Origin: Macrostomum lignano | Taxonomy: Eukaryota | Direction: 5' to 3' | Length of the DNA stretch: 64,000 nucleotides | Assembly (NCBI GenBank): GCA_002269645.1 | Contig: NIVC01001103.1 | Span: 124,001 to 188,000 of the forward strand | In this document: one piece after another, positions 1 through 64,000 of the stretch | How positions within the stretch are numbered: the stretch's first letter is position 1 | Layout: the number at the start of each line of letters is the position of its first letter | Translations under genes and position numbers: made by a program | The notes under the pieces: generated by a model | Database searches by the model: none | The model's input: only the letters and a program-made list of their open reading frames with translations | What the model was told of the DNA's origin: nothing

Positions 1-233
1 AGTATATCTATACCATGCAATTTCCTGGTACTGGAACACTGTCAATAGATTGCGAAAAACTTTGAAGTCCGACTGACACGTCTTTGCAGTCTGGACCGAT
101 TGCAAACATCACCGAGAACGGTGACAGGCGTTCTCAGTCAGTCTCACTATGAGAAAAAATCCACTTCCGGCCCAATCTTCTTGGAGCCCAATTATTCTTA
201 TCCAGAAAAGTATAAATGATATAGTAAAATTGG

Positions 234-1049
234 TTGCTAGGGGAAGAATCGCGAGGAAAAACGCAGGGCTTTACACACCGCACATGGATCCCGTGTTCCC
301 GTGATCCCGCGGCGTTGGCACGCGATTTTCGATGCACCAGCCAAATTCCACTGAGAGTCTGCGCATTGAGTCTCATGGTCTGCATCGGTTTGGTTCCCGA
401 CAGGATCCAGATAGTCTCATTGTTTGACAGGGGCGCGGGACTCCGAATTCTGGATTACGCAACTGGCACGCTCTACATTATAACAATAATGAAAATAGTT
501 TACGATTGGCTGCTGGTTATAAAAACTTTGGCTCTGCTTTGGAATATTGTTGGCATATTTTTCTTCTTTATGGCCATCATCTTCTTGGTTATCGGCCTGT
601 TCTGCTGGCTCATCACGCTCATCGTGCCGTGCGAAATTGCCTTCGACCGCGAGATGTTCGCCAATCCGTCTTACGGCCTGTTGAACTTCTACCTGATGGT
701 CAGCCACGGCGGCCTGTCCCGAGAATCCGCGCAGTCTCTGGGCGTCTTCTACCTGGTGACGCACGCCCTCATCGCACTGTTCTGCTTCAATTTTCTAGTC
801 GCCTTAATGTCGGAGCGATTGTCAACCGCGTCGCGAGATCTGCCTTACATCTGCGCCTCCTACAAGCTGTACATTTACCACGTCTACATGCTGTGCATTG
901 CCTTCGTGAGCCGGCTGGTGCAGTGTAAGAGAAAAATAACTACTGCGAAAGACAACAGTCCGCTTCAGTTCTGCAGAATTTTGGAGCCACAACTCAGATT
1001 CACCGACTTAAAGGGAGCACGACAATCCACTGCCAGCTATTTAGGTTAG
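234..1049 (+). CDS. TRP-channel-like membrane protein (S5-pore-S6 region); probably a terminal exon or partial gene
   Basis: Several hydrophobic helices, a pore-helix-like segment (FANPSYGLLNFYLMVSHG) and an S6-like segment ending NFLVALMSE, resembling TRPV/TRPA N(L/M)LIA(M/L)M. Possible acceptor ttgctag at about 240. True start not established. Confidence 0.6.
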   Translation: MLGEESRGKTQGFTHRTWIPCSRDPAALARDFRCTSQIPLRVCALSLMVCIGLVPDRIQIVSLFDRGAGLRILDYATGTLYIITIMKIVYDWLLVIKTLALLWNIVGIFFFFMAIIFLVIGLFCWLITLIVPCEIAFDREMFANPSYGLLNFYLMVSHGGLSRESAQSLGVFYLVTHALIALFCFNFLVALMSERLSTASRDLPYICASYKLYIYHVYMLCIAFVSRLVQCKRKITTAKDNSPLQFCRILEPQLRFTDLKGARQSTASYLG

Positions 1050-1135
1050 GGTTAGAGTATAGTTTAAGTTAGGCTTCTGTTAGGGTAGATTACGGTTAGG
1101 GTTAAATTAGGTTAGGGTTTAGGTTAAGGTTAGAT
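1040..1135 (+). repeat. Degenerate telomere-like (TTAGGG/TTAGG)n tract
   Basis: Multiple ttaggg/ttagg units with substitutions; overlaps the stop codon of ORF 234-1049. Confidence 0.6.
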
Positions 1136-1899
1136 TCGACAGTTACTTTCAACATCTTAGCTACGATACTTTATTCAGAGCTATACAAAGTTCTCTATAC
1201 CCCTATTTGAAACCGTTTTAGTCTATCAAAACGTTTCAGTTGTTCTGGAAGTTGTTTTTCTGTTTTCTGTTTATGACTGTCCTAATATCCTGTAATAATG
1301 ATTACGAGTATGCTATCCTCTGCTAGATAAGGATCGTGTTTTCGTATTCTCTTTGAAAAACAGCATTCCGCTTTGGAACATTTTGCTGAGTCATGACCAC
1401 TACAATTATTGTTTTTTTTACTTCAAGCGCGAGCTTCAATAGAGAAGTATTAAGTATAAGGAATAAAATAGCCGCCTTGAGTGCAAGAACTGCAAAAACA
1501 GCTGATAAAGTCGAAGCAAACTTAGCTGCTTTACCTTCCGCAACACTGCGGGCGGGCGAGCTTACTTGAACTCAACAACACGAGCTGCAATAATATTTAC
1601 GATGCATGGCTGGGCTTAACAAAGATTGTAAACCATGTCTTTTGAGATAATATTAGTCATAATGTAAACTCTCAGCTTTAATAAAATATTGCTTTTCGGG
1701 GCATGTTCTATTTTTATACTTGTCGTAAGCGCTTCTTTTTAAGGATGCACCTGAGGCCAGATAACTACAAGAGACGCAATAAAACAGATAAAAATCTCAA
1801 AAAATCACGCGCCTTTGCACACACTGGTCTATAAAAGTAATAAAATTTTTGAATTAGGGAAATCATGCAATTACAACGTGAGCAGTGCAAGCAGCAAAA

Positions 1900-4800
1900 A
1901 TGCACGACACAGAGCTTCATCAAGCTTGCGACAACGGCGACAGTGGGGCCGTAGAGCGACTGCTGAAGTCTGGCGCCGATCCGGACGCTCGGAACGCGTC
2001 GGGTCGGACGCCACTTTGGGTGGCGAGCCAGAAAGGTTTTGTGCCTGCGATGGAGCCGTTGTTGGATGCTGGAGCTCAGCTAGACTGCGCCCAGAGCGAC
2101 GGAGCGACTCCACTGTTCGCGGCTGCTCAGGGTGGCTGCGACCCGGCAGTGGCGAAGCTGCTCGAGGCAGGTGCAAGTTCGGACCTCCAACGCCAGGACG
2201 GCTCCACACCGCTGCTGATTGCTGCTCAGACGGGTCACGCCAGAGTCGTTCGCTGTCTTCTCGACGCTGGAGCCGACCCGAACCGACAAAGAAACGACGG
2301 CTCGTCGCCACTGCTCATGGCGGCTCAGTACGGTCAGCAGAGAGTGCTCGAGATGCTGCTGCAAGCTGGAGCTGATCTCCACCTGCCCAACATCTTCGGA
2401 TCGGCGGCCCTGTTCGCAGCCTGCTGGTGGAATCATTTCACAGCCATTCGTCGACTGCTGCAGGTCGGCGCGGACGTGAACCTGAAGACGAACTCCAAGT
2501 GGACACCGCTGCACAAGGCTGCTCAGAAAGGCTACCTAGAGTTAGTGAGCTTCCTCATCGAGTCAGGAGCTCTTGTAAATGCTCTGGACAACGTCAGATC
2601 ATCTCCACTGCACACAGCAGCTGAGAACGGACACGATGAGGTAGTGAAGTTTTTAATTGAGTCCAATGCGTCAATCAATGCACAGGACTCGAAGGGAGAC
2701 ACGCCGCTCCACAGGGCAGCCAAAAAGGGCAACACTGGTGTGATACGAGTTCTGTTAGAGGCCGGTGCAGATTCCAGCTTAGAGAACAAGTCCGAGGAAC
2801 TTCCGATCTGTCTGGCCGCGAGCCACTGCACACAAATGGAAGCAATCGAGCTGCTGCTTCACGCAAGCCAGCCTCATAGCGGTCACATCGAGGCGGCAAT
2901 TGCTGCCGCATGTTGCTACGGGCTCGGGAACAATGCTCTGCGACTACTCAAAAGTGTCAGAGTTGATGCAGAAGTGTTGCGGCGTATTGTCCCAAAGTCC
3001 TGCGCCAGTCTGGCGGTTCAGTGTCTGCGCCGCTTTGACAGAAGCACATCGGGAAATGTAGCATTCGGATCGACTACTCCATCCAATTGGTAAGTTAACA
3101 CCATATTAAAAATTTATGGTAAACCACATTGGTATTTACTACTTGCCAAATGATACTCTTCCACGTTAAACTCAGGCGCACTTCTTCCGAGAGCCAATTT
3201 AGCACAGAGCTGTTTGAAACTCTCGATGGCTCCGGCTTCAACAGAGTCGGTGCCCTCGGTCAGCAGGCTGAGGCAGAAATTTTGCAGCAAATCGTTCGTC
3301 ATCTGAAGCCAGACACGTGCATCAATGTAGTTGGCAGCTTCAGCGAAGGATGGGGCAGCTCGTTGAAGTGTCTTAATGGCCAGATCGACAAGGACTCCGA
3401 CATCGACTTCACGGAGATCCTCGCTGACAAACTGCACATCAAAGGTCGCTGCCAATGCGAGTCACCGGATCCTCAGAAAATAGTCGAATACAAGAAAGGT
3501 TACGTTCGCTACCCCGTTGCAAGTAAGTTAAACTCGGTCGCAATTGTGCTTTCTGATTTGTAAATAGCAGCTTGACTTTGGCCCTGCAAATCCGCTTGTA
3601 AAGAAAGATCCAAATAAATAACCGTTGTATCAAATACCGAAACTGCGTTTGTTGCAGCTGCGAATCCGAGCAACCCTCAGTTCGGCACGCCCCAGTCCCC
3701 AGCCATGGACTACGTTAACGCCTTGCGAACCTGCTGCTACCCGGACATTGAGGTCCTAAGACCAGGTCGACCGACTCAAATCCAACCGCATCTGCTCAAA
3801 GCACTCACAACCGAGCTCCAGACGTCCCTGTGTCACTTGGTCAGAGCGGCACCTCCTGACAAGGAAGGCGAATGGCTTAGATTGAGCACCACCTTCCTCG
3901 AGAGGCTCATGATTCGAGGCTTCAACACACTGCAAGGCCAGCTGTTCGTCATCCTCAAGTTCCTCATCAAGCGACATCTGTCCAAGTCAGTAAGCGTTCT
4001 CAAGACCTACGTGGCAAAGACGCTGATGTTCCGCATGATTGACGAGACTGCTGAAGACGAATGGCGTGCTGACAATCTGCTGCAGCTCACACGGCGAGCT
4101 CTGGAGATTCTGTGCGACGGTCTGCAGCATGGCGGAGAGCACGAGTGCCTGCCGCACTTCTTTGCACCTGACGCAGTCGTGTACCTGCGGAGTGATCACT
4201 CGGAAAAGAGCGACGTAATGAAAGCAATTAAAAGCACACTGGAAAACCTGAGACAGCCTCTTGTCCAACTCATGGGACAGCTGGTCACTACGAAAAACTC
4301 GAAATTCATGCAGTTTCACCCATTTACATTGGTGCCGGTTACATATGATCTGCACTCAGTCTGCACCGACATCAGCCTGCTGCACCTTTACCCCGTGGTG
4401 TGGACTCTGTTGCGAGATTTGGCAACCGATTCGAAACCCCCGATGCAGCTCATTAGCAGCATCCCTGATTGCGCGTTGTCAGTTCGAGAGAGCCTCAGAG
4501 CGATGGCCCAGCTGAAGATGGGTCAGCAAGAAGCTGCCTTGTACACACTGCGAGCGGCGGCTCAACACACGGTCAGCAAAGGAGTCGTTAAAAAGCAGCT
4601 CACTACTCTGTCGGATGTCACCGCGGATGTCTGGCAGCAGCTGGAGAACAGCGACTCGATCTGGCGATTCTGCTTCCGCTACGACCGACGTCCGGATCTC
4701 AAGTTCTTGCCCCGGTTCGTCAAAGACAACTTTCCCCTGGGCATGCAGATCTACGGAAACAGGTTCTACATGAACTTCAGCGCACTGCTGAAGTGCCTGT

Positions 4801-5125
4801 GTCTGGAGCTCATTCCGACCGACGTGAAGGACGAGTCCCGACGCTGGTTCGAGGAGACACTCGGAGATCAGGAGGCAGACGCGGCCGACCTCCTGCTGGC
4901 TCTACAGTACTGCACCGACGCGGAAACCCTGGCCGGCATTGTGCACCGGAACAGTGACGTCATCGCGAGTACACCATCTATGCAGTCGAAACTCAGCGAC
5001 AGCATGCTGCGACTGGTGAGTGATAGCATATGCATCCTTGATATAAGTAGCGTTTCTCATTCCATCTTCATGATTTTAAACCGAAATAGATGGAGAAAAT
5101 TGATTCATCCAACCACGGATTGTAG
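1900..5125 (+). CDS. Ankyrin-repeat + Mab-21/cGAS-like nucleotidyltransferase (cGLR-like), copy A. Exons 1900-3089, 3176-3522, 3658-5015, plus an uncertain terminal exon (e.g. 5090-5125)
   Basis: About 10 ANK repeats (TPLH/TPLL motifs). GT-AG introns 3090-3175, 3523-3657 and donor at 5016 join in frame: 2895 nt = 965 codons. NTase motif GSFSEG...DSDID, third Asp in MDYVNALRTCCYP, and Mab-21 C-lobe motifs HLV...WLRLSTTFLE, LKTYVAKT, W....L and LPHFF. Confidence 0.85.
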
Positions 5126-5880
5126 CCGAACCTGCACGAGAGCTGCATGCGACGGACTTTGCTGGGCTTGGCGCACCAACTGCGTCTGGAAGCAACCGCC
5201 GGAAAGTGTCGCCGTCGGCGGCGGCGCAGCGGCCGAATGCGGGAGCTGCCAGTGGCTGTGCGCACGTAGTGCAATCAGTGCGTTAAGCATGAACTGTTTG
5301 CTAAAGCTAAAAACTAAACTTACGACTTTACATGTACGCTCGTATTTCTGGCAATATTTGCTGTTCATCTTCATTTATTTATTACAAGCGAACAAGACGA
5401 TAGTAATTAGTTGAGAGTGCCGATGGGCATCACTGAGCAGTTATTCTGCAGAGCTAATAAATCCAGCTATTTAGACTCATCTGTGGGAGAAAAAGAGCAA
5501 ATTTTGAATCCCTTTTATACAAAGCAAGTCTTAGTCTCTTTATCCTGTCGTGAAAGTTGTTGGCCTTGAAATCTTTTTGAATTCTCACAGCATAGGCAAA
5601 CTTTTCACTTAGCATAAATTCTAGCAACGACTTGCTGGACTATCTCTGGAAATCGATCTGAATACAAATCTATAATTTTCTATGTGATTTTAATTCCCGC
5701 CTGATAAAAAATAATTTTTGCTAATACTGCGAGTTATAATGATTTCTCCTGTAAATATTTTCATAATTTAACATTTGCAAAGAAATAGAGTCGAACTAAA
5801 GTACAAAGATGACTACAGGTCAAGGAGTAACTATCGGCGGCAATCAGTTTACAGACATAACAGATTTATAGCTTCCAGCT

Positions 5881-6144
5881 CTACAACTTTGTATGGATTT
5901 TTAGAGTTCGTATATACTCAGACAGACGTAGCGTGAATTCCTTGAGCATATTCGACTGCCGCTCCGAGAGCAGAGCGATGATAAACTTGAAGCAGAACAG
6001 CACGGTGAGTGCATGGGTCAGCAGGAACAGATCGTACACCAGGTCTACTGACTTTATCAACTCTCTCAAAAGCCAATCGTTGCTGGTTAGCAGATAAAAT
6101 GTGAGCAGCCCAGACCGCAGGTTCAGGTGCAGCGCAGGCAGTAT
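5881..6144 (-). pseudogene. Degraded paralog of the TRP-like pore-domain ORF
   Basis: Open frame reads GLLTFYLLTS...FLLTHALTVLFCFKFIIALLSERQS versus GLLNFYLMVS...FYLVTHALIALFCFNFLVALMSERLS in ORF 234-1049. In-frame stop immediately upstream (6145-6147). Confidence 0.6.
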
Positions 6145-6310
6145 CTACGGCCGTATCGTAGAAAGCTCTGGTGGCGCAGACAGACCAGCATGAGGAAGCA
6201 GAGAACCAGGATGACTGCCCTCATAACTGACTAACTGTTGCAACGAAGATGATTTGCCAATTATTTAACCAAATAGGTTCCCTCACTTTGCTTAGTTGCA
6301 TACAACCCGG

Positions 6311-6560
6311 ATCCAGAGCAGCTCAGCGGTAACGCGTCACCACTCCCAGGTTCGATCCCTGCTCGGCCGCATTCATTTGAGACTTTTAACGAAAATTGGC
6401 CTGGGGATGTTGTGAGATTCACACCTATGAGGATCAACTGCCAAGGCACAGAAAGTGTACATGTCTGACGATTAGAAAGTTAGGACCGCTGTACACCCTG
6501 TGTGAGCGTGTGTGAGTGTACTACAGTATTGGCGCGTTTGTATGTGCTCAGGGGGTCGCC
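6311..6560 (+). mobile_element. tRNA-derived SINE, family B
   Basis: A-box-like gctcagcggtaa and B-box-like ggttcgatcc; body similar to the reverse complement of 45690-46015. Confidence 0.55.
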
Positions 6561-6599
6561 ATCAAAAACCCGAAAAATCACAACCTGAAAGCACTTCCC

Positions 6600-6815
6600 A
6601 TCATAAACCCGAAATATCACAAACCCGAAATATCACAAATCCGAAATATCATAAACCCGAAATATCACAAACCCGAAATATCATAAACCCGAAATATCAC
6701 AAACCCGAAATATCATAAACCCGAAATATCACAAACCCGAAATATCACAAACCCGAAATATCACAAACCCGAAATATCATAAACCCGAAATATCACAAAC
6801 CCGAAATATCATAAA
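6600..6815. repeat. 16-bp tandem repeat (aaacccgaaatatcaY)
   Basis: About 13 near-identical units. Confidence 0.9.
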
Positions 6816-7000
6816 CCATATGGATTTCTATGGACTTTCAAAGCAAGAAAATTCTATGTTTTTGATTTGCTGTTTCTCTGCTCCGTATGCATTGCTTTCT
6901 GTATTATAGCTCCTTGATGGTAAGCATTTTTTGTTAGTGCAGGCAGATACTACTTATTAAATTTCCGAATAAACAATTAGAATAAATATTATATTAGATC

Positions 7001-7539
7001 CAGGGGCGTAGGGAGGGGGATAGGGGGGATGTATCCCCCCCGAAGAGCCTGGCCAAAACTTTTTTGTTGTCCTTTGTTGCTATACATGCTACCATGTGAC
7101 TCTGTCATAGCACTTTTTCCTTGGTGTATCCCCCCCGTAGGAAATTCACCTTGGTGTATCCCCCCGTAGGAAATTCACCTTGGTGTATCCCCCCCGTAGG
7201 AAATTCACCTTGGTGTATCCCCCCGTAGGAAATTCACCTTGGTGTATCCCCCGTAGGAAATTCACCTTGGTGTATCCCCCGTAGGAAATTCACCTTGGTG
7301 TATCCCCCCGTAGGAAATTCACCTTGGTGTATCCCCCCGTAGGAAATTCACCTTGGTGTATCCCCCCGTAGGAAATTCACCTTGGTGTATCCTCCCGTAG
7401 GAAATTCACCTTGGTGTATCCCCCCGTAGGAAATTCACCTTGGTGTATCCCCCCCGTAGGAAATTCACCTTGGTGTATCCCCCCGTAGGAAATTCACCTT
7501 GGTGTATCCCCCCGTAGGAAATTCATGGCTACGCCCCTG
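7001..7539. mobile_element. hAT-type MITE with internal ~29-bp tandem array
   Basis: Perfect 11-bp TIRs CAGGGGCGTAG (7001-7011) / CTACGCCCCTG (7529-7539). Perfect 8-bp TSD attagatc at 6993-7000 and 7540-7547. About 14 internal units cttggtgtatc(c)ngtaggaaattcac. Confidence 0.85.
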
Positions 7540-7642
7540 ATTAGATCCATAGAATTGTATGGATGAACATAAATTTCAACACAATTTTCTTAAGTCATTG
7601 TTAAGTCATTGTTAGCCTATTTTAGAGACACTGTTTCCAAGG

Positions 7643-9619
7643 TTACCATTGCATCTTCCAGTCAGGTGTGGTTTTATAGTCCGGGCGTGGAGGCCGTGTC
7701 TCTCGCTCAGGCTCAGGTGTGGTCTCATAGTCCGGGCGTGGAGGCCGTGTCTCTCGATCAGGCTCAGGTGTGGTCTCATAGTCCGGGCGTGGAGGCCGTG
7801 TTTCTTGCTCAGGCTCAGGTGTGGTCTCATATTCCGGGCGTGGAGGCCGTGTTTCTTGCTCAGGCTCAGGTGTGGTCTCATAGTCCGGGCGTGGAGGCCG
7901 TGTTTCTTGCTCAGGCTCAGGTGTGGTCTCATAGTCCGGGCGTGGAGGCCGTGTTTCTTGCTCAGGCTCAGGTGTGGTCTCATAGTCCGGGCGTGGAGGC
8001 CGTGTTTCTTGCTCAGGCTCAGGTGTGGTCTCATATTCCGGGCGTGGAGGCCGTGTTTCTTGCTCAGGCTCAGGTGTGGTCTCATAGTCCGGGCGTGGAG
8101 GCCGTGTTTCTTGCTCAGGCTCAGGTGTGGTCTCATATTCCGGGCGTGGAAGCCGTGTTTCTTGCTCAGGCTCAGGTGTGGTCTCATATTCCGGGCGTGG
8201 AGGCCGTGTTTCTTGCTCAGGCTCAGGTGTGGTCTCATAGTCCGGGCGTGGAGGCCGTGTTTCTTGCTCAGGCTCAGGTGTGGTCTCATAGTCCGGGCGT
8301 GGAGGCCGTGTTTCTTGCTCAGGCTCAGGTGTGGTCTCATATTCCGGGCGTGGAGGCCGTGTTTCTTGCTCAGGCTCAGGTGAGGCTCCACCAAAATCAT
8401 AAAGGTGGGGAGGCAATGGTGGCAAATTTTTTGTCACGGATTGTACTTCTGGAAAATAACTGGCAACGATTTTTGTGTAACGAAACAGCTGGCTCATGTG
8501 ATACCAAATCCGTCTGAGCACTTCTATTTGCCAATAATCGAGCTGAAGGACACGTTTCGTGTTAGGCTTTTCTTCTTTTGGCTCACTGGTGCCGTATTGC
8601 CTGGTCCTGCCGTTTGTAGTGTAATCCTCCTGCGGTGTAGGGAACCATGGAGAGCGCGTAGTCTTGCCGTATTGCCTGGTCCTGTAGTTTTCAGTGTACT
8701 CCTCCCGCGGTGTAGGGAACCATGGAGAGCGCGTAGTCTTGCCGTATTGCCTGGTCCTGTAGTTTTCAGTGTACTCCTCCCGCGGTGTAGGGAACCATGG
8801 AGAGCGCGTAGTCTTGCCGTATTGCCTGGTCCTGTAGTTTTCAGTGTACTCCTCCCGCGGTGTAGGGAACCATGGAGAGCGCGTAGTCTTGCCGTATTGC
8901 CTGGTCCTGTAGTTTTCAGTGTACTCCTCCCGCGGTGTAGGGAACCATGGAGAGCGCGTAGTCTTGCCGTATTGCCTGGTCCTGTAGTTTTCAGTGTACT
9001 CCTCCTGCGGTGTAGGGAACCATGGAGAGCGCGTAGTCTTGCCGTATTGCCTGGTCCTGCCGTTTGCAGTGTCATCCTCCCGCGGTGTAGGGAACCATGG
9101 AGAGCGCGTAGTCTTGCCGTATTGCCTGGTCCTGTAGTTTGCAGTGTAATCCTCCCGCGGTGTAGGGAACCATGGAGAGCGCGTAGTCTTGCCGTATTGC
9201 CTGGTCCTGCCGTTTGTAGTGTCATCCTCCCGCGTTGTAGGGAACCATGGAGAGCGCGTAGTCTTGCCGTATTGCCTGGTCCTGCCGTTTGTAGTGTCAT
9301 CCTCCCGCGTTGTAGGGAACCATGGAGAGCGCGTAGTCTTGCCGTATTGCCTGGTCCTGTAGTTTGCAGTGTAATCCTCCCGCGGTGTAGGGAACCATGG
9401 AGAGCGCGTAGTCTTGCCGTATTGCCTGGTCCTGTAGTTTTCAGTGTACTCCTCCCGCGGTGTAGGGAACCATGGAGAGCGCGTAGCAGCGTCGTAATGG
9501 CTTGTCCTGTAGTTTCTATTGTAATCCTTCCATGGCCGTTGGAATCTAAACGTGGGAAGGGCAACGACCGCGCTCAATCCGAGAGCAAGGAGCAAAAGCA
9601 CGATCTTTAAGTCAGCCAT
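7643..9619 (-). CDS. Secreted Thr/Pro/Arg/Glu/Tyr-rich protein with two tandem-repeat domains
   Basis: ATG at 9619 with signal peptide MADLKIVLLLLALGLSAVVALP. 12 x 25-aa repeats (TTRSPWFPTPREEYTENYRTRQYGK), a unique linker, then 14 x 17-aa repeats (PEPEQETRPPRPEYETT). One stop-free frame spans both arrays and the linker. Confidence 0.8.
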   Translation of the reverse strand: MADLKIVLLLLALGLSAVVALPTFRFQRPWKDYNRNYRTSHYDAATRSPWFPTPREEYTENYRTRQYGKTTRSPWFPTPREDYTANYRTRQYGKTTRSPWFPTTREDDTTNGRTRQYGKTTRSPWFPTTREDDTTNGRTRQYGKTTRSPWFPTPREDYTANYRTRQYGKTTRSPWFPTPREDDTANGRTRQYGKTTRSPWFPTPQEEYTENYRTRQYGKTTRSPWFPTPREEYTENYRTRQYGKTTRSPWFPTPREEYTENYRTRQYGKTTRSPWFPTPREEYTENYRTRQYGKTTRSPWFPTPREEYTENYRTRQYGKTTRSPWFPTPQEDYTTNGRTRQYGTSEPKEEKPNTKRVLQLDYWQIEVLRRIWYHMSQLFRYTKIVASYFPEVQSVTKNLPPLPPHLYDFGGASPEPEQETRPPRPEYETTPEPEQETRPPRPDYETTPEPEQETRPPRPDYETTPEPEQETRPPRPEYETTPEPEQETRLPRPEYETTPEPEQETRPPRPDYETTPEPEQETRPPRPEYETTPEPEQETRPPRPDYETTPEPEQETRPPRPDYETTPEPEQETRPPRPDYETTPEPEQETRPPRPEYETTPEPEQETRPPRPDYETTPEPDRETRPPRPDYETTPEPERETRPPRPDYKTTPDWKMQW

Positions 9620-10710
9620 GCTTGTCAATTCGCTGATACGAATTTCTCAGTAAGGACTTCAAAGTGGACCTGTATTGTGTTATATAGTCTGCAAATGCGC
9701 ATAAACGGACGACATTTTCACTCCATTTGAGAAAAATACTTACCTCGAAAAAATTCAAAGGCTGCTGTGCAGACAATCATAAACAGATAATTGCGTCTCA
9801 GGTATAAAAAGATATTTCGATTTTTGCGATTTTGCAGACAGAGAGAAAATATTCTTTGAAATGCGAAATTAGACGCCGCCTTTTCGCTAAATTTGCCGAA
9901 GCGAAAAAATAAAAGAATAGCCAGGAAATTATTCGATTTATTTTCAATTTTAGCTTCAAATTCTTATGCTGTCTTGGATTAATATCTTCACTAAGCCAGC
10001 TTACATTTCAGTTACTAATTAAGCTACTAAACTTGACACAACGACCTGTATATTGATGAATCAAACAATGAGTTAACTTAATTAAACCAAAATAGCTAAA
10101 TCCAAGATGACTTGTTGTTGACGTGACATTTACAAAGTATATGTATCGAACCACCATCAAATAGTTGCCAAGTCGGATTTTAAACGTCGCAAAATGACCT
10201 TTAATGTTCGCTCAACGCAGCGGTGCTTCAGATCGGCCTGCAAAATTACGAGTGCAGACATCAATTCGTTTTCCTTCCAAAATTAAAAATGACGAATAGG
10301 ACTCAAAAGAACCACAAAACGAAAAAGCTAAGGAACTCGCATCGTTTCTCGTAATGTTTTGAAAGCTAATCTGTTTTAACAAAATAAACGGTGAAAGTCT
10401 TTGATTCAAGGCCTGCTACTAAATGGTTGAGCATACTAATACATGTGTCATGTCTTCGTATGCTCCGTTTATTATGTTTATCGTCCTACTGAATCATAAT
10501 CGATAACTACAATCGTACATTAAGATGTTAGAGACTGGTGTTTAAGATATTAAAATCTAATTAGAATCGCGACATGCATAATTTTGTCAGGAAATACGCA
10601 ATTCACCGGCCTCAAATCAAACCCTGTCACTGAAATTCACTGTCGGGAAATTCTAGTTATGAAAATGATCCTTAACAAAATGAAGGCACACAAATTATTG
10701 CTTTACTTAC

Positions 10711-13700
10711 GTTTCTTGCAAAACCGGCTTCCAAATTTGATTGAAGACTTGGTAAAATGTCGATAACGTCACTGTTCCGGTGCACAATGCCGGCCAGGGT
10801 GTCCGCGTCGGTGCAGTACTGCAGAGCCAGTAGGAGGTCGGCCGCGTCTGCCTCCTGATCTCCGAGTGTCTCCTCGAACCAGCGTCGGGACTCGTCCTTC
10901 ACGTCGGTCGGAATGAGCTCCAGACACAGGCACTTCAGCAGTGCGCTGAAGTTCATGTAGAACCTGCTTCCGTAGATGAGTTCGTCTTTGACGAACCGGG
11001 GCAAGAACTTGAGACCCGGACGTCGGTCGTAGCGGAAGCAGAATCGCCAGATCGAGTCGCTGTTCTCCAGCTGCTGCCAGACATCCGCGGTGACATCCGA
11101 CAGAGTAGTGAGCTGCTTCTTGACGACTCCCTTGCTGACCGTGTGTTGAGCCGCCGCTCGCAGTGTGTACAAGGCAGCTTCTTGCTGACCCATCTTCAGA
11201 TGGGCCATCGCTCTGAGGCTCTCTCGAACTGACAACGCGCAATCAGGGATGCTGCTAATGAGCTGCATGTCAACATGTGGTTCTTCTGCTAGTTGCAGAA
11301 TTGTCATCCAGACAAGTAGGTAGATGTCCAAGATTTGGGGACGCGTCGCATCGATTGAACATATACCCATTCTGATTGAATGTTCATCGTATAAAACAGG
11401 AATTAGTGTCATTGGATGAAATTCAAATATTTCCTGACTTTCTTGTTGGCACAGTTGCTCTATAAATTGAAGCAGAAGCTGTCTCAGGTTTTCCAGTGTG
11501 CTTTTAATTGCTTTCATTACTTCGCTCTTTTCCGAGTGACCACTCCGCAGGTACACGGCTGCGTCAGGTGCAAAGAAGTGCGGCAGGCACTCGTGCTCTC
11601 CGCCATGCTGCAGACCGTCGCACAGAATCTCCAGAGCTCGCCGTGTGAGCTGCAGCAGATTGTCAGCACGCCATTCGTCTTCAGCAGTCTCGTCAATCAT
11701 GCGGAACATCAGCGTCTTTGCCACGTAGGTCTTGAGACCGCTTACTGACTTGGACAGATGTCGTTTGATGAGGAACTTGAGGATGACGAACAGCTGGCCT
11801 TGCAGTGTGTTGAAGCCTCGAATCATGAGCCTCTCGAGGAAGGTGGTGCTCAATCTGAGCCATTCGCCTTCCTTGTCAGGAGGTGCCGCTCTGACCAAGT
11901 GACACAGGGACGTCTGGAGCTCGGTTGTGAGTGCTTTGAGCAGATGCGGTTGGATTTGAGTCGGTCGACCTGGTCTTAGGACCTCAATGTCCGGGTAGCA
12001 GCAGGTTCTCAAAGCCCAAACGCAGTCCATGGCTGGGGACTGCATGCAGTGTAGCTGCTAGAGGATGACTTGGATTTGCAGCTAAAAGCATAAAGGTGTA
12101 TGAAATAGGCTAAAAGTGCGAAAATGACGTTGGATAAAAAACCTTAATATACGAGCTCGTACATACTTCCAACTGGATACTGAACATATCCTTTCTCGTA
12201 CGCTGCCATTCTGTTTAGGTCCGGCGCCACGCACTTGCAGTATTGTTGTAGGTGCAATTCAACCACTAAAATTACCGTGAAATCTATGTCGGAGTCGCTG
12301 TCAATACGACCATCCAGAGCTTTAAGAGAGCTGCCCCAGCCTTCACTGAAGCTCCCTACCGCATTGACACTGCCCATCCCACTTTTCCTCGCTATTTGCT
12401 GCAAAATGTCTGCCGCAGCCTGCTGCACAGCGGCACCTTCCTGGGTGAACCCAGAGTCTCTGAGGCAGCAGAATAACATCTGTGACAGGTCCTCTTCGTG
12501 ACTGAGGGTGTCGTGTCTGTAAGGCAGTGAAAACGTTTTCAGTCAGGACTGTTAAGTTTCTAAACACAACTCTCATACTACTTTTACTAAGCAGTATTTT
12601 ACCTTTTTAGTTTCTTTTTCTGCAAAACTGTTTGTTGCTTTACAAGATCTATGCAGTCCTCAAGTAGTGCGACACACTGGCTCGGCATGTCTAGCAGATT
12701 GCTCTTGTTCAGGCTGCTATGATTTCCGCGCATAATAATAAGCGCCGTCTCCCAATGACCCAATTGGCAGGCCTTAACCAGACAAGCTTCTGGGCTTTGA
12801 ATGGAAGAGCCAAGGTCTTGCACTTTTAGCAGCGAAGTTGCCGTTTCCCAGTGCGGATCTGCAGCCAAAGCCAGGGGCGTGTCTCCAGCATTGTTCACAA
12901 GAGAAGCTGAGGCTCCCGCATCGAGCAGCGTCTTGATAACATCTGTATGACCTTTCATAGCCGCTCTATGGAGAGGAGAATTTCCGGCCGCATCCTGGGC
13001 GTTCACTGAAGCATTAGACTGAATAAGAAGCCTCACCACTTCTGCTCGTCCATTCTCTGCTGCAGAGTGCAGCGGGGACGATTTAACATTGTCAAGAGCG
13101 TCGATTTCGGCCCCATTTTCGATTAGAAATATTGAAAGCTCAATGTGACCTCTCTGAGCGGCTTTGTGCAACAGAGTCCACTTTGTTTTAGTCTTCTGAT
13201 TAACATCCGCTCCAGCGTCGAGCAGCCACCGCATGACTGTCACATCGCCCCAACCGACTGAGGCGAACGCTGGTCCAACTAGAAATTGATTTGTCAGCGT
13301 AACATCTGCGCCAGCGCCCAGCAGTAGCTTCAATATTTGGTTTTGACCGCACTGGGCCGCGATGATTAGCGGAGTTGAGCCGTCGATTCTGCGTAAATTG
13401 ACATCAGCCCCGGCGTCAAGGAGTTGGCGGACAATACGGATATTTCCAGCCCGTGTAGCGATCAGCAGCGGCGTTGATCCGTCCAAACGCTGGGCATTCG
13501 GACTCGCGCAGGCCAACAGCAGCGTCGCAACGGCGGCGTCACAGCTGCCTTGGGCAGCCTCTAACAGCGGAGTTGCACCGTCGATCTGCGAGCAGTCAAC
13601 CTGGGCTCCAGCGTTCAGTAGCGGCGCCATCGCTGCAACCACATCTTTTTGGCTTACCACGCAAAGCGGCGTCCGACCCGACGAGTCGCGAGTGTCCGGA

Positions 13701-13780
13701 TTGGCGCCAGATTTCAGTAGCAACTTCACAGCCTCAATGTCTTCGGTGAGACAAGCGCGATGCAACTCAGACCCTGGCAT
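10711..13780 (-). CDS. Ankyrin-repeat + Mab-21/cGAS-like nucleotidyltransferase, copy B. Exons 13780-12603, 12516-12167, 12081-10711; apparent 4-bp frameshift at the start of exon 3
   Basis: Same domain order, intron positions and phases as copy A (intron 1 is 86 nt in both). GSFSEG...DSDID motif intact. TGCA duplication at about 12041-12048 breaks the frame relative to copy A. Terminal exon not identified. Confidence 0.8.
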
Positions 13781-14371
13781 TTTGCTGTGCAGTCTTCTGC
13801 TTACGCCTTACGGGGTTGGTTTGTATTTAGAGGGCGCCCGTGAGAAACTGTCCGTGTGCTTATGCTCGTATTTGCTAATTCTGCGCTTGCAGATAATTAT
13901 AGTCGAGTGTATAGATGATTTGCAGCTTGTCATTTTCCAAAAGTTTACATAGGCTATTCTGCGCAAGTAAATTGGAATACGCTCGCATGCATAGCGGGCA
14001 GGATAGATTTTGGTAAGATATGCATATAAGTTTTTAGGTGCAGCAACCCAAACGCAAAGAAAGGGTGTTTACAAAAATATGGAAATCGGACGATTTTGAT
14101 AAGAGAAATAATGCCAAACGTTATTTGCCGTTAGCTTGTTCTTATTCTTGGATAAAGTCACTGCTAAACAACATGGAACTATTTCTTTGTATAATATCTT
14201 AACCAACAGTCGGGTAATCGAACACACATACTATAGGAAATACCCTGCGTTGAGAGGGCAACGGGTTAGTCCCAAAACTGTTATAGGAACTGACGTCACT
14301 ATTCCATTTTTTATGCAGAACAATATATTACTAAAAACAATGCATTGTTTGTAGGATCGTCAAGCAGTATA

Positions 14372-15655
14372 ACAATGTAATATTCCTGCACGAAAACGAG
14401 TGCGTCAATGGCAAAAGCACGAGTGCGCGAAGCGCACGAGTGCATTTTGCCATAGACGCACGAGTTTGCGTGTAGGAAAATCATTGTCTTTTGACCATAG
14501 ACAAAGTCATTCCTGCACGGTTTTCGAGAAACGTTAAGAAGAGATGAAAATTGAGTGGAGAGTTTATAGAAAAGTGTATAAAGCTTATTGACTATGGCGT
14601 CTGTAATCGACTCGGCTCTGAATCCTCCATTAATTGATTTTCGCTACGCTACGGTGTCTGGATTAAGTGGCGACGAAATGTTTATTGAAAGTGTGTCCAG
14701 CAACTTTGAGAGGACGGGCGACGATTTGACTGCACTGATAGCGGATTGCACGTTCAGCGAGGAATTAGAGAAACTTTTCAGCTCGGATCCGGAAACCTTG
14801 TGTAACCTTGACGAATTGGAAAGTCTGGCCGCTCAACTGGAACGCGACAACGAATGTCATTCGACTGTCTCTAAGGAGAAAGCTGTGATCAACCGCTTGA
14901 CGGCCTGGTTGGCGGAGAATAATTTAAAAGTGGATTACGCGACTGCTTCGGTGGAAGAAATTGCCAAATGGGTCCGCTACTTCTATGCGACTCTGCGTAA
15001 GTCAGACGGCAGCTTCTATTCGCCGAATACAATCGTAGGATATCGAGCCGCACTGATCAGGTACTTTATGAGAGGCAAGAAGAGGGACTCGATCATGGCA
15101 GGGATGAGTGATCAGCTGACAGTCGCTCTAGCTGGAACTATGCCGGCACCAAGTTCTACATTGAGCGAAGCTCCTGCAAGGGCTGTTACAACTACCGACC
15201 CGTGCGCCCTGAACGACGCTCCTACAAGGGCTGTTGCGACTACCGACCCGTGCGGATCAGCGTCAATGTCAACTGTCAAGAAGTCACTGGTTGTTGAAGA
15301 ATCGACCACCACACTTGTAGCAGCCCCCACTAAGCGGATGAAGATTTTGGCAAACGGCAAAACGAATGTTGTGCAGTTTATTTTCGAGTAAATGCCGAGA
15401 GGGGTGTGAGTAGGTCTATAGACTCATTAACTGTTTCCCTAGTTCCACTTATTATCCTTTTTGTTCTTCCATATTGTTATTGATTACATATTCAGTTGCT
15501 TCTAAAAATAAATTGTTAAATCGTGCAGGAATGAAGTCATTCCTGCACGATAAGCTAACGTATGTCAAGTGATTTCTACCATAGACACAGACATTCCTGC
15601 ACGATAATAAATCGAAAAAATCATTCCTGCACGCTGTGGTCAAACGACAATGTAA
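14372..15655 (+). mobile_element. Non-autonomous Crypton-like (DUF3504 / tyrosine-recombinase class) element 1; ORF 14594-15391 internally deleted
   Basis: ORF contains YFYATLRKSDGSFYSPNTIVGYRAALIRYF, the typical N-terminal motif of DUF3504/ZMYM/Crypton proteins, but no catalytic core. Bounded by 9-bp direct repeats ACAATGTAA, with hairpins near both ends. Confidence 0.65.
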
Positions 15656-16638
15656 CGATATATACCGATTTTTTTCGGCAGCAATTGCGTAAGCTGAAGC
15701 CGCGTAGGAATGCGCTTTGAAAGGGTTGTAGAGATAATCAATCGTCTATGGCAAATTTAGTTGCTCTCTAAATGAAAGGGTTGTAGAGATAATCAATCGT
15801 CTATGGCAAATTTAGTTGCTCTCTAAATGAAAGGGTTGTAGAGATAATTAATCGTTTATGGCAAATTTAAAGGACAGTGAAGACAGCTAGCCTGGCTGCC
15901 ATGAGTTAATTCTCAAGTTGATTTTGAGCTTGAATTAATTCTCCTATTCGGAGTGCAAATAGGAAAACTAGCTATGATTCGCTACGCAAACATTCCTGGC
16001 GGAGAAATATGTGGACTCTCCACGGACGAGTTGGCTTTTGTCACCCGAGAGTCGAGCACGCGCTACGTTCTGGAGATGGACAACCTGGATGCGTCGTCCA
16101 GTTCCAACGGGCTGCCTGAGCTAGGTAGCGAAGATCTGGAAATGTTGGACCGACTTGAGAGTGACTCAGTGCCGAAATCGACCGAGACGCAACGGAAGCT
16201 TCACGTGGCAAGGTTCCGACAGTTCCTCAACGAGAAGGGGCTTTGCCAGGAGTTTGAGCGTGTTCCGGATCGATTTTTGAACGATTATCTGAGGCTTTTC
16301 TGAGGTTTGTTCTTAAGAACTTTTTGTGACTATGAAACACTTTCGCCGTGTTGCTATTGTTGTTCCTTGTTTTGATAGCCAAATACATTCGTCTGAAATC
16401 CGGCAACAATCGAAAAAAGCCGACAAACAATTAAATTGTTACCGCAAGTATGAATGCCGGAAACCATAGACAAAAGGGAACAATGCAAAGAATCAGCGGT
16501 CGCAGCACGTGACAACCGATTTGTCTATGGCAATCGTTGTCACGCACTGGGACCGCTGATTATTTATCCATTGTTTAGTAATGTATTGTTTTGCATAAAC
16601 TGTGCGAACAACGATAGTCAAATTGCTAAACAATGTTA
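15647..16638 (+). mobile_element. Crypton-like element 2 (N-terminal fragment ORF 15953/15974-16303)
   Basis: VPKSTETQRKLHVARFRQFLNEKG...EFE...LNDYLRLF resembles the Crypton/DUF3504 N-terminus. Shares accatagaca and gtctatggcaaa motifs with element 1. Long hairpin at about 16478-16575; 55-bp tandem repeat at 15718-15870. Confidence 0.5.
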
Positions 16639-16650
16639 GGATAACTGTCA

Positions 16651-16723
16651 CGCCGGTTGTGTGCTTATGTCGCTTAAAGTGCGCCAGGGTGCACACAACC
16701 CCCCTGCCTCTAATAATAGAAAA
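16651..16723 (+). mobile_element. 5'-truncated SINE family B fragment with 14-bp target-site duplication
   Basis: cgccggttgtgtgcttatgtcgcttaaagtgcgcc matches the reverse complement of about 45680-45720. Flanked by taggataactgtca at 16637-16650 and 16724-16737, with an AT-rich tail. Confidence 0.6.
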
Positions 16724-17612
16724 TAGGATAACTGTCATGTGTGGAAAATATTTCTAGGCATCAATGTCGAAAATTCCGGGCTCCATTTACATATGATTTA
16801 TGACCTTTTGAAATGAAAAATTATTAAAATGAAAAATTACTATGAAAAACAAGAAGTCTATGTTAAAGGCAGAAGCCATTCTAGTAGAACAGCCCATTCA
16901 TCTGTTGACATGTTTCGACAAATGACTGACGGAGAACGCTGGCGTGCTTTTGGTATGATCGATGCCACTTCACAGCATTCAGTTCCCTGTTCTTGTCATT
17001 CGTTTTCCTGAAACTGCCTATCTTAGTCCTGTACGATTGAGCGATGCGTATTGAGTGGTGTATTAGAATTTCTATGGCCTAGAGTCACCGATTTGCCACT
17101 CAAACTGAGACGAAATTCTCCCTAGAAAAGGTTGGACACTTGTTTGTTGCTGAGATATGATAAAATGCCGTTTAATTCATCATTATGGCAAAAAATTTCC
17201 TCGGCCACACTCCATGAGGGGTTTCTTGCTTAAATGTCTAGGCTACGAGTGGGCGCAGCGCCCTTTGTATAACAGTGGATTTAGGATGGGTGGAATTAGC
17301 GTCTTCCCAGCGTGTCTGGGCTTCAAAGCAGCGAAGTCAAAGCAGGGGTCTGGATGTAAAAATCGACATTACTCGATGCTGTTGAAACCAGTAGGCTTTG
17401 AGTGCCGGATTTCATATTCGGGACGTTAATTTCCACGCGAGGCCAGAGCTTTTGCATGTGTAACGGGTGCATTCCTTCTAGCACGGGTAATTGGATTTGT
17501 ACAATGAGTAAGATTGGATGCATTTAGAACCTTGCTGATGAGACAACGGGGAACATTTTTACTGTGAATTTGACCTAAAAGTGATTCACTGGTAGATTAA
17601 GCAAGTAGCAAG

Positions 17613-17962
17613 CACAGATACTAAAATAACTATAAGATGGGCCACTCAGGCATATATACTTAGTAAAACAGCTTTCTACTTTCAGTTCAGTAGCAAAGAA
17701 GAATACATAAGCTATTTTATAAAAATAAAGGCGGCTGAAATTGCTAATTAGTTCAGCAATTCCGAGAAGGCAAAAAAATGGGGCGGGGTGGGGGAGTGTG
17801 GAAAGGCGCGGTTGGAAGGTTTAGGCTGGGCGCTAAGAGCCAGTAAAATGAGCCTTGGCTTTAAAAATACATAAAAATGCTTCCGTTTAATTTACGAATA
17901 CTACTGAACTGAAAGTAGCTTACACGCAAATGTGCCGAGTGGCCCATCTAGTAGTATCTGTG
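17613..17962. mobile_element. MITE (TIR CACAGATACTA...GATGGGCCACTC), copy 1
   Basis: Imperfect ~35-bp TIRs; 8-bp flanks gtagcaag / gtagcaat (7/8 match, TSD). Confidence 0.75.
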
Positions 17963-18786
17963 GTAGCAATTAAAATTATCATGGTTAAAGATTTTCGAAC
18001 TAAGTCGATCTCTATTTGCCGATTTCTTCGGGGATAATGAATATACGCTCGTAGAATTAATGGGATTGTGGAGCCAGCGAAAATTGTGCCCTATAAGCCG
18101 CCTTATGACAACTACTTTAGTTCAACATCTGTCCAGAAATCAGATTCGGCAGCAATCCGAATGAAAGGGAAACGGCTGAATGAAAGCTTTAAAGCCACGG
18201 CAAATTAGTTTAATTAGAGCAAAGCACAAATTCCTATTTTTGTTACTGATGAATATTCGCCATCAAGATTTAAATTTTCAACTTCAAATTTTTGGGTCAA
18301 AACGATTTGTTTGATAAATTTATATTTGGAGAAACAATTTTTATAAGCATTAGCCAAAGCCAATTAAATAAAGCAAGCAAACAATTGAAGCAGAAGCAAA
18401 GCGTTAATAAAAAGAGATCGATATAGTGATCAGTTACATTCAGGTTACGCATGCTAGTGGGTTAGTAGACAGCGGTCAATGAGCAATAAAATTGATAATC
18501 AATAAACAGGCAGTTTAATGAATTAATGACCATTAATTAGAACAAATGAAATTATAAAACAGAAACTAGCAATAGTTCATTAAGTAAAAAAACAGGTGCA
18601 CAAAAATGCACAAAAAAGCTGCGAACCAGTTTTAAATAATTTCAATGAAATTATCTGAACAATTAAATTAAAAACATATATATACAGTGCTTCATACCTG
18701 AAAAAACTACCTGTGCCATTAGAATAAGCAAAAAAGCATGCCTAGACCATAATGACTCCAAGGATTACGATTAGGTAAGTTTAAAT

Positions 18787-19211
18787 CACAGATACTACAA
18801 CAACTGGATGGGCCACTCAGCACATTTGCGTGTAAGCTACTTTCAGTTCAGTAGTAAGTTAAACAGAAGCATTTTTATGTATTTTTAAAGCCAAGGCTCA
18901 TTTTATTGGCTCTCTCCCCCCAGCCTTTCCACTCCCCCACCCTGCCTCAATTTTTATTGCCTTCTCGGAATTTCCACCTAAAGCTGCAATGCACATTTCA
19001 GTGGACTGGCTAATGTACATTATTGCTGAACCAATTAGCAAGTTGTTTACGCCTGCAAGCTTGCGCTTCTAAACTTATCAAAGTTATTTTAGCTGCCTTT
19101 ATTTTTATAATATAGCTTATGTATTCTTCTTTGCTACTGAACTGAAAGTAGAAAGCTGTTTTACTAAGTATATATGCCTGAGTGGCCCATCCAGTTATTT
19201 TAATATCTGTG
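18787..19211. mobile_element. MITE of the same family, copy 2, inverted relative to copy 1
   Basis: Same TIRs; 8-bp flanks gtttaaat / gtttgaat (7/8 match); internal sequence is the reverse complement of copy 1. Confidence 0.75.
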
Positions 19212-19586
19212 GTTTGAATAAAAAGTAAGGTAGGATTACGCGTGTCTGTAATGAATAATAGCGAAACAAAAGAAAATCAGATACAAAAATCAATTATCAT
19301 TGGAAAATCAAACAGCTAGCTTTAGTCAAAAACAAAAGAATAAAATGAAAAATGAAAAAAGAAGGTTATCTATAAGTTTTATACCGCTTAACGCATAGAA
19401 TCTGCTTGTGCAGCCAACTTTCCTTTCATTGACGCTACAGGAAAAGCTTTAAAATGATAGAATAATAAGTAAGTAAAGTATGATAAGTAAGTATATGATA
19501 AGTAATGAGAAGCATCAAGGTAAACCATTAGAATTCAAACCAAAGTTAATAAAGTCCAGCTCAGCATGCAAGTCCAGCCAGTATTT

Positions 19587-20101
19587 TCAAAGGAAAAACA
19601 ACCGATCGCAGATCTGCGGGCTCGGCTCGAATTCGCTTTTATTGTCATTTAAATTTTGGCCAACCAAATAAGCCAGCCGGTGGGCGTATTGGCACGGCGC
19701 GGGCACCCGGATGGTACCGGGCCAGTTGAAGTAGAGGTGACACAGCTTGTAGGTCAGCTGCTGCACCTGGTCGGGCCTAATGTTGGCGTCATTGACGTCC
19801 TCTATGATGTTATAGTGAGTGGGCGTCACAGTGCCCTGGTTGACGTACTGCGACACCAGGAAAAAGTCTACGTAATTTGGCATGGTGATGACGTCATCCA
19901 GCACGGTGCCCGGGGCCGGGTTCCTGAGCTGGTTGCCGCCTCTCCGGAACAGACGGGAGCTGACCAACTTCTTCACTATGATAACCTTGAAGCCGAGGCT
20001 GCTGATGCGATCGCCGTAGATTCTCGACAGCGACTGCTTCAGCTGGACCAGCTCCGAGTTCTTCACCTGCAGACGGATCAATAGAACCAGCATTGTTTTG
20101 T

Positions 20102-20151
<50 letters not shown>

Positions 20152-23052
20152 CAATAATGCAATGTAGAAAAATGTGTTTAGAAACAATTAGTACTATTTT
20201 ATTAGCACATCAAACTGACCTGCTCAAGCATGGAGTCGCCAACACCGTCGCGGTACAGGATGATGCGGGCGGGCAACTCGCCGTTTTTCTCCCTGAACTT
20301 CTGCAGGGCCATAGTGAAGCCAGCATCCAGCCTGTTGTGAAGCTCAGCTTTGCCTCCCTTCACGATTGGCGAGTACGAGTAGTACTGGGTGAAGGTTTCA
20401 TTTAGTGAGAACACCACACCCTGCACGGAGCGACTTTGCCGCTTGTCGTGGTAGCTGTCCATCCCTATGATCATTGTGCGCTTTATCGGGATGCTGAGAG
20501 CCCAAGCAACACCGCCCAGCTTGCAGGAGATCTGTATAGCCACCTTCGTAGCAACGGACATTACTTTGGCCGGGTTGCGGATAGTCTTGGTAAGTACGCA
20601 CTGGCTCGGCACCGGCTTATCCACGTAGCACAGGCGTTTGATGATGTTATATCGATGGGCATTGTTGTTAGGCAGCAGACAGAACACAAGGTCCAGCTCC
20701 TGATTGATGTTATCTTGGATAGTCTTTAGCCAGAACTGGTCTCGGTCCTGCATCACGGGCAGCACGTAGGGCTCGCCAAATGACATTCCGAGAGACTGAG
20801 AAACCCGATGGAGCTTCTGGCAGAAGTCGGCGGCCGCCTGCTCGTCTCGCTGAAAATAGACGAATATCCAATTCTTGCAGTCGATTGGCTGGAACATGCC
20901 GTTGCCCTTAAGGCCATTGTCCCAGTCAGCGCGCTCAGGGTCCACCCTGATTGGCCGCGACATCTGCACAGTCTCCGGCTGCAGCTGGCGGGCGGTGGCC
21001 TCCACAGCGTTAGGCGATACTTCCAGACCGAACTCTCCCAGCACCCGACGGCTCTCGGGATTGCCAGCCATTGTGCGGGCAAAGGTGAGCATCTTGTCGC
21101 ACCGAGCTGACGGATTGACCCTAGTATGGGTGGCCAGATCCCTCATCAGGTTGCGGTCAGCTCGCATGTCATCAGTGAGGCCGGTCATGTAACAGACCTC
21201 CGGCGGCAGTAGCACGTTATCCGCCTGCTCCCGGCGGCCTCCCTTAGTTGGCGGCAGATCTCGCTTGCGCGGTTTGGACACCAGAAGCGGCTGCTTATCA
21301 TCTGCCAGATCGATGTCGTAAGTCTGCTTAAAGTACTGCCCGAAAGTAATCTGTTCCTCCTGCCGGGTGGTCTTGTTAAACCAGCGGAAATGCTCGTTTA
21401 CGCCCTTGTCCCACTCGATGCTGTCAATCCGATAGGTCTTATTATTGTGCCGAGTCAGCACTATTTGGCCGACCAACGCGCTTTCAGCTGCGGCGTGAAA
21501 CTGATTGCTAGCGACTCGATTATACATGTCATACATAAAGTCTAACACGGTGTTGGTGTGAATAAACTTGTTCGACGGATCCAGGTAAAGCATCAGCGGC
21601 CCGTCAGTGGGTTTCACTGCCATCTCGAATCCCGGCCAAACCTGGGGAACAGATTGGCGATGCTTATTATAGTTTTTGTTGTATATTTGTTGTAAGGGGG
21701 CTGCAGCCTAGTGGTTAGAGCGTTGGACTCACGACTTGCAGGTCGGGGGTTCGAATCTCTGACTCACTCGGAACAATTTGTGTCCTTGAGCAAGACAATT
21801 AACTCTTCAGTTTAACCAGCTGTGAAATGGGCACAGCATTAGCTGGGATATTTGAGGCTGTGTGGCGACCCTCCCCCCCCCTCAGTCCTTGGACTGAACA
21901 GCCGTACGCAGCCTTCAGATGCGCCGCGCAATAGCTGCGGCTGAGCTGTCGGTTGCACAACTGTATATTAGAGCAGCTGCAATCAATTATTATTGGGTAT
22001 TTCTACCAAAACGAGACACTGTCTCGTTTTCTCGTTTTCCAAATTGTATGTTGGACACTCAAGGGTTTCGCAGTATACTTTTAACTCGTGCGATCCTAGT
22101 TTGGCTTGCACAATAATAAACTTAAGTCAGAGTATTAAGATGATTTAAATACAAAAATGAATTTTTATGAAAAATACGTGTTTTCTTTCGTTTGAAACCA
22201 AATTTGGTTTTAAAATCAATTTAAACTAGAGAAACTTTGATAAAATTGTCATCTTACCTCCATACCGTAGTTAGGAAGCCTGGTGGCCTGGTCCGGATAA
22301 TAAAAGTTTCGACCAACCATCTGCATATTGAGGTACCGCTGAGCCTTGCCAAGCACAACATTCATCAGGTGCAGCCATTGCGGCGTGTTCCTATTAACTT
22401 CGCCCACCTGCCGGATGGCCACTTCGCCAGTCCAAGACTTGATGCTGGCCTCGAACTTCACTCCCTCAGGCGGATTCAGTGGCTGCCTCGTGTACAGAAT
22501 GCCGCCATCGTAGACGAACGGCTTTGGCACCTGACTGGCGTCAGTCAGCAGCTTCTCGCGAAGCGGTTTGGCACCCAGCATCGGGCGAAAATCCACAGCC
22601 ATCTGGTAGGTGCGCCAGTTGTCTTTAACGTTGAGAGCAACGTAATTGGTCACAACCTGAACAGGGGCGCCACTGGTGCCTCTCTTGTTGCTGACCGGAA
22701 CGCCCTCAGGTCGAACATTCGCTAGCTGGTAGCGCAGTAGCTTCCGCTGCAGGCCGCCCCGTTCGCCGCCAACCTGCAGGCCGGCCATGCGCTCTGCCAG
22801 CTGTTCTGAGTCTCCGCCAGTGGCACCTGCACCCTGGCGATACCCGAAGCCAGAAGCTCCGGGCGGCCCCGCTAAACCAGGAGGCGGAGCTGGAGACGAA
22901 GCAGCAGCAGCAGGCGATGTTGAAGCTGCGGCTGCTGAGCCGGAGTCAAAAGATGCAGCAGAGGCAGCACTGGCGGAAGCCTCAGCTGGCCGTGGTCCGG
23001 CGCGACCGCGAGAACGACCTCGGCCTTTGGTAGCATGCTGCTGCTGAGACAT
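19587..23052 (-). CDS. piwi: Piwi-clade Argonaute, 898 aa. Exons 23052-22258, 21641-20220, 20066-19587
   Basis: N-terminal GRGRSRGR motifs, VWPGF, PAZ domain (TYRIDSIEW), MID/PIWI motifs PSQC, [38 protein letters not shown], C-terminal LFFL. Phase-0 GT-AG introns join in frame (2697 nt). Confidence 0.95.
20103..20147. repeat. (CT)n(CA)n microsatellite in piwi intron 2
   Basis: Direct observation. Confidence 0.9.
21696..21995 (+). mobile_element. tRNA-derived CORE-like SINE, family A (in piwi intron 1)
   Basis: A box gcctagtggtta, B box ggttcgaatc, CORE-like gtgtccttgagcaagacaattaact, (TTA)n tail; similar copies at 47956 and 59525. Confidence 0.8.
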
Positions 23053-23556
23053 CTCTAGTTCTGGATTTAAGAGCTTAGAGCTGTCAATGTTTAAAATAAA
23101 ATCAAATGCACAAGCACATCACATTGCCTCACAAATGTGTTTTTTTTCCAATAGCCTTAAATAATAAAGCTTTCAAATCATATAATAATGAGCATTACAT
23201 GTAAAGTCTTATTAGATGTACAAAATAAGACTTTCATACTTGTAGTGGAATATGAATGCATCAAAATCCTACTTCCATAACCCATATTATCGCTATTGAT
23301 CAATGACTCAGATTCCCTAAATCATAAATTATTGTTTAAAAGCACAAAATAACATGTCATAATGATAGTATATTATGTAAGTATATGATTTGGATAGAAT
23401 CAAAACGACTTATATTATATAATCTATATACTAAATTAGAGTTCTGCTGTAACCAAATTTTTCCCATATGCATATCTCCAATTTTCCGTAGCCTATCTGT
23501 AGCTGTAGCTAGTAAACTTTCTGTAACCATTGTACAACACTGAGACCTAGAGCCTG

Positions 23557-23835
23557 ATGGACGCCTTGGAGAGGACGCTGTGCACGCGGCCATTCAGAGG
23601 GCACAGCAGTCCAGACAGCGAGACCAATGTTGCGCTTTAGAGAAGGGTGCACCTGGTATGGCCTTCTGACCTGCTGCGCAGACGATGACTTTGACTAATT
23701 GACCACATCATCTAGTTGAAGGCCCTCTGCCCTGAGCTGCTACACAAAGTGCTACTGCTCAATCTGCAGGGACCAAGCAAGCAAGGCCAAGGGCAAATGG
23801 TGAGATACCCTGCTAAGAGACTGGCTTGTGACTGA
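23557..23835 (+). pseudogene. Decayed reading frame of unknown origin
   Basis: GC-rich, protein-like frame interrupted by TAG/TGA stops, each one transition away from CAG/CGA; no family recognised. Confidence 0.3.
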
Positions 23836-25476
23836 TGCTGTTGCCTTGGACCAAACTAGGATTGTGACTTTTTGAGGCAATGCTGGGCAGCTTCCCTATT
23901 GTCTTTATTATTTTAACTTAAGCCCCCACCATTCCAAACACAATGTATATGTGGTGTCAAAAATGTTGCTCAAGTCCCTGACCCCACCCAAGGGACTTAG
24001 AGGTCCCTTTAGATTGAAAGTTAAAATATATCTTAACTTTAACCCCCTCCCACCCATATTTCAACCCCAATACACATGTAATTTCAAACATTTCTATCTT
24101 TGTTGCTTGAGTCCCTGATTCTAGGGACTTAAGAGCATTCCTCACATTGAAAGTGAAAACATTCATCTTAAATTTAGCCCTTCCACCCAACCATAATATA
24201 GACATGGCATTGGCAATCTGTGTTGATTCTTAAGTCCCAAATTCTAACAATTTAGGAGTTTTCCTCACTTGAAAACTGGCAATATACTTATTAAAGTTTA
24301 TAAATAAAAATCATCAATATTATTATTGCTAAGTCACACATATATACAACCTAAATTTTACCTAGCCAATATAACATAGCTTTGTTTTAAAGGCAACATA
24401 AGTTTTTTTACTATAACAAAAAAAATTTTCTCACTATCTTAATTTTTTCTTTTTTTATTTATTTTATAGTTTTGTCTAATATATAGTTTTGGTTTTAGAG
24501 TTTTGTCCTATTTTACAATTAGAATTTTTTGGTGCTTGGGCTTGGCTAATTAGTTACATGGCATATCTATCTTGGCTGCCCTATTACTAGGCCTAAGCCA
24601 GCTAGGTGATATCTATGTATACATAGCTATTAATAAGCTTATATATTTCTGATCAAATGATAATGACTCATTATTATATAGAAAGCAATATATAAAGAAA
24701 TGTTGATTTAAAATAAAAACAGTTTAGCAAGGTTTAAAGCAAGCTAGTTTAGATTGTTTAAACCATTTGTATTTAAAAATAGTAATACTAAGTGCATTGA
24801 ATAAAATACAACATCTCAAAATGACTAGTTGACAAAATCTTTAATAGGTTCCATTAGGCTATAAAAGCCCAAGAGTATACAAAAATCATTCTTAAAGTGC
24901 TTTTCCATTTTTGGCTTAGATAATAACATGTAGTAAGTCTATAATTTAATATTTACTAAATTATCAAATATAAATAAAATGGACTAAGTCTCATTAATAT
25001 TATTAATTTGATAAACTAAAACATTATCTATAATCAAGATATTGTCTATTATGTACTACAACATTTTTGGACAAAAAACTATATTTTTAAGATATATAGC
25101 CTAAAGGAATATGTTTTGATATCTTTCCACTGAATCGCTATATATGGCTAGCAAAATACTTAAGGTATATTTTTGTTGTTGCCTAGAAAACTATTAATAA
25201 TATATATATCTTATATAAAAATTAGGGCTTACCCTTAAAAACAAAAAAGCATATTAAATTTTATAACAATGACTGTTTACTACTAGTACTAAAACATAAT
25301 AAAATTGAATTCTATTAATTCAAAATTTAAGCACTAATATACAGTTTTGTTTGCAAAGTTATTTCTTATTTGATTTTGAATATATACCAATGTTAGGTGT
25401 AGTAAATAATATTAATAATGTTAATGAATATAGCATAAAATGTTCTAAATCTAATTACAAGTTTTCTATAGTTGAG

Positions 25477-27590
25477 AGTAGGCCTAGTATGGCATTCCTT
25501 TGGTTTACGATCATTGAAATTAGTGACGATCCCCATTGGAAAGATAGGGAAGATACAAAATTGTTGTTTATTTCATCAAAATGCAAAAAACAGTAGACAA
25601 GCACTCCAATCCTTTTTATTTATCCATCATAATACTAGCTACATGTTCAAATGAAAAAAGAAGGTAAAGGGGTTATAGTGATCTATTTTACAGTTCCAAG
25701 AATCCAAAGATGATCCTATATATCTACTTCGGTTTACGATCATTTGAATGAAAGCAATACATATAAATAATCATGAACCAAAGCTAATGTGTATGTAAGG
25801 GCGTTAGTGCATAAATTCAATTTCCAAAAATGAATCCAAGAAGATGATCCTATATATCCACTTCATCCGCAAGAGATACATGTAAATGATAGTGAACCGA
25901 AGCTAGCGTATGTGTGTAATAGGGTTTTGGTATTTTAAAAGCTCTATCTAAAATTGATCACTATCTCAATACATGGCTAGCTTTGGTTCACAATCATTTA
26001 CATGTATTGCTTACATCTAAATGATTGTAAACCAAAGCTGAGGGGGGTGGCAGCATGTAGAGAATAATAAAGCATCAAGTTACTTGGGAGCGCACATTAA
26101 CTCAAGATGACATTTCAATTGCCAACAAGTCCCAGTTGAAGAAATAAATATATGTGACTACATATGTCTTCAACACCCCCCTCAGCTTTGGTACACAATC
26201 ATTTAAATGGAAGAAATACATGTATATGATTGTGAACCAAAGCTAGCCATGTACAGAGATAGTGATCGATTTCAGATAGAGCTTTTAAAACACCAAAACC
26301 CTGTTATACATTTATGCTAGCTTCAGTTCACAATCATTTACATGTATCTCTTCTATCTAAATGATCCTAAACCAAAGTGTATATATAGGATCATCTTCTT
26401 GGACTCATTTTTGGAAATTGAATTTATCATTCATGCACTAATGCCCTTACACACATTAGCTTTGGTTCACGATCATCTACATGTATTACTTCCGTTTAAA
26501 TGATCATAAACTGAAGTGGATATATAGGATCCTTGTTATTGCCATGCCATGAAAGAAACCATTTGTTGGCTATTCTGTTCAGTTTTTTCTAATGTAACGA
26601 ATAAGTTCAGTTTAACAATTTTTGTTTATTTCAAGAAAGCTATGATCATTTATATTAAAAATTACATAGGGATCATGAACCAAAATGTGGGTGGAAAAAT
26701 AATCGTAAACTAAAGGAATGCTGCCTAATATACCTAAAAAGGAAAGAGTTATAAAAGCATTTCTAGGCCTACCAATTATATAAAGGCCCTAGTCATTTCA
26801 TCAACTGGCATTTTGTCAACTTAGTTTTTTGCATTGGTTATTTTGTCAATTAGCCAATAAAGCCATTTTAAACCTCAGTCATTTTATCAAATGGCTTGGC
26901 ATATGGGGAGTTTCCCAACCTGTCCTTGGTTACTTTGTCAATTGCCAATAAATTATAATATATCTCATATAGTTGCAAAAACTGAAACAAAACCCTCATA
27001 TAATGACTAAAGTGATTAGCCAATGATATTTACATCCTTTTGCAACATCTAATGAGTTTGATTGATATATCTTTTACCATTAACAAAAAATGCACTAATG
27101 TGTTTAAAACATGCATGTAGCATATGAGTATGACAAGGTAGATATCCTATTATTATATTTTTGTGTATTTTTTTTTTGGATGCAGAAATTAAAAGATTTG
27201 ATCATTGGACCAATAATATAAATTACTTGAAATAGTTTTTCTATTTGCAAAATTATTAAAATATCAATATCAATGTATTTCTTCCATTTAAATGATCGTG
27301 TACCGAAGCTAGCCATGCATTGAGATAGTGATAAATTTTAGATAGAGCTTGTAAAACACCAAAACCCCCTTACACACATACGCTAGCTTCGGTTCACGAT
27401 CATTTACATGTATCTCTTCCATTTAAATGATCGTAAACCGAAGTGGATATATAGGATCATCTTTGGATTCTTGGAACTGTGAAATGGATCACTATAACCC
27501 CTTTACCTTCTTTTTTTCATTTGAACATGCAGCTAGTGTTATGATGGATAAATAAAAAGGATTGGAGTGCGGCTAGGCCTACTAAAATAG
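25477..27590. mobile_element. Foldback-like element with long, modular inverted arms
   Basis: 25601-about 26050 is inverted-repeated at about 26180-26530 and about 27280-27570; recurrent motif ggttYacRatcattt in both orientations. Confidence 0.6.
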
Positions 27591-28099
27591 AGTATAGGCT
27601 GAAGCATATGGCTAGCAATGCAAGAGATAGGGTACGTACGTAAGCAATTCAATTAATGAGGAAGTATTGTATCGTCTTATTCATTAATACAGGTGTATGC
27701 GGTAGTTGGGTACCACCGATTGATTATTGGCTCATATGGTTACTTAATAACATTACAGTTTCTGGTCAATAAAATTATGCGTACCCTATTCTGGTCCCCG
27801 TTAGTCCACTCCCTGGCGCAAGTCATGACGTATTTTTGCCCCCTTTCTGTTCCCCCTTGCCCCATTTTCTGGCGTTATTTGACCAAATTGTGTTTTCCTT
27901 TTGTTTTACTATGTATTTCTGCGGTAATTTTGTTGATTCCCCTTTCTGGCCTTTTGAGTTTTCGCCCTTCCCCAGTTTCTGGGCCTCGCCAGCCTTTTTG
28001 TGACCTGTTTCCTGGGTATTTATTCCCGCCCCTTGCGCCTGTCCTCCCTTCATGCTCTTGCTCCCTCCCCCTTTTCTCCTACTCTGACGTCCCTTAACT

Positions 28100-29700
28100 T
28101 AATAACGTTTAGTTAACGTAGTCTATTACTTGCAGGAAAGAAAACCTAACTTAGTTTTATTTAAGTAAGCCCGCACTGCGGCACCCCTGATTCATCTTTC
28201 GTCGGTGGTCTCTTATTTTACGCGCGTGAGGCCTAGTTTAATATTTTAGTTTTTCTTTTATACTAACTCGATAATCAATAAACTCGCAATAATCTACTGC
28301 AATCCGTTTCTTCGATTAAAGCCATATATAGTTAACTTAAGTCATTTGCCCGTGGGGCGTAAAATAACCCAGTCTCACCTCGAAGCAAGCTCCGAGACTT
28401 TTCAACGTTCCGTAATACGCAAATTACGGTGGTGGCAGCGCTACTCTACTGTTAGTAACACGATAAGAATACGAGACACATTCAATTTACGGTGTCTGAG
28501 GACCCGCCATCTGAACGCTCGCGCCAAACGAAGGCCGCTCGCCTACGACCAAAACTACCCTCCCCCCGGGATTGAGGACCCCGGCAGACGGAGTATCTAC
28601 GAGTTGTTTTCATCGGGATCCGTTTACGCAAACTTTCCGGATTTAATTCGTACGAAATAACGACGGCGCCCAATCGAAGGCCCGAGCCGCTCAAATTCGA
28701 CATTAGATCAAGTGAACACCGGACAATCCCGACCACCCCCAAGTCTAAATCGCCCCCACCTCATGTACATAATATGTATATTCTAAGAAGTATGGCGGAG
28801 AGAAGGCACTTAAACTAAGTAATACAAAAAAGTATTGCATTTTTATAGTTAAACCCCTCATTGCGTTAAAGTTCATTTAAAATAGTGACAATTATCAATA
28901 AACTAAGCATGGTTTTACATAAACGGTTATTTAACGGTGATAATAAAATTTAAAATCCCTCGTGGCAGAATTTAAAATCTATATAATAATATATTTAATT
29001 ATTAATTTAATATATTGAAACTTGAAAACCTACGGATTTAAGTGACACCATACTTGTCTTTTAATTCCTTACTTAAATACTTTTTGCTTTGTTTGCCGTT
29101 AAAGATTTTTGAAGTTTCGTAGAAGACAAAGAAAATTGGCGCCCTTTCAAATACTATATTATTGTAAAACTCGCCGCACAGATCCCATTCTATCGAAATA
29201 ATATTAATATTAAATACACTGACATATACTGGCCAAACAGGCTTCTTGCCTGAGCCAAAACTTACTACTACTACTACTAAATTAATTGTATCTAGCAATT
29301 AATATTGTTGCTAGAGGATCAGCAAAATGTTACATCCTACTAAGACGCCTATCTCTATAAAAAATCTGCAGGCCTGACCTTTCAGATTATTTCCCATGCA
29401 TATTTAGAAACAAAAAAATCCTAACAACACTTCTAAAACTGAAATGTGAGATCATTACACCCAACATATTTTCTCAAGAAGCATGTAGACTGTGTGGAGC
29501 AAGAAATGGTTCGACATCCTACACTACTTGACCAAATTTTCACAAACTCAAGACATCAGTCATCAGGAAAATATTTCTGTCAATAGACTCAATACCTCTT
29601 AGAAGACAACCAGATACACAAAATAGTATTTGCTACAAATGAAGAGTCAGAAAATAGCTTATTGGTGTAGGCCCCTAGCTAAAATGTAAAGTAAATATTT
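28100..29700 (+). mobile_element. Possible degenerate, internally deleted non-LTR retroelement
   Basis: CpG-rich 5' segment with short ORF 28346-28660; at about 29480-29530 a broken CRLCG...ILHY motif like the C-terminal zinc knuckle of LINE ORF2. Weak evidence. Confidence 0.3.
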
Positions 29701-30021
29701 TATAGTAAATACTAGTAAATATTTTATAGTTTATAACTAACTAAATTATCCTATTTATAATTTATATTCCTAGTTTCCATATTTTCCATATACTTTATAT
29801 CTTCTTTATACTCTCTTTATACCTTCTATATCCTGCCTAACCCTTAAACCCTCCCTAAATACTCTACACCAAGGGTCTCCAACCTTTAGAATAGCTAAAA
29901 TAGCAATCCAAATGATTTAGGAATTGCAATTGCATACATTTTTTTATTTAAGGGGGCTGCATATCATTTTAAGAGCCATAAATTGGCATAATGAAATCTA
30001 GTTTTGGCAGTCCATACCATA

Positions 30022-30604
30022 NNNNNNNNNNNNNNNNNNNNNNNNNNNNNNNNNNNNNNNNNNNNNNNNNNNNNNNNNNNNNNNNNNNNNNNNNNNNNNN
30101 NNNNNNNNNNNNNNNNNNNNNNNNNNNNNNNNNNNNNNNNNNNNNNNNNNNNNNNNNNNNNNNNNNNNNNNNNNNNNNNNNNNNNNNNNNNNNNNNNNNN
30201 NNNNNNNNNNNNNNNNNNNNNNNNNNNNNNNNNNNNNNNNNNNNNNNNNNNNNNNNNNNNNNNNNNNNNNNNNNNNNNNNNNNNNNNNNNNNNNNNNNNN
30301 NNNNNNNNNNNNNNNNNNNNNNNNNNNNNNNNNNNNNNNNNNNNNNNNNNNNNNNNNNNNNNNNNNNNNNNNNNNNNNNNNNNNNNNNNNNNNNNNNNNN
30401 NNNNNNNNNNNNNNNNNNNNNNNNNNNNNNNNNNNNNNNNNNNNNNNNNNNNNNNNNNNNNNNNNNNNNNNNNNNNNNNNNNNNNNNNNNNNNNNNNNNN
30501 NNNNNNNNNNNNNNNNNNNNNNNNNNNNNNNNNNNNNNNNNNNNNNNNNNNNNNNNNNNNNNNNNNNNNNNNNNNNNNNNNNNNNNNNNNNNNNNNNNNN
30601 NNNN
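30022..30604. other. Assembly gap (583 N) flanked by a 1.4-kb direct duplication (28611-30021 vs 30605-32015)
   Basis: The copy after the gap begins exactly with the sequence at 28611, and the copy before the gap ends exactly with the sequence at 32015. Differences are mostly single-base homopolymer indels. Confidence 0.9.
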
Positions 30605-32188
30605 CATCGGGATCCGTTTACGCAAAACTTTCCGGATTTAATTCGTACGAAATAACGACGGCGCCCAATCGAAGGCCCGAGCCGCTCAAATTCGACATTA
30701 GATCAAGTGAACACCGGACAATCCGACCACCCCAAGTCTAAATCGCCCCCACCTCATGTACATAATATGTATATTCTAAGAAGTATGGCGGAGAGAAGGC
30801 ACTTAAACTAAGTAATACAAAAAAGTATTGCATTTTTATAGTTAAACCCCTCATTGCGTTAAAGTTCATTTAAAATAGTGACAATTATCAATAAACTAAG
30901 CATGGTTTTACATAAACGGTTATTTAACGGTGATAATAAAATTTAAAATCCCTCGTGGCAGAATTTAAAATCTATATAATAATATATTTAATTATTAATT
31001 TAATATATTGAAACTTGAAAACCTACGGATTTAAGTGACACCATACTTGTCTTTTAATTCCTTACTTAAATACTTTTTGCTTTGTTTGCCGTTAAAGATT
31101 TTTGAAGTTTCGTAGAAGAAAAAGAAAATTGGCGCCCTTTCAAATACTATATTATTGTAAAACTCGCCGCACAGATCCCATTCTATCGAAATAATATTAA
31201 TATTAAATACACTGACATATACTGGCCAAACAGGCTTCTTGCCTGAGCCAAACTTACTACTACTACTACTAAATTAATTGTATCTAGCAATTAATATTGT
31301 TGCTAGAGGATCAGCAAAATGTTACATCCTACTAAGACGCCTATCTCTATAAAAAATCTGCAGGCCTGACCTTTCAGATTATTTCCCATGCATATTTAGA
31401 AACAAAAAAATCCTAACAACACTTCTAAAACTGAAATGTGAGATCATTACACCCAACATATTTTCTCAAGAAGCATGTAGACTGTGTGGAGCAAGAAATG
31501 GTTCCGACATCCTACACTACTTGACCAAATTTTCACAAACTCAAGACATCAGTCATCAGGAAAAATATTTCTGTCAATAGACTCAATACCTCTTAGAAGA
31601 CAACCAGATACACAAAATAGTATTTGCTACAAATGAAGAGTCAGAAAATAGCTTATTGGTGTAGGCCCCTAGCTAAAATGTAAAGTAAATATTTTATAGT
31701 AAATACTAGTAAATATTTTATAGTTTATAACTAACTAAATTATCCTATTTATAATTTATATTCCTAGTTTCCATATTTTCCATATACTTTATATCTTCTT
31801 TATACTCTCTTTATACCTTCTATATCCTACCTAACCCTTAAACCCTCCCTAAATACTCTACACCAAGGGTCTCCAACCTTTAGAATAGCTAAAATAGCAA
31901 TCCAAATGATTTAGGAATTGCAATTGCATACATTTTTTTTATTTAAGGGGCTGCATATCATTTTAAGAGCCATAAATTGGCATAATGAAATCTAGTTTTG
32001 GCAGTCCATACCATATTGCAGAAAGAGGAGTTTTGTGGTGTACACTGGCGTACATTTCTTGGCTGTGTACAGTGTGGTGTACATGACTGGCGTACAAATT
32101 AATATAAATAATTTTTTTGTGCATTTTTCTGTGTTAAATTATTTCAAAAACCTTTTTTTGCTACTATTGTCTTATTAACCATACATGC

Positions 32189-32340
32189 GCAACCTTTGGA
32201 ATCACTCGGCCATTTCTATTGGCAACACACACATTTAAGTCACTATTGGCTGAGAGCAGTCACGTGACTACTATTCCGTCCAATAATGACTTACATGTGT
32301 GTGTTGCCAATAGAAACGGCCGGGTGAATCCCTAGGTTGC
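32189..32340. mobile_element. 152-bp palindromic MITE-like element
   Basis: About 60-bp imperfect inverted arms (gcaacc...ctattggcaacacacaca... / ...tgtgtgtgttgccaatag...ggttgc) around a central gtcacgtgac palindrome. Confidence 0.7.
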
Positions 32341-35300
32341 ACCCAAGCATGTTATTAACTAATCATATTAATTACCAGAATCGTCATGATAATAGTCATG
32401 TTGTTATCAATTTATAATAACATATATATAATGCAAACTATTAGAAGTTGCCACAGGCTGCAGGTTGGGGAACCCTGCTTTATATGGTATCTATGCTTTT
32501 TAGAGGTGTCAAAATTAGAGATTTTATTCGAGACGAGATTTGAGACAAGAAAGGCTTATAAGTTGAGAAATTTGAGACGAGACAAGACAAAGTAAATCTA
32601 AAAATATATATTTCAAAATTGTATCTTGTCTTGCTCTTGTCTTGTCTTATCTTGTCTTCAATTTCTTGACAAGATACAATTCTAAAATCCATTTTTTAGA
32701 TTTTTCAGAATACTTTCTTAATTCTAGTTTTAATTCTTTGCTATTTATTCATACGCATTTATGCTTGTAGGTAGCATATAGGCCCTACTATTACTAATTA
32801 TAATTAGACCTGCTAGGCCTATATATGATATTTATTTGGCCTATATATACATATTATATAATATTACATTAAGTTTATGTTAGTCTATAGATTATATAGT
32901 TTATTAACTAAGCCAAGGAAATTGCAACAAAGTAAAATATACAATATATAAAATTATTGGCTTAATATTACAAGGTAAACTAAAACTATTAATTTAAAAA
33001 ATGGTTTTGTTTTATTTCAATTTAATTTTTTCTTTACATAGACTCAATTTTCTTGATTCAATTTACTTTTATATTGCTTGCTGCATCAGTGGCATCAAAA
33101 TTTTAAACTCATGCCCCAAATGCACTTGTAGTAAAATCTTATAGATTATAGTCTGATAGTTATGCCCCAAAAGATTTCAGCTTATTAAATAATACTCACT
33201 TCATTTCCCATGCAGTTTTATAAAATAAAACATTATCATATGATTCACAAAAAATAAATAATAAAATATACTTGTCACATTTTATAATTCTAATAAAAAA
33301 CTATATAGTATTGTTTATAGATTTCAACTTTACCTTACTAAGTCTTAATAGCACTAGCATGCTTGCTGAGTATAGCTAGCTTGTATTGTATATACAAGAT
33401 ATAACAAATGCAAGCAATTAAATTGACAATATTTTTCTAAATTTAAAAAAATGCCAGTTTAACAAAATGAATACTGCTTTTATTAGGAATATTGAACATT
33501 TTGTAAAGTATTTATTATATTTGTTACAGGACTTCCTTTTTTATTATTATTTTGGCATCTTAAACTGAGGCACCAAAAAGCAATCTGGGGCACCAAAATG
33601 TAGGGCACTGAAAAGCACAGGCACCAAAATGCATGGAAAACCTCTAACATTCCCTAACCTCTATACTCTCAGTTTACCCTCCATATCCTCTTTACCCTTG
33701 ACTCTCCTTATATGCTCTATACCTTCCCTATATTCTATACCCTCCCTATATCCTCCTTATCATCTAAAACCCCTATGCCCTCTATATTTTCCATTAATCA
33801 TCTTTTCCTTTTCTTTGGCCCCTTACCTTTTCCTCTCCCTAGCCCATACCTTATCCTCCCTTTTAGCCCCCATCATCTTCTTTCCTTAGCCCCTCCCTTT
33901 TCTCTTCCTAGCCCCCATCCTTTTTTCCCTTCTAGCCTTATCTTCTCCCTCTCTCTCTTTACCCATCACTGTCTTTCTATTGCCTTCCCTTTCCCCTATA
34001 TCAATGCCTATTAGGTCATTGATAGTTCTGCATATTTAACTACCTTTGAGATTACCTAAATTTCCTAAACTCTGGAAAGCAAAGTGCAAAATGTACAAAT
34101 TAGATAACTTAAGAAATTTCTATTCTATTGTAAGTCTACATAGGGCAGCATTCTTTATATCTTTGTCACATCCCAGTTTTGCATCCTACTACCACTTTCA
34201 ATAGCTCTATTGCTTATTGCCTCTGACAGTTCAGAGGAGGGTAAATGCCTCAAGGTAAAATAGATAGTAAGGGCAAAAGGTATATATAGAAGAGAAAATA
34301 TAAAGAGTCAAGTTTGTAGAGGAGGCTATAGGAAGGTATATAAAAGGATAGGGAAGGACATACAAATAGTAGGAAAAAAGCCAGTATTATCATAGCTAAT
34401 AATAGGGAAGGTAGGCACTAGGGAGGGAAATATACAAGTAATGTAACAATGTCCATTGGGCAAAATACAAAACTTTTAAATTAAAACAGGCTATTTTTTT
34501 ATAAGTAGCCTAAAGCTTGTTTTTTAACTTGTATAGCTACATGTATATTGATCATTATAGCCTTATTTATTCTATGAAAACAACTGTTGCCTATATATAA
34601 ATGGGCTTTATTCTCAAACAAAAATGCAAGCAATATGTTTGTAGATAACTAAAAAAATAAAATATAGTTGGATTTACTTACCAAAATTATTTTTCAACCA
34701 AAACAAAATGCTACAAGTAATATATAGTGCAATTTAGGCTAGCATACAATTGTAATCACAGAAAGAAGGTAAGCACAAGACTTTTAAGCATTTATTTATA
34801 AAATGAAGCAAAATTCATTGCTATATATAAAGATATAGCAAAATCTACAAATTGAATCATATCAACATAATTTTAAGAGCAGTTCAGGTCTCAAGAATAA
34901 TTGTTCCTTCTTCAATTCCATTTATTTTACTTGAAAAAATGTAGAGATGACCTTAATATTTATATAAGATGCAGGAAGTGACCTATGTGCTAAAATAGAT
35001 TGGGGCTTGATTGGTGAGGCTTCTAGGCCATGAATGCATTAAACAAAAGAATAGCAGTATATAGACAAGCTTTATAGCAAATATAGTAAAGAGTAATACA
35101 ATATATAAAAACTTTGATTTCAACTTGCTACATAGATTCAAACATATTAGGCACTAGCATGTCAGTTTATATGCATATACTGTTTTATTCAATTAAGTTG
35201 TCCAACAAAGAACTATACATTGAATCATTTGAACTATTCCTTAAATTGTCTGAACTTAAATTTTGTCACATAACTGGTTTGTGTCACTTGGAGGATCACT

Positions 35301-36549
35301 CAGAAGTTTAACAATATCCTTTAAGATTTTTTCTACTTTATTTAAAGAGACTCAAATAGCATTCCAAACTAAGCCTTCAGTCCAAATGCTACAGTTAGTA
35401 GCTTGATTGTCTCAATTAGTCAGCTGTAAAAATTGTAGGACTCATGAAGAAACATACTCATCTCTTCTTGAAGTCACTTTACATATGCACTAGTCTCCAA
35501 AATTTGCTTTCATAGCAATCAAGATAAGTTTGTGCCAGCAGGGTCTATATCCAGTGAGGCATAAATCAGCAAGTCAGGGTTAGTGAAGCTTTGAACTGGC
35601 TGAGTCTGATAACATTCTAGCAAATGGCAAATCAATTGTTGCATTTTCAATAGAAGAGTGTCAAGATAGTACATGATTATGCAAAACTCCTTTTGCCCAT
35701 GTGAGCTATACAAACAGCAGATCTAGATCTAAGGTTTTGTTTTAAATAAAGTGCAGCTTGCTAATGCATTTAAGACAGTGCAGTGCCACTTGCAAATATG
35801 GCAGAATTCTAATTCCAGGAACCCACCCTTCAGGGACTACTCAATACTTCAGATAAGAAATGTCAAACTTGAAGGCCTATTTACCACTGACAAACTCACT
35901 GACTACAAGGTAAAACATATCTCAAAGTAATGCTTTTTAAGGACTAATTTATTAATAGATAAGCCTTCAAGTTTCGTCATTTCCTATCCTGAGTAGTCAC
36001 CCTTTTATAAACCAACTAATTATTTAAACATTGCTTTGGTATAGTTAAATCTTATACACTATCATAGGAGTAGAGTTGTAAGAATTTACTTCAATACAAA
36101 ACTTAGCAAACTTGTAAAAAGGTATACTTTCAAAGTGGAAGTTTTCAACAATGCACCAATTTAGCTTTGTGGATGGCTGTGTGCTTCTTATATAGTCAAA
36201 GTTGATCAAGAAGCCAGTCAGCTTTAAAAACAAAATGAGATAGGGGTAGATTCATTATTCAAAAAGAAACTAATTATATTATAAAAAGATTGATCAACAT
36301 AAGAATATAAAGTATATACTTTAAGCTAATAAAGTTATTATGTACACAATTAGAAAAGATGAACTGCATCCAAGTGCTTAATGATATATGACAAAAAAGG
36401 TTTGCCAATCTAATTGCATCTACTTAAACTAGGAAGCTGGGACTATAAGGCCATAATAAGGAGTTAATCTGCTTGCAGTGTTCACCATCTATCAATCCAC
36501 AGCCTTTCATAAGCCAAACTGAATTGACAAGCTAAAATTTAAGCAGTGG

Positions 36550-37230
36550 ATTTAAATACATACCATATTACTACATTAATACTTGAAATAAACAAGAAAA
36601 AAGGCAAAGATTCTCCTAAGAAAGGAAGCTTTAATTTGTGACAAGCCAATAGTAAACAGTGCTAATTGTGAACATTTTTTCTATTAGTCTTCTGCACTAG
36701 GAAAGTACCTATATAGGGTGTTTGACTTAAAGAAATTCTCTAATATGCCTATAGAGATAAAATGCATTGACTACTAGAATGATGCACTCCAATGATACTG
36801 TTAATATAGGTTGTCTACTGTCATTTCATCTTGCAGCCTACATTGTAGACATATGTCATGTTCTTCACTACTAGTTTGTTGCATAGGTAGTATTGAAGGC
36901 AAGATTCTATATAGATAAAATGCTCACTTTTTGTCAAAATGTTAGCACATTTACCAATATGATTTTAGCAATAGCTTATAACAAATAAGCCATCAAAAAG
37001 CACAAAACTTTGAGGCAATAGGAGAGCTTGGTATTGGCATAACTTTTGTTGAATGTTTCTTTAACTTAATAGACTTCATCTGCCTCTTCTACCAAAATGT
37101 TCACAAATGGATTAGGCAAAATTCTATTCAAAGGAACCATATCCTGAACTGAGGCTGAAAAGGTTGAAAGTTTTATCTATTGCCACATTTTTGGACCAAT
37201 TAATTGCCTGCCCTTGCATGGTCTATATTC
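36550..37230 (-). pseudogene. Highly decayed transposase, probably KDZ (Kyakuja-Dileera-Zisupton) class
   Basis: Manual translation gives, in order, VAIDKTFNL...CQYQA...FDGLFVISYC*NH...KSEHFIY...YVYNVGCK, matching the KDZ motif order DGNF, C..A, D..G...C.H, GE..Y, YD..C. Multiple stops. Confidence 0.4.
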
Positions 37231-38822
37231 TCAAATAAGGAAATAAAGGCCAAATTACCATTGAAAAAAAATGCTTATGGCCTTATTGCTAAGTTATTTT
37301 CAAAGGGAATTTTTGCTGATATAGTGCATTTTCTATATGGTAGCACCTGGTGTAAGCTATAGCCATAGGCCTTATATTATTTATAAAATAATAAGATAGG
37401 CCAAATAGTAATATTTAAGTCTGCATAATGTATCTTGGATTTTTCAACTTTAGGATGCTTGGGGGATACAGTATATAGATTTCAGTTGAATACATAATTA
37501 AATTTAGTTGAATTCATTGAATTCAGTTTTTAATGGTTTAATAAGTTGTCTTCATAGTAGTGATTCCAATAATGAATAAGTATAAAATACGAGTATAAGT
37601 ATAAGTAGGCATAGGTTGTTATGCCCTAGTATTTTTCCCCTTAAGTAAGCCTAAATATAGCCTATAGCTATATAGTTGTAGTTAAATGTAACTAGATAAT
37701 AATAGTAATTTGATAACTGAGCTATAGTATAATATTCTATAAAAATGTATCAATATATTAATATAATACTTGCATATCATGTATTGTCTTAGGACTTGGA
37801 ACCTTGGTTACCTTCGACTAAGACCTGCAGCTATAATAAGCATATAGTGGCAAGCAGATTGCACTAGATGGGATTGCAATGATCAACATCCAGTACACCT
37901 ACTGGAATCATTAGCTATAGCACCACTTCTATATCACAAAATTAGGCAAGAACAGTGTTGGGCACTATTAATGATAATCTTAACTTCCATTAATGGCAAA
38001 TGTGTTAGAATTAAAAAAGTCTTAACTTATTAATTCCTAAGTTTGCTATGTTAACTGATAATGATTAATATGCATTAATATATTAACATTAACACAGAAC
38101 ATAAAGGAGTTTTGCACTTTTTCACAACAACAAACTTCATAATGCACTGTCTTTGGCTTTCCATTTTCTCAGCTGACGCAGAAAGGTTTTCCAAGTGATT
38201 TACAATTTATTAAATAACAAATAGTAAGAAAAAGAAACTTCTTTATTTGAAAATGAAAGGTTAATTATTATTAAAATATGAACATGTAGGCTGTTTTAGT
38301 AGCACTAGCAGGTGCAACAGAAATTTATGGAAGATTGGTAATATATGGTAAAGAAATGAATGAAGTAATGGTTGTGTAAGCAATAATTAGTTCATATTTA
38401 AATAATGAATTTAGTTTATAAACCCAAACAGCTTAGGGTCTATATTTGAAATTTTATATCTTCTGACCCTCTGTAGACCTTTACAGTTTACAGTGTAAAT
38501 AAGCATAGGATAGAAATGGAAGTGTTGGCTCTGCAGTGTAGTATTTGCTATTCTTCCTTAGAATAAATGTCTATCTTTAATTTTTTAATATTGTTGAACA
38601 ACTAGAATAAGTGTCAGACGAATGTTTTATTATCTTGTCTTGATTGTCTTGGCAATTGGACAATAACCATTTATTTATAATCCTTCAATTCTGTAAGTCG
38701 GGTATCACTGAGAAAAACCTATTTGAGGGGGTAGCCCAGCTATGATTGTAGTGCTGCCATTAACACTTGTAAGTACATTATGCATTATGCATTGTTTTCC
38801 AGCTCTACTAGAAGCAACAGCA

Positions 38823-39146
38823 ATGGCCCAAAAAGCGGCAAGCAGCAGCAATTACATGAAACGGATGGCCTATCTGTCTGGCCGAATTTTTGTTGACTTC
38901 GCTCGGCCAACGTCTTCTCAGGATCGCAATGTAGCCAGGCGACTGATGGCGGAGCCGTGGGGCCGGCAGCGGGCCGGCTGGTACCCGCCGCTGGACAGCT
39001 TCAGCTCGATATTCCGCAGCCTGCGCTCTATGGGCGTGTTCAGGGACGAGTACCGGGACTTCCAGGAGGAGATGGACCGGCTTAGAAAACTGCGCGGCAA
39101 AGATTCTAAGCATACTCCGTATTTTAATCGGCAAAAGAAAGACTGA
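38823..39146 (+). CDS. mRpS33: Mitochondrial ribosomal protein S33 (mS33), intronless, 107 aa
   Basis: YMKRMAYLSGRIF..RPT...WYP...LRSMGVFRDEYRDFQEEMDRLRKLRGK aligns with MRPS33 family motifs. Confidence 0.9.
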   Translation: MAQKAASSSNYMKRMAYLSGRIFVDFARPTSSQDRNVARRLMAEPWGRQRAGWYPPLDSFSSIFRSLRSMGVFRDEYRDFQEEMDRLRKLRGKDSKHTPYFNRQKKD

Positions 39147-39766
39147 TTCGTTCATTCACCAGTTATGGTTATTACACATAATTTGAGTGAAGTTATTTGT
39201 ATAGATTTCATAGGCTCAATAAAAGTTCATTAGCTTTTGAGCATTTCAATCAGCAAGCATCAATATGTGTTGGACTTTCTTAATTATTTTTGTTACGAAT
39301 TCTCAGTTTAATTTGTCACTCTTTAGCTGCGTACTAACCGTGACCAACTCTGCTTAACTTGTAATAGGCTGGCTGCCGACGCGCAAAACTCCTTGGCCAC
39401 TCTCCCATTCCCCCCTGATACTTAACGAGCTGGGCAATTTCCATTAATTGAAATTCGTTTGAAATTGTTTCTAGTCTAAAAGTACGTATATCTGTACTTT
39501 AACCCACCAGTACTTAGTACGTAGTACAAGCATAGACACTGCCACAAATGATCATGTATGTAGAATTTATAAGAGATATTGTGATAGTGTTTCGTATTGC
39601 AAATGTTTCCGATCTTACAAAATATTGTATTTTAAGCTACTTACTAAGTAGTATAAAGCTTCGACTATTCTTTTTATAAAAAATTTCAGCCCACAATTTC
39701 ATCGCTGCTTTCTACACAGCTACTGACAGTAGTGCAGTTGATTTAAAATCTCGCGGTTGTGCTAGA

Positions 39767-42700
39767 ATGTTCTCCACAAACGCCAGCATCCCGGCCGGGG
39801 CTGGCGGCGGCGTCATGGACCACCTGTTCCCCGCCATTGTCCAGTGCTTCGTGGTCATCCTCACCGGCTACGCCGCCTGTCGCACCGGCCTACTGCCGGA
39901 GAGTCAAGCCAAAGGCCTTGGCCGTTTCGTTAGCACTTTTGCATTGCCGTCGCTTATATTTAGATTTATGGTTACAATAGATTTGTCAGGTGTTAGCTGG
40001 GCCTTTCTAGGCTCCATTCTGGCTACTAAAGTTCTGGTGTTCGCCTCTGTGGCGCTGTTCAGCTTCCTGCTGGCCTCCGAGCACCGGCTGGCGATTGCCG
40101 GCATACTGGGCATCTTCTGCACTCAGACTAACGATTTCGCGCTGGGCTATCCTATATGTGAGCTAATGGCCACACCTGTTGCTGGGCCACCGCCTCCCAG
40201 ATCCTCAGTTGCTGGACCAGCCTCCTAGATCTTCAACTGCTGGGCCACCCTCCCAGATCCTCAGTTGCTGGGCCAGCCTCTCACTTGCTGGGCCAACACC
40301 CCAGATCCTCAGTTGCTGGGCCAGCCTCTCAGATCCTCAGTTACTGGGCCAGCCTCTCAGATCTTCAGTTACTGGGCCAGCCTCTCAGATCCTCAGTTGC
40401 TGGGCCAGCCTCCCAGATCCTCAGTTGCTCGGCCAGACTCTCAGATCCTCAGCTGCTGGGCCAGCCTCCCAGATTCTCAGTTGCTGGGCCAGCCTCCGAG
40501 ATCCTCAGTTGCTGGGCCAGCCAGCCTCCTAGATCCTCAGTTGCTGGGCCAGCCTCCTAGATCCTCAGCTGCTGGGCCAGCCTCCCAGATCCTCAGCTGC
40601 TGGGCCAGCCTCCCAGATCCTCAGTTGCTGGGCCAGCCAGCCTCCTAGATCCTCAGTTGCTGGGCCAGCCTCCCAGATCCTCAGCTGCTGGGCCAGCCTC
40701 CCAGATCCTCAGTTGCTGGACCGGCCTCCCAGATCCTCAGCTGCTGGGCCAGCCTCCCAGATCCTCAGCTGCTGGGCCACCAACCTCACGAATTCCCAGC
40801 TGGAGCCACTATTCCAAAAATTAATCCCCATTTGTTCCTAAGAGAGCAGCCGCATAAAACACACGCTTCCGCGCCCATCCACTCTGCATTTCAGTGAACA
40901 TCCTGTTCCCGTCAATAACCCGCTACCTGTACCTGTTCGCTCCAATCTCATTCCTGATTATCAATCCAATTGGTTTCATAATGATCGAGATTGACCGGGC
41001 TCTGTCAGCGGCAAGTGCTGGAGCAGCAGCTGATGACCAGCTGTCCGGCTCTGAGCCCGGACAACTGGCAGCCAATAGCGATTGCGCTGCTGTTAAAGAG
41101 TCCAGCCAGCCAGAGACTAACAATCGGCAGCGCTGCTTAGATGTGCTAGGCGACATTGCCAAAGGCGTCCTACTCAACCCGTTAGTATTCATGTCCGCTC
41201 TTGGCGTCATATTCAATTTCATCTGCTCCAGACGCCTGCCAGAGATAGTGGACTCTGTGTTATCCATATTTGGCAATGCGTTCAGCGCTACAGCACTATT
41301 CTATTTGGGCGTTAATATGGTTGGAAAAACTGCCCAGCTGCGATCCGGGTCTCTGCTATTCGGACTAATGCTAATTCTCATTATTAAACTGCTTATAGCG
41401 CCATTTGTTATGAGAGAGTTAGTGCAGAGCTTCAGGCCTGGTGTCTATGCTAACGATACTCTGGCCTACTCAACCTTTGCCTTCCTCTATGGCGCCCTGC
41501 CACCGGCTCCAACTGTGTTCGTCTATACTGCCCAGTTCTCCATCGCTAGTCCGGCACCGGAACTAGTAGCTTCCGGCCTAGTCTCTAGTACATTCCTGTG
41601 CGCTCCGCTTATGTACATCTCGTCTCGGCTAATTCTGCTGCCGATTATGTCGCCAACAGACTATGAACAGTTTATTTGTCACACGTCAATCAATGTCAGC
41701 TTGGTTAGCTTGGCTTGTCAACTTGTCACTCTAGCTTATTTATTATTAAGTAGGCGAGCATTTCGGGTGCCTCATCTGTTCTTGCTCAGCCTGCTAGCTT
41801 GTCACTGTGTCACCTGTCTGGCCATGGTAGTGTCCCAGGCTTTACCGCAGGATCCTTCTCGTCATCAGCTTAATCTTCTACAATTTGTTGCCTTCTTCTT
41901 TGGCGTTGTTGGCACTAGAATTTGGACAGCCGTGCTAGCCGTATCCATGCTACTACTGCGAATGCGCGGACTGTGCTATGTACTGAAGTACAAGGCGTAC
42001 TTTTTCTTTACCGGATTTGGGTGAGTGCTATTTATTGTTACTTGTGGAATGTCGACTTAACTTCAGGCTGTTCTCGACTAAATGCAGCAGCTGGGGGTTG
42101 GTTTATGGCCCAGTCTCGGGGTTGGTTTATGGCCCAGTCTCGGGGTTGGTTTATGGCCCAGTCTCGGGGTTGGTTTATGGCCCAGTCTCGGGGTTGGTTT
42201 ATGGCCCAGTCTCGGGGTTGGTTTATGGCCCAGTCTTGGGGTTGGTTTATGGCCCAGTCTTGGGGTTGGTTTATGGCCCAGTCTCGGGGTTGGTTTATGG
42301 CCCAGTCTCGGGGTTGGTTTATGGCCCAGTCTCGGGGTTGGTTTATGGCCAATTCTTGGGGTTGGAGTTGGTTTATGGCCGAGTCTTGTGTTGGAGTTGT
42401 TTTATGGCCGAGTCTTTGGTTGGAGTTGGTTTATGGCCGAGTCTTGGGGTTGGAGTTGGTTTATGGCCGAGTCTTGGGGTTGGAGTTGGTTTATGGCCGA
42501 GTCTTGGGGTTGGAGTTGTTTTATGGCCGAGTCTTTGGGGTTGGAGTTGTTTTATGGCCGAGTCTTGGGGTTGGTTTATAGCCGAGTCTCGGATTAGTTT
42601 CTGGCCGAGTCTCGGGTCTCTGGTTGTTTTATGGCCGAGTCTAGAATTAGTTTATTGCCGAGTCTCGGGCTAGGTTTATGGTGGAAAAACACACGGAAAG

Positions 42701-45700
42701 CCTTAAGCTGACATTAAATCCCCATTTTATCATTAATCCCCGAGAGTGCAAGGAAGGAAGTCTGTCAGCGTTTCTAGTCGATTTTAGTTAAAAGTTTAAA
42801 TACATTATTCAGTTGCTACATGTAAATTATGGAGATTATTATCCAAATCCCCCGTTCCCAATCTTAAGGCTGACTACATTTCTGGCGGGCATCATGCTGA
42901 TTTCCACTACCAATGCTGGCCCCGTTAAGGATGTTGATCCTGCATTTCAGTTCGGCAAGCGACAGGTATCATGTGTACTTAATCATGCAGTTATTTAGCT
43001 TCTAATATGTTCTGTCCTTTATTTTATCAAATCATCTACCCCTTTTTTCTCTGCCTTCCTCTACAACCTTCACGTCCCTCTGTCTCTTTCTCTCCCCTCT
43101 ACCCCCTTCTCTCCCCTCTACCCCCTTCTCTCCCCTCTACCCCTTCTCTCCCCTCTACCCCCTTCTCTCCCCTCTACCCCCTTCTCTCCCCTCTACCCCC
43201 TTCTCTCCCCTCTACCCCCTTCTCTCCCCTCTACCCCCTTCTCTCCCATCTACCCCCTTCTCTCCCTCCCCTCTACCCCCTTCTCTCCCTCCTCTCTGCC
43301 CCTTTCTCTCCTCTCCCTCCCCTCTACACCTTTCCCCCTCTCCCTCCCCTCTACCCCTTTCCCCTCTCCCTCCCCTCTACCCCTTTCCCCCTCTCCCTCC
43401 CCTCTACCCCTTTCCCCCTCTCCCTTCCCTCTACCCCTTTCCCTCCTCTCCCTCCCCTCTACCCCTTTCCCTCCTCTCCCTCCCCTCTACCCTTTCCCCC
43501 TCTCCCTCCCCTCTACACATTTCCCCCCTCTCCCTCCCCTCTACACCTTTCCCTCCTCTCCCTCCCCTCTACACCTTTCTTTCCTCTCCCTCTCTTTTCC
43601 ACCCATATCTACGCTCGTTATCTCATTCTGGCCCTTACTTACCTCTAGCATTATAGTCATTCGCTCCCTCCACCCGCAACAACACAGTACATATTCACAA
43701 CAGCCGTGCTGGTGCCCTGCCTAGTCTGCACCGTGGCCTCCCTCGTGCTGCACCACCGGCTGAGCTACCAGCCAAGACCTGGCTACGAGAGCCTGCCAGC
43801 CTCCGACGAAGAGGCCGACGGTTTGCCGGCAGCGTCAACTGATAACTCATTTGGCGACGAGGACGCCGGCGAGGCTAGCGGCATCGGATCGCCGGATTTC
43901 TCTGTGCAGGTAGGCAGAGAGGCTTGGTGATGTTCTCTTTGCCCTGTATGCTCAATGCAGCTCTGGGTTTAGTGTCTGGCCTGGCAACACTAACGGGCGT
44001 CAATACTTTTAGTTTTGGTACGGGGCTTGTGCATTGGCTTGAAAATTGAGACCATCAATTGAGACCATTGAGGTTAAGCACCATCGGCAAAGGTTAGTAC
44101 GCATAATCAGCCCGAAGGCAGGCATCATGTTAGTTTTGCAGGGTAAGGTAGGGGGTCTGGGCGCTGCCGAAACTCAATGCAAAATTCGATCTGCAGCAAG
44201 GGTCTTGTGTTGGTTTATGGCCGAGTCTCGGGTTAGTTTATGTCCGAGTCTTGTCTTGGAGTTGGTTTATGGCCGAGTCTCGGGTTAGTTTATGTCCGAA
44301 TCTTGTCTTGGAGTTGGTTTATGGCCGAGTCTCGGGTTAGTTTATGTCCGAGTCTTGTCTTGGAGTTGGTTTATGGCCGAGTCTCGGGTTAGTTTATGTC
44401 CGAGTCTTGTCTTGGAGTTGGTTTATGGCCGAGTCTCGGGTTAGTTTATGTCCGAATCTTGTCTTGGAGTTGGTTTATGGCCGAGTCTCGGGTTAGTTTA
44501 TGTCCAAATCTTGTCTTGGAGTTGGTTTATGGCCGAGTCTTGGAGTTAGTTTATGTCCGAGTCTTGTCTTGGAGTTGGTTTATGGCCGAGTCTTGGAGTT
44601 AGTTTATGTCCGAGTCTTGTCTTGGAGTTGGTTTATGGCCGAGTCTCTGGTTAGTTTATGTCCGAATCTTGTCTTGGAGTTGGTTTATGGCCGAGTCTCG
44701 GGTTAGTTTATGTCCGAATCTTGTCTTGGAGTTGGTTTATGGCCGAGTCTCGGGTTAGTTTATGTCCGAGTCTTGTCTTGGAGTTGGTTTATGGCCGAGT
44801 CTCAGGTTAGTTTATGTCGGAGTCTTGTCTTGGAGTTGGTTTATGGCCGAGTCTCGGGTTAGTTTATGTCCGAATCTTGTCTTGGAGTTGGTTTATGGCC
44901 GAGTCTCGGGTTAGTTTATGTCCGAATCTTGTCTTGGAGTTGGTTTATGGCCGAGTCTCGGGTTAGTTTATGTCCGAGTCTTGTCTTGGAGTTGGTTTAT
45001 GGCCGAGTCTCGGGTTAGTTTATGTCCGAATCTTGTCTTGGAGTTGGTTTATGGCCGAGTCTTGGAGTTAGTTTATGTCCGAGTCTTGTCTTGGAGTTGG
45101 TTTATGGCCGAGTTTTGGGGGTTTGTTTATGCCCCACAGCCAGCTAGAAGGTAAGCAGTCATGTCCAGTCCGCCGACCCCTGAGCAAACATCAGGGTGTA
45201 CAACGGCCCTGACTCTCATCAACTCACACACTGCATCAGGAATCGAACCCTGGGTCATTGGCAAAGAGAGTCAAACGCGTTTAAAGGAAAATACATATCC
45301 AGATATTTTTACAATATAGGATCTCTATATTTATTTGCCTCATTCCGATTTATCTTTTTTAAAAATCAAATAATCAAGTTCTCAGACGCACCCGATGCGG
45401 CCATCGATTCGGACGAATATTCGGTAATTTTGTATACACCTGTATATGAATCTATTAATGATAGATTAGATTAATAAGTTGATGCTTGGTTATTGTGTTG
45501 GTTTGTGTTTTCATTTTTTGTAGCTGTTTTGTTTTGCTTTTTTATGGTTTGCACGAGTTTATTGCTAATTGTGTGCACTGTTACGGTATAAAGAGTGTTT
45601 TAATTGACTCCCATTCGGTACAATCAGCCTGATTTCAAGGCTATGCTGCATGCCTGAACACCTGGAAAATGGGCAGAAAACCAGGCGCACTTTAAGCGAC

Positions 45701-48700
45701 ATTGTCACTCAACCGGCGAGAGGCATTACTGCCCATTCCACCGACTCCCCTGAGCAGGCACACAAGCGCGCGGATACGTACGCAGTCATACGCACAGGCA
45801 CACACTCACAGGAGTGTACAGCGGCCCTGACTTTATTTATCGTTAGGCATGTAAACTTCACTGCGCCTTGGGGGTTGGCTCTCAAGGCCGTTAATTGCAC
45901 GAGCAAAGCCAAGCCGAGATTCCAGTTTAGCCCCAAATTAATGTGACTGCACTTGGAATCGAGCCTGGGCCGCTGGCGCATCAGAGCACCTCGCTATACC
46001 ACTGGGCAACAGTACTACCTTGCATGCAAAGCTTATTTATATTTTCGACACAAAATTTAACAAATGTTGTCTTTTTTATGTGTGTGTGTGGCTTATAAAA
46101 GTACGTGTAGTACTTACCTACTAATACAATATTATGCATATGTTTTTTATGCATATATATAAGCACATTGGATAACAGTATTAACAATAGAACTAGTGAC
46201 AAACCAAGTGCTTTTAATATTTGGTTTGGAATAACTCAAATAAGGTAGTGATATAATAGGAAAATAAACTCTTGATGGCTTCTATAAATAGAAATTCCTT
46301 TGGTTTGTATTATAAAATCGACATGTATCTGTGTAATAAAATAGTTTGATGTGTAATCTTAATGCTTATCGTGATCTGAAACAGTTAGCGTCACTTTGCA
46401 TAACAATGCCGGCTAAAAATGCGCTACTTACTACTGCTCACCCAAATTTGTGTTTGCAACAAAACTACAAACGCCTCGCGCATCGTTGTGCTGTTAATAA
46501 AAGTCAGAATTTATCTAACATTAGAGCCTGACTACTGATAGTAATATAGCATGCATTTTTTACTTTAAATAATTATCTAAAATCTCTGCGCACCGCTGCT
46601 GAATATCATAGGAGGATGGCGAGTCGGGCCCGATGGAGCGGCACCTGCAGCAGCAGCATGCGGCCTATGTGTCCCGCCGTATGTGCTCCCAATCAGTTGG
46701 CTGCCAATCGATCGAAGAGCGAGCCAGGTGTACCAGACAGCTATTGAATTATCGGCATCGAAGTCCTCGACTGCGTCGGGAGGAGATTGTGACGCCAGAT
46801 GAGGAATTCCTGACGGCTAGGTGATTGTTGCTATCTGGCAAAAGGGTATTTTTATGTCTATGCTAGTGATGGGGTTTAGAATTTCTGGATTTTTAGGTGT
46901 TTAGATTAGAATAAATTAAGTGTGTTAATAATTTTGTTGGTGTGTTTTACAATTCTCGTGGGTGTGTTTACGATTCTAGTGGGTGTGTTTACGATTCTAG
47001 TGGGTGTGTTTACAATTCTAGTGAGTGTGTTTACAATTCTAGTGGGTGTGTTTACGATTCTAGTGGGTGTGTTTACAATTCTAGTGGGTGTGTTTAAAAT
47101 TCTAGTGGGTGTGTTTAAAATTCTAGTGGGTGTGTTTACAATTATAGTGGGTGTGTTTAAAATTCTAGTGGGTGTGTTTAAAATTCTAGTGGGTGTGTTT
47201 TACAATTCTAGTGGGTGTGTTTACGATTCTAGTGGGTGTGTTTACAATTCTAGTGGGTGTGTTTACGATTCTAGTGGGTGTGTTTACAATTCTAGTGGGT
47301 GTGTTTACAATTCTAGTGGGTGTGTTTACAATTCTAGTGGGTGTGTTTACGATTCTAGTGGGTGTGTTTACAATTCTAGTGGGTGTACTTAAAATTCTAG
47401 TGGGTGTTTTACAATTCTCATGTTTAGAATGTGTGCTAATGTCAGTGCCCCCCCTCGCCAGGTACCAGCTGATGCTGCTGCTGTTCACCCTGAGCATGCT
47501 CATCGGCCTGTTCCTGCTCATCTGGCGCATAGTCAACGAGGAGGTCAGCGGCGTCTATATTGAATTGGAATTCCTCGATTCGGTGTTCAACTACGGCCAG
47601 GGCGTGTTCATACTGGGCCTGCTCGGCTGGGACTACACCGTGCTGCCCTTGCTAACGCGCAGGATTGACCGGCTGTGCAGACGGTAAGGAGTTCTGGCCC
47701 AGACTTTTTTATAACTGACCGAATTGCTGGTTAACCGCTGCCAATTTTATACATGAATAACAGGCTGCGCATGCTGATGTTCAATGAGGATCGAATTCAC
47801 CTGCCGCCTGAGTCGCATCTGGATCAGCACGTTATCAGCACTAGGGATAACTTCCTCATGCATCATATGGACCACTGTCTGCACTCCATGCGCTTCTCCA
47901 GGCGGTGAGTTGCTTTGGACGGCTTCTCTTTATTATAAATAAAGGAACTAAATTTAGCGGGTTGCAGCCTTGTGGTTGGAGCGTCGGACTCGCGACTGAT
48001 AGATAGGTCGGGGGTTCGATTCTCGATCCCACTGGAACAATCTGTGTCCTTGGACAAGACACTTAACTCTGCGTTGCTTTAGCTCACCCATCTGTAAAAA
48101 TGGTGCCAGCATTAGCTGGGGTAATTGAGGGTGTGTGTGGCGACCCCCCCCCCCCAGTCCTTGGACTGAACAGCCGTACGCAGCCTTCAGATGCGCCGCG
48201 CGATAGCTGCGACTGAGCTGTCGGTTGCGCATCTGCCTATTAGGAGAGGCTATTATTATTAGAGTCATAGCAACGTGTTTTGTTACCTTGGATACGGTTG
48301 CTGATTTTGTTAGCAATCAAGCCAGCGCCATAGCAACGGTAGTATTTACCGTGGATACGGATGAATGTTACTATAGATTAGTGACTTAACAACAAAGTTA
48401 GCACCATAGCAACGGCAGGGTTTACCCTGGATACGAATATAAAAATTAATCATTTTGTGAGCAACCACTGCAAGCTCTATAAGCAAGGTTTACCTTGGAT
48501 ACGGTTAGCAACAGCAATTCTCAAATGCTTTTTTGCAGCCGATCGAGCGTTGGCAAGTTCGGCGCCAACCACCAGGCAGGCGAGTTCAGCGGCAAGGCTC
48601 TGGTGGACTGGCTGATGTCAGTCGGCCTCTGCCAGGACCGCATCGACGCCGTTGCCTACGGCGAGCGGCTGTTGCTGGCCAGGGTGCTGCGCCACGAGCA

Positions 48701-48914
48701 GCAGGCCTATCATTTCCGCGACTCACCCGACTATCGCTACGTCTTCTCCGAGGAGGCCGAGAGTGCCGCCGCCGCCGCCTGCCCGGAGGCCGCCGCCGCC
48801 GCCACCGCTGGCGACGCCGTCAATCGACGATGCGGCCGATGTGTGTCGCTGAGTTCAAGAGACGCCCGCGACATCGAGGATTTGGTGAACGCCGAGACCG
48901 ACCATCTGCACTAA
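39767..48914 (+). CDS. GPR155: GPR155/LYCHOS (PIN-like transporter + GPCR-like + DEP), 927 aa. Exons 39767-40157, 40895-42020, 42869-42965, 43688-43909, 46612-46820, 47462-47683, 47764-47904, 48539-48914
   Basis: Motifs [56 protein letters not shown] and DEP domain [15 protein letters not shown]. All GT-AG junctions are phase-compatible; total 2784 nt. Confidence 0.92.
40170..40790. repeat. ~28-bp minisatellite filling GPR155 intron 1
   Basis: Units cagatcctcagttgctgggccagcctcc. Confidence 0.9.
42090..42680. repeat. 24-30-bp minisatellite in GPR155 intron 2
   Basis: Units ttggtttatggcc(c/g)agtctcgggg. Confidence 0.9.
43080..43600. repeat. C/T-only minisatellite (cccctctaccccttctct variants) in GPR155 intron 3
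   Basis: Direct observation. Confidence 0.85.
44200..45120. repeat. 52-bp higher-order minisatellite in GPR155 intron 4, same family as 42090-42680
   Basis: Units ggagttggtttatggccgagtctcgggttagtttatgtccgaatcttgtctt. Confidence 0.9.
45690..46015 (-). mobile_element. tRNA-derived SINE, family B
   Basis: Minus strand cccagtggtatagcg (A box) ... ggctcgattcc (B box); body similar to 6311-6560. Confidence 0.55.
46930..47415. repeat. 21-bp minisatellite in GPR155 intron 5
   Basis: Units ttacaattctagtgggtgtgt. Confidence 0.9.
47956..48260 (+). mobile_element. CORE-like SINE, family A (GPR155 intron 7)
   Basis: A/B boxes, ctgtgtccttggacaagacacttaact...catctgtaaaaatgg, tattattatt tail. Confidence 0.8.
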
Positions 48915-48949
48915 AAACATGGACGGTTTGCTACTGTGTATACTGTGTT

Positions 48950-49280
48950 GTCCCTGACCCCTTAGTCCCCAGCCTTGCCGTCCCTGCCCCCCTCCTCAGT
49001 CCCCAGCCTTGCCGTCCCTGCCCCCCTCCTCAGTCCCCAGCCTTGCCGTCCCTGCCCCCCTCCTCAGTCCCCAGCCTTGCCGTCCCTGCCCCCCTCCTCA
49101 GTCCCCAGCCTTGCCGTCCCTGCCCCCTCCTCAGTCCCCAGCCTTGCCGTCCCTGCCCCCCTCCTCAGTCCCCAGCCTTGCCGTCTCTGCCCCCCTCCTC
49201 AGTCCCCAGCCTTGCCGTCTCTGCCCCCCCCCCTCAGTCCTTGCCGTCTCTGCCCCCCCCCAGTCCTCATCCTCCCCCTC
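48950..49280. repeat. ~34-bp C-rich minisatellite downstream of the GPR155 stop
   Basis: Units cctcagtccccagccttgccgtccctgccccc. Confidence 0.85.
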
Positions 49281-50181
49281 AGTCTTAATTAGCAATGAAC
49301 CAGTGCTAAGACTGTTGACTCCACAATTGATCTCTACAAGATAGCTTTATAATTACTGTTTTGTGTGGTCTGGCTTGGCACTGAGTTAATTATAGTACCC
49401 TGCGGTATTTCCCACAAGACTGATAAACGGTTGTCATTAAATATAAAAATTATGTTAATTATCGGTGCAATTATAATTTACATAAAAATTGTCAGCGTTA
49501 CTCCGCATTGTTTGTTCCACTCGTTAGTATTTCTATCAATATTATTAATTCATATAGCATTTACAGGAGTTTCTATTTATCAAGTAATCGTTAATTTTTT
49601 CCTTCGATTTCACGGAAGAGCTAAATGATCAATATAGTGCTCAGAATATCAGAAGTCTTATTTTTGGCGATTTGTTCACCTGTCAATCATCACAGATTCT
49701 ATTCTTAGGCAAATTGTTATATTATACTATTATATTATATTCTTATCATTGGCATTTCTTCATTCGATGCTATAATAGGCTATTCGATACTACTGAACAA
49801 TGCGTGTATACTACTTACTGTTCCTTGTTCTCTCTTTAAAATTTTCATATTTATATTTGCAAAATTATATTATTCTCCTTGTTGTTTGTCTATGATTTTC
49901 ATTCGGACTGATTCCAGTTTATTTTCCTTTACCTTTTGTTATCAGTGATCGTGAAATTTAGAAATAAACTAGACTATATATGCTACTTTCAGATGCTACT
50001 TTCCGAGATTAAAAAAATTCAATTATTATTTTTGTTTTGAAATTGAAGACAAATTGAAGAATTATCACTTGCAATCTCTGTTCTTTATTAAATATCAAAA
50101 TTTAGTAAGTTGCACTACTAACAGTAGTTCAAGCGTAGCGTAGTAATATGTTGGAGAATTAAATTTTCAGTAAAAATTGGT

Positions 50182-50253
50182 TGCGAGTGCCGGGAGTCGA
50201 ACCCGGGTCGAATGCTTGGAAGGCATCCATGCTAACCGTTACACCACACTCGC
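50182..50253 (-). tRNA. trnG-TCC: tRNA-Gly (anticodon TCC)
   Basis: 72 nt; perfect acceptor stem GCGAGTG/CACTCGC; anticodon arm GATGC-CTTCCAA-GCATT; T arm CCGGG-TTCGACT-CCCGG; T-run Pol III terminator just downstream. Confidence 0.92.
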
Positions 50254-50819
50254 TCCGGTTAGCCGGTCCAATATCTGGCCAAGTTAAACTCAAACCGTCC
50301 CCTCTGCAATCCTGCACTTGAACTCAGGGCATTTATAATCTTGCTAATCTGCTTCGTCTCAGCCGACCCTTTCTGCTCTGCCCCAGAAATGGGATCTGTA
50401 GTTTGTCTACAGCTGATCACAGTTCAATATCCCCTGCTGTTGACGCAGCCAATCTCTCTTCCCTTGTACCGTCTGTCGTCTGGGTTGAGTATTATTATGG
50501 TTGGGTACATTGTCCTGCAAGATCAACATGGCAAAATATATCCTTGGGTGAGACTAAGATGGGCTTAATCACCTGATCGTTAAGTGTGTAGATAGTTACT
50601 GGCTGAGGTATATTTAATTTTTTTGAGCTCGTTCCCTTATTCTCTTTCGCTTTGCAAGCTTAGCGATTCAATAATAATTAATAGCTATGCTTTTCGCGAG
50701 CTCATAAGGAGAGGTGTATCAAATCTGCGTGGCTCTTCTCAGTCTTCTCAATTAGCTATATAACTGTCTTATTCCTTCTATCTTTGATCCAGACAATTAA
50801 GCTCTTGCTTTGACATCCT

Positions 50820-50995
50820 CCAGTCCTCAGAATGGACCTCTAACACCTCAGCCAGTCCTCAGAAAGGACCTCCTTAACACCTCAGCCAGTCCTGAGAAAG
50901 GACCTCTGTAACACCTCAGCCAGTCCTGAGAAAGGACCTCTGTAACACCTCAGCCAGTCCTGAGAAAGGACCTCTGTAACACCTCAGAAAGGACC
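50820..50995. repeat. ~34-bp tandem repeat
   Basis: Units aacacctcagccagtcctgagaaaggacctctgt. Confidence 0.8.
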
Positions 50996-51605
50996 CGTTA
51001 ACACATTCGTTGTTTAAATGTAGCTCGTAGTGGAAGGCAGAAAACGGTGTGAACAAAATTGAATGGCGCAATGTTAAAAAGTTACAGAACAACATTTAAT
51101 CCACTGTCTATAAAATGCAAGTGCTCAGCCCTAGCATTTTAATGACAGCATGATGAGGTCAGTCAGGATTGGTTGCCAGGGCATGGGGAAAGCTATGCAC
51201 GGGCTCTGGGCTCCCTCGCTGCACATTGGACAGACAGTCAGCGCGCACAAGTGGTCGCTGCATTCCGCATGAAAACTTCCTGTCAATGCATGTCGTGAGT
51301 TTTGACAGGAACTCATGAGCTGCGGACTTTTAGCGCCAGCCAACTCTGCAACACGTACTCCCCTCTCTTTAAGCATCCGCATTCAGTGTTGTCAAAACTC
51401 CCGCGCATCTCTGTGGCTGCAGCTCATTAAAAATCGATCTGCTTGGAAAGACTGGAATGACAGACAGCAACAAGCAATAGATTGATGCTGTGCAGTGTTG
51501 CAGAGTTTGCTGCTAGCTAAAGATAACGCAAACAAAACCCTTGGCTGCTTGAAGCGCGATTCGGTAAGAGAAGTTGATTTTTAAGAATACGCTCGGGGGA
51601 AAGGC

Positions 51606-53380
51606 AGATTTGAGGGATGGGAGTGGCAGATTTTATTGATAGGAGAGACAGATTTGAAGGATGGGAGTGGCAGATTTGATTGATAGAAGTGGCAGATTTG
51701 AGGGGTGGGAGTGGCAGATTTGAGGGATAGGAGAGACAGATTAGAAGGATGGGGAGTGGCAGATTTGATTAATAGAAGTGACAGATTAGAAGGATGGGGA
51801 GTGGCAGATTTGAAGGATGGGAGTGGCAGATTTGAAGGATGGGAGTGGCAGATTTGATTGATGGAAGTGGCAGATTTGATTGATGGAAGTGGCAGATTTG
51901 ATTGATAGGAGAGACAGATTAGAAGGATGGGAGTGGCAGATTTGATTTATGGGAGTGGCAGATTTGATTGATAGGAGAGACAGATTAGAAGGATGGGAGT
52001 GGCAGATTTGAAGGATGGGAGTGGCAGATTTGAAGGATGGGGAGTGGCAGATTTGAAGGATGGGAGTGGCAGATTTGAGGGGTGGGAGTGGCAGATTTGA
52101 GGGATAGGAGAGGCAGATTAGAAGGATGGGAGTGGCAGATTTGATTGATAGGAGAGACAGATTTGATTGATGGAAGTGGCAGATTTGATTGATGGGAGTG
52201 GCAGATTTGATTGATGGGAGTGGCAGATTTGATTGATGGGAGTGGCAGATTTGATTGATGGAAGTGGCAGATTTGATTGATGGGAGTGGCAGATTTGATT
52301 GATAGGAGAGACAGATTAGAAGGATGGGGAGTGGCAGATTTGAAGGATGGGAGTGGCAGATTTGATTGATGGAGTGGCAGATTTGATTGATGGAAGTGGC
52401 AGATTTGATTGATGGGAGTGGCAGATTTGATTGATGGGAGTGGCAGATTTGATTGATGGGAGTGGCAGATTTGATTGATGGGAGTGGCAGATTTGATTGA
52501 TAGGAGAGACAGATTAGAAGGATGGGGAGTGGCAGATTTGAAGGATGGGAGTGGCAGATTTGATTGATGGGAGTGGCAGATTTGATTGATGGGAGTGGCA
52601 GATTTGATTGATGGGAGTGGCAGATTTGATTGATAGGAGAGACAGATTAGAAGGATAGGGAGTGGCAGATTTGAAGGGTGGGAGTGGCAGATTTGATTGA
52701 TGGGAGTGGCAGATTTGAAGGGTGGGAGTGGCAGATTTGAAGGATGGGAGTGGCAGATTTGAAGGATGGGAGTGGCAGATTTGATTTATGGGAGTGGCAG
52801 ATTTGAAGGATGGGAGTGGCAGATTTGAAGGGTGGGAGTGGCAGATTTGATTGATGGAAGTGGCAGATTTGATTGATGGGAGTGGCAGATTTGATTGATG
52901 GAAGTGGCAGATTTGATTGATGGGAGTGGCAGATTTGATTGATAGGAGAGACAGATTAGAAGGATGGGGAGTGGCAGATTTGAAGGATGGGAGTGGCAGA
53001 TTTGATTGATGGAAGTGGCAGATTTGATTGATGGGAGTGGCAGATTTGATTGATGGGAGTGGCAGATTTGATTGATGGGAGTGGCAGATTTGATTGATGG
53101 GAGTGGCAGATTTGATTGATAGGAGAGACAGATTAGAAGGATGGGGAGTGGCAGATTTGAAGGGTGGGAGTGGCAGATTTGATTGATGGGAGTGGCAGAT
53201 TTGAAGGGTGGGAGTGGCAGATTTGAAGGATGGGAGTGGCAGATTTGAAGGGTGGGAGTGGCAGATTTGAAGGATGGGAGTGGCAGATTTGAAGGATGGG
53301 AGTGGCAGATTTGAAGGGTGGGAGTGGCAGATTTGATTGATGGGAGTGGCAGATTTGAAGGGTGGGAGTGGCAGATTTGA
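51606..53380. repeat. 1.8-kb purine-rich ~21-22-bp minisatellite
   Basis: Units gggagtggcagatttgattgat / gggagtggcagatttgaaggat with recurring variants. Confidence 0.9.
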
Positions 53381-54160
53381 GCGCCATGGGAGCTGTTTGA
53401 CTGCTCTCCTACTTGGATCCCCCCTCAAAAATGTTACCGGCTGAGGGAGGCCTCCCTACCTTGATAATTGATTGCCCCTAGTTTTCAATGCAGCGCCAGA
53501 AAAAAATGTAACGCACAAGAATTAATCAGTTCATGCTGCAGCGGCCCAAAGCAAAGAAATAATTTCGCGGAAAAAAACTGTTTGCTAAAAACGTCAGTCG
53601 CACCTGCAGAAAATGTTATATTTTTTGGGTGCTGTGCTGAGAATTTTGCGACCGTATTTCTGGTCCCAATCTTTTAAAAGCTTCACTTTCTCTTACCCCA
53701 CCCCTTATGACTCCCCAATGCCTCTCCAACCACAGCTAGCCCGGTAGAAACCTTCGCTAAAGTCATTATCGCTGTCGTTATTGTAAAGCGTTGCAGAGTG
53801 AGGAGGGAAGCTACTGAAATGTTGACGCGGCCAGGGGCAGAGTGGAAGGGAGGCAGGGCCGGCTGCAGCGGGGCACCAACAGTTGTGTCTGGAGAGCCTC
53901 TCGGAGCCCGGCGTGTTTTTGAGAGAAGGGAACTGGGAGCTGGATGTAGCTTCGCATGTGTTACCTCGCTCACCTGGTGCCTCTTACCCCACTCTCCCAA
54001 ATCCCCAAGAGACAATGGGGGAATATTATATAGTATGCGCTACTCAAAGTGATAACTCACTCCCACCCAGCTGCTTCATCAACAGCCCCGGTTGCAGCCG
54101 AGCATTTAATTGAGTCAGTCCAGCGCATTGGCGGCAGTCAGTCGGACCCAACAGCTCGTC

Positions 54161-64000
<9,840 letters not shown>

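What the first reader, a model, noticed from the sequence alone, without database searches (positions are those of the whole stretch)
1900..13780. Convergent pair of ankyrin-fused cGAS-like receptors (ANK-cGLR) with an intact catalytic triad
Seen: the ORF track shows ankyrin and Mab-21 pieces separately, but canonical introns join them in frame into one ~970-aa protein (ANK x ~10, NTase lobe, Mab-21 C-lobe, helical tail). It occurs twice, tail to tail, with identical intron positions and phases. Copy A keeps GS-x-EG, D-x-D (3399-3407) and the third Asp (3708-3710). Known: these are the metal-binding residues of cGAS/cGLR/CD-NTase enzymes that make cyclic dinucleotide second messengers, and ANK-fused cGLRs occur in some invertebrates. 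Inference: a duplicated nucleotide-messenger immune sensor whose ankyrin array sets ligand specificity. If the host is a flatworm, a group in which cGAS/STING was earlier reported lost (as I recall), the downstream receptor may be unknown.
Basis: partly seen in the sequence, partly recalled or inferred. Interest (0 to 1): 0.9.

Follow-up and report, generated by a model that had tools for sequence, protein, structure and literature searches.

The report
Flatworm ankyrin-fused cGAS-like receptor gene pair
The window holds two convergent genes of the flatworm Macrostomum lignano that fuse ankyrin repeats to a cGAS-like enzyme; one is intact, the other is frameshifted, and the family was already catalogued as cGAS-like receptors in 2023.

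Summary
It has 9-10 ankyrin repeats, a linker, an NTase lobe, a Mab-21 helical lobe and a ~235 aa C-terminal domain. They are invariant in 12 paralogs. An AlphaFold model (pLDDT 83) matches cGAS best in the PDB. Copy B (- strand, 13780-10672) has intact ANK and NTase exons. At the homologous intron-2 acceptor, however, it is out of frame by +1 and stops after 541 codons. The only database model for B is truncated at that point. Exon 3 of the two copies carries two ~99% identical tracts inside otherwise ~67% identical genes, which indicates gene conversion. The host is Macrostomum lignano. The gene belongs to a large M. lignano-restricted ANK-cGLR expansion. Li et al. 2023 curated this family as cGLRs and cloned five paralogs for their biochemical screen. 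No flatworm enzyme is among the actives that paper names. This is a new member of a known kind. Product, ligand and receptor remain unknown, and I did not test whether M. lignano has STING.

The parts
1900..3089 (+). Copy A exon 1. It encodes 9-10 ankyrin repeats (aa 1-~330) and a ~67 aa basic linker. It ends in a phase-2 intron.
   Evidence: ORF and splice reading. Pfam Ank_2 E 3.8e-76 with 9 Ank stretches. The junction is reproduced in P0001.
3090..3175 (+). Copy A intron 1 (GTAAGT...CAG, 86 nt, phase 2).
   Evidence: Paralog P0013 has a phase-2 intron at about the same place.
3176..3522 (+). Copy A exon 2, the NTase N-lobe. It holds the spine helix, G450-S451 (3333-3338) and D472-I-D474 (3399-3407).
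   Evidence: G, S, D and D are invariant in 12 family members. In the AlphaFold model, GS follows strand 58-62 and D85/D87 (core numbering) open strand 85-98.
3523..3657 (+). Copy A intron 2 (GTAAGT...TTGCAG, 135 nt, phase 1). It splits the Thr codon of YPVA-T-ANP.
   Evidence: Paralog P0013 of the NCBI annotation has an intron at the same position and phase.
3658..5015 (+). Copy A exon 3. It encodes the third catalytic Asp D530 (3708-3710), the Mab-21 helical C-lobe and a ~235 aa C-terminal domain of unknown fold.
   Evidence: PF20266, E 2.6e-5. Family profile against PDB: cGAS, E 5.6e-8. hhalign to bivalve cGLRs: 98.8%, starting at the third Asp. The tail model has pLDDT 80.5 but no PDB match.
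5016..5269 (+). Copy A 3' end. The intron 3 donor GTGAGT is at 5016. There are two possible last exons: 5090-5125 (MEKIDSSNHGL*) or 5126-5269 (PNLHESCMRR...VRT*, as in P0001).
   Evidence: The choice between the two acceptors is not resolved.
12603..13780 (-). Copy B exon 1 (ANK array and linker). It is open and 62% identical in protein to A over the ANK part.
   Evidence: dN/dS 0.16 against A.
12167..12516 (-). Copy B exon 2 (NTase N-lobe). It is open and keeps GSFSEGWG and SDIDF.
   Evidence: dN/dS 0.21 against A. The UniProt model P0100 is 100% identical here and runs on into the intron to a stop.
12033..12081 (-). Copy B frameshift zone. The linker ANPSHPLAATLHA is in the exon-2 frame and SPAMD is in the +1 frame. 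With the homologous acceptor (exon 3 from 12081) translation stops after 541 codons. An alternative acceptor (CCCCAG|CC, exon from 12032) would restore the frame but deletes the conserved linker.
   Evidence: The start of the ~99% identical tract shared with copy A lies here.
10672..12045 (-). Copy B exon 3 ORF (third Asp, Mab-21 C-lobe, tail). It is open on its own but not joined in frame to exon 2.
   Evidence: 82% protein identity to A.
3695..4965 (.). Gene-conversion mosaic, in copy A coordinates; the partner is 12042-10761. Tracts 3695-4234 and 4451-4965 are ~99% identical between the copies. The 4235-4450 stretch is ~55% identical. The ANK and NTase exons are 67% identical.
   Evidence: blastn and a 60-nt sliding identity. 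P0001 carries copy B residues at several exon-3 positions.

Best explanation
Copy A is an intact gene for an ankyrin-fused cGAS-like receptor (cGLR) of Macrostomum lignano. It is one member of a large lineage-specific expansion with the layout ANK repeats, linker, NTase/Mab-21 catalytic cage and a family-specific C-terminal domain.

Inferred mechanism, by analogy with cGAS and other cGLRs: the enzyme rests inactive. A ligand, sensed by the cage surface, the ankyrin array or both, reorders the GS activation loop. The three Asp residues then bind two metal ions, and the enzyme joins two NTPs into a nucleotide second messenger that a receptor reads.

Copy B is an old paralog (dS about 2, dN/dS about 0.2). 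It has recently exchanged most of exon 3 with copy A by gene conversion. As assembled it is disabled by a +1 frameshift at the edge of the converted tract.

Shown here: gene structure, motif, fold homology, family membership, the conversion mosaic and the frameshift. Inferred only: enzymatic activity, product, ligand, the role of the ANK array and tail, and the receptor.
For: - Gene model: the GT-AG introns join in frame, the same junctions occur in P0001, and paralog P0013 in NCBI GCA_002269645.1 has introns at the same positions and phases.
- Motif: VVGS, 20 residues, DIDF, 55 residues from D474 to D530 (AMDY). This fits the G[S/G] and [DE]h[DE] X50-90 [DE] rule of Li et al.. G63, S64, D85, D87 and D143 (core numbering) are invariant in 12 paralogs that are 29-43% identical.
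- Fold: the AlphaFold model has pLDDT 83.3 and pTM 0.83. All of the top 41 Foldseek PDB hits are cGAS (E 1e-7, target TM 0.5-0.57). Sp-cGLR1 and MAB21L1 follow.
- Sequence: PF20266 is above its cut-off. The family profile hits cGAS at E 5.6e-8, 8gjy (Sp-cGLR1) at 4.6e-6 and MAB21L1 at 3e-3. hhalign to bivalve cGLRs gives 98.8% and aligns the third Asp to their invariant Asp.
- Literature: five M. lignano family members were curated and cloned as cGLRs. PAA45980.1 is collinear with the A-type protein, E 3e-93.
- Copy B: frameshift, truncated database model P0100, purifying selection in exons 1-2, and the conversion mosaic.
Against: - The NTase N-lobe has no sequence-level match. PF03281 is not hit and the N-lobe profile finds nothing in the PDB. 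N-lobe homology therefore rests on the motif and the predicted fold.
- The residue before GS is Val, not the Q/T of the strict motif, and the GS-to-DxD spacing (20) is at the upper limit of that motif.
- Foldseek TM-scores are moderate (about 0.55) with rmsd of 5-8 A.
- The active enzymes Li et al. name come from insects, anemones, molluscs, hydras and corals. The five M. lignano constructs were therefore apparently silent with poly I:C and dsDNA.
- The NCBI annotation has no protein for copy A, and I saw no direct transcript evidence.
- One paralog (P0020) has SNVN in place of SDID, so the family includes catalytically dead members.
- B's frameshift could be an assembly indel.
Confidence: 0.75

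Rival explanations
1. Both copies are functional ANK-cGLRs. On this reading B's +1 frameshift is either an indel error of a long-read assembly, or B uses the downstream acceptor CCCCAG|CC (exon 3 from 12032), which restores the frame.
For: B's exons 1-2 (509 codons) have no stop, and dN/dS is about 0.2. Exon 3 is open over 457 codons. The alternative acceptor has a pyrimidine-rich tract and gives a 962 aa product.
Against: The alternative acceptor deletes the conserved ANPxxP...PA linker. It also shortens the DxD-to-Asp spacing to 38, below the X50-90 of the motif. Paralogs place the acceptor at the homologous site. The only database model of B stops in intron 2. The extra base is not inside a long homopolymer.
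Confidence: 0.3
2. Copy A is a non-enzymatic Mab-21-type scaffold or adaptor. The ankyrin array and tail would mediate protein interactions, and the NTase cage would only bind a nucleotide, as proposed for MAB21L1.
For: MAB21L1 is among the structural and sequence hits. Family members were apparently inactive in the published screen. One paralog has lost the Asp residues.
Against: The GS and all three Asp residues are invariant across paralogs only 29-43% identical. That pattern argues for selection on catalysis. cGAS scores far better than MAB21L1 (5.6e-8 against 3e-3). Most cGLRs are silent in vitro without their ligand.
Confidence: 0.15
3. The protein is an active nucleotidyltransferase of the cGAS/OAS superfamily but does not make a cyclic dinucleotide read by STING. 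It could instead make linear 2'-5' oligonucleotides, or act through its own C-terminal domain.
For: The C-terminal ~235 aa domain is conserved, confidently modelled and has no PDB counterpart. Full-length matches come only from M. lignano. The pI of copy A's catalytic domain is 6.8, below the >8.5 of nucleic-acid-sensing cGLRs. cGAS and STING are reported absent from other flatworms.
Against: No direct evidence exists. The closest structures and profiles are cGAS and cGLRs. STING presence in M. lignano was not examined.
Confidence: 0.2

Closest known systems
Macrostomum lignano cGLRs in Li et al. 2023 (PMC9980059), Table S3 rows 89-93, e.g. PAA45980.1
   Same: Same species and same architecture (ANK, linker, NTase, Mab-21, tail). 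They share the GS(F/Y)(S/A)EGWG...SD(I/V)D(V/F)...P(A/S)xD motifs. PAA45980.1 is collinear with the A-type protein over 922 aa, E 3e-93.
   Different: Only 26-36% identical. Copy A has no NCBI protein entry, so it was probably not in their nr-based list. It sits in a convergent pair with a frameshifted, gene-converted paralog.
Vertebrate cGAS (e.g. PDB 4k97)
   Same: Best structural and profile match. It shares the bilobed NTase/Mab-21 cage, the GS loop, the [DE]h[DE]...[DE] triad and the WRLSFS-like and SYHxKT motifs.
   Different: About 14% identity. Copy A has no H(X5)CC(X6)C zinc thumb. The family instead conserves H-x4-C-x-C and CC-YP. There is a 10-residue insertion between GS and DxD. 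Copy A adds an N-terminal ANK array and a 235 aa tail, and its catalytic-domain pI is near neutral.
ANK- or death-domain-fused cGLRs of the coral Stylophora pistillata, and the bivalve cGLR radiations
   Same: A cGLR core fused to repeat modules and large lineage-specific gene expansions. Bivalve cGLRs share the GSxSEGF...SDxD pattern and align at 98.8% probability.
   Different: The profile matches them only over positions ~130-340. The C-terminal domain is not found in them.
MAB21L1/2
   Same: Same fold, and hit by both the profile and the model.
   Different: Li et al. treat Mab21L1/2/3 as lacking a predicted functional active site in the tree of Figure 1A. Copy A has the full set of catalytic residues, and its scores to MAB21L1 are much weaker than to cGAS.

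Membership tests
cGLR (criteria of Li et al. 2023) | G[S/G] activation loop plus a [DE]h[DE] X50-90 [DE] catalytic triad | tested here: met
   Copy A has G450-S451, 20 residues, D472-I-D474, 55 residues, D530. These residues are invariant in 12 paralogs. The residue before GS is V, not Q/T. Copy B does not meet the feature in one reading frame.
cGLR (criteria of Li et al. 2023) | Sequence homology across both the NTase core and the C-terminal helix bundle | tested here: inconclusive
   The C-lobe passes: PF20266 at 24.7 against 24.1 bits, cGAS at E 5.6e-8, hhalign 98.8% from the third Asp onward. The N-lobe does not: no PF03281 hit and no PDB sequence hit.
cGLR (criteria of Li et al. 2023) | Predicted structural homology to cGAS / CD-NTase | tested here: met
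   The model has pLDDT 83.3 and pTM 0.83. cGAS fills the top of the Foldseek list (E 1e-7, probability 1.00, target TM 0.5-0.57, ~360 columns). The model was built on allele P0001, which differs from the window protein at 10 positions in this region.
cGLR | Ligand-stimulated synthesis of a nucleotide second messenger | not testable with these tools
   This needs recombinant enzyme assays. The published screen of five paralogs names no flatworm enzyme among its actives.
cGLR-STING pathway | A STING (or other) receptor for the product in the same genome | not tested
   No tool here searches the M. lignano proteome by family. M. lignano is absent from Table S5 of Li et al.. STING is reported absent in Schistosoma and Schmidtea.
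Ankyrin-repeat proteins | Tandem 33-residue ANK repeats | tested here: met
   Ank_2 E 3.8e-76 and 9 PF00023 stretches in aa 1-~300, plus a degenerate capping repeat.
Vertebrate-type cGAS (dsDNA sensor) | Zinc-thumb H(X5)CC(X6)C and a strongly basic ligand surface (pI above 8.5) | tested here: not met
   No such motif is present. The catalytic-domain pI is 6.8 in the window copy, against the threshold quoted.

The most novel reading that the evidence does not exclude
Macrostomum lignano may have kept and greatly expanded a cGLR clade while other flatworms lost cGAS and STING. I count at least ~40 near-full-length lineages below 50% identity. Every member would carry a C-terminal domain with no known structural relative and, usually, an ankyrin array. 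If M. lignano has no STING, these enzymes would signal through a new receptor, or through their own C-terminal domain, and would sense something other than dsDNA or dsRNA.
Probability: 0.2. Interest if true: 0.75.

Novelty: new member of a known kind. Interest (0 to 1): 0.35.

Why it matters
The locus is not a new kind of system. It gives a clean, intact example of the flatworm ANK-cGLR architecture.

Three features were not described in what I could read:
- A conserved C-terminal domain with no structural match in the PDB.
- The size of the M. lignano expansion.
- Ongoing gene conversion between inverted paralogs, one of which is broken at the edge of the converted tract.

M. lignano is a laboratory model in which RNAi and transgenesis are established (my own knowledge, not checked here). 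It would suit two open questions: what non-nucleic-acid ligands cGLRs sense, and what reads their product in a phylum thought to lack STING.

Tried and rejected
- I first handed my spliced copy A protein to the representative search and to structure prediction. I used the near-identical allele P0001 instead.
- A profile of the N-lobe alone against PDB sequences found nothing useful.
- Foldseek of the C-terminal domain found no match (best E 1.4).
- Looking up the contig that encodes P0001, to see copy B in another assembly, found nothing on record.
- For B's intron 2, I considered a phase-0 donor (GAGCTC|GTATAT) paired with the CTCTAG| acceptor. I set it aside as weak and unsupported by paralog structure.
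- I considered spending the last large protein search on a STING query. I rejected it because a negative result would be uninformative: a distant flatworm homolog would probably not rank among thousands of closer STINGs.
- Pfam on neighbouring ORFs (234-1049, 7643-9628, 14588-15391, 15953-16303) gave no significant hit.
- Literature searches for flatworm or Macrostomum cGLR or STING work beyond Li et al. 2023 found nothing specific.
Full report
**What is in the sequence**

The region is eukaryotic DNA with short GT-AG introns. On the + strand, three long ORF pieces (1885-3093, 3129-3563, 3705-5414) join in frame. The exons are 1900-3089, 3176-3522 and 3658-5015, separated by GTAAGT...CAG and GTAAGT...TTGCAG introns.

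After a GTGAGT donor at 5016 there are two possible last exons. One is 5090-5125, giving 976 aa. The other is 5126-5269, giving 1012 aa.

The UniProt Macrostomum lignano model P0001 (1012 aa) has exactly these junctions (SNW|RTSS, YPVA|TANP, LRL|P.LHES). It is identical to the window protein over residues 1-625 and differs at 11 later positions. All 20 homologs found by the word-indexed search are M. lignano proteins.

**Domain content of copy A**

Pfam finds a strong ankyrin array (Ank_2 E 3.8e-76, nine PF00023 stretches). It finds Mab-21_C (PF20266) just above its gathering score, 24.7 against 24.1 bits. The Mab-21 NTase model PF03281 is not hit.

- G450-S451 at 3333-3338
- D472-I-D474 at 3399-3407
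- D530 at 3708-3710

There are 20 residues between S451 and D472, and 55 between D474 and D530. This fits the rule Li et al. used to define cGLRs: a G[S/G] loop and [DE]h[DE] X50-90 [DE]. The residue before GS is Val rather than Gln or Thr. In an alignment of 12 family members that are 29-43% identical to copy A, the G, S and all three Asp residues are invariant. One distant paralog (P0020) has SNVN instead of SDID, so catalytically dead members exist.

**Fold and remote homology**

I therefore modelled the core of allele P0001, which differs from the window protein at 10 positions in this region.

The AlphaFold model is confident (pLDDT 83.3, pTM 0.83). It shows the expected order of elements:
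- a long helix
- a strand ending in GS
- a strand starting at the D-x-D
- a strand carrying the third Asp
- a helical lobe

All of the top 41 Foldseek hits in the PDB are cGAS structures (best 4k97_A, E 1e-7, probability 1.00, target-normalised TM 0.5-0.57 over ~360 columns). The coral enzyme Sp-cGLR1 (8gjy) and MAB21L1 follow.

A family profile hits cGAS sequences at E 5.6e-8, 8gjy at 4.6e-6 and MAB21L1 at 3e-3, all over the helical lobe. Profile-profile comparison with seven bivalve cGLRs taken from Li et al.'s Table S3 gives 98.8% probability. That alignment starts exactly at the third Asp, which pairs with their invariant Asp.

The N-lobe on its own has no sequence-level match in the PDB. 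Its assignment rests on the motif and the predicted fold.

The last ~235 residues are conserved in the family and confidently modelled (pLDDT 80.5, pTM 0.77). They have no structural match in the PDB (best E 1.4, probability below 0.12).

**Copy B**

On the - strand, exon 1 (13780-12603) and exon 2 (12516-12167) are open. They keep GSFSEGWG and SDIDF and have the same intron phases as copy A.

At the acceptor homologous to A's (TTTTAG|CTG, exon 3 from 12081), the linker ANPSHPLAATLHA reads in the exon-2 frame. The following SPAMDCVW... (ORF 12045-10672) is in the +1 frame. Canonical splicing therefore ends at a stop after 541 codons, before the third Asp.

A downstream acceptor (CCCCAG|CC, exon from 12032) would restore the frame. 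It would also delete the family-conserved linker and shorten the Asp spacing to 38.

Paralog P0013, from the NCBI annotation of assembly GCA_002269645.1, has its two introns at the same places and phases as copy A. Its second intron splits the codon before SNP. The homologous acceptor is therefore the expected one in B.

The only database protein that matches B (P0100, 100% identical) runs through the exon-2 donor into the intron and stops.

B is not an old pseudogene. Against A, dN/dS is 0.16 for the ANK array and 0.21 for the NTase exon, with dS about 2. B was either disabled recently or the extra base is an assembly error.

**Gene conversion**

At the DNA level the ANK and NTase exons of A and B are 67% identical. 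Exon 3 is a mosaic:
- 3695-4234: about 99% identical
- 4235-4450: about 55% identical
- 4451-4965: about 99% identical

The upstream edge of the first tract lies in the same few codons as B's frameshift. Allele P0001 carries B-type residues at several exon-3 positions. Sequence exchange between the inverted paralogs explains this pattern. A conversion junction may have created the frameshift, but that is inference.

**Family and literature**

A full HMMER scan of 1.84 billion representatives with the family profile found 1418 proteins at E<=1e-3 and 88 at E<=1e-30. About 40 of the latter span most of the 600-position profile.

Of the 30 representatives I looked up, all those scoring E<=1e-20 that carry an organism name are M. 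lignano proteins. Two (P0023 and P0092) carry no name. Weaker matches cover only profile positions ~130-340 and come from a bivalve, an annelid and a sea anemone.

Li et al. 2023 (PMC9980059) state that nematodes and 'most' platyhelminthes have no cGLRs beyond Mab21-like proteins. They also report ANK- and TPR-fused cGLRs. Their Table S3 lists five M. lignano proteins (PAA86972.1, PAA45980.1, PAA57558.1, PAA93208.1, PAA68676.1) cloned for the 140-enzyme screen, all with this family's motifs. PAA45980.1 lies in a cluster that matches my profile at E 1.4e-123. It is collinear with the A-type protein over ANK, NTase, Mab-21 and tail (26% identity, E 3e-93).

The active enzymes that paper names come from insects, anemones, molluscs, hydras and corals. 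The flatworm constructs were therefore apparently silent with poly I:C and dsDNA. The authors attribute such silence to unknown ligands.

Wu et al. 2014 reported loss of both cGAS and STING in flatworms, based on Schistosoma. A 2026 study found neither in Schmidtea. I found nothing on STING in M. lignano, and the species is absent from Li et al.'s Table S5.

**How it most likely works**

By homology, copy A is a pattern-recognition-type nucleotidyltransferase. It would be kept off until a ligand reorders the GS loop. It would then use D472, D474 and D530 and two metal ions to make a nucleotide second messenger.

The window copy's catalytic domain has a calculated pI of 6.8, and its paralogs range from 7.0 to 10.1. 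The published rule is that dsDNA- and dsRNA-sensing cGLRs have pI above 8.5. The cGAS zinc thumb is also absent. Both points, and the silence of paralogs in the screen, lean towards a non-nucleic-acid or protein-mediated trigger. The ankyrin array and the C-terminal domain are candidate sensing modules. All of this is inference; no activity, product, ligand or receptor has been shown.

**Verdict**

The family is already catalogued, so this is a new member of a known kind. The open points of interest are the unmatched C-terminal domain, the scale of the flatworm expansion, the gene-conversion mosaic with a broken partner, and whether M. lignano has a STING at all.

Noticed in passing
window 20202-23052, - strand: An Argonaute/Piwi-family gene lies about 6.5 kb beyond copy B's start. 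ORF 20202-21623 has PAZ (E 9.8e-33) and Piwi (E 6.8e-34). ORF 22249-23052 has a weak ArgoN match.
   Followed up: partly
window 7643-9628, - strand (between the two cGLR genes): A 661 aa ORF with a signal-peptide-like start (MTSMADLKIVLLLLALGLSAVVALP) and two blocks of tandem repeats (...TTRSPWFPTPREEYTENYRTRQYGK... and ...ETTPEPEQETRPPRPDY...). It has no Pfam hit. It is probably a secreted repeat protein.
   Followed up: partly
window 7609-8517, + strand; protein P0003: The UniProt model P0003 fuses an A-type cGLR to the opposite-strand reading of the repeat array (WSHSPGVEAVFLAQAQV...). This looks like an annotation artefact.
   Followed up: no
window 234-1049 (+) and 5881-6069 (-): Two ORFs share a hydrophobic motif (THALIALFCFNFLVALMSERL and THALTVLFCFKFIIALLSERQ). 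The second hits DUF4389 below its cut-off (22 against 25 bits). They may be membrane-protein exon fragments on either side of copy A.
   Followed up: no
copy A aa 484-491 and 538-539 (family alignment A3): The family conserves H-x4-C-x-C between the D-x-D and the third Asp, and a CC-YP just after the third Asp; H97, C104 and C151 are invariant. This may be a zinc site at a different place from the cGAS zinc thumb.
   Followed up: partly
window 5126-5269 (+): The alternative last exon of copy A encodes an arginine-rich tail (GKCRRRRRRSGRMRELPVAVRT) that looks like a nuclear localisation signal. It is used in model P0001.
   Followed up: no
window 61369-62528: Overlapping ORFs in a repeat-rich stretch give below-threshold, repeat-like Pfam matches (DUF2345, Cupin_2) with no individually significant stretch. 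These are probably low-complexity artefacts.
   Followed up: no
protein P0021 (M. lignano, 1346 aa): One family member carries two complete cGLR cores in tandem, separated by a short ANK segment. This recalls the multi-cGLR fusions noted by Li et al. It could also be a fused gene model.
   Followed up: no

What the first reader, a model, noticed from the sequence alone, without database searches (positions are those of the whole stretch)
3727..12008. Patchwork gene conversion between the two cGLR paralogs, leaving a hypervariable island
Seen: the ANK arrays, exon 2 and introns differ strongly between copies. In exon 3, block 1 (3727-4256 vs 12008-11479, 530 nt each) differs by only a handful of substitutions. 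It is followed by an abruptly divergent patch (4257-4442, 62 codons, vs 11478-11269, 70 codons). Near-identity then resumes (4443-4965 vs 11268-10761, one 15-nt indel). Inference: recent ectopic conversion between the inverted copies homogenises the catalytic C-lobe while one segment, and the ANK sensor, are kept divergent. This pattern is typical of immune receptors under diversifying selection.
Basis: partly seen in the sequence, partly recalled or inferred. Interest (0 to 1): 0.75.

Follow-up and report, generated by a model that had tools for sequence, protein, structure and literature searches.

The report
Gene conversion between two flatworm cGLR paralogs
Two old, inverted copies of an ankyrin-repeat cGAS-like immune-receptor gene in the flatworm Macrostomum lignano have had two ~0.5-kb stretches of their last exon overwritten by copy-to-copy gene conversion. 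This is a real but ordinary process, and nothing shows that selection protects the stretch left between them.

Summary
Gene A (+, exons 1900-3089, 3176-3522, 3658-5015) and gene B (-, exons 13780-12603, 12516-12167, 12081-10711) are convergent ANK + Mab21/cGAS-like genes of Macrostomum lignano. The window is part of GCA_002269645.1 contig NIVC01001103.1.

Two intra-exonic tracts are near-identical:
- 3693-4261 / 12042-11474: 97.7% identity, dS 0.03.
- 4443-4965 / 11268-10761: about 98% outside one 15-nt indel island, dS 0.07.

Everything else is saturated. ANK and exon 2 have dS about 1.9, and the introns, flanks and patch are no more alike than shuffled sequence.

Interlocus gene conversion is the only good explanation. 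Codon composition points to an A-type donor and B as acceptor. Tract divergence is about twice the coding divergence between the species' subgenome copies, so the event is probably not ongoing.

The selective reading is not supported:
- The patch is not hypervariable across the family.
- dN/dS is never above 1.
- The ANK arrays evolve under purifying selection (about 0.16).
- A/B differences are not enriched at ANK binding positions.

B also carries a +1 frame break exactly at the 5' tract edge when spliced like A, so it may be a pseudogene. This is a new instance of a well-known process in a gene family already described as cGLRs.

The parts
1900..3089 (+). Gene A exon 1: nine ankyrin repeats plus linker. 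The ATG is at 1900; the ORF is open from 1885.
   Evidence: ORF list; Pfam Ank E 3e-67; GT donor at 3090.
3176..3522 (+). Gene A exon 2: NTase N-lobe with the GS motif (VGSFSEGWG) and the DxD motif (DSDIDF).
   Evidence: The spliced translation is open and 100% identical to UniRef proteins P0001 and P0002 over this exon. The motif columns are invariant or nearly invariant in the family.
3658..5015 (+). Gene A exon 3: third catalytic Asp strand, Mab21 C-lobe, patch and helical C-terminal extension.
   Evidence: Pfam Mab-21_C 26.8 bits against a cut-off of 24.1. AlphaFold model. Foldseek hits to MAB21L1, cGAS and MB21D2 at probability 1.0 over about 190 columns.
12603..13780 (-). Gene B exon 1: ankyrin repeats plus linker.
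   Evidence: Intact 393-aa ORF; Pfam Ank E 1e-58. Against A: 63.5% nucleotide identity, dS 1.9, dN 0.31.
12167..12516 (-). Gene B exon 2: NTase N-lobe with GS and DxD motifs intact.
   Evidence: Against A: 60% nucleotide identity, dS 1.9, dN 0.41.
10711..12081 (-). Gene B exon 3, bounded by splice sites homologous to those of A. The internal ORF 12045-10672 is open for 457 aa.
3693..4261 (+). Conversion tract 1, A copy (Asp strand plus Mab21 C-lobe).
   Evidence: 97.7% identity over 569 nt with no gaps. Over 3693-4256: dS 0.03, 4 synonymous and 8 nonsynonymous differences.
11474..12042 (-). Conversion tract 1, B copy.
   Evidence: Its GC3 of 0.64 matches A's composition, not that of B's native exon-3 pieces.
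4257..4442 (+). Unconverted patch, A version (62 codons). It comprises the end of a helix, the FHPF motif, a low-confidence loop and a second helix.
   Evidence: Residues 200-261 of the model. Helix 198-208, pLDDT below 50 for 209-237, helix 240-255. Family alignment of the patch.
11269..11478 (-). Unconverted patch, B version (70 codons, AT-rich third positions).
   Evidence: 35% amino-acid identity to A with an 8-codon indel. GC3 is 0.33 against 0.63 in A. Nucleotide similarity equals shuffled sequence.
4443..4965 (+). Conversion tract 2, A copy (family-specific helical C-terminal extension).
   Evidence: dS 0.067. Divergence equals that of tract 1 (13/569 vs 10/503, p = 0.83).
10761..11268 (-). 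Conversion tract 2, B copy.
4728..4748 (+). Small divergent island inside tract 2. A reads NFPLGMQ and keeps the family's FP motif. B (10978-10985) reads EL and is 5 codons shorter.
   Evidence: family consensus.
12043..12081 (-). Native head of B exon 3 with the +1 frame break. It is 39 nt where A has 35, and the extra base abuts the 5' edge of tract 1.
   Evidence: Spliced at the homologous sites, B's frame is off by one (frame starts at 12079 against the ORF's 12078). It then hits a stop after ...LLLPGH. An in-frame alternative uses donor 12166 and the AG at 12034-12033 and deletes 16 residues.
7643..9619 (-). Spacer gene between the two copies: a signal-peptide protein made of 25-aa and 17-aa tandem repeats. 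It is not part of the conversion but would be flipped by any inversion between the tracts.
   Evidence: ORF; tandem repeats. Annotated with an identical 658-aa product in GCA_002269645.1.

Best explanation
A and B are old sister paralogs of the Macrostomum lignano ANK-cGLR family, arranged tail-to-tail. Non-reciprocal homologous repair (interlocus gene conversion) copied A-type sequence into exon 3 of B. This was either one event with a discontinuous tract or two events of the same age. It overwrote about 569 nt (the Asp strand plus the Mab21 C-lobe) and about 524 nt (the C-terminal helical extension).

The 186/210-nt patch, a 21-nt island, the first 35-39 nt and the last about 50 nt of the exon are simply native sequence that the repair did not replace. 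The patch carries a 24-nt length difference and has no residual nucleotide similarity, which makes heteroduplex formation across it unlikely. No selection is needed to explain its survival.

The event is young on the scale of the paralogs (dS 0.03-0.07 against about 1.9). It is probably as old as, or older than, the species' genome triplication.

B shows a frame break at the tract edge, a 5-codon loss of a conserved motif, and a raised dN/dS since conversion. B may therefore be decaying, or it may be spliced differently from A.

Shown: the mosaic, its significance, its boundaries, the synonymous homogenisation, the composition asymmetry and the fold. Inferred: the donor direction, whether there was one event or two, the dating, and the neutrality of the patch.

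The confidence given is for conversion as the origin of the mosaic. The donor direction alone I put at about 0.7.
For: - Two sharp tracts at 97.7% and about 98% identity, with nothing comparable elsewhere in the two genes.
- dS is 0.03 and 0.067 in the tracts, against about 1.9 or saturated elsewhere.
- The longest perfect run is 179 nt, against at most 48 in 10,000 permutations.
- Introns, flanks and patch are at shuffle-level similarity, so the tracts are imports into an old, diverged locus and not the reverse.
- GC3 of B's native exon-3 pieces is 27/98, against 250/358 in the tracts (p = 7e-14). A's native pieces are 58/89, not different from the tracts (p = 0.44). This points to an A-type donor.
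- The two tracts are equally diverged (p = 0.83).
- The tracts are not 100% identical. At one site B keeps the family-invariant Gly where A and the A-type proteins P0001 and P0002 have Val. This argues against mis-polishing.
- A-type proteins from another assembly share B's state at 2-3 of the differing sites.
- The subgenome coding divergence of 1.1% gives the time scale (PMC10733133).
- The patch is not hypervariable in the family.
- ANK dN/dS is about 0.16, and differences are not enriched at binding positions.
Against: - No third DNA sequence was obtainable (homeologous copy, ortholog or native B tract). Per-segment phylogenetic incongruence and the direction of conversion are therefore not formally tested.
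- The assembly could not be checked against reads. The only other copy of this locus that the tools could fetch (L002) is the same assembly record as the window.
- Before conversion the two copies were probably only about 60-75% identical. That is low for classical homologous repair, so a replicative template-switch mechanism is possible.
- A-B identity in the patch (35% amino acid) is lower than in ANK (61%) or exon 2 (54%). Some acceleration in the patch is not excluded.
- B's exons 1 and 2 have GC3 0.53-0.56, higher than its native exon-3 pieces. The composition argument therefore rests on only 98 codons.
Confidence: 0.8

Rival explanations
1. One reading: conversion repeatedly homogenises the enzyme core, while diversifying selection actively preserves a hypervariable ligand- or partner-specific island (the patch) and the ANK sensor. 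This would resemble immune receptor families.
For: - The patch has the lowest A-B amino-acid identity of the structured parts (35%, against 54-61% in exon 2 and ANK).
- It contains a low-confidence, indel-prone loop.
- The family is a lineage-specific expansion of putative immune sensors (PMC9980059).
- dN/dS in the tracts since conversion is raised (0.45, against 0.16-0.21).
Against: - The patch is not more variable than the converted blocks across 16 other paralogs.
- It contains the conserved FHPF motif.
- pN/pS in the patch is 0.59 with pS saturated.
- The ANK arrays are under purifying selection, and differences are not concentrated at binding positions (p = 0.21).
- Other unconverted pieces (exon head, tail, linker) are even more diverged, so the patch is not special.
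- One partner is frame-broken.
Confidence: 0.12
2. Replicative template switching between the inverted copies (fork stalling or microhomology-mediated break-induced replication) rather than double-strand-break repair conversion. This would give a patchy tract with small junction errors.
For: - The copies are inverted and only about 6-7 kb apart.
- The likely pre-event identity was low.
- The tract is discontinuous, with a complex 21-to-6-nt island.
- There is an extra base at the 5' junction in B.
- A second family locus carries an inverted partial duplicate.
Against: - The outcome cannot be told apart from discontinuous conversion with two sequences.
- The junctions show no templated insertions that I could recognise.
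- The extra base lies in the native head of the exon, not demonstrably at the junction itself.
Confidence: 0.1
3. Assembly or polishing artefact in a triplicated genome. Reads of A were used to correct B, or a chimeric contig was built.
For: - Mlig_3_7 represents a neopolyploid with three copies about 2% apart, and is described as error-prone in copy representation (PMC10733133).
- Neither A nor B is annotated in the NCBI record.
- No B-type protein was found in the databases searched.
- The window contains a 583-nt N gap at 30022-30604.
Against: - The tracts differ at 23 substitutions, including a site where B keeps the family-ancestral residue. Mis-polishing would give identity.
- Native A and B are too diverged (shuffle-level) for reads to cross-map.
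- The tracts sit in inverted orientation between unique B sequence on both sides and within 1.3 kb, which is shorter than the long reads used.
- A's arrangement, running into the spacer's tandem repeat, is echoed by the gene model P0002 from another assembly.
Confidence: 0.05
4. Reverse polarity: B is a recent copy of A, and its ANK, exon 2, introns, patch, ends and flanks were later replaced by sequence from a third, distant paralog.
For: A large family of paralogs exists that could serve as donors.
Against: - It requires many independent imports covering everything except two intra-exonic blocks, including introns and both flanks.
- In ANK and exon 2, A and B are more similar to each other (54-61% amino-acid identity) than A's exon 2-3 region is to any other family member retrieved (46% or less).
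- No other paralog is closer to B's patch than A is.
Confidence: 0.02

Closest known systems
Interlocus (ectopic) gene conversion in clustered multigene families, for example MHC, KIR, globins and plant NLR clusters (from general knowledge, not tested here).
   Same: Short tracts (about 0.5 kb) of near-identity, including synonymous sites, lie inside otherwise diverged, physically close paralogs. The mosaic structure has sharp edges.
   Different: The partners here are inverted and convergent, and were very diverged before the event. Only one exon is affected. One partner may be non-functional. There is no evidence that the process generates useful diversity.
Arm-to-arm conversion in large palindromes, for example primate Y-chromosome ampliconic palindromes (general knowledge).
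   Same: Inverted copies a few kb apart exchange sequence within one chromatid. The identical inverted blocks could also mediate inversion of the spacer.
   Different: Palindrome arms are near-identical along their whole length, non-coding DNA included. Here introns, flanks and most of the genes are at random-level similarity.
Metazoan cGAS-like receptors (cGLRs) as catalogued by Li et al. 2023 (PMC9980059), including ANK-fused cGLRs and five M. lignano family members cloned for their screen.
   Same: - Same fold. The family model best matches cGAS at E 1e-7, and A's exon 3 matches MAB21L1, cGAS and MB21D2.
- The GS, DxD and D motifs are present.
- An N-terminal ANK module is present, as in a minority of described cGLRs.
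- The sequence motifs match those of the screened M. lignano proteins.
   Different: A and B themselves are not annotated in NCBI. Their activity, ligand and product are unknown. The roughly 250-residue helical C-terminal extension that contains the patch was not matched to any solved cGLR structure here.
Templated conversion from pseudogene donors, for example chicken immunoglobulin V diversification (general knowledge).
   Same: Patchwise copying between a functional gene and a possibly non-functional neighbour in inverted orientation.
   Different: Here the possibly broken copy is the acceptor, not the donor. The event is germline and evolutionary rather than somatic and programmed.

Membership tests
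cGLR / Mab21 nucleotidyltransferase family | cGAS-like bilobal NTase fold | tested here: met
   The family member P0003 was modelled at pTM 0.86. Its best PDB matches are cGAS (E 1.2e-7, about 360 columns), then MAB21L1, MB21D2 and bacterial CD-NTases. A's exon-3 product matches the C-lobe of MAB21L1, cGAS and MB21D2 at probability 1.0.
cGLR / Mab21 nucleotidyltransferase family | Sequence-profile match to Mab21 / cGAS | tested here: met
   Pfam Mab-21_C scores 26.8 (A) and 27.0 (B) bits against a cut-off of 24.1. The family core profile matches cGAS at E 2.7e-8, cGAS-like receptor 1 at 2.9e-6 and MAB21L1 at 2.7e-3.
cGLR / Mab21 nucleotidyltransferase family | Active-site motifs h[G][GS] ... 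[DE]h[DE] ... [DE], which separate cGLRs from inactive Mab21L1-type proteins | tested here: met
   A has VGS(52-54), D75-I-D77 and D133 in the numbering of the core. B has the same residues: VGSFSEGWG, DSDIDF and AMDCV. The equivalence to cGAS catalytic residues is inferred from motif and strand position, not from a residue-level structural alignment.
cGLR / Mab21 nucleotidyltransferase family | Ligand-activated synthesis of a nucleotide second messenger and signalling through STING | not testable with these tools
   Five other M. lignano paralogs were cloned for the screen of PMC9980059. No result for them is given in the main text. The presence of STING in this genome was not examined.
Interlocus gene conversion | Sharply bounded tracts of near-identity within otherwise diverged paralogs, beyond chance | tested here: met
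   The permutation test is (179 nt against at most 48).
Interlocus gene conversion | Homogenisation of synonymous sites, which excludes protein-level constraint | tested here: met
   dS is 0.03 and 0.067 in the tracts, against about 1.9 in ANK and exon 2.
Interlocus gene conversion | Phylogenetic incongruence between tract and non-tract segments when third sequences are included (GENECONV/RDP-type test) | not testable with these tools
   Only protein-level A-type relatives (P0001, P0002) were retrievable. The homeologous and orthologous loci could not be fetched.
Immune receptor region under diversifying selection | dN/dS above 1 in the variable segment | tested here: inconclusive
   In the patch pN is 0.445 and pS is 0.755 (saturated), a ratio of 0.59. 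Two sequences only, so there is no positive evidence.
Immune receptor region under diversifying selection | The segment is hypervariable across the family | tested here: not met
   Entropy is 1.39 bits in the patch, against 1.25 and 1.54 in the blocks. Pairwise identity is 38.7%, against 47.7% and 38.3%.
Immune receptor region under diversifying selection | Variation concentrated on the ligand-binding surface of the repeat sensor | tested here: not met
   A/B differences fall at 24/53 canonical ANK binding positions, against 87/242 other positions (p = 0.21). ANK dN/dS is about 0.16.
Palindrome with arm-to-arm conversion | Arms near-identical over their whole length, including non-coding sequence | tested here: not met
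   Introns, 5' and 3' flanks are at shuffle-level similarity. blastn finds only the two exon-3 tracts plus weak coding matches.

The most novel reading that the evidence does not exclude
The two near-identical inverted blocks flank a divergent module. They could act as recombination handles. An inversion with a crossover in tract 1 would flip the 6-7 kb spacer, with its secreted-repeat-protein gene. It would also swap patch-plus-C-terminus between the two different ANK/N-lobe halves, giving a polymorphic or recurrent cassette exchange that re-pairs sensor and C-terminal modules in a cGLR pair. Nothing here shows that such inversions occur.
Probability: 0.04. Interest if true: 0.6.

Novelty: new member of a known kind. 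Interest (0 to 1): 0.3.

Why it matters
It documents at base-pair resolution that paralogs of the lineage-specific ANK-cGLR expansion of a regenerating flatworm model exchange sequence.

This matters practically. Segment-wise histories will mislead any phylogeny, dating or selection scan of this family that treats genes as units. A and B are also unannotated in the reference record.

It does not reveal a new mechanism. The attractive immune 'hypervariable island' reading is not borne out.

The inverted identical blocks are a plausible substrate for a local inversion, which would be worth a look in long-read data.

Tried and rejected
- Independent evidence for B. An exact-product look-up of B's exon-3 ORF found nothing.
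- A protein search with B's exons 1-2 was swamped by generic ankyrin proteins and was uninformative.
- A search with the neighbouring Piwi ORF, meant to reach homeologous contigs, returned no M. lignano protein.
- The look-up of the spacer gene returned the same assembly record as the window.
- The cluster look-up gave no further members.
I modelled A's exon-3 product and a full family member instead.
- The first PDB profile search was swamped by ANK hits. I repeated it with a trimmed core.
- Purifying selection or codon constraint as the cause of identity was rejected because synonymous sites are identical.
- Retroposition or exon shuffling was rejected because both tract edges lie inside the exon.
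- A whole-arm palindrome was rejected.
- I looked for the same pattern in other family pairs. P0008 against P0005, P0006 and P0017 shows a softer protein-level mosaic. The P0005 locus holds an inverted 2.7-kb partial duplicate that includes 3' flank. That is a segmental duplication, not an intra-exonic patchwork.

Full report
**What is there**

The window is eukaryotic. Protein searches identify it as Macrostomum lignano. The first 19,619 bases are identical to GCA_002269645.1 contig NIVC01001103.1, the Mlig_3_7 assembly.

Two genes with the same three-exon structure lie tail-to-tail:
- A on the + strand: exons 1900-3089, 3176-3522 and 3658-5015.
- B on the - strand: exons 13780-12603, 12516-12167 and 12081-10711.

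Each encodes nine ankyrin repeats (Pfam Ank E 1e-58 to 3e-67), a linker, and then a Mab21/cGAS-type nucleotidyltransferase. No further copy is present in the 64 kb. Between the two genes lie tandem repeats and a gene for a signal-peptide, repeat-built protein (7643-9619, - strand).

**Checking the observation**

- 3693-4261 against 12042-11474 is 97.7% identical over 569 nt without gaps.
- 4443-4965 against 11268-10761 has 10 mismatches plus a 15-nt indel.

The best-matching stretches elsewhere in the genes reach only 75-77%.

I built a protein-guided codon alignment. For analysis only, one base of B was skipped to keep the frame. It gives the following:

| Segment | nt identity | dS | dN |
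|---|---|---|---|
| ANK repeats | 63.5% | 1.9 | 0.31 |
| Exon 2 | 60% | 1.9 | 0.41 |
| Tract 1 | 97.9% | 0.03 | 0.019 |
| Patch | 48% | pS saturated | 0.67 |
| Tract 2 | 96.9% | 0.067 | 0.022 |

Both introns, both flanks and the patch are no more alike than shuffled sequence. The longest perfect run is 179 nt, whereas 10,000 permutations of the differences never exceeded 48.

Two refinements apply. Near-identity begins at 3693/12042, not 3727. The '15-nt indel' is a small divergent island (4728-4748), where B has lost five codons of a motif conserved in the family.

**What the genes are**

The closest database proteins are two A-type UniRef models from another M. lignano assembly (P0001, P0002). 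About sixteen paralogs share 25-46% identity, most of them also ANK-fused.

Structure and profile evidence:
- A full family member modelled at pTM 0.86 best matches cGAS (E 1e-7), then MAB21L1, MB21D2 and bacterial CD-NTases.
- A's exon-3 product (pLDDT 74) matches the C-lobe of MAB21L1, cGAS and MB21D2 over its first roughly 190-200 residues. The remaining roughly 250 residues form a helical extension with no significant structural match.
- A trimmed family profile hits cGAS (2.7e-8) and a cGAS-like receptor 1 structure (2.9e-6) by sequence.
- The GS, DxD and third-Asp motifs are invariant or nearly so in the family, and are present in both A and B.

Li et al. 2023 (PMC9980059) already treat this M. 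lignano family as cGLRs. Five paralogs are in their cloning table. They also note ANK-fused cGLRs as a minority architecture, and that most flatworms lack cGLRs. Calling A and B ANK-cGLRs is therefore justified by fold, motifs and precedent. Their activity is untested.

**Where the tracts fall**

- Tract 1 runs from just before the third catalytic Asp through the whole Mab21 C-lobe.
- The patch corresponds to residues 200-261 of the exon-3 product. It comprises the end of a helix, the conserved FHPF motif, a roughly 30-residue low-confidence loop that carries the 8-codon length difference, and a second helix.
- Tract 2 is the family-specific helical extension.

Both outer tract edges lie inside exon 3. 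They sit 35-39 nt after the acceptor and about 50 nt before the donor. Intron-mediated exchange is therefore excluded.

**Mechanism**

Identity at synonymous sites rules out protein constraint. Divergent introns and flanks rule out a recent whole-gene duplication. The remaining explanation is non-reciprocal copying between the paralogs.

Direction. B's native exon-3 pieces (head, patch, tail) have GC3 of 27/98. The tracts have 250/358 (p = 7e-14). A's native pieces have 58/89, which does not differ from the tracts (p = 0.44). The tracts therefore look like A-type sequence placed into B. This is an inference from 98 codons, and I put it at about 70%.

One event or two. The tracts are equally diverged (13/569 against 10/503, p = 0.83). 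One event with a discontinuous tract, or two events of similar age, fit equally well. The small island inside tract 2 favours patchy repair. The patch has no residual nucleotide similarity and carries a 24-nt length difference, so failure of heteroduplex formation or repair across it is a sufficient neutral reason for its survival. Because the copies were so diverged beforehand, a replicative template-switch between the inverted copies is a live mechanistic variant.

**Age**

M. lignano carries three subgenome copies that differ by 1.1% in coding sequence and 2.2% genome-wide (PMC10733133). The tracts differ by 2.0-2.3%. That makes the event roughly as old as, or older than, the triplication.

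Three protein-level observations fit this dating:
- The A-type proteins P0001 and P0002 share B's state at two to three of the eleven amino-acid differences.
- P0001 and P0002 share A's Val at a site where B keeps the family-invariant Gly.
- These differences, and the fact that the tracts are not identical, also argue against mis-polishing.

**Status of B**

Spliced at the sites homologous to A's, B's exon 3 is read one base out of frame. Its native head is 39 nt where A's is 35, and the extra base abuts the 5' tract edge at 12043-12045. Translation stops soon after.

An in-frame alternative exists. It uses the same donor with the AG at 12034-12033, inside the tract. It would delete 16 residues just before the catalytic Asp.

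B's three exons are otherwise open, and its long-term dN/dS against A is 0.16-0.21. If B is dead, it died recently. Since conversion, dN/dS in the tracts is 0.45, higher than the long-term value (p = 0.01-0.05). At least three of the replacements, however, are on the A side. No B-type protein is in the databases, and neither gene is annotated in the NCBI record. B's functionality is unresolved.

**The selective interpretation**

The claim that the patch is a hypervariable island kept divergent, together with the ANK sensor, does not survive testing.
- Across the other paralogs the patch is as conserved as tract 2 and only slightly less than tract 1.
- The ANK arrays are under purifying selection.
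- A/B differences are not enriched at the canonical binding positions of the repeats (p = 0.21).
- The patch's A-B identity (35%) is lower than that of ANK or exon 2. The linker and the exon tail are lower still.
- With two sequences and saturated synonymous sites, positive selection can be neither shown nor excluded. There is no positive evidence for it.

**Comparison and novelty**

This is a textbook-type interlocus conversion mosaic. The gene family was already catalogued, and the partners are unannotated. It is not a palindrome, and nothing suggests a programmed diversification system. I rate it a new member of a known kind, with modest interest.

The most novel reading not excluded is that the inverted identical blocks mediate inversion of the spacer. 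That would swap C-terminal modules between the two sensors. It is testable in long reads.

Noticed in passing
window 12043-12081 (B exon 3 head): A +1 frame break in copy B lies exactly at the 5' edge of the first conversion tract. An alternative acceptor inside the tract (AG at 12034-12033) would restore the frame but deletes 16 residues.
   Followed up: partly
window 7643-9619 (-): An intronless gene lies between the two cGLR copies. It encodes a signal-peptide protein built of about 12.5 copies of a 25-aa repeat and about 14 copies of a 17-aa repeat. It has no Pfam match. It is annotated with an identical 658-aa product in GCA_002269645.1.
   Followed up: partly
window 1885-5015 and 10711-13780: Neither cGLR copy is annotated in the NCBI record of this contig. 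Only the repeat protein and a Piwi gene are called in the 22 kb fetched.
   Followed up: yes
window 20202-23052 (-): A Piwi/Argonaute gene (PAZ E 1e-32, Piwi E 7e-34; a 900-aa product in the NCBI record) lies 6.4 kb from B. The nearest database protein to its large exon is only 74% identical, and no M. lignano protein was returned.
   Followed up: partly
L001:264-2732 (-) versus L001:13427-16115 (+): At the locus of another family member (P0005, contig NIVC01001474.1) there is an unannotated inverted partial duplicate. It is about 2.7 kb long and covers the 3' part of exon 3 plus the 3' flank with a tandem repeat. Identity is 92-96%. The tblastn hits to the copy are split across frames.
   Followed up: partly
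proteins P0008 versus P0005/P0006/P0017: A softer protein-level mosaic appears in another paralog pair. Identity is 93-97% across the start of the C-lobe but 20-60% in the ANK, N-lobe and C-terminal parts. This hints that partial homogenisation recurs in the family. No DNA was available for P0008.
   Followed up: partly
window 30022-30604: A run of 583 N (scaffold gap) sits inside a 24-38 kb stretch of very low GC (23-37%).
   Followed up: no
window 40178-63746: The right third of the window is dominated by tandem arrays. A 22-mer occurs about 80 times (51603-53380), with GC skew +0.54. There are also (TCTG)n at 57576-58665, (TGTC)n at 55305-55644, (ATAG)n at 62871-63746 and (AACT)n at 60709-61117, plus several 24-52-mer arrays.
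   Followed up: no
window 14588-15391 and 15953-16303 (+): Two ORFs (267 and 116 aa) just beyond B's 5' end have loosely similar N-terminal acidic regions and no Pfam match. No identical product is on record for the first; the second was not looked up.
   Followed up: partly
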